A DNA stretch of 33,042 nt from an uncultured bacterium (GTDB lineage Bacteria; Patescibacteriota; Minisyncoccia; Phycocordibacterales; CAIZLB01). Positions within the stretch are counted from its first letter, which is position 1; each line of letters starts with the position of its first letter. The notes under the pieces were generated by a model. It ran no database searches. It had not been told where the DNA came from and worked only from the letters and a program-made list of their open reading frames with translations. The DNA lies in NCBI GenBank assembly GCA_903952785.1, contig CAJBHC010000079.1, positions 1 through 33,042 on the forward strand, written 5' to 3'. Below, piece after piece: positions 1-33,042 of the stretch. A program made the position numbers and the translations under genes.

Positions 1-51
1 CATACGAGATCTATCGCTGTGACTGGAGTTCAGACGTGTGCTCTCCGATCT
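1..51. other. Illumina TruSeq-style indexed adapter remnant (technical, not genomic)
   Basis: 1-10 CATACGAGAT; 11-18 is the 8-nt index CTATCGCT; 19-51 GTGACTGGAGTTCAGACGTGTGCTCT-CCGATCT matches the TruSeq index-adapter primer site with one T missing. The ORF-track start at 19 (MTGVQTCALRS) is translated adapter. Confidence 0.93.
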
Positions 52-570
52 ACTCTTCACACAAACAACGCCGCTGGAACCTTTACTAGATTAATAGATC
101 TTGGTGCTGATCCAAAAACATTAACATCAGCAATTCACGCTGCAATTGCTCAGCGTCTAGTTAGAGTCCTTTGTAATAAATGTAAAAAGAAGGTTCCAAT
201 TCCAACAGAGAGAGTGGCATTAGTTGACGACGTACTAGAATCAATAAAGGAAATGGAGGAAGGAAAAGAGTTCTTACAAAAACCAACAGAAATTTATATT
301 CCCGCGGGATGCGATGAATGTAATAACACTGGATACTTTGATAGAATCGGAATTCATGAATTAATTTTGACAGATGCATCAATTGAAAAAATTGTAAGAG
401 AAAATCCAAGTGAAAGAGAAATCAAATCTGTGGCTAGAAAACAAGGTTTTTTAGACATGAGACAAGATGGTGTAGTAAAAGTTTTACAGGGTGTAACCTC
501 TTTTGATGAGCTAGAGCGTGTTATAGATTTATCTAAAGATGATTTTATAGAAGAAGCTCCGTTAGTTTAA
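52..570 (+). CDS. GspE/PilB-family secretion / type IV pilus assembly ATPase, C-terminal fragment (5' end lost at contig edge)
   Basis: The frame runs on from the adapter junction. Motifs: TLHTNNAAGTFTRLIDLG (TLHTNDA-type motif), AQRLVR, tetracysteine CNKC...CDEC followed by NNTGY, and RIGIHELI. TAA stop at 568-570. Confidence 0.85.
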   Translation, partial: TLHTNNAAGTFTRLIDLGADPKTLTSAIHAAIAQRLVRVLCNKCKKKVPIPTERVALVDDVLESIKEMEEGKEFLQKPTEIYIPAGCDECNNTGYFDRIGIHELILTDASIEKIVRENPSEREIKSVARKQGFLDMRQDGVVKVLQGVTSFDELERVIDLSKDDFIEEAPLV

Positions 571-704
571 TTTTATTTCCAAAAAGGTGATAATAATATA
601 TAAAATTCAACAAAGTGATTTTATGAAAATATTTTAGGTTGACAATTGATTTATTTGACACTTCAAATAAATAATTATCCAAAACAAAACTGTGTAAATC
701 TCCG

Positions 705-733
705 TTGACTTAAAACGGTCTCACAGGTATTGT
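705..733 (+). promoter_or_regulatory. Candidate sigma70-type promoter reading into the structured element
   Basis: TTGACT (705-710), 17-nt spacer, TATTGT (728-733). AT-rich context, so a chance match is possible. Confidence 0.3.
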
Positions 734-737
734 TATT

Positions 738-946
738 TTATCAATTTGATCAAGCGTGAAAAATTGATAACAAAAAAACAGCACTTTAAATCTCTAAGCG
801 ATGCTTTAAGTCCTAAGACCTAAAGCCCGATAGTTCTTTAAGGATAGCACCAGGAACGTGGCGTAAAGCCCGCACCAGAACGTCCTTTAAGAAAAACCGA
901 TAGACCCGCAAAGGTTGTATCGCTTAGAGATTTAAGGAGCTGTTTT
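738..946. ncRNA. Structured inverted-repeat element of unknown class (candidate ncRNA with 6S-like architecture, or a MITE-like repeat); strand unresolved
   Basis: 10-bp hairpin 738-747/761-770. Then a 24-bp stem 779-802/919-942 with one A-A mismatch and one G-U pair, extendable by 4 A-U pairs (775-778/943-946). An inner helix 836-845/882-891 (one mismatch) encloses a small hairpin 858-863/871-875. The interior is built from direct repeats: CTTTAAG x3 (804, 836, 885), TAAAGCCCG x2 (821, 864), CCGATAG x2 (827, 896) and CACCAG(G)AACGT x2 (848, 873). The long stem is followed by a T-run on either strand (943-946 on plus; 772-778 read as T7 on minus). Confidence 0.4.
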
Positions 947-1053
947 ATTCCTAAGAATATAACACAGAAATAAATCCCTTTTTGTATCTTTGCTACAAAA
1001 ATCCATTTTACCATGCCAAAATCATCTGGCAAGCCTGTTTCAAGTTCATGAGT

Positions 1054-1082
1054 ATCGTAGCATACTTATTTTTTTCTGTCAA
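1054..1082 (-). promoter_or_regulatory. Candidate sigma70-type promoter on the minus strand pointing toward the structured element
   Basis: Minus strand: TTGACA (1082-1077), 17-nt spacer, TACGAT (1059-1054). It overlaps a plus-strand hairpin plus T-run (about 1048-1076) that could instead be a plus-strand terminator. The two readings are alternatives. Confidence 0.3.
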
Positions 1083-1129
1083 GCAGTTATTATTTAGATT
1101 ACAAGTTAAAATGTAGTTGAAACAACAAA

Positions 1130-2191
1130 ATGACTCAAGATTTTAATTCTAACATATCCAATATAACCTCAAATACCCCCATAACCGATGAGGTTTTGGA
1201 GAAGTCAGGAGATAAAGTTCTTGATCAAGAACTCAGACCTGGTAATTTTGAAGAATATATTGGCCAAGAACAGATCAAAAATAACCTCAAAATCCTACTA
1301 ACTGCCGCAAAAGAGAGAAACCACCCACCAGAACACCTTTTGTTCTATGGCCCTCCAGGGCTTGGTAAGACAACTCTAGCTCACCTTATTGCTAAAGAGA
1401 CGGGATCTCAAATTAAAATCACCTCTGGCCCTGTTATAGAGCGTGTGGGGGACTTAGCATCCGTATTAACCAACCTCTCTCCGGGGGACATTCTTTTTAT
1501 CGATGAAATCCATCGCCTCAACAAAACGGTTGAGGAGGTTCTTTACCCCGCCATGGAATCTGGCCAAATTGATATAATTATTGGAAAGGGACCTTCTGCC
1601 AGAACAATTCAATTAGATTTACCTCCCTTTACCCTAATTTCAGCCACGACAAGAGTTGCCATGGTCTCCTCCCCTCTCAGATCCAGGTTTTCAGGGGGAG
1701 TCTTTCGTTTGGAATTTTATACAGAAGGTGAAATATCAAAAATAGTTTCAAGATCTGCAAATATTCTTAACTTAAATATTGACGAGGGTGCAATTAATGA
1801 AATAGCAAAAAGGAGCCGTTCAACCCCTCGTACTGCAAATTATCTACTTAAAAGATGTAGGGATTATTCACAAGTTCTTAAAAAACAATTAACAAAGGAT
1901 GTAGTTGAGGAAGCCTTGTCTCTTCTTTCAATCGATAGGCGTGGACTAACCGCCATGGATCGTTCTATTCTTTCAACAATTATAGAAAAATATGAAGGGG
2001 GGCCTGTTGGACTTGGAACAATTTCAGCTTCCCTCTCGGAAGATGAGGCAACAATTGAGGAATTTAGTGAACCATATTTGATTCAACTTGGTTTTATAGA
2101 AAGAACTCCAAGGGGGCGAGTTGTAACACCTCAAGGTTATGCCCACCTTGGTATTGATTATCCGACAGAAAAACAAATTAGATTTGCTTAA
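1130..2191 (+). CDS. ruvB: Holliday junction branch migration helicase RuvB
   Basis: LLFYGPPGLGKTTLAHLIA (Walker A), LFIDEIHRL (Walker B), TRVAMVSSPLRSRF, and a typical C-terminal winged-helix region ending GRVVTPQGYAHLG. Confidence 0.97.
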   Translation: MTQDFNSNISNITSNTPITDEVLEKSGDKVLDQELRPGNFEEYIGQEQIKNNLKILLTAAKERNHPPEHLLFYGPPGLGKTTLAHLIAKETGSQIKITSGPVIERVGDLASVLTNLSPGDILFIDEIHRLNKTVEEVLYPAMESGQIDIIIGKGPSARTIQLDLPPFTLISATTRVAMVSSPLRSRFSGGVFRLEFYTEGEISKIVSRSANILNLNIDEGAINEIAKRSRSTPRTANYLLKRCRDYSQVLKKQLTKDVVEEALSLLSIDRRGLTAMDRSILSTIIEKYEGGPVGLGTISASLSEDEATIEEFSEPYLIQLGFIERTPRGRVVTPQGYAHLGIDYPTEKQIRFA

Positions 2192-2235
2192 TTTTTTTTA
2201 ACACTTAAAATACAAAGATAAGTGATTATTTAAAT

Positions 2236-2709
2236 ATGAAAATATTATCAATTGATCCGGGATATGAAAGACTTGGTATTGCAATAATAGAAAAGGAACG
2301 AGGAAAAAAGGAGGTTTTGTTATTTTCAGAGTGTTTTAAAACAGACGCTAAAAACCCTTTTGAAGAACGTTTATTGGAAATTGGAAATAAAATTGAGGAA
2401 TTAATTATTGAGCACCAACCATTTGTTTTAGCAATTGAAACACTTTTTTTTAGTAAAAATACAAAAACAGCAATGAGGGTTGCCGAGACAAGGGGAACAA
2501 TAATTTATGTTGCTAAAAAAAACAAACTTCTCATTAAAGAAATAAATCCTATGGAAATTAAATTAGCCGTCACAGGTGACGGAAAAAGTGACAAACACCA
2601 AATGACAAAAATGGTTCAATTAATTTTAAAGATGAACAAAAAAGCAACAGATGATGAATATGACGCTATCTCTTGTGGTCTTGCGTGTTGTGCCCTTTTG
2701 AGATATTAA
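2236..2709 (+). CDS. ruvC: Crossover junction endodeoxyribonuclease RuvC
   Basis: MKILSIDPGYERLGIAI (catalytic Asp), AIETLFFSKN (Glu), GDGKSDKHQ, DEYDAISCGLA; 157 aa, directly downstream of ruvB. Confidence 0.93.
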   Translation: MKILSIDPGYERLGIAIIEKERGKKEVLLFSECFKTDAKNPFEERLLEIGNKIEELIIEHQPFVLAIETLFFSKNTKTAMRVAETRGTIIYVAKKNKLLIKEINPMEIKLAVTGDGKSDKHQMTKMVQLILKMNKKATDDEYDAISCGLACCALLRY

Positions 2710-2820
2710 ACTCAATATAATAATTAATTTTAAACAATATCCACAGTTTTACTTGCATATTTCTATTAGTATGATAAATATATCAAATAAGTTTTAATAA
2801 TTAATCAAACAACAATAAAC

Positions 2821-3117
2821 ATGACTGATGACTTAGATTTAGATATTGCAACGGACACCACTGGATCAGATGATGATTTATTAGCAGAAGATAAAGATCT
2901 TGATGTTGGAGATGTTGATCCACTAGATGTTCCCCTTGATGAAGAGGAGCTCGTGGACGATGAATCCATAGACCCTGAAAAAGAAGAGGGTGAGGACGAA
3001 GGTCTCTTCGGTTTTGGATTACCAGGAGAGTTAAACGATGATGGAGAATTTGTTTCTCCAGCAATAGATGATGAAGAGGAAGAGGAAGAGTTGGTTGATG
3101 AAAATCTATTTAATTAA
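2821..3117 (+). CDS. Hyper-acidic small protein, function unknown
   Basis: 98 aa with 24 Asp + 19 Glu against 2 Lys. The ATG follows an AT-rich spacer and a hairpin terminator follows 29 nt after the stop. The antisense ORF 2801-3064 is a composition artefact. Confidence 0.6.
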   Translation: MTDDLDLDIATDTTGSDDDLLAEDKDLDVGDVDPLDVPLDEEELVDDESIDPEKEEGEDEGLFGFGLPGELNDDGEFVSPAIDDEEEEEELVDENLFN

Positions 3118-3145
3118 AAAACTAAAAAACGCACCTCGACAACAC

Positions 3146-3178
3146 AGGTACACTATAAAAAGTGTGCCTTTTGTTGTA
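3146..3178 (+). terminator. Rho-independent terminator after the acidic ORF
   Basis: Stem AGGTACACT (3146-3154) / AGTGTGCCT (3161-3169, one G-U), loop ATAAAA, then TTTTGTTGT. Confidence 0.6.
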
Positions 3179-3206
3179 CAATAGGCAAAGTTATTATAAA
3201 AACAAA

Positions 3207-5630
3207 ATGTTCAAAAAATACAATAAAAAACGTCTTAAATTTATCCTTAAAAACACTATTTTAATAGCAATTATTGCTATTGTTGTTTTAGCTGGAATAT
3301 TCTTAATTTGGGCTTCAACAATTAAAACTCCAGACCTTTCTTCTTTTGACGATAGGCTTTTGGGTCAATCAGCTAAAATATATGATAGAACTGGAAACAT
3401 ATTATTATATGATTTGAGTGAAAAAGTTAGAAGAACCGTAACTCCTTTTGACCAAATTTCTCCTTATGTAAAAAATACAACTGTTGCAATTGAGGATGTT
3501 GATTTTTACAATCACGGAGGAATTAAGATTTCATCAATAATAAGAGCCGTCTTTGCCAACATTTTTTCATTGAAATTTAGCCAAGGTGGTTCAACAATCA
3601 CACAACAGGTAGTTAAAAATTCACTACTTTCTCAAAACAAAACCATAACTAGAAAAATTAAAGAGTGGATTTTGGCAATCAAACTAGAGAGAACAGCTTC
3701 AAAAGATACTATTTTGAACATGTATTTAAATGAGGCGCCTTATGGAGGAAATATTTATGGGGTAGAAGAAGCTAGTTCTTTATTCTTTAATAAAAAATCA
3801 AAAGATTTAACCTTGGCAGAATCAGCCTACCTTGCATCCCTACCCCAATCCCCATCGTCACTATCTCCCTACGGAAAAAACAAAACCAAGCTGGAAGCAA
3901 GAAAAAATCTAGTACTCCAAAAAACCTTGGAAGCAAAACTTATTTCAAAAGAAGAATACGAAAAAGCTATAGCAGAAAAAGTTGTTTTTCAACCAAAATC
4001 AATGGCTGGAATCAAGGCCCCCCATTTTGTTATGTACGTTAAAGATTATTTACTAGAAAAATATGGGGAAGAGTTGCTGGCAAAAGGTGGTTTAAAGATA
4101 ACAACAACACTAGATTATGAGTTGCAACAAAAAACAGAGGATTTGGTTTATAATTATGTGACAAAAAACGGCCCTGCTTTTAAAGCAAAAAACGCAGCAG
4201 CTGTTGCAACAGATCCAAGAACAGGGCAAATACTAATGATGGTTGGATCAAAGGATTACTTTGATAAAGAAAATGATGGAAACTTTAATGTGATAACCGC
4301 CCACAGACAGCCGGGTTCATCTTTTAAGCCGTTTGCTTATGCTACAGCATTCATGAAAGGTTATACGCCAGAAACACCACTTTTCGATGTTCAAACAGAG
4401 TTTAATGTAAACTGTACACCCCTTATTAATGAGAAAGACAAGGAGAAGCCGGGCTGTTATACGCCACAGAACTACGAAGGGGGGTTTAAGGGATTAATGA
4501 GCTTTAGAACAGCCCTTGCTCAATCAAGAAACATACCATCAGTAAAGGTATTATATTTGGCTGGAATTGAAGACACCTTAAAAACAGCAACAGCCATGGG
4601 TATTAATGATTTAGGCCCAGCTTCTCAATACGGCCTAGCCCTTGTTCTTGGAGGTGGTGAGGTTTCCCCACTTGATATGACGTCAGCGTATGGTGTATTT
4701 GCAAACAATGGACAAAAAGCCCCCTTAGTTTCTGTTTTAAAAATAGAAACGGACAAGGGAGAGTTGTTGGAACAAACACCTGAGAAAATTGTCACGAAAC
4801 AAGTTATAACGGAACAATCAGCAAAATTAATCAACAGCGTTTTATCTGACAGAAAAGCAGGATCAACTATTTTTGCTCCAAGCATCTTTGGAAGCAGGGT
4901 GGTTGCAATGAAAACTGGTACAACAAACAACTCACGAGACGCTTGGGAAATTGGATACACCCCAAGTATTGCCATTGGAGCTTGGATGGGGAATAATGAC
5001 AATACACCAATGATTCAACAGTCTTCCGCTAAAATTGTTGCCCCTCTATGGAAAAGTATAATGGATTTTGAGCTAGCCAGAATACCTGTTGAAAGTTTTG
5101 ATGCACCAGAACCAACGGAGAAGAATATTAATCCCTTCTTAACTGGCACCTGGATGGGGCCGGGGAGTGAGGTTCATTCAGAGTTATATTGGGTTGATAA
5201 AAAAAATCCAACAGGCGGTGCGCCGGGCTTAAATTCTAATGATGAACAATTTAGAAATTGGGAATATGGTGTTATTAGCTGGTCCCAAGGCCCACAAGCG
5301 GCTGGATTGATTCAAAGCACCCCTGTAGTTGGTGGTGGTGAATTAAATCAAAACACCAATCAATTTAAAATAGTTCAACCAACCAGCTTCTCCATAATAG
5401 ATAAAAACTCAAGACAATCAATCATTGTTTCTGGTTTTAAAAATAACACCGTTTCAGTTGAATACTATATAAACGGCGCTTCTATTGGTAAATCTACAGA
5501 AGCACCCTTCGTTTCTTCTTACACCCCATCAGAAACACCAGCTAGTGACTTTGAAGATGAATTAAAAGCGGTAGAGATGGATTCAAATGGAAATCAACGA
5601 GAAACAACGGCGGTATATTCAATAAAGTAA
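3207..5630 (+). CDS. ponA: Class A penicillin-binding protein (bifunctional glycosyltransferase/transpeptidase) with C-terminal extension
   Basis: GT51 motifs EDVDFYNHGG, GGSTITQQ, RKIKEWILAIKLE. Transpeptidase motifs SSFKP (SxxK), SRN, KTGTT. N-terminal signal anchor. I prefer the ATG at 3207 (MFKKYNKK) because the GTG at 3162 lies inside the upstream terminator hairpin. Confidence 0.93.
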   Translation: MFKKYNKKRLKFILKNTILIAIIAIVVLAGIFLIWASTIKTPDLSSFDDRLLGQSAKIYDRTGNILLYDLSEKVRRTVTPFDQISPYVKNTTVAIEDVDFYNHGGIKISSIIRAVFANIFSLKFSQGGSTITQQVVKNSLLSQNKTITRKIKEWILAIKLERTASKDTILNMYLNEAPYGGNIYGVEEASSLFFNKKSKDLTLAESAYLASLPQSPSSLSPYGKNKTKLEARKNLVLQKTLEAKLISKEEYEKAIAEKVVFQPKSMAGIKAPHFVMYVKDYLLEKYGEELLAKGGLKITTTLDYELQQKTEDLVYNYVTKNGPAFKAKNAAAVATDPRTGQILMMVGSKDYFDKENDGNFNVITAHRQPGSSFKPFAYATAFMKGYTPETPLFDVQTEFNVNCTPLINEKDKEKPGCYTPQNYEGGFKGLMSFRTALAQSRNIPSVKVLYLAGIEDTLKTATAMGINDLGPASQYGLALVLGGGEVSPLDMTSAYGVFANNGQKAPLVSVLKIETDKGELLEQTPEKIVTKQVITEQSAKLINSVLSDRKAGSTIFAPSIFGSRVVAMKTGTTNNSRDAWEIGYTPSIAIGAWMGNNDNTPMIQQSSAKIVAPLWKSIMDFELARIPVESFDAPEPTEKNINPFLTGTWMGPGSEVHSELYWVDKKNPTGGAPGLNSNDEQFRNWEYGVISWSQGPQAAGLIQSTPVVGGGELNQNTNQFKIVQPTSFSIIDKNSRQSIIVSGFKNNTVSVEYYINGASIGKSTEAPFVSSYTPSETPASDFEDELKAVEMDSNGNQRETTAVYSIK

Positions 5631-5650
5631 AATTAACTTAATAAATTATA

Positions 5651-5682
5651 AAAAACCAACATATGCAAAATGTTGGTTTTTT
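5651..5682. terminator. Bidirectional hairpin terminator between convergent genes
   Basis: AAAAACCAACAT (5651-5662) / ATGTTGGTTTTTT (5670-5682), loop ATGCAAA. An A-run and a T-run flank the stem, so it can serve both strands. Confidence 0.65.
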
Positions 5683-5698
5683 ATATTATTTAACTCAA

Positions 5699-5956
5699 TC
5701 AAAAACCTATTGAATCTACAAATCTATTTGGGATGGTTTCTTTTATAATTTTAAGGATTTGTTCTTTTCTTATATATATAAAGTTCTTTTGAACTGGATT
5801 AACTTTTAAAATAATAGTGTTTTTTCTAAAAAAAACATGAGTTTCATCTATATCCAAACCTGTTTGATTCTTTACAGCATCAACAACAGACTTTTTGTCT
5901 TCCTGTGGATTCTTGATTTTTGAATAATCACCCAATAAATCACCAATGTTTATCAT
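5699..5956 (-). CDS. DUF721/DciA-like small protein (putative)
   Basis: 85 aa. The ATG lies 1 nt after the dnaN stop (TAA-T-ATG). The pattern NTIILKVNPVQKNFIYIRKEQILKIIKE resembles the DUF721 core (a strand followed by a helix, as seen next to dnaN/recF in many bacteria). Assignment is by eye only. Confidence 0.45.
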   Translation of the reverse strand: MINIGDLLGDYSKIKNPQEDKKSVVDAVKNQTGLDIDETHVFFRKNTIILKVNPVQKNFIYIRKEQILKIIKETIPNRFVDSIGF

Positions 5957-5957
5957 A

Positions 5958-7058
5958 TTATTTATTCATTGGCATCAATAGATAAAGAAAACTATCATCA
6001 CCAAAAGCTTTCATTATCATTGGTTTATTTACCCCACTAAAAGACAATACCAAACTGTCTGAACTAATTGAGATAAGCGCATCTGTTATGTATTTATAAT
6101 TAAAATTAATACTTAAAGACTCTCCGGTGATTGAACCCTGTATTGTTGTTGTACTTTCTCCAATATTGTTGTTTTTTGTTATTATTTCAATATTTTTTTC
6201 CTCTGGATGTATTACAAACTTGGTGTGATTAAAAACATCACTAAAAATAGAACTTGTTTTAAAACAATTTAATAAATCCTGTTTTAAAACAGTAATCTCT
6301 GAAACAAACTCTTTTGGAATAATAGCTTTGTAATTAGGAAAATTACCCTCGATAATTCTAGAAACCAAATAGGCATCATTATAAGATATTGCTATCTGAT
6401 TCTGTTCAATCACTATTTTAAGGTTTTCATTAACCCCCTCAAAAAATCTTATTATTTCAACCGCATTTTTAACTGGAATTAAAACTTGAGAAAAATCCAA
6501 TAGGTTTTTGAGTTTTATTGTTTTTTCAGCCAACCGGAGTCCGTCGGTCGCAACAAAAACAATTAAACCCTCTTCAGGAGTCACACAAACGCTTGAGAGC
6601 TCTGGTTTAATACTAGATGTGGCAGAACTATACCAAACTGACTTAATACCGCTTATAAGGCTTTCTGCTGGCATTTCAATACTCTTTACCATATCAACCT
6701 TTGGTATTATTGGATAATCATCGTTTGGAAATATTTTAATGATTGTATTTGTTTTTGGGGTTGAAACAAGAAGGTTTCCTTCAATTAAGTCTAGGGTAAC
6801 TGTTTTTTCAGAAGTAATACTATTTAGAAAGGAATTTAAGATTGCCCCAGGTATAGCAACAGAACCCTCAACCTCCACCTTTGCGGGTATTTTTATTTCA
6901 ATACCAATATCTAGGTTTGTTGAGTTGATAAACAAACTATTATTTGTTGCTCTTAGAAGAATACAGCTAAGTATAGGAAGGGATGTATTCTTGCTAGTTA
7001 TCTTTTCTGCTTTTGTTACAGCTTCTGAAAGTCTTTCTCTGATGCATTCAATTTTCAT
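5958..7058 (-). CDS. dnaN: DNA polymerase III beta sliding clamp
   Basis: MKIECIRERLSEAVTKAEKITSKNTSLPILSCILL is a typical DnaN N-terminus. 366 aa, downstream of dnaA, C-terminal MPMNK-type end. Confidence 0.93.
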   Translation of the reverse strand: MKIECIRERLSEAVTKAEKITSKNTSLPILSCILLRATNNSLFINSTNLDIGIEIKIPAKVEVEGSVAIPGAILNSFLNSITSEKTVTLDLIEGNLLVSTPKTNTIIKIFPNDDYPIIPKVDMVKSIEMPAESLISGIKSVWYSSATSSIKPELSSVCVTPEEGLIVFVATDGLRLAEKTIKLKNLLDFSQVLIPVKNAVEIIRFFEGVNENLKIVIEQNQIAISYNDAYLVSRIIEGNFPNYKAIIPKEFVSEITVLKQDLLNCFKTSSIFSDVFNHTKFVIHPEEKNIEIITKNNNIGESTTTIQGSITGESLSINFNYKYITDALISISSDSLVLSFSGVNKPMIMKAFGDDSFLYLLMPMNK

Positions 7059-7407
7059 AATGTATTAATTATATATCTTTATTAATAAAAAAGCTTATCA
7101 CTACTATACCTGTGGATATGTGGATCTTTAGATATAACTAATAATCTAAACCTTTTTTCATAAAAGACAAACTAAGAGACAGTGTTTTAAACGGTGGCTT
7201 AAATAATGTCTTTTATAGGGGTGTTAATAAGTACACTTTAAATTAACATAATATACAGACATAGAAACAGCTTTTAAACAGCTTGATAGATAGATGTTAA
7301 CAACTTATACACATACTTATACACAAAAGAAGGGTGTTTTTATAGACTTGATAAACAAAAAACAACACAGTGTGTTGTTTTTTGAAGAGATTTTTTGATA
7401 GATAATT
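7059..7407. promoter_or_regulatory. dnaA-dnaN spacer with DnaA-box-like 9-mers (candidate oriC)
   Basis: TGTGGATAT (7111-7119) and TGTGGATCT (7119-7127) are in tandem. TTATACACA occurs twice (7305-7313, 7317-7325), each 8/9 to TTATCCACA. Very AT-rich stretch 7059-7100. This is the classical dnaA-dnaN / rpmH-rnpA-yidC origin neighbourhood. Confidence 0.5.
7355..7385 (-). terminator. Hairpin terminator downstream of dnaA
   Basis: AAAAAACAACACAGTGTGTTGTTTTTT: stem 7361-7368/7372-7379 with a 3-nt loop and a T-run on the minus strand. It starts about 23 nt after the dnaA stop. Confidence 0.55.
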
Positions 7408-8742
7408 TTAAATCATTGCCTTAATTTGATTGATTTCAGACTGTAGTTCAGAGTTTATTTTAAGCTCATTCTTTATCTTTTCACAGGAGTGAATTACTGT
7501 TGTGTGATCTCTTCCTCCTAATTTTTGACCTATGGAAGGGAGTGAAATGTTATAAAACTCTCTAAGTATATACATAGTTAATTGTCTTGGTTTAACAACT
7601 TCTTGTCTTCTTGTTTTGTTGTATATAGCATTTTCCTCCAGATTATAAAAAGAAGAAACAGCTCTAACGACATCTTTAACAGATACATTTCTGTGAGGTT
7701 TTCCTGAATTTTTTGTGAGTTGTTTAACTTCCGATAGGGTTAAGTCCCTCCCTTTTAGCTGGGATTGGCATATTACAGTGTTTAAGATACCCTCTAGTTC
7801 CCTTATACTTCCCCCAACGGAGGATGCTAAGCAAGCGGATATTTCATTCGATAGAGAAAAGTTATTAATTCTAGCTTTTGTTTTGAGAATAGCCATTCTT
7901 GATTCAGTGTCAGCTGGAGAGATGTCAATAATCATACCGGCCATAAATCTTGATTTTAAACGATTCTCTATATTAGGGAGGTAATTTACATGCACATCTG
8001 ATGAAAATATGATTTGTTTATTATTGTCATATAAATGATTAAACAAATGGAACAATTCTTCCTGAGTCTTTTCTTTATTCGATAGGAATTGTATATCATC
8101 TATGATTAAAACATCATATTTTCTATATTTGTCCTTAAAATTATTGATTTTTCCAGCTTGAAGTGATGTTATATAGTCAGTAGTGAACTTTTCAGAGGTA
8201 ACATAAAAAACCCGTCTATCCTTGTTGTGATTCTTTATATGATTCCCAATAGCCTGCATTAGGTGTGTTTTTCCTAACCCAGTGTTTCCATAATAGAAAA
8301 GGGGGTTGTAGGCAACAGGTTTTTTAATTATTGCCTGTGCTGCAGCATGAGCAAGTTCATTAAATTGCCCAACGACGAAGTTTTCAAAGGTATAACGAGG
8401 ATTTAAATTATCTTCAGGGTTAATAAATAGGCCACTAAGCGGTAATTCTTTTCCCAAAGAGGTTTCATCATCTACCCCATCTTCCCTTTTCTTCTTTTGA
8501 GTAGCGATTATGTAGTCTACAGATCTTATGTTTTCATCTTCTGTCCTAAGAATTTCCAAAATTTTTTTATGATATCTTTGGGAAAGCCACTCTTTTGCAA
8601 AGGTGTTTGGAACAGCTAGATAAACCACCCCACCATCTATTTTACTTATATAAGTATCTTTAAACCATGTTGAAAAATTAGCTCTTGAGACTTCAATTTC
8701 CATTTGTGCTAATACTCCATCCCATAGTTTTTTTATCTCCAT
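7408..8742 (-). CDS. dnaA: Chromosomal replication initiator DnaA
   Basis: GNTGLGKTHL (Walker A), LIIDDIQFL, SRFMAGMIIDI, and the C-terminal DNA-binding signature GGRDHTTVIHSCEKI. I prefer the ATG at 8742 (MEIKKLWDGVL, 444 aa). The track start at 8838 adds 32 odd residues and covers a perfect DnaA box. Confidence 0.95.
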   Translation of the reverse strand: MEIKKLWDGVLAQMEIEVSRANFSTWFKDTYISKIDGGVVYLAVPNTFAKEWLSQRYHKKILEILRTEDENIRSVDYIIATQKKKREDGVDDETSLGKELPLSGLFINPEDNLNPRYTFENFVVGQFNELAHAAAQAIIKKPVAYNPLFYYGNTGLGKTHLMQAIGNHIKNHNKDRRVFYVTSEKFTTDYITSLQAGKINNFKDKYRKYDVLIIDDIQFLSNKEKTQEELFHLFNHLYDNNKQIIFSSDVHVNYLPNIENRLKSRFMAGMIIDISPADTESRMAILKTKARINNFSLSNEISACLASSVGGSIRELEGILNTVICQSQLKGRDLTLSEVKQLTKNSGKPHRNVSVKDVVRAVSSFYNLEENAIYNKTRRQEVVKPRQLTMYILREFYNISLPSIGQKLGGRDHTTVIHSCEKIKNELKINSELQSEINQIKAMI

Positions 8743-8811
8743 ATTGCTAAATATTATACCCCCTGCTTTTTTAAAAGAAACTTGAAGAAAAACCAAAAGT
8801 ATGTTGATACC

Positions 8812-8820
8812 TGTGGATAA
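8812..8820. promoter_or_regulatory. Consensus DnaA box upstream of dnaA
   Basis: TGTGGATAA on the plus strand equals TTATCCACA on the dnaA strand. It lies 70 nt upstream of the preferred dnaA ATG. A TATAAT box sits at 8758-8753 (minus). Confidence 0.5.
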
Positions 8821-8919
8821 CTCATTTACAATTTCCAAAAGTGTTTTTTGATTTTTCTACTCAATAGAATAGGTTGGTGTGAGTTTACAAAAAAACAAAA
8901 ATGATGTAATATCCTTGTT

Positions 8920-9054
8920 ATGTCGCAAACATACCAACCAAACAAAAGAAAAAGAGCAAAAACTCACGGTTTTCTTGTTAGAACCGCCACTCATGGTGGA
9001 CGCCGTGTTCTAGCTGCTCGTCGAGCAAAAGGTAGAAAGAAGTTGTCTGTATAG
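8920..9054 (+). CDS. rpmH: 50S ribosomal protein L34 (missing from the ORF track)
   Basis: Hand translation: [44 protein letters not shown], then TAG. This fits the L34 consensus and the rpmH-rnpA-yidC order. Confidence 0.95.
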
Positions 9055-9096
9055 TCTCGCTTGATTTGGTGTTAAACACCTAGAATAAAGCCATTT

Positions 9097-9474
9097 ATGA
9101 CCATTAAAAGCCTCTCTTCCCTGCAAATTGCTTCGATAATGAAAAAAGGTAAAGCCTATAATTCAGGCTTTTTTCTTTTAAAAACACTAGACATTCCACT
9201 TAAAATGGGTGATGAGGTAACGAAATCAGTTGTTTTTGGAGCATTCATTTCTTCGAAAAAGGTCTTTGTAAAGGCGGTTGACAGAAACAGGGCCAAAAGA
9301 AGGCTAAAAGAAGCTTTTTTAAAGGCTGTAGCGGAAATAGAGGTAAATAATTTAGAGGTCCAAATTCCTTGTTTTGTTATTTTATCAAAAATAGATGCTG
9401 TTAAGGTTGATTTTAAGGATGTTGTTAATGATATAAAGCAAATTTTATTAAAAAATTATATAATAGGACAATGA
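9097..9474 (+). CDS. rnpA: Ribonuclease P protein component
   Basis: RNRAKRRLKEAF (RNR motif), 125 aa, downstream of rpmH. Its TGA stop overlaps the yidC ATG (ATGA). Confidence 0.9.
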   Translation: MTIKSLSSLQIASIMKKGKAYNSGFFLLKTLDIPLKMGDEVTKSVVFGAFISSKKVFVKAVDRNRAKRRLKEAFLKAVAEIEVNNLEVQIPCFVILSKIDAVKVDFKDVVNDIKQILLKNYIIGQ

Positions 9475-10208
9475 TATCAAATTTTTTTAGTGTTACATTT
9501 TATAATCCACTATACAACGGCTTAGTTTTTATAATAAACCATACACCAGGTGCTGATTTGGGTGTTGCTGTTATAGTTTTTACTTGTATTGTTAAGTTTG
9601 TTCTTATTCCCCTTTCCAAGAGTTCTGTTGTTACACAACTAAAAATGAAGGCCTTGGAGCCTGAATTAAGTAAAATAAAGGAACAGTATGCAAGCAACAA
9701 GGAAGAGCAAGCTAGAAAGATGTTTGAATTCTATAAAGTAAACAAACTAAACCCTTTTTCAGGTATTGTTTTGTTGTTAATTCAACTTCCAATTATTTTA
9801 TCTTTAGCTAGTATCTTTTATACATCAGGATTACCTAATATAAATGCTAATATTTTATACAGCTTCATCCCCAATCCACAAACAGTCAACACTTTCTTTT
9901 TGGGCCTTTTAGATATAACAAAAAAGAATATTTGGTTAAGTATTATAGTTGGTGTAACTCAGTTTATACAGATAAGATATTCTGTTCCAGCTTATAAATC
10001 AACAGGAAAGACTGGAAAACAAGAAGATTTTGCTAAAAGTATGAACGTTCAAATGAGATACACCATGCCTGCAATAGTTTTTCTTATTTCATTTAGCTTA
10101 ACTTCAGCTATCTCACTTTATTGGATTACCTCAAATATATTTGCTATTGCTCAGGAGGTTTATTTTAGAAAAACAGTCAAGAAGGATTTAGAGGAAAAAG
10201 GTATATAG
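9471..10208 (+). CDS. yidC: YidC/Oxa1-family membrane protein insertase (short form)
   Basis: 245 aa with multiple hydrophobic segments. Motifs: KMKALEPELSKIKEQY, YKVNKLNPFSG, LLIQLPI. Conserved position after rnpA. Confidence 0.85.
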   Translation: MISNFFSVTFYNPLYNGLVFIINHTPGADLGVAVIVFTCIVKFVLIPLSKSSVVTQLKMKALEPELSKIKEQYASNKEEQARKMFEFYKVNKLNPFSGIVLLLIQLPIILSLASIFYTSGLPNINANILYSFIPNPQTVNTFFLGLLDITKKNIWLSIIVGVTQFIQIRYSVPAYKSTGKTGKQEDFAKSMNVQMRYTMPAIVFLISFSLTSAISLYWITSNIFAIAQEVYFRKTVKKDLEEKGI

Positions 10209-10268
10209 AAAAAAACTCTTTAAATAAGAGCTTTTTTGTTATCTGTTATATTAGGTTTTAGAGGTTGT

Positions 10269-11756
10269 TTATCTTGTGGAGGTGGCTGTTGATGTTGCTT
10301 TTGCTTTTGCTTTTGCTTTTGCTTTTGTACTAGTGCTCATTTTTGAAGAAGAATTTTTGATTGATTTTGTTGAGGAGGTGGAAGTTGCTTTTTGAGGTTT
10401 TTCTATTTGTAGACCCCATAAACTAAGGTCCTTTTTGTTTGTAAAAATTAAATAATCCTCGTTTTTATTAAGTATTGGATTAACAACATCTATCCCTTCT
10501 TTAACAGAATTCTTAATAACATAAACAAGTTTGTTTTCCATTGTTTCTGTGTTTATTTTCCAAACATTATCATTAAAGAATACCAACCCTTGATACCATG
10601 CATCTGGATATGGTGCATAAACTATAGACTCGCCAGCAGAACAAAATAGTGTGTTTTTTTCTAAAATAGACCACACACACTTTTCTGGCATTGTTCTTAT
10701 ATAAATATCTTTACTGGATTGTGTTTTAAGATTCAAAACACTAAGTTTCATAGATCCTTCAATACTTTCTCCAACTAAAACATTTAATCCGTCTGGTGAA
10801 ACTAGCGTTGTTAGGCCCGCCTGACCCCCCGTGAGTCTTTTAAAGACTTTATTTTTGATGTTAATAGAATAAGCAAAACCCTCTGAATATGCTGATGGTT
10901 TGGTGTTTAGTATAAGGGTGTCTTTGTTTGGATAAGATAATAACCACTCTCTAAATGGAGATTTATAAACATTGAAAACGCCAGTTCCATCCAATCTGCT
11001 TATGTTTATTGATGAACCCACACCTTTTTGTTCTGTATAATATGCAAAGTAGTCTTTTTCAGGCGACAAAACAACAGATAACAGATTGTAAGGAAGCTCC
11101 TTTGTTTTAAGTGACATTATTGTTGATGTTGGTGTATCAAGGGATGATGTTCCATATCTTGTTTGAATAACGTCTGAATTACCAAGAAGACCTCTCATTA
11201 ATACATTATTGCCTTTTTTATCAAAGAAAGCCTCATTTATTCTAGTATATGTTGAGTTTGTAATTCTCTCGTTTGTGTTTGTTGAGGATGCGGTTTCGTA
11301 TATTTTACCAGTTCCCCTCTCTATGTATCTAATTTTTTCTTCTTGACCTAAAATCTTTGGTTTTATAACTGTTGTTTTCTTGTTTTTACTTGAGGAAGAT
11401 GTTGAGGCGGTGGTTGTTCCTGTGTATGTTGGTGTCGATGAAGCAACAATATCCCTGATTACAAAATCAGCGCCAGATATTGGACCTGCAGTAATCATCC
11501 TAAGGGCAGGCGTTTTTGGGGTTGTGGTTGATGTTGGTTTGTCTATTGTGTTGTTATCTTGGTTTTCAACACTGTTTGTATTGTCTGATGGAAGGTCTGT
11601 TCTAACATTACCAACTCCCCCAAAAATGGTTTTGTCAGTTGGGGTTGACTCTATGTTTTTTGTAGATTGTTGGGTGTAAAAATATATACCAGAAACAACA
11701 CCAACACCAATGCTTAGAATTATTAATATTAATATTGTGAGTTTTGTTTTAGACAT
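10269..11756 (-). CDS. Signal-anchored protein: Ser/Thr-rich stalk, putative PD40/TolB-like beta-propeller, (KA)n tail
   Basis: N-terminal TM LTILILIILSIGVGVVSGIYFY, then a long S/T-rich segment. SPDG-type repeats (LSPEKDYFAY, VSPDGLNVLV, NEDYLIFT) suggest PD40 blades. C-terminal KAKAKAKAKA. The fold call is by eye only. Confidence 0.6.
   Translation of the reverse strand: MSKTKLTILILIILSIGVGVVSGIYFYTQQSTKNIESTPTDKTIFGGVGNVRTDLPSDNTNSVENQDNNTIDKPTSTTTPKTPALRMITAGPISGADFVIRDIVASSTPTYTGTTTASTSSSSKNKKTTVIKPKILGQEEKIRYIERGTGKIYETASSTNTNERITNSTYTRINEAFFDKKGNNVLMRGLLGNSDVIQTRYGTSSLDTPTSTIMSLKTKELPYNLLSVVLSPEKDYFAYYTEQKGVGSSINISRLDGTGVFNVYKSPFREWLLSYPNKDTLILNTKPSAYSEGFAYSINIKNKVFKRLTGGQAGLTTLVSPDGLNVLVGESIEGSMKLSVLNLKTQSSKDIYIRTMPEKCVWSILEKNTLFCSAGESIVYAPYPDAWYQGLVFFNDNVWKINTETMENKLVYVIKNSVKEGIDVVNPILNKNEDYLIFTNKKDLSLWGLQIEKPQKATSTSSTKSIKNSSSKMSTSTKAKAKAKAKATSTATSTR
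10297..10326. repeat. Hexanucleotide microsatellite (GCTTTT)x5 inside the 3' end of the CDS
   Basis: Five perfect tandem copies encode (Lys-Ala)5 on the minus strand. The unit length keeps the reading frame. Confidence 0.95.
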
Positions 11757-11760
11757 TGAT

Positions 11761-12513
11761 TTAAGGTTTTATTTCGGTTTTTTGGAATATATCTCCTGAT
11801 CCGTTGTTAACCAAGGCTGGGTTGATTGTGTAAAGTAGAACATATGAAAATAATGCTATAAAAAGACCTGCAAAAGCGGCGTTTATTTTTTTTCTACCAG
11901 AATCTGTTCCTTGTATTGTGTCGGTTGTTGCCAATTGAATTCCCCCAAAAGATATCATTACAATAGATAGACCTATTGCCGCCATTACACCAAGTCTGTA
12001 GACTTTAAAGAAAAATGGACTTAATCCATTGGAAATATCAAATTTTTCTACAACATTTTTTCCACTACCTGTTTTGTCTCCAATTAATCCATTGAGTGGT
12101 GCAAGTAAACAATAATTCCATTTTCCTTTTGAGGGTGAAATACCACAAGACTCAGGGTTTGGAGGTTCCTGTTGATCTAACATAGCTTGCGTTTGTTGTC
12201 CTGGGGTTATGACTGGAGATGGGGCTGTTGAAAAACCAGGTGTCCAAGATGGTACGGGAGCACTGTTGTTTATTTGAGATGGGTTCGTGTTAGAGACGCC
12301 TGTTGGAATATTCCAATTAGTTTCATCCTCGGCATAAAACGGGAAAGATTGAGAAACGCCATTTTGTGGGGGTAAATCAATTATAACATCTTCAGCTTGT
12401 GTTACTTTCACTGAGCCCACTATTAAAAACGAGTAACCAAACAAGGATATAATAATAAGTAAAGATAAAATCTTTTTATTCCAATCAATAAAATTGTTAT
12501 TAAAAATATTCAT
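11761..12513 (-). CDS. TrbC/VirB2-like type IV secretion pilin (CPR/Gram-positive T4SS_pilin type)
   Basis: Signal anchor with VTQA-ED cleavage-like site, then a Pro-rich spacer. The C-terminal module reads CLLAPLNGLIG ... two hydrophobic helices (LGVMAAIGLSIVMISFGGIQL and AAFAGLFIALFSYVLLY) ... TINPALV. From memory this matches the Pfam T4SS_pilin family. I prefer the ATG at 12513 over the TTG at 12564. Confidence 0.6.
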   Translation of the reverse strand: MNIFNNNFIDWNKKILSLLIIISLFGYSFLIVGSVKVTQAEDVIIDLPPQNGVSQSFPFYAEDETNWNIPTGVSNTNPSQINNSAPVPSWTPGFSTAPSPVITPGQQTQAMLDQQEPPNPESCGISPSKGKWNYCLLAPLNGLIGDKTGSGKNVVEKFDISNGLSPFFFKVYRLGVMAAIGLSIVMISFGGIQLATTDTIQGTDSGRKKINAAFAGLFIALFSYVLLYTINPALVNNGSGDIFQKTEIKP

Positions 12514-12576
12514 TACTAATATAATACAACAAATAAGGTTTGATGTATATTTAAATATCACCAACCTTATAAATAT

Positions 12577-13662
12577 CTAGTTGTTCTTAAACAAAAAATC
12601 TATAGCACTTCTTGTTGTTTGCATTATGTGTGTTGGGTTTGAGATATCCACAAAAACACTCGCTAAATCAACCTTCTCTTTGGAGTTTTTCTTGATGGTA
12701 ACCGTATTTGTATTGCTTGGAATATTAATCTTCTCAGAGTTTACATACCACGTGTATTCCAAACCAGAGCTTTTGTTGTTTATACTAAAATTATATGGAA
12801 ATACGCTTATTTTTGATTCATTTCTACTACCCAGGTTTATTTGGTTCATTAAGGAATAGTTAAACATTATACCGTTTGTTGGGTTGTCTTCGTAAAACAA
12901 AGCAAAAGAGTTCTTTTCTGATAATACACTGCTACCAACCCCTTTTCTTGTCTCTTGTCCAGATGGATATGCCTCAACCCCAATTTCTTTATCTAGCGGT
13001 ATTATATCAGCTGTATACTTGAAGTAGTTTTTACCATACCCAGAATTATCTCCCATAACCTCTCTATCTACACTCCATTTGTACACAATATTTGAATCAC
13101 TAACCCTGGAGGAGCCATTAATAAAATTTGGTATTGCAACCATTGTCACAGAAGATTCTGGAGAAAACAATGCTTTTCCTTTATAAAATGGGGGTGTATA
13201 TGTCTCCGCTTGCCACAAAAGATCTACGTTTGAGGGGTTGAAAACAAAGTTTCTTGTAATTTGGGGTTGGTTTTTTGGAAAGATGTTTAGCACTACCCTA
13301 CTTTCCCCAGATGTACCAACGTTGAATACAAATTTCTTTTGACCGTCACCTCTTAATTTTTCTTTGCCGTTAATAGTCCATTGTATATTTGTTGAGTTTA
13401 GATCTAATCCATAAGTCTCAATCATGATTGTAACATCATCGTTTGGTTTTGGTGTTTCTGGAGAAATGTTAATATCTAATTGTTGTTTAATCTCCTTTAT
13501 TTGTTCTGGTATTGGTGAATCAGATGAGTTTAGTAAATTCCCTGTTTGAGCGGAGGCCTTAGTTATTAAAGGGTTGTTGCTGCTTTGATTAAAAACAAAA
13601 AATGTAAAAACAGCTGTGATTATCAAAATTGTTTTTATGTTTTGTTTTTTAATTTTAATCAT
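12577..13662 (-). CDS. Signal-anchored secreted protein, unknown function (beta-rich)
   Basis: 361 aa. N-terminal TM KTILIITAVFTFFVF; the rest is hydrophilic and beta-strand-like. Lies within the T4SS-like gene run. No family recognised. Confidence 0.75.
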   Translation of the reverse strand: MIKIKKQNIKTILIITAVFTFFVFNQSSNNPLITKASAQTGNLLNSSDSPIPEQIKEIKQQLDINISPETPKPNDDVTIMIETYGLDLNSTNIQWTINGKEKLRGDGQKKFVFNVGTSGESRVVLNIFPKNQPQITRNFVFNPSNVDLLWQAETYTPPFYKGKALFSPESSVTMVAIPNFINGSSRVSDSNIVYKWSVDREVMGDNSGYGKNYFKYTADIIPLDKEIGVEAYPSGQETRKGVGSSVLSEKNSFALFYEDNPTNGIMFNYSLMNQINLGSRNESKISVFPYNFSINNKSSGLEYTWYVNSEKINIPSNTNTVTIKKNSKEKVDLASVFVDISNPTHIMQTTRSAIDFLFKNN

Positions 13663-13669
13663 TTAAATA

Positions 13670-13678
13670 ATTATATCA
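13670..13678 (-). promoter_or_regulatory. Extended -10 box TGATATAAT, 7 nt upstream of the ATG at 13662
   Basis: Minus-strand TGATATAAT (13678-13670), then TATTTAA, then ATG. This geometry predicts a leaderless transcript. Confidence 0.4.
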
Positions 13679-13774
13679 CTAATTATACACTGCAAATAAC
13701 TTTTTGTTTAGAATTTATACACAGATGTGTAAAATCATTTATATTAACTCGCGCACACGTTCAACTTCACCCCC

Positions 13775-14269
13775 CTACTTCTTTATCATAGACATTGCTT
13801 TTTGCACTGCGTGTGACGATTCCGTGGCGCCCTCTTGATCTTGTCCACCACCCCAAACCATAGGGCCAACATTTAGAATTACAGCCAAGGTAAAGGCGGG
13901 AATTATACTTATCGCTGGAATAAATTCAACCAAATCACAGCTGCCAAATTTCATTATGTTTTTAAAATGAAATTTAACACCAAGTTTCCAGTACAAAAGA
14001 AGTAATGATACAGTCCCTATAAACCACCCAATAAAAGGAATTACACTAATTACATCTAAAACAATACCAAGCACGATCGACAACAAAAAAACCTTTATTG
14101 TAACCCGCTTCTCACCTTGGCTTTCGCTACCAAAAACAACACCTTCATTATCCCCCTCATCGTCCTCTTCATCAAAATCATCATCCTCAAGGTCTTTTGT
14201 CAAAGAATTCCGACCAAGATATCTTTTGTTGGAGAGTTTATATTGACTTTCTGCTTGCTTTTCGTTCAT
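13775..14269 (-). CDS. Small membrane protein with acidic N-terminus, unknown function
   Basis: 164 aa. DDDFDEEDDEGDNEG is followed by 3-4 hydrophobic segments (VFLLSIVLGIVLDVISVIPFIGWFIGTVSLLLLYW, IPAISIIPAFTLAVIL). Directly downstream of VirB4. Confidence 0.7.
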   Translation of the reverse strand: MNEKQAESQYKLSNKRYLGRNSLTKDLEDDDFDEEDDEGDNEGVVFGSESQGEKRVTIKVFLLSIVLGIVLDVISVIPFIGWFIGTVSLLLLYWKLGVKFHFKNIMKFGSCDLVEFIPAISIIPAFTLAVILNVGPMVWGGGQDQEGATESSHAVQKAMSMIKK

Positions 14270-14361
14270 TACATATATATTAACAGACTACACAATAATA
14301 AAAAAGCCTTTTCTTAAAAAAGCTTTTTTACTAAACATACAAAAATCCGCCTGTGCCCGGT

Positions 14362-16209
14362 TTAAATACTTCTCTTTAAATTCTCCATTTCAGTAGCTCT
14401 CTGCTCAGCTAATTCAGCCTTTTCTTTCTTTATTTGCAAAACTTCAGATGGTTTTGATGTAATAATTTGGTTTTCTGTATATGAAGCAATAACTTTAATA
14501 GCAACGTGTTTAAGGCCGGCAAAGAACATTCCCTCTCCAACATCGGACTCAAGAAGAAGGTATTTTTCCTCATCAGTTAAATTAAAAGTTTTTTGAACAA
14601 TATCAATTGACGATGGGGACTGTTTTAACAAAATCTGAATAGATGAGTTGGAAATAATTGGTAGTCCATAAGGAGATTTTAGAAAGTCTTCAACGTCTTG
14701 TGTAATTGTGGCTAGCCCTAAATAATATTTTCTACCTCTTTTTGCTAATCCAAGTAGGAATGAGGCCGTATCTTCAGACTTCATCAAATACCACGCCTCG
14801 TCAATAACAAGCAGTCTCTTTTTTAATTCCTTTCTAATAGCATTCCAAATATAGTGCATAACAATGTACATCGCAACCGGCTTTAGCTCCTCCTCCATAT
14901 CTCTGAGTGAAAAGACAACAAACTTTTTATTGATATCAATATTTGATGGCCTGTTAATGAAACCAGCCCATGTTCCCTTTGTATATTTAGTTAATCTCTG
15001 AGCCAGTGATTCACCTCCTTCCATTCCGCCCAACACAAGCTCAAAATCAGACATTAGTGGAGGTTCAGCTGCGGCAAAGTTAGACTCAGGGGTAATATCC
15101 TTAAGGGCATAGGTTTCTGTGATGGCTCTGTCCATGACAGCATCTTCCTCTGGAGTAAGCCCTCCAAGCATTATTCTAAACAATCCAACAAGGTTGATGA
15201 TGTTTGAACGTAAAACATCCGCTGAAGACTCACCCTCTCTTGGAACTGGTAAATCAAATGGATTGATATGGTGCTCTGATGTAAGGGAAATATTAAAATA
15301 TCTTCCTCCTGTTGCTTCTGCTAGGTATTCATACTCTCTTTCTGGGTCAAGAACTATTACATCTGTATCAAACATCATTGATCTGATAATTTCTAGTTTT
15401 GTTTGATATGACTTACCAGATCCTGCTTTTGCAAAAGTTACGGAATTGTAGTTTTCTAGGGAAAATCTATCAAAAAGTATTAAACTTGAGTTGTGTCTGT
15501 TGATTCCGTACAAAATTCCCTTGTCAGATGTAAGGTCAAAGGAGATGAAGGGAAAAATGCTGGACAGTGGCTCTGAGTTTAGTTTTGAGTGAACCCCCAA
15601 TTTATCTTCCCCAATAGGAAGAACACTCTGAAAACCTTGCTCCTGTTGGAAAAGGGCTGGTTTTATAAAAACCAAGTTTGATTCAAGTATTGATTTAATC
15701 TCAGACTCTATTTTGTCCAATTCCTGCTCGTTTTCTCCGTAGATAGACAAGTATAGCCCCACATCAAAAAGTCTCTCCTGTGCCTGTTGTAGCTTGTCTC
15801 GTAGCTCTTCTAGATCTTGATAGGCGGTGTCTAACTTTGGGTCTCTAACTAATCCTTTTGTCTCTCTTGTGCTAATGTCAACTTCAATGTCTGCAACTTT
15901 TTTTGTAAACTGTCTAAGAATTGTTGAAGTATCAATTGGGTGTATAAAAATTGATATATCAAAAACCTTGTCTAGGTTGATTATTGGAGAAAACCAATTT
16001 GCCGACAAAAATCTCGGATAGGAAATAACAAAGAATGTTCTAACTATCTTCTCCCCAAGGTTTATTGTTTTAGGGCTAATTTTAAGACCAGAAGGAGCAA
16101 TAATGTCCTGTAGTTCCAAAACACCAGACTGATATATTTCTTTTGGTAGGATGGAGCTAATCGGAGAACTTTCCTGTGGTTTTGTTTTTAAAAAATCTAG
16201 TAAACTCAT
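14362..16209 (-). CDS. virB4: VirB4/TraC/ConE-type type IV secretion ATPase (lacks the usual N-terminal segment)
   Basis: Walker A FAKAGSGKSYQTK, Walker B LLVIDEAWYLM, VLDPEREYEYLAEATGG, HINPFDL, GLATITQDVEDF. The upstream motif VRTFFVISYPRFLSANWFSPI is typical of Gram-positive VirB4 proteins. Confidence 0.9.
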   Translation of the reverse strand: MSLLDFLKTKPQESSPISSILPKEIYQSGVLELQDIIAPSGLKISPKTINLGEKIVRTFFVISYPRFLSANWFSPIINLDKVFDISIFIHPIDTSTILRQFTKKVADIEVDISTRETKGLVRDPKLDTAYQDLEELRDKLQQAQERLFDVGLYLSIYGENEQELDKIESEIKSILESNLVFIKPALFQQEQGFQSVLPIGEDKLGVHSKLNSEPLSSIFPFISFDLTSDKGILYGINRHNSSLILFDRFSLENYNSVTFAKAGSGKSYQTKLEIIRSMMFDTDVIVLDPEREYEYLAEATGGRYFNISLTSEHHINPFDLPVPREGESSADVLRSNIINLVGLFRIMLGGLTPEEDAVMDRAITETYALKDITPESNFAAAEPPLMSDFELVLGGMEGGESLAQRLTKYTKGTWAGFINRPSNIDINKKFVVFSLRDMEEELKPVAMYIVMHYIWNAIRKELKKRLLVIDEAWYLMKSEDTASFLLGLAKRGRKYYLGLATITQDVEDFLKSPYGLPIISNSSIQILLKQSPSSIDIVQKTFNLTDEEKYLLLESDVGEGMFFAGLKHVAIKVIASYTENQIITSKPSEVLQIKKEKAELAEQRATEMENLKRSI

Positions 16210-16241
16210 GTTGTTTTAATTGTACGCTAAAATGCATAAAA

Positions 16242-16250
16242 ATTCTATCA
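16242..16250 (-). promoter_or_regulatory. Extended -10-like box TGATAGAAT upstream of virB4
   Basis: Minus-strand TGATAGAAT (16250-16242), 32 nt before the ATG at 16209. No Shine-Dalgarno sequence lies between them. Confidence 0.3.
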
Positions 16251-16266
16251 CGATTCTATTCTAAAT

Positions 16267-16929
16267 CTATTCTTGCCCTGACATATTGATTGGCTTCTCT
16301 ACTGTTCCTGGGTTGAATAATTTATAGAAAAACTCAATAATTTCCTCTGTGCCAAGCTCAGCTACCCTAACTCCACACCTTGCCAACCCTTGCTCCACCA
16401 CATCAACTCTTTGTTGTAGTTGGCTCTTATACTCTTCAAATTGTAAAAATTCCTCATTGTCAGCCTCTTTTTTGTCTTTCTTGCCGCCAAATAGTCCTGA
16501 AAACATCCCACCTTTTTGATTAATTATAGTTGGAGCGTAGGGTACCACAACAAAGAAGCTTTTTGTCATAATATTAACTGATTCTGTCAGATTTCTAATA
16601 AAATCCATATATTCTCTGGTTTGAACCTTCATCAGCTCACTTGCTTGAAACTTAATTCTATCATCTAACAAGTTAATATAAGGGCCAATATCCAACCTTC
16701 TTGATTGAACGAAGATTTGTATTGAAAAGTTGACTGAATTTAAGAAGTTTTGGAATTGATAAAGAACAGATTGTTGTTCTTCTTGGGATTTTAGGGCGAA
16801 GTTAATGGAAGAAGCAAGAAGAACAGCTCTCATTGAACCATCTTTTAGTATTACAATACCATCTCTAACCTCCTTTATTGGAACAAAGTCTTGTGTTGGT
16901 TTTGAGTTTATTTCTGTATTTGTTGCCAT
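16267..16929 (-). CDS. Stand-alone protein resembling the N-terminal domain of Gram-positive VirB4 ATPases
   Basis: TQDFVPIKEVRDGIVILKDGSMRAVLLASSINFALKSQEEQQSVLYQFQNFLNSVNFSIQIFVQSRRLD follows the xQxxIPxxxVxxGIIxxxDG...INFxLxSxEEQ...LNS...QI pattern I recall from the N-termini of Tn916 Orf16-type VirB4 proteins. No TM. Ends 57 nt before virB4, in a different frame. Confidence 0.5.
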   Translation of the reverse strand: MATNTEINSKPTQDFVPIKEVRDGIVILKDGSMRAVLLASSINFALKSQEEQQSVLYQFQNFLNSVNFSIQIFVQSRRLDIGPYINLLDDRIKFQASELMKVQTREYMDFIRNLTESVNIMTKSFFVVVPYAPTIINQKGGMFSGLFGGKKDKKEADNEEFLQFEEYKSQLQQRVDVVEQGLARCGVRVAELGTEEIIEFFYKLFNPGTVEKPINMSGQE

Positions 16930-16934
16930 TTTGA

Positions 16935-17375
16935 TTAATTATATATTATTTTGTCTTTATCACCACTCCTACTGTTTGTCTTTTCATTAATATCTAAACT
17001 CCACGCCAAATCCTTCAGTTTACTACTAGATACTCCAATGTTGATCTTGGGTGCCATTCTTGTTTTTTGTTCATCCAAGGACTGTTTAATTGGTTTTTCT
17101 AATTTTTTGTATGTATATAGTCTGTTTGAAAATATAAAAAAGAAGGCAGCTTCTAGAGTGTCAACAAAAGGCCTCTCGTTTACTTTGTAAAATGCTAGAG
17201 CAAGAGAGGTCATCATTATTGGGATGATTATAAGGAGAGTTACAAGAAATGGAAGTAGTTTATAGAACATGAAAGAAATACCAAGACCCCCAACTAAATA
17301 GACAAACTGTCTAAAGGTTAGGGCCCCAAATATTTTTTCATCCTCTTCAATAAATTGTGGTGTTTGATATCTCAT
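16935..17375 (-). CDS. PrgI-family (VirB3-like) small membrane protein
   Basis: EDEKIFGALTFRQFVYLVGGLGISFMFY plus a second TM LVTLLIIIPIMMTSLALAF. 146 aa, positioned just upstream of the VirB4 genes as in Gram-positive T4SS loci. Confidence 0.65.
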   Translation of the reverse strand: MRYQTPQFIEEDEKIFGALTFRQFVYLVGGLGISFMFYKLLPFLVTLLIIIPIMMTSLALAFYKVNERPFVDTLEAAFFFIFSNRLYTYKKLEKPIKQSLDEQKTRMAPKINIGVSSSKLKDLAWSLDINEKTNSRSGDKDKIIYN

Positions 17376-17388
17376 GTTGTCAAAAACA

Positions 17389-17397
17389 ATTATATCA
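17389..17397 (-). promoter_or_regulatory. Extended -10 box TGATATAAT, 13 nt upstream of the ATG at 17375
   Basis: Minus-strand TGATATAAT (17397-17389) inside the 107-nt gap. It would give a leader of about 6 nt. Confidence 0.4.
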
Positions 17398-17482
17398 CCA
17401 GTGGGCGATTCTCCAAAATCGTCCCTGGGAAGATTTTGCTAAATCTCGAAATTATTCTGCGTCCTCCTTTTTAATATTTTAA

Positions 17483-17839
17483 CTAAATATTTGTTTCGGC
17501 TTTGGTTGCAATGTCTCCAGAAGATTGAATTTTTTGTAAATTTTCTCTAATTGGAACAATAACAAGAAGATCAATATCTTTCACGATTTCCACAGCAGCA
17601 TCCTTTGATAAGTTCATTTTAGATTCCATTTCCGAGATTAAATTTGACGACTCTATCTCGCCAAAAATAAATCTTGCTAATAGATCCTCCAAAACCGCGG
17701 ATTGATCAATGTGGAGTTTGTGTTTTTTGGTTATTGTCTCAAGCCCTAAATCATAATCACTCGTTCTAATAGCTTGTTGAAAGTCTGGTGGAAGTCCATT
17801 AAATTTATTACCTTGTCTTTCTATTGAATTTGCTGTCAT
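17483..17839 (-). CDS. Small cytoplasmic-looking protein, paralogous domain shared with the upstream ORF
   Basis: 118 aa. GLPPDFQQAIRTSDYD...IDQS...IVKDIDLLVIVP aligns without gaps to TLPSDLKERLLMLDYE...KDEQ...IFEEIDRTILVP of ORF 17841-18581. The ATG lies 1 nt after that ORF's stop. Confidence 0.7.
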   Translation of the reverse strand: MTANSIERQGNKFNGLPPDFQQAIRTSDYDLGLETITKKHKLHIDQSAVLEDLLARFIFGEIESSNLISEMESKMNLSKDAAVEIVKDIDLLVIVPIRENLQKIQSSGDIATKAETNI

Positions 17840-17840
17840 T

Positions 17841-18581
17841 TTATTTTGTTTGTTCTCGGTATGGGTCTATTTTATAATATGTTGATTTTAAGGGCTGTGC
17901 AGATGGCTCTGTCAGTTTTCCATTGAGAATATCTTCTTTTGTTGGCATTACCATTGATGCTGGGTTAGATGATTGGATTGGTGGTGTGGGTGTGGTGGTT
18001 GGTGATGATGAAGCTGGTGTTGTTGTCTGGGTTGGTACAATCTCTGGTGTTGGTGGCGTTGTATTTATAACAGGTGTTGGAGTTTGTGTTTGGACAACAG
18101 TTAAGGGTGTGTGTGCTGGAATTGTGGATGGTGCAGGGGTTGGGTTTTCGATTTCTTTTAGAATGTCTTCTGCGGTTTCGGTGGTATCTGCGGATTGATT
18201 GCTTGATTGTTCATTTGAAGCTGTTTTAATTTCTTCCGTGGTTGGCTTTGTATTATCTGTACTAATTGTTTCTGGGGCACCCTGAAGATTGTTTGGCACA
18301 AGTATTGTTCTGTCTATTTCTTCAAAAATATGTTTTGTTTCTTCTTCGTCTTCGATGGCTTCTAGTATGAGTTCAAACATTTCTTGTTTGGAGGCGAAGC
18401 CTAGGGCAACAACCTGAGTTGCATAACTAATATCCCCGATTACCTGTTCATCCTTAATAGATTTAAAGTTAACTATTTTCTTAAAGTTGTCTTCGTAGTC
18501 GAGCATTAACAACCTCTCTTTCAAATCAGAAGGTAGGGTTTGTAATCTGTTTTCAAGTTCTACATTTGTGATATTAATCAT
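17841..18581 (-). CDS. Protein with the same N-terminal domain plus a Pro/Thr-rich tail, unknown function
   Basis: 246 aa. The N-terminal ~100 aa are paralogous to ORF 17483-17839. The C-terminal half is low complexity (TPAPSTIPAHTPLTVVQTQTPTPVINTTPPTPEIVPTQTTTP). Confidence 0.7.
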   Translation of the reverse strand: MINITNVELENRLQTLPSDLKERLLMLDYEDNFKKIVNFKSIKDEQVIGDISYATQVVALGFASKQEMFELILEAIEDEEETKHIFEEIDRTILVPNNLQGAPETISTDNTKPTTEEIKTASNEQSSNQSADTTETAEDILKEIENPTPAPSTIPAHTPLTVVQTQTPTPVINTTPPTPEIVPTQTTTPASSSPTTTPTPPIQSSNPASMVMPTKEDILNGKLTEPSAQPLKSTYYKIDPYREQTK

Positions 18582-18596
18582 GTCTCTTTTGTTTTA

Positions 18597-21255
18597 TTAT
18601 TTTGCTGGTTTATTTTCTACTATTGCACTGTTTGTTCCCCTTCTTGCGTCGTTTTCTTGCCATCTGTTGATATTTTTTTCTACCCCATCGGACGCTTTTT
18701 TAATTTTATTCCTTTGATTTTTAAGATGAAAATTTTCTTTTCCTAAGTCTTTCAGTCTATCCTCTATTATTTGAAGTGCTGGGTCACCAGCACTTAGACT
18801 CGCTGCTTGTGCTCTTAAGGCGGCTGCATTTTGGTTGTTTAAGGAAATTTGACTTGCGAGCCTTGTTATAGGTAGTGTTATTTTTTCCATAACAGTATTT
18901 AGCCCCTTTAGATCCATAGAAGATGACTTTTCCGGCGCATTTTCTATTTTTGTGATGAAATCAGAAATCTCTGCCGCGTCTTCACCCAACTCACCAAACA
19001 CCTCGTCTACTTCTTTTAGTGCTGACAATGCGTCTTTTTTGACCTTGTTTTCTATATCAGCAAAAGCACCTTCTTTTGCAGACATGCCTTTGCTAATAAT
19101 TTCTTGCATGGCCAGTTGTTTACCCTTGTTAAAGCTGTTTGAAGTAACTTCGTTGGTAAATTTATTTTTATTAATTCCAAAATATTCTCTCTGGGCTTCA
19201 CCCCCTTCTTTTTCCTGAGCCTTCTTTCGTTTTATAAACAGGTCATCTGTTTCCCCAGCTCTTCTTATTAATTCACCGGTTCTTGCTTTTTTGATTAAAT
19301 CTCCCCTTGCTTGGTACATTTTTTTATCAGCATCAACTCTTGATCTATAACTTGAACTACCTCCTAATTTAGACTGAGCTAGCTTGTCCGCTCCCTGAAG
19401 AAGCATTCCTCCACCAGGAAGTCTTGAAAGAATACTGCTTTTAGACGCCCTGTCTGCCAAATAGCTAACTGGTGCTGTGGCTCTGGTTGATGCAAACTTC
19501 TTCGCTTTTGTACCCAAACTTTTTCCCCAAGCATTCATTGTTTTTGCTCCAACAGTTCCAATTGATGCCGCCGCTGTCAAACACATTACAAGCATAAAAC
19601 ATAACAAGAAAAAGAAGAAAACAGAGCTCATTCCATAGTCTCCATTGTTTGAAAATATTGCAAGCAGGTCGTTTATCTTGTCGCCCCTACCCCAGACCAT
19701 TTTAAGGGTAACAAACATAAGCAACATATATACCGGCGCAAACAATACAGCACTATTTAATCTTTTCCACCATCTGCTGGATAAACCTGATGTTTGAGGA
19801 AGTATATTTGCAGCAAAAGCAATCGGTGAGGTTACCATTAGCATTATTAAAACAGCTGTTCTTGCTAAAAACATAAAGGATGCGGCAAAGAAAATAAAAG
19901 ACAACATCAGTATAAATATGGAACCACCTAATCCAACTAGCGTCATTTTCCAAGGGTTTAATCCGACCCCCGCTCCACCTTTTTCTGCAATTGCTCCTCC
20001 TGAGTTTACCGCGGGATTATTGCTTGTTTCACTCGCTGTACCCAAAGGAGATCCTCCCCCAGTATCTTTTGCAACACCCCAAATAGTTTGTAGACCAAGT
20101 GCATTCATTATACCTAAAGACAGTTTGTTGTTTGTTAGATTTGATGCACCAGCAGATGCATCAACCAAACCCTTACTAACCGCATTATCGCCAGCTTTTG
20201 CATCACTAGAATTTGCATCAGCCTCAATCATTATCTGTTTATAAAAAACAAGTGCCGTAATATTACTTACGTCTATTATAACCTTGGTAAAAAACATGCT
20301 GAAGTTTATTAAAATTGCAGCAATAACCAATTTCCCTAATAGTTTTTTGTATCCATAACTATCAACTTGTAATATTGTTGATATTGATATAAAAACTAGA
20401 ATCAATATAAAGAACAAATTTATAAGATTTCTAAATACTTCCCATCCATATTGTATTACTGAAAAACTGTTAACAAGGTCTGTCATCGAAAGTGTAAAAC
20501 TGATCGTAAAATCAAATAGTAGCGCCGCTACAAAGAGAACCCATGATGTTAAATACAAAACAAGATATGAGAGTATGGCAACACAGCCTGGTAAACTGAT
20601 GCTTGGTACTACTCCATCCCACTTCATACAGTAAATTTCCTCAGATGATCTTTCCGCTGCTTCTTTTGCGAGGCGGTCTCTAGTGGCTCTATCTGCTGAA
20701 GTATTAAAGTTTACCGCAGGGTCTTCTTTCCATGCAATTATTTTGTCTCTGATTTGTGTATCAATGTTGCTTGATAAATTTGTTTGTTCACTCCTCGATA
20801 GATTTGAGTTTGCAAGACCGTCACGCGTTTTTATTTTGTTTGTTATTAGGGGTAATATAGAATCATAAAGACGTCCTTGCGCAGCTAAATAAGCCGCTTT
20901 TGCTTCTTCTGTTCCTTGGTTTTCATAGTGTTTTCCATAATTATAATCTAAATTAGATCCATCTACGATTACGGCTGTAATCTGCCCCCCCCTCTTTTCG
21001 GACCCCTGATAATAATTCAGTCTCCAAAAGTATCATTCTGTCTGTACAGTTAAATTTTACATAATAATCTCCTGCTGGTAATGGACACCCCGCTGAGTCA
21101 GTGACATTTTCATCTACAACAACCTGAATTATAGGAATATTTGATCCATAGGCTTGTTTAGAATTCAAATTGCCAAGCAAAACCAAAACCACTAAAACCC
21201 CCACCACAAAAATTCTTTTAGTCGCTTTATTGTTTATAAAATTCATCAAGCTCAT
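18597..21255 (-). pseudogene. VirB6/ConG-like polytopic membrane protein with its reading frame broken at a G8 tract (frameshifted, phase-variable or mis-assembled)
   Basis: Piece 1 (21255-20953) is a 100-aa signal-anchored N-terminus. Piece 2's frame is open from 21032 to 18597, but its first ATG/GTG/TTG is at 20627, leaving 135 in-frame codons with no start. The frames swap at the C8 run 20985-20992 (G8 on the coding strand). Removing one G gives a single 885-aa ORF. The body has at least seven hydrophobic segments and a long Lys/Glu-rich C-terminal tail. Confidence 0.7.
20985..20992. repeat. Homopolymer C8 (G8 on the coding strand) at the frame break
   Basis: tctgCCCCCCCCtctt. It is the longest G/C run I noticed in this AT-rich window; the other runs I saw are 6 nt or shorter. 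Confidence 0.95.
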
Positions 21256-21394
21256 TTATCGATAATTATATATCATATTAATGAAAAATAATAATTTTTT
21301 ACACACAGTTCATTAATCTATTATTTTTGTGTAATTATCTTATTCTTTATGCCGATGGTGGAAGCTTTAAAACTTTGTTTATCTGTGGCAAATA

Positions 21395-23320
21395 TTAATC
21401 AACACTACCACCGTTTGCTGCGTCATATTCATAGAGTGACTTATACTCCCAGTTTATTCCAGTGATGCTATTTATTGATTTACCTGTGAGTTGCGTTACG
21501 TTTTGGGCAACATCTATACCAGTAAGAGGTCTTCCATCAAGCCATTTATATGAATTGCTAGCAAATCTATAGTTTGGTATGTAAAAATCTATAATATTTC
21601 TTGGGCAGATATTGCGGTCGTCTCCTGAATCGTCGATTCTAACCAAAACATCAGGGCCCCCAGCAAAGTGGACTACAGCTGGAATTCCTCCATTTGTATA
21701 GCCCATTCCTCTAAGTAGGGTAATTATTTTTGAACAAACACCAACGGAAACACTTGGAATTAGCGGAAAGGCTGCATTTCTTCCTATTCCTCTGTAGCTG
21801 TTTGCATCCCAAATTTTACGCTCGACATTAAATGCAGTTTTAAACTCATACCCATACATTGTAGAGTGGCCGTTTGGCATTGGAATGTATATTGAGTTTG
21901 CTCCAATTTGTGGTGTGCTAAATCCTTGTGATGTTTCACCTGAATATCCCGCTGTTGAGCTCGGTACATTAATTGCTCCTGGTGTGCCGTAATAATTTCC
22001 CTCCGATGGTTGTGAATAATAATTCGGTACAGCTGAATAATAATCAGATGGTCTGGCTTGAGACGCCTCTTTTCCTGTCACATCCTCCAAAACCTTACTT
22101 AAGGCTATTTTAATAAGGTTGTTTACAATAGCATCAACCATTTGATCAAATTTTTGTGCAGAAACAATTCTATCTTTTGGGATATTGAGGGTTGAAGATA
22201 GGGAGTCTGCAATAAGTACGCCCGGTGTTACAGTGTCGCATGGATTTTTATCACTCTCTGGTTTGGTGTTGTCCTTACATTTCTTATAACTCAAAAAACC
22301 TCTGTTTATTGTTAGATCAAGTGTTGCTGTGTTGTTTTTTACATTAATTCTTCTACTTAACTCGTTTCCTGCGTTTATATATGAATAATAAACGTTATTT
22401 TGAGGTTTTATTAGGGCAATCCAATCTGTTGGCGTTGTAATGGTGTATTTTCCAGATTGCATTGCTACCTGTTGCATTTGACTCAAGGAACATGAGTTTC
22501 TTTGTGCATAGTTGCCTGAGTAGCTTCCTGCCAAGCCGGTTGCAATAACAATTCTAAATGGGGCACATACGTTTATACCTGTTGAGTTGTAAGCTAGTTC
22601 ATGTATGAAAGATGCCGCTTCTCTGTCTGCAAGTTGCTTAAAAAATTGTTCTGGGTTTCTAACGAAGGCTGGGTTTCCTTTAAATCCTGAGTTCGCCCAT
22701 TGAATTGTTGAATTAACAATATAATCTATAATTGTATTTACAATACACCACGCTATATCATCCCAGCTAACACCAATTTGAAAGCCTCCAACAAAAGTTC
22801 CTGTACGTGCTTTTGTTTCAGCCTCAATATTCCCTGCTACCCCAGTACCCACAAGTGTAGCGTGAACTTTAGTTGCCAGTTCAACGGCACCACCCAGTAC
22901 TGTTGTAACCTTACTGACAGCTGCGGATACAGAGCTAGTTAAAAGCTTTGATAACAATTGGCTAGCAACACAGCCACTTATGTTTTGTGCTGACCCATAT
23001 TGGTTTTGGGGAGTTATTGCACCAGTGTTACTCCTGTTCGCTGTTGCATTGCTTGGGCCGACATCATCAACGGGAAGGGCTTTTGGAATACCAGATGCCC
23101 CAGCTTGAATATTTAGATTTGCTGCGCTTACACTGTCGCCTATTGCTTGATCATTGGCATCATTAAATAATGCTGGTACAGGAGGAAGCACTTGTGGTCC
23201 ATCATCGTCTTGTTGAGCTTGTGCTGTTTTTGTGTAACCAAGGGTGCAAACCACCATCAATATAATCACAAAATACTTAAACGTGAGCTCGGTTTTTTGA
23301 TTTTTAGTATTTTTGTGCAT
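21395..23320 (-). CDS. Large secreted protein, unknown function; C-terminus weakly resembles a double-psi beta-barrel (RlpA/3D-like) domain
   Basis: 641 aa. Signal peptide FKYFVIILMVVCTLGYTKTAQAQ. The C-terminal PAVVHFAGGPDVLVRIDDSGDDRNICPRNIIDFYIPNYRFA loosely matches the vVrvnDRGP...RiiDLS pattern of RlpA/3D domains. The domain call is low confidence. Confidence 0.75.
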   Translation of the reverse strand: MHKNTKNQKTELTFKYFVIILMVVCTLGYTKTAQAQQDDDGPQVLPPVPALFNDANDQAIGDSVSAANLNIQAGASGIPKALPVDDVGPSNATANRSNTGAITPQNQYGSAQNISGCVASQLLSKLLTSSVSAAVSKVTTVLGGAVELATKVHATLVGTGVAGNIEAETKARTGTFVGGFQIGVSWDDIAWCIVNTIIDYIVNSTIQWANSGFKGNPAFVRNPEQFFKQLADREAASFIHELAYNSTGINVCAPFRIVIATGLAGSYSGNYAQRNSCSLSQMQQVAMQSGKYTITTPTDWIALIKPQNNVYYSYINAGNELSRRINVKNNTATLDLTINRGFLSYKKCKDNTKPESDKNPCDTVTPGVLIADSLSSTLNIPKDRIVSAQKFDQMVDAIVNNLIKIALSKVLEDVTGKEASQARPSDYYSAVPNYYSQPSEGNYYGTPGAINVPSSTAGYSGETSQGFSTPQIGANSIYIPMPNGHSTMYGYEFKTAFNVERKIWDANSYRGIGRNAAFPLIPSVSVGVCSKIITLLRGMGYTNGGIPAVVHFAGGPDVLVRIDDSGDDRNICPRNIIDFYIPNYRFASNSYKWLDGRPLTGIDVAQNVTQLTGKSINSITGINWEYKSLYEYDAANGGSVD

Positions 23321-23341
23321 TTTGACGTATGTTAACGTATA

Positions 23342-24190
23342 TTAATTTGAATTCCAGATCACTCCAATCTCATTATTACCAAATATTATATCATTGTTTT
23401 TAAAATATTTACTAATGTTTGCAAACATTTGATCATTATCCGCGATGGCGTCTTTAGAAGACTTGACTCCAAGAAGTGATTTTACAGGATCTTTGCTTTG
23501 TATATCTATTAATCTGAAAGAATCTGCAATTATTTGGTAATTGTTAACAATAGCAAGGTGGGAACTTGATACTTGTGGAGGAACCTTTATTTTTATAAGT
23601 TCTTTGCTAACATTTTCATATATTGTAGCTATTTCTAACAAACTATTTGAATATTTCTGTTGATTATCCGCAATAATCTTCATGTTTCTTATGTAAATCT
23701 CTGCAAAATTGTTTCCATAGAGCCTAATTTCAGCGTTATCAGAGTTTGTCGTAAAGATAATGCTGTTTATTCCGTACTTTGATCTTGGCAGATCACCTGC
23801 TGAAATTTGGCCCAATGCATTTTGGGCGATATCAGAAACGTTAAGGTCGCTATTCCCCGCCTCTTGATTAACATAGTCAGAATAGACCTGCTTGGCCATT
23901 CTTGCAGTCGCATTATCATTCTCTGTAATTGTGAAAGGGTCCTCTTCTGTCCCAACTTCATCAATTTGCTCTGAACTATCTATTGCAGATAGAATCTTTG
24001 TTACAGTTTCATCTTCTTTGTCCCCTGTTATATTAAAAAGTCTGGCCGATTGTCTTTGATTGGCCAAATCCTGTTGGTTTTTTATATCGGCAATTTTATA
24101 AGAAACAACTCCAGCAATAATGGAGATGCAAATTGCTCCAAGTATTAAAACTTTATTATGAGAATTTTTACTAGAACTTGAATTTTTCAC
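23342..24190 (-). CDS. Signal-anchored protein, unknown function (first ORF of the T4SS-like run)
   Basis: 282 aa. GTG start 2 nt after the rsmA stop. TM VLILGAICISIIAGVVSY. No family recognised. Confidence 0.7.
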   Translation of the reverse strand: MKNSSSSKNSHNKVLILGAICISIIAGVVSYKIADIKNQQDLANQRQSARLFNITGDKEDETVTKILSAIDSSEQIDEVGTEEDPFTITENDNATARMAKQVYSDYVNQEAGNSDLNVSDIAQNALGQISAGDLPRSKYGINSIIFTTNSDNAEIRLYGNNFAEIYIRNMKIIADNQQKYSNSLLEIATIYENVSKELIKIKVPPQVSSSHLAIVNNYQIIADSFRLIDIQSKDPVKSLLGVKSSKDAIADNDQMFANISKYFKNNDIIFGNNEIGVIWNSN

Positions 24191-24192
24191 AG

Positions 24193-25074
24193 TTAAAGTA
24201 TATCAATAGATGACAATTTTTTCCACTCTTCAAATGTCAATGTTTCTGCCCTAGCGTCCTGTCTTATTTCACACAAGCTTAATATCTTATCAGGTTCAGT
24301 AAATATTCCCTCTTCTTTTAAATTTCCTTTTAACAACTTTCTTTTGTGAGCAAACCCAGCGTGTAATATATCAAAAAATATTTTCTCTTTTGCTTCGCTG
24401 TCGTCAAAGTTCTTCTTAGATATTTTATCAATCAATAATATTGCGGAGTCTACTTTTGGCGATGGAACAAACGCCCCTTTTGGAACCCTATCAATAATTC
24501 TTGGTGTGCCAATTGCTTTAACTGCAATTGATAAAATACTTTCTCTTTTATCTCTTGAAACAATTCTCTCCGCTACCTCTTTTTGGACTAGCACAACCGC
24601 TTTTTCTGGAAATAAATTTCCTCCAATAATATTTCTTATAATAGCTCCTGTAATATAATACGGAATGTTTGCAATCAAACTATAGCCACCCTTCTTAAAC
24701 CCAAGGGATTTTAAATCAACTTTTAAAATATCGCTGTGTAATATTTCAATTTTTCCAGAGTTAATTTCCTGAGCAAACTTTTCTTGAAGTATCGGAATTA
24801 GTCTATCGTCCATTTCTATTAGAATAATTTTCTTAGCAGGAGTCTTGGCAAGTTTTTCAGTAAGTGAGCCCATTCCAGGGCCAATTTCAAGGACTATTTT
24901 GTTATTTAAATCCCCAGCACCCTCAATAATTTGGTTCAGAGCCTTTTGTGATTTTAAAAAGTTTTGCCCAAGAGATTTTTTTGCAAACACAGAGTCTTTT
25001 TCTCTGACACCTCCGTCCGTGTCCTTTATAAATTCCTCAGAATTTTTTCTGTCTTTTAAATTGTTTTTTCTCAT
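24193..25074 (-). CDS. rsmA: 16S rRNA (adenine1518/1519-N6)-dimethyltransferase
   Basis: LGQNFL, VLEIGPGMGSLTEKL (SAM site), ANIPYYITG. I prefer the ATG at 25074 (MRKNNLK) because it removes the 59-nt overlap with pcrA created by the track start at 25152. Confidence 0.93.
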   Translation of the reverse strand: MRKNNLKDRKNSEEFIKDTDGGVREKDSVFAKKSLGQNFLKSQKALNQIIEGAGDLNNKIVLEIGPGMGSLTEKLAKTPAKKIILIEMDDRLIPILQEKFAQEINSGKIEILHSDILKVDLKSLGFKKGGYSLIANIPYYITGAIIRNIIGGNLFPEKAVVLVQKEVAERIVSRDKRESILSIAVKAIGTPRIIDRVPKGAFVPSPKVDSAILLIDKISKKNFDDSEAKEKIFFDILHAGFAHKRKLLKGNLKEEGIFTEPDKILSLCEIRQDARAETLTFEEWKKLSSIDIL

Positions 25075-25093
25075 TTTATTTATCTTTATATAT

Positions 25094-27127
25094 TTAAAAA
25101 TCAATAAATATTGATTTGATTCCACTAACAACCTCTTCCTCGTCTCTGTCAATTAGCTCGTCGCTAATATCTGCAATAAATTCTGATGGTAAATTAATTT
25201 GTTTGCTTCCAAAAATAGTTCTCATGTTAGCGTAAGATAAATATAATTTCTTGCGGGCACGCGTTATTGCAACATAAAACAATCTTCTTTCTTCTTCGCT
25301 ATCTTCTCCTGATTTTGATTCATTCGAGCGTCCACTCGGAAATAAATCTTGTTCAAGTCCTGTTATAAAAACATAATCAAATTCCAGTCCTTTTGATGCA
25401 TGAACTGTCATAAGTTTAACACCCTCTCCATTGTTCTTTGCTGTTTTTTCATTCAATGAATCTTGATCGCTCGCCAGTACCGCATCCTCAATTAATTTTT
25501 CAATTCCCTCTTGCCCTGGTAAATCATCAAATCTAGTTGCGAGTGTAACCAACTCGCGGACGTTCCCAACCCTATCTTCTTCCTTGTCATTTTCTGCCTT
25601 AAGCGCAGATTCAATTCCAGTTTTTTCTATAATATATTTGATGGCTGTTGAGGGTCTTTGTGTCTCTATTTGATTTTTAATATCAGCAAGGAGTTTGTAA
25701 AATGCATCAACCTTTATTTTTGTTCCAGACGGCAAATCTCCCGTTTGCCTCGCCATAATCTTAAGTAGTGTAACTTTCCCAATTCCTCTAACTGGCGTGT
25801 TGATAATTCTTTTAATATCCGCTAAAGATTCAGGGTTGAGGGCGGCTCTAGCATAAGAAATAACATCTTTAACTTCCCGTCTTTCAAAAAAGCGAGTTCC
25901 CAAAAGCTGGTATTGTATACCCTTTCGCAAAAAAGCCTCTTCAAGGGCGCGAGACTGTGAGTTTGTCCTGTATAAGACAGCTATGCTTTCAGGTTTGATG
26001 TCTGTATCACCCTTTCCATTACCCTCCTTAATTAAGTCCCGTGCTGTATTTGCAACATGATTTGCCTCATCATTTTCATCATATGCATTATAAAGAGTAA
26101 TTAATTCCCCATCCTCATTGTTTGTAAATAGGTTTTTTTCCTTTCTAAAGATATTTTTTTTAATTATTTCATTGGCCGCTGAAAGTATTGTTTTTGTTGA
26201 TCTATAGTTTTCCTCAAGTAAAATTACTTTAGCCTCTGGATAATCTTCCTCAAACTTCATAATGTTCTTTATGTTAGCCCCACGCCAACTATAAATTGCC
26301 TGATCTATGTCTCCGACAACAGCAATGTTGTGTTCTGGTCCAACCAGTAGGCGTGCTAATTCATATTGTATGCCGTTCGTGTCTTGATACTCATCAATGT
26401 GTATATATTTGAATCTGTTTTGATATTGTGCCCTAATCTCAGGTTTACTTTTTAGCAGTACTGCGGTTTTGTAAAGAAGATCATCAAAATCTAGTGCTTT
26501 TTCATTAAATAAAGCTTCCGCATATTTCCTCCATACCGCTACAACTATGGCTCCAAAGTGATCCTCCCCATTCACGGCCTCATATTCTCCAAGTGAAGAA
26601 AAATTACTCTTTTCCCTTGAAATTATGGACATTATTTTATTTGGCTCTACTAATTTAATATCATACCCCAGTGAATTTATAGCTTCTTTTATTGCTTGTT
26701 TTGAATCACTCTTGTCATAAATTGTAAAATGTCTAGGGATTCCAATTGCTAGACCTGATTCTTTTAAAATATTTACACAAAGTGAGTGAAACGTTGAAAG
26801 AAATGGTTTTGAGAAATTATGAATTGGTAAATTCATTTCCCTACTATCTTTCAATAGATGTTCAACTCTCTCTCTCATCTCCTTTGCTGCTTTGTTTGTA
26901 AAGGTAATTGCCAGGATTGACTCAGGGGCCACACCATTTTCTATCAGATTTAAAATTCTGTGTGTAACGGTCTTGGTCTTTCCCGCCCCCGCCCCAGCAA
27001 GAATAAGCAAGGGACCATTTAGTGTTAAAACGGCTTCCTTTTGCTTTGAATTTAGCCCAGAAAGTGCCTTTGATTTAGGTTGTGATTCGGCCTTTGGTTG
27101 GCCGATAGAATTTTCTTGTGCGTGCAT
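25094..27127 (-). CDS. pcrA: UvrD/PcrA-family ATP-dependent DNA helicase
   Basis: LILAGAGAGKTKTVTHRI (motif I), ILAITFTNKAA, IHIDEYQDTN, VGDIDQAIYSWRGA, LEENYRS, VHASKGLEFD, RLFYVAITRA. Start is either the ATG at 27127 (preferred, see the promoter box) or the GTG at 27160. Confidence 0.93.
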   Translation of the reverse strand: MHAQENSIGQPKAESQPKSKALSGLNSKQKEAVLTLNGPLLILAGAGAGKTKTVTHRILNLIENGVAPESILAITFTNKAAKEMRERVEHLLKDSREMNLPIHNFSKPFLSTFHSLCVNILKESGLAIGIPRHFTIYDKSDSKQAIKEAINSLGYDIKLVEPNKIMSIISREKSNFSSLGEYEAVNGEDHFGAIVVAVWRKYAEALFNEKALDFDDLLYKTAVLLKSKPEIRAQYQNRFKYIHIDEYQDTNGIQYELARLLVGPEHNIAVVGDIDQAIYSWRGANIKNIMKFEEDYPEAKVILLEENYRSTKTILSAANEIIKKNIFRKEKNLFTNNEDGELITLYNAYDENDEANHVANTARDLIKEGNGKGDTDIKPESIAVLYRTNSQSRALEEAFLRKGIQYQLLGTRFFERREVKDVISYARAALNPESLADIKRIINTPVRGIGKVTLLKIMARQTGDLPSGTKIKVDAFYKLLADIKNQIETQRPSTAIKYIIEKTGIESALKAENDKEEDRVGNVRELVTLATRFDDLPGQEGIEKLIEDAVLASDQDSLNEKTAKNNGEGVKLMTVHASKGLEFDYVFITGLEQDLFPSGRSNESKSGEDSEEERRLFYVAITRARKKLYLSYANMRTIFGSKQINLPSEFIADISDELIDRDEEEVVSGIKSIFIDF

Positions 27128-27134
27128 ATTTTTT

Positions 27135-27143
27135 AGTATATCA
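27135..27143 (-). promoter_or_regulatory. Extended -10 box TGATATACT, 7 nt upstream of the ATG at 27127
   Basis: Minus-strand cgTGATATACTaaaaaatATG. Same geometry as at 13670-13678. Confidence 0.4.
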
Positions 27144-27465
27144 CGATTGTTGTTAGGCACCGAAAAATGCTAAAAAGTCGCCGATTTGACCTATTTTTAC
27201 TACTGTGTTGGCCTTAATAATTTCTTAATAACTTTGTTGACTTTAGTACAAATAATCTCTACCATATATATTATACAGTTTATTCGGATGGGTATAAGCT
27301 TGTTTTAAGCCATATCCTCTAAAGAAAGTCCTATCAAATTAACTCAAAGTTATTTTAATAACCCCTCAAGACCTCGGTCCTAAAGACAGATTTACAGAAA
27401 TTCCGCATTTAAAACAAGGACGAGCGACAAATCAGGCCACAAAGATAATAACAGTCCTAACTGTT

Positions 27466-28518
27466 TTGGCCATAATTATATACCCATTTTATGTAAAAGC
27501 GGGTGTTTTAGATGTCTTTGGTTGGGTGAAATCTGGCTTTAGTTCAGCCTCTGCCGTTCACTCTGTTGCTCAAAATAAAGTTCTTTCTGCGAGTACTGTT
27601 GCTGTTGCTGAAGAAATACTTTCATCCCCTGAGCGAACAATTATTAATATGCCACTGTCAGAATCCGTGAACAGTCCAGAACCAAAAGAAAATCCAATGG
27701 CCTCAAATCAGGCTCTGGTTGATGGTTCAGCGTTTACAAACGAAAACAACGCGTTGGACGGTTCTTTTGATGACAACAACGAGAACTCCTCTGATCAGAT
27801 TAGTTTGTATACAGTTAGAAAAGGAGACACGGTTCCTTTGATTGCAAAAATGTTTGGAGTAACATCAAATACTATTTATTGGGCAAATGATTTAAAGTTC
27901 GGATCTCCAATAAAACCAGATCAAGTAATTGTTATTTTACCGATCACGGGTATTAAATATACTGTTAAAAAAGGCGACCATATAAATGATTTGGCAAAAA
28001 AGTTTAAGGCGGACGCTAATGAAATTGTTAGTTTTAACGATATTGATACAAATGAAGGCTTGACTGTCGGTCAAGAGATAATAATTCCAAACGCTGATCC
28101 TGAACCGACGGTTTCTAAATCATCAACTGTCGCAAAATCAAAAAACTCCTTAAAAAATATCGCAAAAAGCATTACTGGATATTTTAAGCGACCCGTTGCT
28201 GGAGGAAGAAAGTCGCAGGGAATTCATGGGCACAATGGAATAGATATTGCAGCCCCACTTGGGACGCCAATTTTTGCTGCTGCTAATGGTGTTGTCTTGA
28301 TTAGCAAGGGTTCTGGTTGGAATGGTGGGTATGGAGAGATGATTGTTATTAAGCATGCTAATGGAACACAGACCTTGTATGGGCACTTGAGTGCAACACT
28401 GGTTAGCGCTGGCGAGCGTGTTACCAAAGGGCAGCAAATTGGTAAGATGGGAAGTACGGGGCGTTCAACAGGGGTGCATCTGCACTTTGAAGTTCGTGGA
28501 GGTAAAAATCCGTTCTAA
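27466..28518 (+). CDS. LysM-LysM-M23 family peptidoglycan metalloendopeptidase
   Basis: Two LysM repeats (YTVRKGDTVPLIAKMFGV, YTVKKGDHINDLAKKFKA). M23 motifs HNGIDIAAPLGTPI (HxxxD) and GVHLHFEV (HxH). The TTG start at 27466 is the first canonical start, but it bisects a predicted TM helix (see findings). Confidence 0.9.
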   Translation: MAIIIYPFYVKAGVLDVFGWVKSGFSSASAVHSVAQNKVLSASTVAVAEEILSSPERTIINMPLSESVNSPEPKENPMASNQALVDGSAFTNENNALDGSFDDNNENSSDQISLYTVRKGDTVPLIAKMFGVTSNTIYWANDLKFGSPIKPDQVIVILPITGIKYTVKKGDHINDLAKKFKADANEIVSFNDIDTNEGLTVGQEIIIPNADPEPTVSKSSTVAKSKNSLKNIAKSITGYFKRPVAGGRKSQGIHGHNGIDIAAPLGTPIFAAANGVVLISKGSGWNGGYGEMIVIKHANGTQTLYGHLSATLVSAGERVTKGQQIGKMGSTGRSTGVHLHFEVRGGKNPF

Positions 28519-28531
28519 TTCTGGCCCTGGT

Positions 28532-30175
28532 CTACACAAGTAAATTGTTCTTATAAGACAAGGCTTCCATGATATGTTTGTTTTCTATGTTGACCCTTAC
28601 TTCAATTATCTTTTCTGTTGGGACATCCATAATTTTGCTGTTACTTTGAATGTTTTCAATTAGGCATATTGTTTCAGAAATCTCTTTAATGTGTTTTATA
28701 GCCCTCATTGAGAAAAGCCTTTTTTCTGATTCTTTGTGTAGTAGTTCTAAAACTAAATTGTCCCATATAAAATCAGAGCATGACTTTATATCATTAAATT
28801 TTCTTATAATTTCATACATTTCCATACCACCCATTGGTTTTAGGTCTGGTTTGGTACTGGAATTATTCACAAAACATCTCTTTTCATAAGGTAGAACTAT
28901 TGAGATGTGAAATCTCTCCAAAAATGGCTCTGAAATCTTTTGTTTATAGAGATTTATTTTACTGCCGATACAAGCACACTCTTTCTGTGGTACCCCTCTT
29001 TTTCCACAGGGGCACAAATTCATCGCACCAATACAGATGGTTTCACACGGCAATGTAATTGTCTCATTAGATCTATTTATTTGAATAGTTTTTTCCTCTA
29101 GAGGTTGTCTTAGTGCTTCTAATATGTTTTTATTGAATTCAGGAAGTTCATCTAGAAAAAGTATTCCCTTGTGGGCCTTTGTTATTTCTCCAGCCGTGAT
29201 TGGTGTTCCACCACCCACAATCGCTGAATAACTGCTTGTGTGGTGTGGGGCTCTAAAGGGTCTTTCCATTCGTCCGTGAATAGAAAGTATTTCCAGATAT
29301 TCACTTGGGTGTGGTTCTGGAAGAAGTTGGTGTGCACTTTTTGCTAACATTGTTTTTCCAATACCAGGCGGACCAGACATAACCATGTTGTACTTTCCAC
29401 ATATTGATATAAGTATGGCCCTTTTGGCTTTTTCTTGACCAATTATTTTGTCTATTTCAAAATATGTCTTAATAGGTCTTGTGCATTGATTGATATGTTC
29501 ATTCTCAATATTATAATTATCATCCATATTACAACTGTCATCTCTGATAATATTATTGCTCACTGCAATGTTTGGTTTTTGCGGTATAAACTCTTTTTGA
29601 TCACTGTTTAAAAAAACAGTTAAATCTCTCAGGCTTTTAATGCCGTGAATTCTTATGTTGGGGGGACAAATTTGTTTTATTAAATTAACATGGTCATCTT
29701 TAAAGTTACTGTATAAATTAACAACATTTTCAGTATTGTCGTTCATAATGATGTGACCGGCTACACTGGCTGTGTCTTTTAAAATACAATTAACAACTGA
29801 AGCTAAAGAATCATTTGGCTTTATTGATCCATCTAAGCCAAGTTCGCCAATGAAGATTGAGGTTTCTAGTGTTTGCTGTTTAATCACCCCTGTTGCCGAA
29901 AGGTACGCTAGGGCGATTGGTAAATCAAGTAAGACACCTTCCTTTTTTATCCCCGCGGGCACAAGTGAAACTGTTATCTTGTGATTTTTGGTTTTAGGAG
30001 AACTGAATCCACTGTTTTTGATGGCGGACACTATTCGCTCCCTTGATTCTACTATGCATTTATCTGCGAGACCCACAATCAAAAAATTAAAAAGCCCACC
30101 TGATAAATCTAGTTCAACATCTATATTCTGACAAAATATTCCATCTTTAGTAATTCCCTTGCAAGATATATACAA
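28532..30175 (-). CDS. comM: YifB/ComM-family Mg-chelatase-like AAA+ protein
   Basis: Lon-protease-like N-terminal domain (IVGLADKCIVESRERI, LVPAGIKKEG, DLPIALAYL). AAA+ core GPPGIGKTMLA, LFLDELPEF. Cys cluster CPCGKRG...ECAC. TTG start. An Asn/Ile-rich insertion lies between the two domains. Confidence 0.88.
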   Translation of the reverse strand: MYISCKGITKDGIFCQNIDVELDLSGGLFNFLIVGLADKCIVESRERIVSAIKNSGFSSPKTKNHKITVSLVPAGIKKEGVLLDLPIALAYLSATGVIKQQTLETSIFIGELGLDGSIKPNDSLASVVNCILKDTASVAGHIIMNDNTENVVNLYSNFKDDHVNLIKQICPPNIRIHGIKSLRDLTVFLNSDQKEFIPQKPNIAVSNNIIRDDSCNMDDNYNIENEHINQCTRPIKTYFEIDKIIGQEKAKRAILISICGKYNMVMSGPPGIGKTMLAKSAHQLLPEPHPSEYLEILSIHGRMERPFRAPHHTSSYSAIVGGGTPITAGEITKAHKGILFLDELPEFNKNILEALRQPLEEKTIQINRSNETITLPCETICIGAMNLCPCGKRGVPQKECACIGSKINLYKQKISEPFLERFHISIVLPYEKRCFVNNSSTKPDLKPMGGMEMYEIIRKFNDIKSCSDFIWDNLVLELLHKESEKRLFSMRAIKHIKEISETICLIENIQSNSKIMDVPTEKIIEVRVNIENKHIMEALSYKNNLLV

Positions 30176-30249
30176 TTTATTTATTAGACCAAGTCAAAAA
30201 TACCGATCGATAATTCGAAAAAAGAATATTGTTTAAAACAATGGCGTGA

Positions 30250-30600
30250 TTAGTTCATATGCAACTCACATGTTCTAGCGTCGGGTTTTGCATTCAGTCT
30301 GCCTTCTTCTATTTCAGCCTGGCAGACTTCACATAAACCATACGTATTTGCGTCTATTTTATCTAGGGCGTTTTTGATATCAACTATTTCTTTTTCTAAA
30401 GTAGATGTAATTGAAAAATTTGATTCATAATTTTCCATAGACTCAGCAACATCCTCCCTCTCTGTGGTGGTGCCGTCTTCTGTTTGTTTTGCTTCCCATG
30501 TTAAATCACTTTCTTTTTCTGCTACCTCAAGTATTTCCGCTTCAAGTCTTTTTAATTCTGCTTCTAAAATGTTTTTGTGTCTTTGTATATCTATGTTCAT
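30250..30600 (-). CDS. DksA/TraR-type C4 zinc-finger protein
   Basis: Coiled-coil N-terminus, then YGLCEVCQAEIEEGRLNAKPDARTCELH (CxxC...CxxH). I prefer the ATG at 30600 (MNIDIQRHK, 116 aa); the track start at 30660 adds a hydrophobic artefact. Confidence 0.8.
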   Translation of the reverse strand: MNIDIQRHKNILEAELKRLEAEILEVAEKESDLTWEAKQTEDGTTTEREDVAESMENYESNFSITSTLEKEIVDIKNALDKIDANTYGLCEVCQAEIEEGRLNAKPDARTCELHMN

Positions 30601-30696
30601 GTAAACAGTGTAACAGATTAATACCAAAGTTTCTATAAAGAAATTATAAAGAATTACCAAAGATTAAATGAGGTTACGCTGGGTATGATGGGTATA

Positions 30697-31890
30697 CTAT
30701 CTTGTGATCTTTCCTGAAGTAAGCCTGTAAATTATTTCCTTAAGAGTCTGCTCGCTTGTGGCTATAATAATAATGTCTTTGTTAAAAAACGTGTAAAAGA
30801 ATGCAATTTCACCGTTTGGTCTATATAGAACCCGCGCGTCATTGTTGGAAATAACCCTATCAACAAATTCTGTGTCATATTCAGATAGTACTATGTCTTT
30901 TTTTGTAGAAGGTTCTTGTGTTAATGTTGTTTTGGGGGTAGATGACGTTGCTACCGAAGAGGTTGATGATGTCGCTGAAAATAAAATTGTTATTGCCGAA
31001 GTCGTTGACTGCTCTGTTGGTATTGATTTAATATCTTTTTTATAGATTAAATCACCTAAGTCTGCATACATGCTCGTCTCCCAATCAAGCATTCCAGCGA
31101 AAGTTGAATCGTAGTTGGATGATTTTAATATGATAAATGGCTCATTAGATTCATGTGAATAATATCCAAAAACATATTCATCTTTTAGATTTCTTACTAA
31201 AATATCCGGCGCACTTGGTGCAACAATATTTAAAAACTCCGACGATAATATTGATACCGAGCTTGTCGAGTTATATACGAATATCAGAGATTTTATTTTT
31301 CCAGGTGAAATATTGGAGGAAGATTCTTGTGATATTTCTCTAAACAATAACGATCTGTTTTTACCTTCCATAGTCATTGGAACACTTATTTCTGAGTACA
31401 AGATATTACCTGTAATCTGCTGACTTGGATTTCTTTGAAGTGCAATTTGCTCCGGTGTTTTTGCTGATTTGAATCCTATGTATGAAAAAACACCAATTAT
31501 CAGTATGCAAACTATGAATATTGTTATTTTAATAAGAATATTTTTACTTTCTTTGCCAACATCTACAGTGTTGTCTGTCGTTTGGTGTTTTTTTCTACTA
31601 TTAGCCTCCATTATTTTACCAATAGAAAAACCACCCTTAGACGCCGCATTCGCCATGTCATCTTTGAAAGTATGAACAGAGCTGGTTCTATGGTCATTGT
31701 TTATGTCTGTTTTACCAGGCTGTAAAACATCTGATAGGTGCACTAACGGTCTCGCCGCTGGTTGGTCTATAGAGGAATTGTTTTGTTGAGTGTTGCTAAA
31801 ATTTTCACTCGTAGATGCCCCTGTGTTTTCGTTCAGGTTTCTGTCTGCATTAGGATATAGACGTCTTGGTTTTTGTTCTATTGGATCCAT
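30697..31890 (-). CDS. Single-pass membrane protein, unknown function
   Basis: 397 aa. Hydrophilic N-terminus, TM ILIKITIFIVCILIIGVFSYIGF, extracytoplasmic domain with an S/T-rich patch. No family recognised. Confidence 0.7.
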   Translation of the reverse strand: MDPIEQKPRRLYPNADRNLNENTGASTSENFSNTQQNNSSIDQPAARPLVHLSDVLQPGKTDINNDHRTSSVHTFKDDMANAASKGGFSIGKIMEANSRKKHQTTDNTVDVGKESKNILIKITIFIVCILIIGVFSYIGFKSAKTPEQIALQRNPSQQITGNILYSEISVPMTMEGKNRSLLFREISQESSSNISPGKIKSLIFVYNSTSSVSILSSEFLNIVAPSAPDILVRNLKDEYVFGYYSHESNEPFIILKSSNYDSTFAGMLDWETSMYADLGDLIYKKDIKSIPTEQSTTSAITILFSATSSTSSVATSSTPKTTLTQEPSTKKDIVLSEYDTEFVDRVISNNDARVLYRPNGEIAFFYTFFNKDIIIIATSEQTLKEIIYRLTSGKITR

Positions 31891-31898
31891 TGATAGTA

Positions 31899-32609
31899 TT
31901 ATATATCAAATTTGGAATCAGGTCTCGCCTCCTCGTCGAAAAAGTCAAATTCTTGTTTATTTCCCTGTTTGCTTCCTGTTGGTTTATTTGCTCCTCCGAT
32001 TCTTGGGGTGGTTTTTGGATGTCTTTTTGTTGTCTTTGAAGAGCTCAGTTGATTCCTGTCGCTATTTTGTAGTCCTTGATTGTTTTGATTACCTTGATTA
32101 CCTTGGGTCATTATATATTTAGATGGAGTGTCGCACATATCTATAAAGTCATCTGCAACTTCTCTAAGTTTTTGCGAAGAAGATTTTCCAAAAGATATTA
32201 CCTCCACCTGACAACCTTCATTTGTCTGAAGATATTCTACAAGTGGTATAAAGTCACCATCGCCAGACGCAATGATTACTGTGTCTAATTTTGGCGCTAA
32301 TTTAATAGCATCAACAGCAAGACCAACGTCCCAGTCCCCTTTTTTAGCTCCGCCACTAAATATTTGTAAATTTTTTGTTTTTGTTTCTATGCCCAATTTT
32401 CCTAAGGCATCAAAAAAGTTTGTTTCATCCCCACTTTCTGTTGTTATTACATATGCAATAGCTCTAATTAAAGATCGGCCCGCTACAACCTCCTTCATTA
32501 TGGCACCAAAGTTTACTCTGGCGTGATATAGGTTTTTTGCACTATGATAAAGGTTTTGTGTATCAATAAAAACTCCAACACGTTGTTGTTTGTGTTTAAT
32601 TACTGTCAT
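31899..32609 (-). CDS. NYN-domain (LabA/DUF88-like) protein with Gln/Asn-rich basic tail
   Basis: RVGVFIDTQNLYHSAKNLY and VIIASGDGDFIPLVEYLQ are NYN/LabA signatures. The C-terminal tail reads QGNQGNQNNQGLQN followed by K/R-rich sequence. Confidence 0.8.
   Translation of the reverse strand: MTVIKHKQQRVGVFIDTQNLYHSAKNLYHARVNFGAIMKEVVAGRSLIRAIAYVITTESGDETNFFDALGKLGIETKTKNLQIFSGGAKKGDWDVGLAVDAIKLAPKLDTVIIASGDGDFIPLVEYLQTNEGCQVEVISFGKSSSQKLREVADDFIDMCDTPSKYIMTQGNQGNQNNQGLQNSDRNQLSSSKTTKRHPKTTPRIGGANKPTGSKQGNKQEFDFFDEEARPDSKFDI
32074..32109. repeat. Four imperfect 9-nt tandem units inside the NYN gene tail
   Basis: CCTTGATTG TTTTGATTA CCTTGATTA CCTTGGGTC, encoding the QGNQGNQNNQG stretch on the minus strand. 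Confidence 0.7.
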
Positions 32610-32759
32610 GTTTTGAATTAAGTTTAAAATGAACCACTAATATGGTTTAAGTCTGTTTATTAAAATACCATGTGTTAACTAGATTTCCTTGCAAAAAGCA
32701 TCAATTTTTTTGAGATTTGTCCATCTATAAAAACAGTTTCTAGAATTTAAAAAAGTTAT

Positions 32760-33035
32760 TTAGGTTGATTTCTTCTTGAGATCAAGCTTTTTTACCACAA
32801 CATCATATCTCGCAACGTTTTTCTTTAATAAATATTTCAAAAGAGTTTGCCTGTCTGCAACCATTTGCAAAAGACCTCTTCTTGAGTGATTGTCTTTTGC
32901 GTGAGTTTTAAGGTGTTTTGTAAGCTCAACTATTCTTGTACTTAAAATGGCAATCTGTGCTTCCGCACTACCTGTGTCTGTAGGGTGAATTTGAACATCC
33001 TTTATAATTTTTTGCTTCTTTGTCTTGGTTAACAT
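32760..33035 (-). CDS. rpsO: 30S ribosomal protein S15
   Basis: TDTGSAEAQIAILSTRI, LTKHLKTHAKDNHSRRGLLQMV; 91 aa. Confidence 0.95.
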   Translation of the reverse strand: MLTKTKKQKIIKDVQIHPTDTGSAEAQIAILSTRIVELTKHLKTHAKDNHSRRGLLQMVADRQTLLKYLLKKNVARYDVVVKKLDLKKKST

Positions 33036-33042
33036 GGTGTGG

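Follow-up and report, generated by a model that had tools for sequence, protein, structure and literature searches.

The stretch of DNA analysed here (the window; 33,042 nucleotides) contains an unbroken run of minus-strand genes that fills positions 10269-24190. Mechanical ORF calling on this interval yields 13 ORFs, not the 12 counted in the preliminary description; the excess is due to a broken VirB6-like gene, and the reported gaps of 1-139 nt hold when the run is counted as 12 genes. The first ORF, p282, starts at 24190, which is indeed 2 nt past the rsmA stop at 24193. The rsmA gene (also ksgA; 24193..25074, minus strand; RrnaAD, 5e-46) is the conserved upstream neighbour of the module, adjoining it in 36 of 38 fully flanked loci, and a public contig has it annotated with a product of 293 aa. 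Based on the 2-nt spacing and this conserved adjacency, co-transcription of pcrA-rsmA with the module is plausible. Downstream, the convergent yidC gene (9471..10208, plus strand; 60KD_IMP, 1e-38) adjoins the module in 38/38 fully flanked loci and marks its boundary. The order beyond yidC is rnpA, rpmH, dnaA and dnaN, and rpmH is likewise called on the public contig. The module has the GC content of its flanks. The reading of this run as a chromosomal, Gram-positive-type (MPF_FATA-derived) T4SS module of a Paceibacteria-like Patescibacterium is essentially right. Elsewhere in the region, the left end of the window carries a gene for a PilB-like ATPase, and an M23/LysM protein encoded beyond pcrA is a wall-degrading candidate.

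The VirB4 ATPase gene (14362..16209, minus strand) encodes the P-loop domain preceded by the remainder of the N-domain. Its product matches the Pfam families P-loop_TraG (3.9e-25), AAA_10 (2.3e-10) and TraC_F_IV (positions 292-373), and the closest solved structure in the PDB is Thermoanaerobacter VirB4 (4AG5, E = 2e-38, compared with 6e-7 for TrwK). The P-loop AKAGSGKS was spotted by eye in the translation, the Walker B motif LLVIDE lies at residue 466, and identity across the 80 loci kept for comparison is 77-85%. The VirB4 N-terminal domain is encoded as a separate, TrsD-type ORF (16267..16929, minus strand). This ORF matches TraC_F_IV over positions 16-175 (E = 1.6e-6; 27.8 bits, slightly below the cut-off of 28.1) as well as the NCBIfam models VirB4_plasma (3e-11) and TrsD/TraD (2.2e-6), both well under their curated cut-offs. 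VirB4 is therefore split into TrsD and an ATPase part, a division that the preliminary description overlooked and that recurs in 78 of the 80 loci. PMC12102498 names TrsD as the most abundant component of these systems. Next to TrsD lies the gene for a PrgI/VirB3-like protein (16935..17375, minus strand) with two predicted TM segments and a Pfam PrgI match well over the cut-off (E = 1.1e-9; 39.2 bits against 27); it is present in 38/38 loci.

The VirB6-like polytopic protein (18597..21255, minus strand) is 885 aa long after frame correction. In the window the reading frame is interrupted where a G8 run (plus-strand C8, 20985-20992) introduces a +1 frameshift, leaving ORFs of 100 aa (20953-21255) and 676 aa (18597-20627). 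Removal of one G restores a single 885-aa ORF. The same 885-aa product is called on the public contig, which is 63,128 nt long and encodes identical neighbouring proteins, and close relatives carry the gene intact (946, 916 and 913 aa). If the frameshift were taken literally, the window's copy would be impaired. In the protein, an N-terminal signal or anchor is followed by a strain-variable ectodomain (~190 aa), at least six predicted TM segments and, as a tail, a long coiled coil. The window copy matches TrbL/VirB6 below the cut-off (E = 0.005), and TrbL is the only family that recurs among the orthologues (7 of 41, best 1.7e-4). The VirB6 assignment based on these sub-threshold matches is weak.

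A VirB2-like T4SS pilin of 250 aa is encoded at 11761..12513 (minus strand). Its start is likely M18 of a 267-aa ORF, and the 250-aa product is the one called on the public contig. A signal peptide and a Pro/Ser/Thr-rich N-region precede a C-terminal two-TM pilin domain that ends in TINP, a motif nearly invariant in the pilin alignment. The window copy itself has no Pfam match, and 24 of the 25 orthologues scanned alongside it match PF18895 (T4SS_pilin). A local pilin HMM recovers the window copy at 2.6e-29 and identifies it as the sole such ORF in the window. Of the four parts recognised in the preliminary description, VirB4 and the two-TM PrgI/VirB3-like protein were matched directly in the profile searches, the TINP-ending VirB2-like pilin through its orthologues and the local HMM, and the large VirB6-like protein weakly.

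The remaining genes encode mainly envelope proteins. The first product, p282 (23342..24190, minus strand), is predicted to be bitopic: a single TM near the N-terminus (residues ~15-33) precedes ~250 aa of ectodomain. It has no Pfam or NCBIfam match, and a PDB profile search found nothing. Its 41 close homologues are all unnamed, and jackhmmer places the family in 57 sources. The preliminary description had noted that p282 and a 361-aa protein have the size and topology of VirB8/TcpC-like parts, a likeness it could not support from sequence. For p282, neither the protein, nor 29 orthologues, nor the PDB profile search produced a match to a VirB8 or TcpC family. For p361 (12577..13662, minus strand), a confident AF2 model (pLDDT 88.5, pTM 0.71) places an N-terminal TM helix and a linker before three tandem Ig-like beta-sandwich domains, with strands solely after residue 62. 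The top Foldseek matches are Hoc, fibronectin FN3 tandems, titin and SiiE, all of the Ig/FN3 type. As modelled, p361 is a membrane-anchored surface stalk of three Ig-like domains and therefore not VirB8/TcpC-like. It is found in 38/38 loci and has 468 homologues, all annotated as hypothetical.

The p641 gene (21395..23320, minus strand) encodes a secreted protein with a signal peptide, a conserved core and a rare C-terminal domain. The core (~residues 100-420) contains Cys, is mostly helical and carries the motif WANSGFKGNPAF, whereas the C-terminal domain (~480-641) has no assigned family and occurs in this type only in P0002-P0004. The unnamed family comprises 5,529 representative clusters and is present in 38/38 fully flanked loci. 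In close homologues an SLT lytic transglycosylase replaces the window-type C-terminus, and more distant relatives carry Ig-like, TSP3, discoidin or PKD modules. Judged by these homologues, p641 belongs to a family that couples a conserved secreted core to a swappable C-terminal module, predicted to be adhesin-like or wall-cutting. The AF2 model of p641 is of low confidence (pLDDT 46.6), and Foldseek returned no matches with it. The last gene of the run encodes p495 (10269..11756, minus strand), whose N-terminal TM is followed by a linker rich in Ser/Thr and whose tail is of low complexity (Lys/Ala/Ser/Thr); it is found in 38/38 loci. Searched against the PDB, its family profile gave weak, consistent matches to TolB beta-propellers (12 TolB entries, E = 0.016-0.4), and PD40 and DPPIV_N match one orthologue each. 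Thus, p495 is probably a membrane-anchored surface beta-propeller.

Three smaller proteins complete the set. Directly downstream of VirB4 lies p164 (13775..14269, minus strand), a small protein of the membrane that is acidic at its N-terminus and has 2-3 predicted TM segments; its unnamed family occupies the same position in 53 sources. This protein was considered as a pilin and rejected, the local pilin HMM matching only the 11761..12513 ORF. The small, cytoplasmic p118 (17483..17839, minus strand) consists of the ~110-aa family N-domain alone; its family was traced in 69 sources, in each case located between VirB6 and PrgI, and Pfam and PDB searches gave no match. Its neighbour p246 (17841..18581, minus strand) is cytoplasmic and lacks a TM segment, with a Pro/Thr-rich linker, a C-terminal DPYRE motif and no Pfam family over cut-off. 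A single jackhmmer match from the p118 seed (E = 2.3e-12) and the DPYRE motif, conserved across the family, identify p246 as a divergent paralogue of p118. The putative roles of p282, p164, p118/p246, p495 and the p641 core follow from their topology and conservation.

We kept 80 comparison loci out of 574 confirmed VirB4 relatives; all 80 belong to MAGs that are either of Patescibacteria type or unclassified bacterial ones. For eleven of the 12 module genes, relatives occur in 53 or more of these loci; p246 is the exception. By this measure, most of what the preliminary description called unknown padding is not random filler. Among 38 related genomes with full flanks, the order pcrA, rsmA, module, yidC, dnaA, dnaN is the same in 38/38. 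The block is passed on vertically and keeps one position, between rsmA and yidC and next to dnaA. No large ORF in the window matched a relaxase, coupling-protein or integrase domain, and searches of the window for tRNAs, Rfam families and att-like direct repeats came back empty. Nor was any relaxase, coupling protein or integrase present in the ~9 kb left flank, bringing the coverage of the contig to ~42 kb. These searches confirm the lack of a relaxase, coupling ATPase, integrase, tRNA and direct repeats listed in the preliminary description. Because gene order is fixed in 38/38 genomes, GC content is uniform, and relaxase, coupling protein, integrase, tRNA and att repeats are absent from the sequence covered, the module is not a mobile element.

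The module resembles the MPF_FATA systems (pGO1/pSK41 Trs, pIP501 Tra, pCF10 Prg) in several respects. Its VirB4 finds its nearest counterpart in a Firmicutes VirB4 (4AG5), the split into TrsD and VirB4 is the pGO1 subclass arrangement, and both have a PrgI-type VirB3 and no outer-membrane core components. Unlike those systems, the locus lacks a relaxase, a coupling protein, an oriT context, plasmid/ICE functions, a recognisable VirB8-like protein (PrgL, TraM, TcpC) and an LPXTG adhesin; it occupies a fixed chromosomal site and, in contrast to Gram-positive systems, includes a VirB2-like pilin. Helicobacter pylori ComB and archaeal Ced are minimal sets of VirB4, a VirB6-like polytopic protein and small membrane proteins, with a VirB2-like protein in ComB, which also has the diderm VirB7-10 core. 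To our knowledge, neither system includes a relaxase, coupling protein or VirB11, and both are chromosomal and not mobile. Compared by part lists, the locus is similarly minimal and likewise chromosomal and not mobile, the VirB7-10 core of ComB being a difference, and import by the locus is hypothetical.

Closer counterparts have been described in Patescibacteria. According to PMC10633639 and PMC12102498, Southlakia epibionticum SEML1_0006-0019 and the systems of a phylum-wide survey also have VirB4, a separate TrsD, PrgI/VirB3, VirB6 and a VirB2-like pilin, with no relaxase or coupling protein nearby and no detectable VirB8. Paceibacteria systems share the chromosomal, origin-proximal site by dnaA, dnaN, rnpA, rpmH and ksgA (PMC12102498). 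The locus has one pilin gene, whereas PMC10633639 describes an array of six in Southlakia, together with a peptidase and a lysozyme gene downstream of virB4; the wall-degrading candidates here are instead the modular p641 and the M23/LysM protein beyond pcrA. The p641, p361, p495, p282, p164 and p118 families are not named in the sections of those papers that were consulted, and genes without a profile match are drawn grey in Fig. 6 of the published account (PMC10633639/PMC12102498).

Together, these genes encode a membrane translocon, made up of a split VirB4, a PrgI/VirB3 anchor and a VirB6-like protein, plus one VirB2-like pilin, and it is accompanied by a fixed set of envelope proteins (p361, p495, p282, p164 and p641). 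We consider it likely, with a probability of about 75% for the reading as a whole, that the module is an MPF_FATA-descended T4SS that is no longer conjugative and acts as a host-contact translocon. A short pilus or channel, assembled with power from VirB4, would bridge epibiont and host cell, the surface proteins would bind the host envelope and open it locally, and the machine would move macromolecules between the two cells. Transport, its direction and its cargo are putative. Uptake from the host, of nucleic acid or of other macromolecules, is favoured because the part list (VirB2, B3, B4 and B6, with no coupling protein, relaxase or VirB11 nearby) fits uptake systems such as ComB and Ced better than export systems. 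Southlakia cannot grow epibiotically without a homologous cluster, which has no recognisable coupling protein or relaxase (PMC10633639), and comEC is dispensable for growth, unlike the T4SS (PMC12857230). The survey came to the same conclusions, located the systems close to dnaA, dnaN, rnpA and ksgA, and put forward DNA or macromolecule import as their role (PMC12102498). In a cultivated Minisyncoccota strain, parasite-to-host tubular structures and host RNA uptake were reported (bioRxiv 10.64898/2026.06.21.733656).

The strongest rival, tentative but not negligible, is export: the machine would inject or secrete wall-degrading or host-manipulating proteins into or onto the host, like pathogen T4SSs. 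Wang et al. preferred protein export, or some role other than DNA transport, and wrote of the Se T4SS that it "may instead export proteins" (PMC10633639). The p641 homologues with lytic transglycosylase domains could be cargo, and coupling-protein-free exporters such as Ptl and Brucella VirB exist (PMC12102498 and PMC12857230). However, p641, p361, p495 and the pilin carry Sec-type signals or anchors and therefore need no T4SS to leave the cytoplasm, and the window encodes neither a coupling protein nor a candidate cytoplasmic effector bearing a T4SS signal. Many Patescibacteria have VirD4-like genes far from virB4 (PMC12102498), and this genome may have a coupling protein at a position beyond the ~42 kb covered. 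It is rather improbable that the module is an adhesion organelle only, a VirB4-powered pilus attaching to the host with Ig-like, propeller and adhesin proteins and transferring nothing. Adhesin-type folds and modules do predominate among the conserved accessory proteins, and the locus has a pilin, whereas Gram-positive T4SSs usually have none (PMC12102498 and PMC12857230). Yet Patescibacteria already have type IV pili implicated in adhesion (PMC12857230 and PMC10633639), this window has a PilB-like ATPase gene, and the strong conservation of a VirB6 channel protein with VirB3 and VirB4 (77-85% across species for the latter) points to a translocon rather than a simple fibre. A conjugative element with its relaxase, coupling protein and integrase outside the window is largely refuted: the monoderm conjugation descent of VirB4, TrsD, PrgI and VirB6, the VirD4-like genes elsewhere in many Patescibacteria genomes with relaxases in few (PMC12102498), and the ~21 kb on the contig's right side beyond the inspected range are outweighed by a rsmA-yidC position free of insertions in 38/38 genomes of different species, the lack of att repeats, tRNA, integrase or compositional shift, the ~9 kb left flank with nothing relevant, and relaxases in just 103 genomes, near virB4 in 15 cases (PMC12102498).

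A repurposed, relaxase-less T4SS of CPR bacteria that probably serves host interaction, as the preliminary description proposed, is thus upheld by the profile matches, the synteny and published conclusions, and a review agrees with the repurposed reading (PMC12857230). The locus is a real, well-conserved copy of the known relaxase-less, pilus-bearing T4SS that the ultrasmall Patescibacteria carry by the replication origin. The system, its missing relaxase and its origin-proximal site were already published by Wang et al. in 2023 (PMC10633639) and Quinonero-Coronel et al. in 2025 (PMC12102498); the new details are the predicted Ig stalk of p361, the modular p641 family, the probable p495 propeller and the G8 frameshift in VirB6.

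The window is a low-GC (31-40%) piece of origin-proximal chromosome that carries the type IV secretion (T4SS)-like module on the minus strand at 10269-24190. At the left end, the 3' end of a plus-strand gene for a PilB-like T2SSE ATPase (19-570) is followed by ruvB, ruvC and a class A PBP gene, then by minus-strand dnaN and dnaA (dnaA at 7408-8838) and by plus-strand rpmH, rnpA and yidC. The rpmH gene (44 aa, approximately 8920-9054), located between dnaA and rnpA, is shorter than the ORF-length cut-off that we used. To the right of the module, minus-strand rsmA and pcrA are followed by a divergently oriented gene for a LysM-LysM-M23 peptidase (27466-28518, plus strand), 3.3 kb from the module. 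The right end of the window contains genes for a ComM-like Mg-chelatase ATPase, a DksA-like protein, a 397-aa protein, an NYN protein and rpsO; the 397-aa protein (30697-31890, minus strand), encoded between the NYN and DksA-like genes, is conserved but has no family match.

Gene order in and around the module is conserved. In 38 of 38 related loci with full 10-kb flanks we found pcrA, rsmA, (p282), p641, VirB6, (p118), PrgI, TrsD and VirB4, followed by p361, (pilin), p495, convergent yidC, dnaA and dnaN, where unassigned proteins are named by their length in residues. Plain tblastn detected p641, p361 and p495 in all 38 loci, and iterative or profile searches found the p282 family in 57 sources, p164 in 53, p118 in 69 and the pilin in 59. 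The preliminary description had proposed a synteny comparison across Patescibacteria MAGs, and this analysis showed that most of the unknown proteins travel with virB4.

We asked whether the module could be an integrative and conjugative element (ICE). Pfam searches revealed no relaxase, coupling-protein or integrase domains in the large ORFs of the window, and no MOB, TraG/VirD4/TcpA or FtsK-like domains in the window or the ~9 kb of left flank, so that neither the relaxase nor the type IV coupling protein of a conjugative element is present in this interval. No tRNA genes were found in the window, and att-like direct repeats were limited to short, imperfect matches at chance level, both in agreement with the earlier inventory; Rfam produced no match. 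There is thus no sign of an integrase, att site, tRNA or variable insertion site, and the flanks are the same in all 38 genomes. The GC composition of the module is also uniform with its surroundings. Together, the conserved synteny, the lack of att-like repeats and the uniform composition exclude an ICE for practical purposes, and the block is vertically inherited beside the origin.

The oriC is usually found beside dnaA. If this holds here, then the module, rsmA and pcrA (~17 kb of minus-strand genes within 9097-27160) are transcribed head-on to the replication fork, an arrangement relative to dnaA that is kept in 38 of 38 genomes. Transcription toward the origin fits poorly with the notion that genes are placed near it for high expression. 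DnaA boxes were not significantly enriched in the window (17 matches versus 11.9 expected, with 8 of 100 shuffled sequences reaching 17), and the noise in gene-by-gene GC3 skew was too great for the origin to be located. The dnaA-dnaN spacer (7111-7325) contains three clustered DnaA-box-like 9-mers, and there is one perfect box at 8812. Promoter and terminator scans returned the same counts as shuffled sequence and therefore carry no information on operon structure.

The VirB4 ATPase (14362-16209, minus strand) matches P-loop_TraG (4e-25) and AAA_10 in Pfam. Among solved structures the nearest is that of a Firmicutes VirB4, 4AG5 (E = 2e-38, compared to 6e-7 for R388 TrwK), which supports the Gram-positive-type label originally given to it from motifs. 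When one genome per species was scanned, VirB4 relatives were recovered at 574 loci. The best 80 of these share 76-85% identity, and every one is from a Patescibacteria-type or an unclassified bacterial MAG; labels of the former include Paceibacteria/Parcubacteria, Taylor-, Zambryski-, Campbell- and Nomurabacteria, and some Saccharibacteria. By profile and homologue matches, this VirB4 is therefore of the Patescibacteria/MPF_FATA-related type. Its N-terminal domain is encoded separately as a TrsD-type protein (16267-16929, minus strand), an ORF that the preliminary description did not call. This ORF covers positions 16-175 of TraC_F_IV and the N-terminus of the 615-aa VirB4 covers positions 292-373, though the matches of the TrsD ORF to TraC_F_IV, NCBIfam TrsD/TraD and VirB4 N-terminal models all fall under curated cut-offs. 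In 78 of 80 loci, TrsD likewise has an ORF of its own. The PrgI/VirB3 gene (16935-17375, minus strand) lies 5 nt upstream of trsD, and its earlier identification was borne out by a Pfam PrgI match over the gathering score (1.1e-9).

The VirB2-like pilin (11761-12513, minus strand) has no Pfam match when the window copy is searched alone, but 24 of 25 orthologues scanned alongside it match PF18895 (T4SS_pilin; best 2e-9). An HMM built from the orthologue pilin domains matched the window protein at 2.6e-29, and no other ORF in the window. The T, I and P of its TINP motif are nearly invariant in the alignment. These results uphold the initial view of a TrbC/VirB2-like pilin with a TINP end. Some orthologues (L018, L051, L072, L074 and L004, all related loci; for example, L018:13287-14162) carry extra domains C-terminal to the TINP pilin domain. 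One orthologue matches Peptidase_M15_4 and one matches CHAP, and an H..D/HWH zinc-peptidase-like motif was seen by eye in the orthologue alignment; such proteins would be pilin-hydrolase fusions. The window pilin is instead extended at its N-terminus by a Pro/Ser/Thr-rich segment.

Mechanical ORF calling gave 13 ORFs for the module. The packed minus-strand run first described, with 12 ORFs separated by gaps of 1-139 nt and beginning 2 nt past the rsmA stop, is real, and the number 12 results when 20953-21255 and 18597-20627 are counted as a single gene. This VirB6-like gene (18597-21255, minus strand) is split into 100-aa and 676-aa ORFs by one extra G. A G8 run at 20985-20992, the sole G/C homopolymer of at least 8 nt in the window, lies within the overlap of both frames, and deletion of one G in silico produced a single 885-aa ORF. 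The frame of the 676-aa ORF is open for 135 codons 5' of its start codon, none of which is ATG, GTG or TTG. On a 63,128-nt public contig of the same organism, p641, p282, p246 and p118 are identical, an 885-aa gene occupies the VirB6 position, and the downstream genes are shifted by 1 nt relative to the window. In close relatives the gene is also single (946, 916 and 913 aa), and we found no database record of the truncated 100-aa product. The frameshift reflects either misassembly of the homopolymer or on/off variation among strains. Poly-G phase variation as a general feature of VirB6 was rejected: related loci totalling 1.3 Mb contained 20 runs of at least 7 nt where ~40 would be expected, and these formed no cluster at the 5' end of VirB6.

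Assignment of this protein to the VirB6/ConG family is weak. Transmembrane prediction confirmed that it is polytopic; its topology and position fit VirB6, and the gene occupies the usual VirB6 slot in all related loci compared. At the level of family matches, TrbL recurs in 7 of 41 orthologues (best 1.7e-4) and no second family recurs, but the TrbL match of the window copy (E = 0.005) is under the gathering score. Searches of the family profile against the PDB yielded only coiled-coil matches to the tail. Relative to the 89%-identical relative L085 (6960-7430), the DNA encoding the VirB6 ectodomain (~170-190 aa, window ~20630-21130) cannot be aligned, whereas the transmembrane core can, and the first ~120 nt compared, which span the leader and ~75 nt at the start of the gene, are 96% identical. 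By this comparison, the ectodomain reads as a localized hypervariable region, predicted to lie at the surface.

The preliminary description regarded the remaining ORFs as unassignable padding. We found a conserved envelope set instead, which includes p641, p361 and p495. The p641 protein (21395-23320, minus strand) starts with a signal peptide and ends in a C-terminal domain; between them lie a conserved, mostly helical core, which contains invariant Cys residues and the motif WANSGFKGNPAF, and a low-complexity linker. Its core defines an unnamed family of 5,529 representative clusters at E<=1e-3 (2,791 at 1e-30), and its C-terminus is exchanged among relatives. An SLT lytic transglycosylase domain is present in 12 of 46 close homologues, and discoidin or Ig-like domains occur in more distant orthologues. 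Among 50 long family representatives we found Bact_surface_Ig-like (15), TSP3 (10) and discoidin (6) domains as well as PKD, InlB-repeat, SdrD_B, TIG and SprB. The window-type C-terminus is carried by just three other proteins and had no Pfam match when searched alone at E up to 5; our guess, made by reading the sequence, is an RlpA/3D-like double-psi barrel. Window p641 shows no catalytic domain of a VirB1-like cell-wall hydrolase, as neither the whole protein nor the C-terminal domain alone (E up to 5) matched SLT, CHAP or M23. The AlphaFold2 model (46 sequences) was not usable at pLDDT 46.6, Foldseek returned nothing at E<=0.001, and the family profile had no meaningful PDB match. Matches of the core to CTnDOT-TraI (DUF4141; 2 of 38 orthologues, best 1.3e-5) and VirB5/TrbJ (1 of 38, E = 0.017) are too thin to claim a relationship.

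The p361 protein (12577-13662, minus strand) had been suggested to be VirB8/TcpC-like. Its AlphaFold2 model (121 homologues; pLDDT 88.5, pTM 0.71) is all-beta, with a transmembrane helix at residues 6-24, a linker and three beta-sandwich domains (62-141, 146-247 and 253-357). The 50 best Foldseek matches listed were all of Ig/FN3 type, including phage Hoc, fibronectin, titin and the SiiE adhesin, and none was VirB8, TcpC, TraM or PrgL; the family profile had no meaningful match in the PDB. Because only tandem Ig/FN3 domains were matched, p361 is not NTF2/VirB8/TcpC-like, and its predicted fold argues against a TcpC-like role. From the model, p361 looks like an anchored stalk or adhesin. The p495 protein (10269-11756, minus strand) has a transmembrane anchor, a Ser/Thr-rich linker and a domain with weak but consistent TolB propeller matches, and is a probable beta-propeller.

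The p282 protein (23342-24190, minus strand), whose size and topology had also suggested a VirB8/TcpC-like part in the preliminary description, is bitopic and looks mostly helical by eye, and together with 29 orthologues it had no Pfam, NCBIfam or PDB-profile match. The small membrane protein p164 (13775-14269, minus strand) is always encoded directly after VirB4 (53 sources); a pilin in this slot was rejected, given that the pilin HMM did not match it. Cytoplasmic p246 (17841-18581) is a divergent tandem paralogue of cytoplasmic p118 (17483-17839; E = 2e-12), and a DPYRE motif is conserved at the C-terminus of the family. The p118 family matches no known family and has no meaningful PDB profile match. 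In other genomes the p118/p246 slot is filled by one protein of ~200-270 aa with the same N-domain, a Pro-rich linker and DPYRE.

VirB11 belongs to the same Pfam family as T2SSE ATPases. The gene at the window start extends further on locus L083 (6130-7845), where it encodes a 571-aa PilB/GspE-like protein with MshEN and T2SSE domains. Both the MshEN domain at its N-terminus and its remoteness from the module speak against a role as VirB11, and this ATPase probably belongs to a type IV pilus or a T2SS. Beside it, just beyond the window, L083 encodes a conserved 831-aa protein without a family match (3507-6002). The LysM-LysM-M23 gene was found in 8 of 38 related loci; the phylum-wide survey counts M23/LysM-type proteins near virB4 in Paceibacteria as VirB1-like (PMC12102498).

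The locus resembles the chromosomal T4SS of the Patescibacteria clade in its VirB4 type, separate TrsD, adjacent PrgI/VirB3 and pilin, in having no relaxase or coupling protein nearby, and in its fixed site by dnaA, dnaN, rnpA and ksgA. For VirB6, topology and position fit and the TrbL matches are weak. Three published accounts (PMC10633639; PMC12102498; PMC12857230) describe MPF_FATA ancestry, TrsD, PrgI, VirB6 and VirB2-like pilins, no relaxase, only rarely a nearby coupling protein, a repurposed function and, in Paceibacteria, a chromosomal location beside dnaA, dnaN, rnpA and ksgA. The initial reading of a repurposed, relaxase-less T4SS-like module is thus supported by domain matches, by synteny in 38 of 38 loci and by published conclusions. 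All of its elements are already in Wang et al. (2023; PMC10633639) and, across the phylum, in Quinonero-Coronel et al. (2025; PMC12102498), and therefore this kind of locus is already known. It is a clean, fully syntenic Paceibacteria example rather than a new kind of system. Our additions are the exact synteny, the p361 fold, the modularity and family size of p641, the split VirB4 and the frameshifted VirB6.

The module encodes a VirB3/VirB4/VirB6 translocon (the VirB6 assignment being weak), a VirB2-like pilin and conserved envelope and surface proteins. We infer that VirB4 powers assembly of a host-contacting pilus or channel, that p361, p495 and p641 would bind the host envelope and open it locally, and that macromolecules would then cross via the pilus or channel. 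We favor import as the direction because the part list is like those of ComB and Ced and unlike those of exporters. Protein export is less likely. Import is likewise proposed in the phylum-wide survey (PMC12102498). In Southlakia, a homologous cluster lacks coupling and relaxase proteins and is essential for epibiotic growth (PMC10633639), and comEC is not needed for growth (PMC12857230). In a cultivated Minisyncoccota strain, tubular structures extend from the parasite to its host, whose RNA it uses (bioRxiv 10.64898/2026.06.21.733656). A purely adhesive organelle, to which a stalk such as p361 would be suited, seems improbable beside an encoded translocon.

The T4SS of Patescibacteria is the only one shown to be essential for growth of its own bearer (PMC12857230). 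The Ig stalk, the probable propeller and modular p641 are candidate host-contact and wall-breaching parts and candidate determinants of host range. Patescibacteria make up a large part of bacterial diversity and seem to live on other cells. The unnamed conserved surface proteins might form a polymorphic host-recognition and envelope-breaching head of the T4SS that determines host range, with p641 as the key component; we give this proposal roughly one chance in four. The conserved p641 core would attach to the pilus or channel as a VirB5-like tip component, and the C-terminal module (lytic transglycosylase, discoidin, Ig-like, TSP3 or the unmatched domain of the window) is exchanged by strain. 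On/off switching could come in addition from the G8 tract in VirB6. If true, p641 and the strain-variable VirB6 ectodomain would together make the locus a polymorphic host-range determinant in Patescibacteria.

What the first reader, a model, noticed from the sequence alone, without database searches (positions are those of the whole stretch)
20953..21035. G8 homopolymer sits exactly where the VirB6-like gene changes reading frame
Seen directly in the sequence: the ORF starting at 21255 encodes a signal-anchored 100-aa peptide and stops at 20955-20953, 30 nt after a run of eight G (C8 at 20985-20992 on the plus strand). The frame of the big membrane ORF (track 18597-20627) is open from 21032. 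It contains no ATG, GTG or TTG until 20627, which leaves 135 coding-looking, start-less codons (…QITAVIVDGSNLDYNYGKHYENQGTEEAKAAYLAAQGRLYDS…). Reading GAG GGG GGG with one G fewer joins the two frames (…LSGVRKEGG|QITAVIVDG…) into one 885-aa protein. That size fits ConG/VirB6-type proteins. A G8 run is unexpected in this AT-rich sequence, and the longest other G/C runs I noticed are 6 nt. There are three possible explanations:
- a homopolymer consensus error;
- slipped-strand ON/OFF phase variation of a core T4SS component, as in contingency loci of Neisseria, Haemophilus and Campylobacter;
- +1 recoding or transcriptional slippage.
Phase variation of a host-contact machine in a CPR-like bacterium would be new.
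Basis: seen in the sequence. Interest (0 to 1): 0.72.

Follow-up and report, generated by a model that had tools for sequence, protein, structure and literature searches.

The report
One extra G breaks VirB6-like gene
A run of eight G's splits a secretion-system membrane-protein gene in this lake bacterium, but other assemblies of the same strain have seven G's and an intact gene, so this is a one-base slip (a real variant or an assembly error), not two genes or programmed recoding.

Summary
C8 at 20985-20992 (G8 on the coding minus strand) is the only G/C run longer than 6 in the window. It lies in the 80-nt overlap between the 100-aa ORF (21255-20953) and the start-less open frame that carries the 676-aa ORF. 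Removing one G gives an 885-aa protein.

That exact 885-aa protein is in the public protein collection. It is encoded on three other contigs. In the one with DNA available (L001), the tract is G7 and the rest is 99.990% identical to the window over 20.7 kb, with one SNP and this one G. All 12 aligned orthologues (36-57% identity) are single ORFs of 820-946 aa, and the two relatives checked at DNA level lack the tract. So this is one VirB6-like gene carrying a +1 allele. The recoding and two-gene readings are rejected.

I cannot tell a real slipped-strand variant (slightly favoured) from a consensus error without reads. Adaptive phase variation is not shown. The tract is young, its codons are unremarkable, and virB6 is reported essential in a cultured relative. 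One intriguing point: another Patescibacteria genome (L026) has a G8 frameshift in the neighbouring TrsD-like secretion gene. Interest is low to moderate.

The parts
20985..20992 (-). Poly-G tract. It is G8 in this window and G7 in the in-frame allele of the same strain.
   Evidence: locate it. L001 has G7 at the homologous site (8329-8335), and this is the only gap in a 20,724-column alignment. In the G7 reading it encodes Gly89-Gly90 (GAG GGG GGG CAG).
18597..21255 (-). The whole VirB6/TrbL-like gene. It encodes 885 aa when the tract is G7. The protein has an N-terminal anchor (residues 15-33), a roughly 180-aa hydrophilic domain that holds the tract, about 7 membrane helices (about residues 215-563) and a roughly 250-aa helical C-terminal region.
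   Evidence: fusion; identical 885-aa protein P0115 encoded elsewhere; single-ORF orthologues; hydropathy; AlphaFold model, mean pLDDT 79; weak TrbL/VirB6 matches.
20953..21255 (-). 5' fragment ORF of the G8 allele. It is 100 aa: residues 1-90 are authentic and the last 10 are out-of-frame residues before the stop.
   Evidence: The N-terminus MSLMNFINNKATKRIFVVGVLVV is conserved with the N-termini of full-length orthologues P0002, P0003, P0004 and P0006.
18597..21032 (-). Downstream reading frame of the G8 allele. It is open for 811 codons. The first possible start is ATG 20627, which gives the 676-aa ORF P0001. The 135 start-less codons upstream of that ATG are homologous to orthologue sequence.
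   Evidence: The conserved LYDxxLPL and IYC motifs of the orthologues fall in the start-less part.
14362..17375 (-). Neighbouring secretion-system genes that give the context: PrgI/VirB3-like (16935-17375), TrsD-like VirB4 N-domain ORF (16267-16929) and VirB4 ATPase (14362-16209).
   Evidence: Pfam hits. The same order is seen in L001 and in relatives. The organisation matches that published for Patescibacteria (PMC12102498).

Best explanation
The two ORFs are one VirB6/TrbL-like membrane-protein gene of a Patescibacteria type IV secretion cluster. Its normal, in-frame form has a G7 tract encoding Gly89-Gly90 in the N-terminal domain between the first and second membrane helices, which I infer lies outside the cytoplasm.

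The window carries a +1 allele (G8). This allele ends translation after 100 codons and leaves the membrane core without a start codon for 135 codons.

The most likely origin is slipped-strand mispairing at the homopolymer during replication. On this reading the G8 is a real null or strongly reduced-function variant present in the sampled lake population alongside the G7 allele. It was picked up as the consensus of this particular assembly.

What is shown:
- It is one gene.
- G7 is the in-frame allele and exists in the same strain.
- The tract is the only indel difference between the two assemblies.

What is inferred:
- The extra G is in the DNA of the cells rather than introduced by sequencing or assembly.
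- It arose by replication slippage.

What is not shown:
- That the switching is reversible at high rate or selected, which would make it true phase variation.
For: 1. The exact G7 fusion protein (885 aa, P0115) is in the protein collection and sits in the same 90% cluster as the window's 676-aa ORF. It is on three contigs, including a 63,128-nt contig (ERZ1426830) and a 36,594-nt contig (ERZ18659389).
2. L001 has G7. It differs from the window over 20,724 aligned columns by one gap (this G) and one substitution at window 28298, Leu/Trp in the LysM-M23 peptidase. The substitution suggests that the two contigs sample slightly different populations. None of the other homopolymers in the 20.7-kb overlap differs (the window as a whole has about 360 runs of 5 nt or more, seven of them A8/T8), so this is not a general homopolymer-error profile.
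3. All 12 aligned orthologues are single ORFs of 820-946 aa with the same N-terminal anchor.
4. The AlphaFold model of the G7 protein places a beta-hairpin (strands 85-88 and 91-95) with the Gly-Gly at its turn directly across the junction. Block pLDDT there is 87 for residues 81-90 and 74 for 91-100.
5. In about 1.1 Mb of related loci, frameshifts at homopolymers are concentrated on G8 tracts. 2 of 10 G/C tracts of 8 nt or more are out of frame, against 0 of about 24 G/C7 tracts. About 1% of A/T runs of 7-10 were flagged (10 of 947), and I judge most of those to be gene-junction artefacts.
6. The apparent source dataset is Illumina NovaSeq 2x150 assembled with MEGAHIT. From general knowledge, a majority-level miscall of an 8-nt homopolymer is uncommon on that platform. 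PCR stutter is reported to be biased toward deletions, not insertions (PMC11878640).
Against: - No reads are available, so a consensus error cannot be excluded.
- The G8 allele is seen on one contig only, against three contigs for G7.
- virB6 and trsD are reported essential for growth in the cultured relative Ca. Southlakia epibionticum (PMC12102498). That makes a null allele at majority frequency biologically awkward.
- Both out-of-frame G8 tracts found (window and L026) would be repaired by removing one G. Both appear to come from the same NovaSeq/MEGAHIT project. None of the other eight G/C tracts of 8 nt or more (all in frame) comes from a record carrying that project's naming. This pattern would also fit a platform-specific +1 G artefact.
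Confidence: 0.5

Rival explanations
1. Technical artefact. The cells carry G7 and an intact gene, and the eighth G was introduced by library PCR, two-colour Illumina base calling or the assembler, so nothing biological happens at this site.
For: - Every other assembly of this strain on record has the intact 885-aa gene: three contigs against one.
- The gene family is reported essential in a cultured relative.
- The second G8 frameshift found (L026) is also a +1 relative to the in-frame length. It comes from a bin with the same project naming (AlinenLipids_bin), sequenced on NovaSeq and assembled with MEGAHIT.
- One contig of that project (L005) ends in a 9-nt poly-G, a known two-colour artefact.
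Against: - An 8-nt homopolymer is short for a majority-level Illumina miscall, and de Bruijn bubble merging keeps the better-covered path (general knowledge).
- None of the other homopolymers in the 20.7-kb overlap differs between the two assemblies.
- 0 of about 24 G/C7 tracts and 1 of 115 G/C6 tracts in related assemblies were flagged as possible frameshifts.
- The accompanying SNP suggests a distinct source population.
- PCR stutter favours deletions.
Confidence: 0.38
2. Selected contingency locus. The poly-G tract is maintained because reversible G7/G8 switching turns a surface-exposed secretion-system component ON and OFF, as bet-hedging against phage, host defence or cost. This is a special case of the best explanation.
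For: - The tract lies in the first 10% of the gene, in a fast-evolving domain that is probably extracytoplasmic.
- The VirB6-like protein is 46-66% identical to its closest relatives, while the adjacent VirB4 ATPase is 97-99% identical.
- A second secretion-system gene, TrsD-like, is frameshifted at a G8 in another Patescibacteria species.
- G tracts of 7 nt or more are enriched inside VirB6-like genes of 80 species. 12 of 28 fall in 21% of the DNA, binomial p = 0.007.
Against: - The enrichment is explained mostly by a two-fold higher Gly-Gly density. The share of Gly-Gly encoded GGGGGG is 4.0% in VirB6-like genes against 2.7% in other genes, Fisher p = 0.13.
- The tract is absent from the two close relatives checked at DNA level, so it is young.
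- Its codons are at chance expectation.
- It is the only tract in 33 kb.
- All 12 in-gene tracts in other species are in frame.
- Essentiality in a relative argues against a tolerated OFF state.
Confidence: 0.13
3. Programmed +1 ribosomal frameshifting or transcriptional slippage at the G run is the normal way the full-length protein is made from a G8 template.
For: Homopolymers can support RNA polymerase slippage, so some full-length product from the G8 allele cannot be excluded (general knowledge). No direct evidence for this was found here.
Against: - An in-frame G7 allele of the same strain exists, so no recoding is needed.
- The site and the tract are not conserved in the two relatives checked at DNA level, and all aligned orthologues are plain single ORFs.
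- I did not look for a stimulatory element.
Confidence: 0.03
4. Two genuine separate genes: a small secreted peptide and a 676-aa membrane protein.
For: Both ORFs were called as separate proteins in the public record of this contig.
Against: - There are 135 start-less codons homologous to orthologue sequence.
- All orthologues are single ORFs.
- The invariant Cys209 lies just upstream of Met210, the only available start.
- The identical fused protein exists elsewhere.
Confidence: 0.01

Closest known systems
Homopolymer (poly-G/C) phase-variable genes of Campylobacter, Neisseria, Haemophilus and Helicobacter, and the glpK 7C tract of Mycobacterium tuberculosis
   Same: A coding poly-G tract of 7-8 nt lies near the 5' end of a gene for an envelope protein. 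A one-base length change switches between the full-length protein and an early stop. Two lengths are seen in near-identical genomes.
   Different: - No read-level or culture evidence of reversible high-rate switching.
- Only one tract in 33 kb.
- The tract is not conserved in related species.
- No codon-level sign of selection for the tract.
- The gene is probably essential rather than accessory.
VirB6/TrbL family of type IV secretion inner-membrane proteins (TrwI of R388; PrgH/VirB6-like of monoderm and Patescibacteria systems)
   Same: A polytopic membrane protein encoded next to PrgI/VirB3-like, TrsD-like and VirB4 genes near the replication origin, as described for Patescibacteria. It gives weak TrbL Pfam matches, and its top structural matches are TrwI/VirB6.
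   Different: - At 885 aa it is much larger than R388 TrwI, whose modelled chains are 260-272 residues.
- It has an added N-terminal anchored domain and a roughly 250-aa helical C-terminal region.
- Sequence and fold scores are below family thresholds: 16.6 bits against a cut-off of 25.9, and Foldseek E 0.33.
Homopolymer frameshift pseudogenes and consensus errors in metagenome-assembled genomes
   Same: A single-base homopolymer indel splits a conserved gene in one assembly, while other assemblies of the same population have it intact.
   Different: The assembly shows no general homopolymer-error signature, because all other runs are identical between the two assemblies.

Membership tests
Simple-sequence-repeat phase-variable (contingency) locus | A homopolymer or short repeat lies within the coding region or promoter, and its length sets the reading frame or expression. 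| tested here: met
   G7 gives an 885-aa ORF. G8 gives a stop after 100 codons.
Simple-sequence-repeat phase-variable (contingency) locus | More than one tract length is observed among otherwise near-identical genomes of the same strain or population. | tested here: inconclusive
   G8 is in the window. G7 is confirmed in L001 at 99.990% identity and is implied by the identical protein on the other G7 contigs. These are assembly consensus sequences only, so an error in one assembly would give the same picture.
Simple-sequence-repeat phase-variable (contingency) locus | Reversible switching at high frequency, seen as mixed tract lengths within a population or culture. | not testable with these tools
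   No reads or cultures are available. DNA pattern scans of the JGI metagenome and GTDB genome collections found no further copies.
Simple-sequence-repeat phase-variable (contingency) locus | The tract is maintained by selection: conserved across strains or species, over-represented relative to codon usage, or one of several such tracts in surface genes. | tested here: not met
   - The tract is absent at the orthologous site in L002 and L003, and the other aligned orthologues lack the Gly-Gly there.
- The GGGGGG count in the window is 3 against 1.7 expected.
- Across 80 species, use of GGGGGG for Gly-Gly in VirB6-like genes does not differ significantly from other genes, p = 0.13.
- It is the only G/C run longer than 6 in the window.
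VirB6/TrbL (Pfam PF04610) | Sequence match to the family profile above the curated threshold. | tested here: not met
   16.6 bits, E = 0.0068, against a cut-off of 25.9 bits. 7 of 13 orthologues match at E up to 0.01, best 7.3e-5. Some homologues carry precomputed PF04610 or PF19590 hits.
VirB6/TrbL (Pfam PF04610) | A polytopic inner-membrane protein with at least 5 membrane helices. | tested here: met
   Hydropathy gives an N-terminal anchor plus about 7 hydrophobic segments between residues 215 and 563. The AlphaFold model shows long helices there with pLDDT of 85-95.
VirB6/TrbL (Pfam PF04610) | Structural similarity to solved VirB6 (TrwI of R388). | tested here: inconclusive
   The top five Foldseek PDB hits are all TrwI/VirB6-containing R388 entries. 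They are weak: E 0.33-1.6, probability 0.57-0.95, TM-score 0.37-0.42 on the target.
VirB6/TrbL (Pfam PF04610) | Encoded in a type IV secretion cluster with VirB4 and VirB3/PrgI. | tested here: met
   PrgI (E = 1e-9) and a VirB4-type ATPase (TraG P-loop, E = 4e-25) lie 1.2-4 kb downstream on the same strand. The synteny is conserved in relatives.
Programmed ribosomal frameshift or transcriptional-slippage gene | The out-of-frame arrangement and the slippery site are conserved among orthologues. | tested here: not met
   Orthologues are single in-frame ORFs without the tract, and the same strain has an in-frame G7 allele.

The most novel reading that the evidence does not exclude
Patescibacteria (CPR) epibionts use short poly-G tracts to switch core type IV secretion components ON and OFF. 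The examples would be the VirB6-like gene here and the TrsD-like gene in L026. These would be the first contingency loci described in this radiation, acting on the machine thought to mediate host contact.
Probability: 0.12. Interest if true: 0.7.

Novelty: new member of a known kind. Interest (0 to 1): 0.3.

Why it matters
**Practical point.** The two ORFs in this record should be annotated as one 885-aa VirB6-like gene with a homopolymer frameshift. The intact allele exists in public data.

**Biological point.** If reads showed mixed G7/G8 lengths, this would be the first evidence that an ultra-small episymbiotic bacterium varies expression of its host-contact secretion system through a hypermutable repeat. 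That would bear on how these organisms handle phage pressure or host switching. The second G8 frameshift, in a neighbouring secretion gene of another species, makes the read-level check worth doing.

**If the reads show only G7.** The finding is an ordinary assembly error. It would also warn about G7-to-G8 miscalls in this widely reused lake metagenome resource.

Tried and rejected
- **DNA pattern scans.** I scanned for the tract flanks (TCAGGGGTCCGAAAAGA N5-14 CAGATTACAGCCGTAATCG) in the JGI metagenome and GTDB genome collections. Both gave 0 hits, so no extra copies were available to tabulate tract lengths.
- **Looking up the window's own record.** The 676-aa protein is not on record. Looking up the upstream 641-aa neighbour returned only the G7 contigs, collapsed into one place.
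- **P0121, a possible parallel frameshift.** This 647-aa member of the P0003 cluster turned out to be truncated by a contig end.
- **Protein-guided scan of metagenome contigs.** It returned only distant relatives at 26-46% identity, with no frameshifts.
- **Profile search of A1 against PDB sequences.** It gave only coiled-coil noise from the C-terminal region.
- **Promoter and terminator scan of 18400-21500.** Counts were at or below shuffle expectation, with no support for an internal promoter serving ATG 20627.
- **Internal start at ATG 20627.** A GAGGA motif lies 10 nt upstream of it. The neighbouring genes show no Shine-Dalgarno motifs, and those bases encode the conserved Glu-Glu of the EEIYC motif, so I did not count it as evidence for re-initiation.
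- **Literature on mismatch repair in CPR bacteria.** The search gave nothing usable.
Full report
**1. The observation**

The minus strand reads ...TCA GGG GTC CGA AAA GAG GGG GGG GCA GAT TAC... with eight consecutive G at 20992-20985. A scan of all homopolymers shows this is the only G/C run longer than 6 nt in the 33,042-nt window, which is 35.2% G+C. The next longest are three C6 and three G6.

- The ORF from ATG 21255 encodes 100 aa and stops at 20955-20953.
- The other frame is open from 21032 and has no ATG, GTG or TTG until ATG 20627, where the 676-aa ORF begins. That leaves 135 start-less codons.
- Deleting one G gives a single 885-aa ORF. Adding two gives 886 aa.

So every factual element of the finding is correct.

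The statistical claim is weaker. 19 of 100 dinucleotide-preserving shuffles of the window contain a G8/C8. The GGG-GGG codon pair occurs three times among 56 Gly-Gly dipeptides in the window, against 1.7 expected.

**2. One gene, and the intact allele exists**

A search with the fused protein returned homologues of 660-1400 aa. The 12 closest that I aligned, at 36-57% identity, are all single ORFs of 820-946 aa. They share the N-terminal anchor (MKFINNKTTKKIFVVGVL...), the LYDxxLPL and IYC motifs that lie in the start-less part of the window's frame, and the membrane core.

The decisive result came from the cluster look-up. The 90%-identity cluster of the window's 676-aa ORF holds a second member of 885 aa (P0115), present on three contigs. 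Its sequence is identical to my G7 reconstruction.

The contig with DNA available is L001, a 36.6-kb scaffold from ENA analysis ERZ18659389, sample SAMEA6872936.
- It has G7 at the homologous site.
- It aligns to window 8597-29320 at 99.990% identity.
- Across 20,724 columns there is one gap (the G) and one mismatch.
- The mismatch is at window 28298. It changes Leu278 (window) to Trp (L001) in the LysM/M23 peptidase gene.

**3. What the gene is**

- **Pfam.** TrbL/VirB6 gives a sub-threshold match: E = 0.0068, 16.6 bits against a cut-off of 25.9. 7 of 13 orthologues match at E up to 0.01.
- **Topology.** Hydropathy shows an N-terminal anchor (residues 15-33), a hydrophilic stretch of about 180 aa that holds the tract (Gly89-Gly90), and about seven hydrophobic segments between residues 215 and 563.
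- **Structure.** An AlphaFold model from a 77-sequence alignment has mean pLDDT 79. It places a beta-hairpin (85-88 and 91-95) across the junction with the two glycines at the turn, so the G7 reading gives a coherent fold.
- **Fold search.** The five best Foldseek matches in the PDB are all TrwI/VirB6-containing entries of the R388 system. They are weak: E 0.33-1.6, target TM-score 0.37-0.42.
- **Context.** Downstream on the same strand lie a PrgI/VirB3-like gene, a 220-aa ORF matching the N-terminal part of TraC/VirB4, and a 615-aa VirB4-type ATPase. dnaA, rpmH, rnpA and yidC follow within about 5 kb.

This is the arrangement described for Patescibacteria secretion systems: VirB4, TrsD, PrgI/VirB3 and VirB6, often near the origin. 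That paper also reports that virB6, prgI and trsD are essential in Ca. Southlakia epibionticum (PMC12102498).

The closest relatives in the species-representative genomes are lake bins named Loclat, Loc080925, MJ-time and AM-lipid. These names, together with the BUCK21 record name of L001, point to the stratified-lake dataset of Buck et al. 2021. That dataset used NovaSeq 6000 2x150 reads and MEGAHIT, with both single-sample assemblies and lake-wise co-assemblies (PMC8121793). That the window itself comes from this project is my inference.

**4. Which explanation**

*Two separate genes and programmed recoding are rejected.* The same strain has an in-frame allele. Orthologues are plain single ORFs. 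The tract is absent at the orthologous site in L002 and L003.

*What remains is a one-base length difference at a homopolymer.* It arose either in the cells or in the sequencing pipeline.

In favour of a real variant:
- None of the other homopolymers in the overlap differs between the two assemblies.
- A substitution accompanies the indel, which suggests a slightly different source population.
- An 8-nt run is short for a majority-level Illumina error.
- PCR stutter is biased toward deletions.

In favour of an artefact:
- G8 is seen on one contig, against three for G7.
- A null allele of a probably essential gene reaching consensus frequency is awkward.
- The pattern described in section 5 below would also fit a platform artefact.

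I put a real variant at about 0.5 and an artefact at about 0.38.

**5. Test for a wider phenomenon**

I tested every G/C run of 7 nt or more in 100 related loci (about 1.1 Mb) for whether a one-base change would merge ORFs.

- Only two tracts are out of frame: the window's tract and a G8 in L026 (AlinenLipids_bin-2449).
- The L026 tract splits the TrsD-like gene into 142-aa and 95-aa ORFs.
- Removing one G there restores a 213-aa protein colinear with the window's 220-aa orthologue.
- In total, 2 of 10 tracts of 8 nt or more are out of frame, against 0 of about 24 G/C7 tracts.
- Both out-of-frame tracts would be repaired by removing one G, and both seem to come from the same sequencing project. 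This fits either real slippage or a platform-specific artefact.

G tracts of 7 nt or more are enriched inside VirB6-like genes: 12 of 28 fall in 21% of the DNA, p = 0.007. All of them encode Gly-Gly. The enrichment follows mostly from a two-fold higher Gly-Gly density. The share of Gly-Gly encoded GGGGGG is 4.0% against 2.7% in neighbouring genes, p = 0.13.

So I find no solid evidence that the tracts are selected.

**6. Supporting context for a host-contact role**

Compared with the four nearest species, amino-acid identities are:

| Protein | Identity |
|---|---|
| VirB4 ATPase | 97-99% |
| TrsD-like ORF | 89-94% |
| VirB6-like protein | 46-66% |
| 246-aa protein downstream of it | 41-52% |
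| 164-aa protein | 44-60% |

The frameshifted gene is therefore among the fastest-evolving in the cluster. That is compatible with surface exposure, but it is not evidence of phase variation.

**7. Verdict**

- The gene is a single VirB6-like gene whose in-frame G7 allele is on record.
- The window carries a +1 allele that is either a real slipped-strand variant or a consensus error.
- Recoding is not needed.
- Adaptive phase variation is possible but unsupported. I estimate it at about 0.12-0.13.
- The matter can be settled by mapping the public reads.

Noticed in passing
L026 11135-11142 (CAIRYW010000010.1, AlinenLipids_bin-2449): A second G8 frameshift in a secretion-system gene of another Patescibacteria species. 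The TrsD-like / VirB4 N-domain gene is split into 142-aa (10739-11167) and 95-aa (11094-11381) ORFs. Removing one G restores a 213-aa protein colinear with window 16267-16929. The repaired protein is not in the protein collection.
   Followed up: partly
window 14362-16929 (minus strand); also L001-L019: VirB4 is encoded as two ORFs: a 220-aa ORF matching the N-terminal part of TraC/VirB4, and a 615-aa ATPase. They are separated by a stop in every locus examined (L001-L005, L007-L010, L013, L015-L019), sometimes in different frames. This is a conserved natural split. It probably corresponds to the TrsD homologue described for Patescibacteria in PMC12102498, and it is not a frameshift.
   Followed up: yes
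window 13775-21255 compared with L002-L005: Evolutionary rates are very uneven within the cluster. VirB4 ATPase is 97-99% identical in amino acids to four other species. The VirB6-like protein is 46-66% identical, the 246-aa protein (17841-18581) 41-52%, and the 164-aa protein (13775-14269) 44-60%. Two further ORFs (10269-11756 and 11761-12564) have no match at all in those loci.
   Followed up: partly
window 28298: This is the only substitution between the window and L001 in 20.7 kb. TTG (Leu278) in the window becomes TGG (Trp) in L001, inside the M23 peptidase domain of the LysM-M23 protein (27466-28518). I did not determine which state is ancestral.
   Followed up: no
80 species-representative loci L002-L081: 12 of the 28 G/C runs of 7 nt or more lie inside the VirB6-like gene, which makes up 21% of the DNA. 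All are G on the coding strand, encode Gly-Gly and are in frame. The cause is mostly the glycine richness of the protein. There is a non-significant excess of GGGGGG codon pairs.
   Followed up: yes
L005 position 1-9 (end of contig CAINHC010000001.1): The contig ends in a 9-nt poly-G (C9 in locus orientation). This is typical of two-colour Illumina poly-G read-end artefacts. It is a reminder that G-run artefacts exist in this dataset.
   Followed up: no
window 21265-21270 (minus strand): A perfect TATAAT lies 9 nt upstream of ATG 21255, and there is no Shine-Dalgarno motif. The neighbouring secretion genes also lack obvious Shine-Dalgarno sequences. This suggests a very short leader or leaderless translation. 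The consensus promoter scan did not report a matching -35 element.
   Followed up: partly
window 5958-10208: dnaN and dnaA are on the minus strand, and rnpA and yidC on the plus strand. They lie directly next to the secretion cluster, so the cluster sits at the replication origin. This matches the published observation for Patescibacteria secretion systems (PMC12102498).
   Followed up: partly
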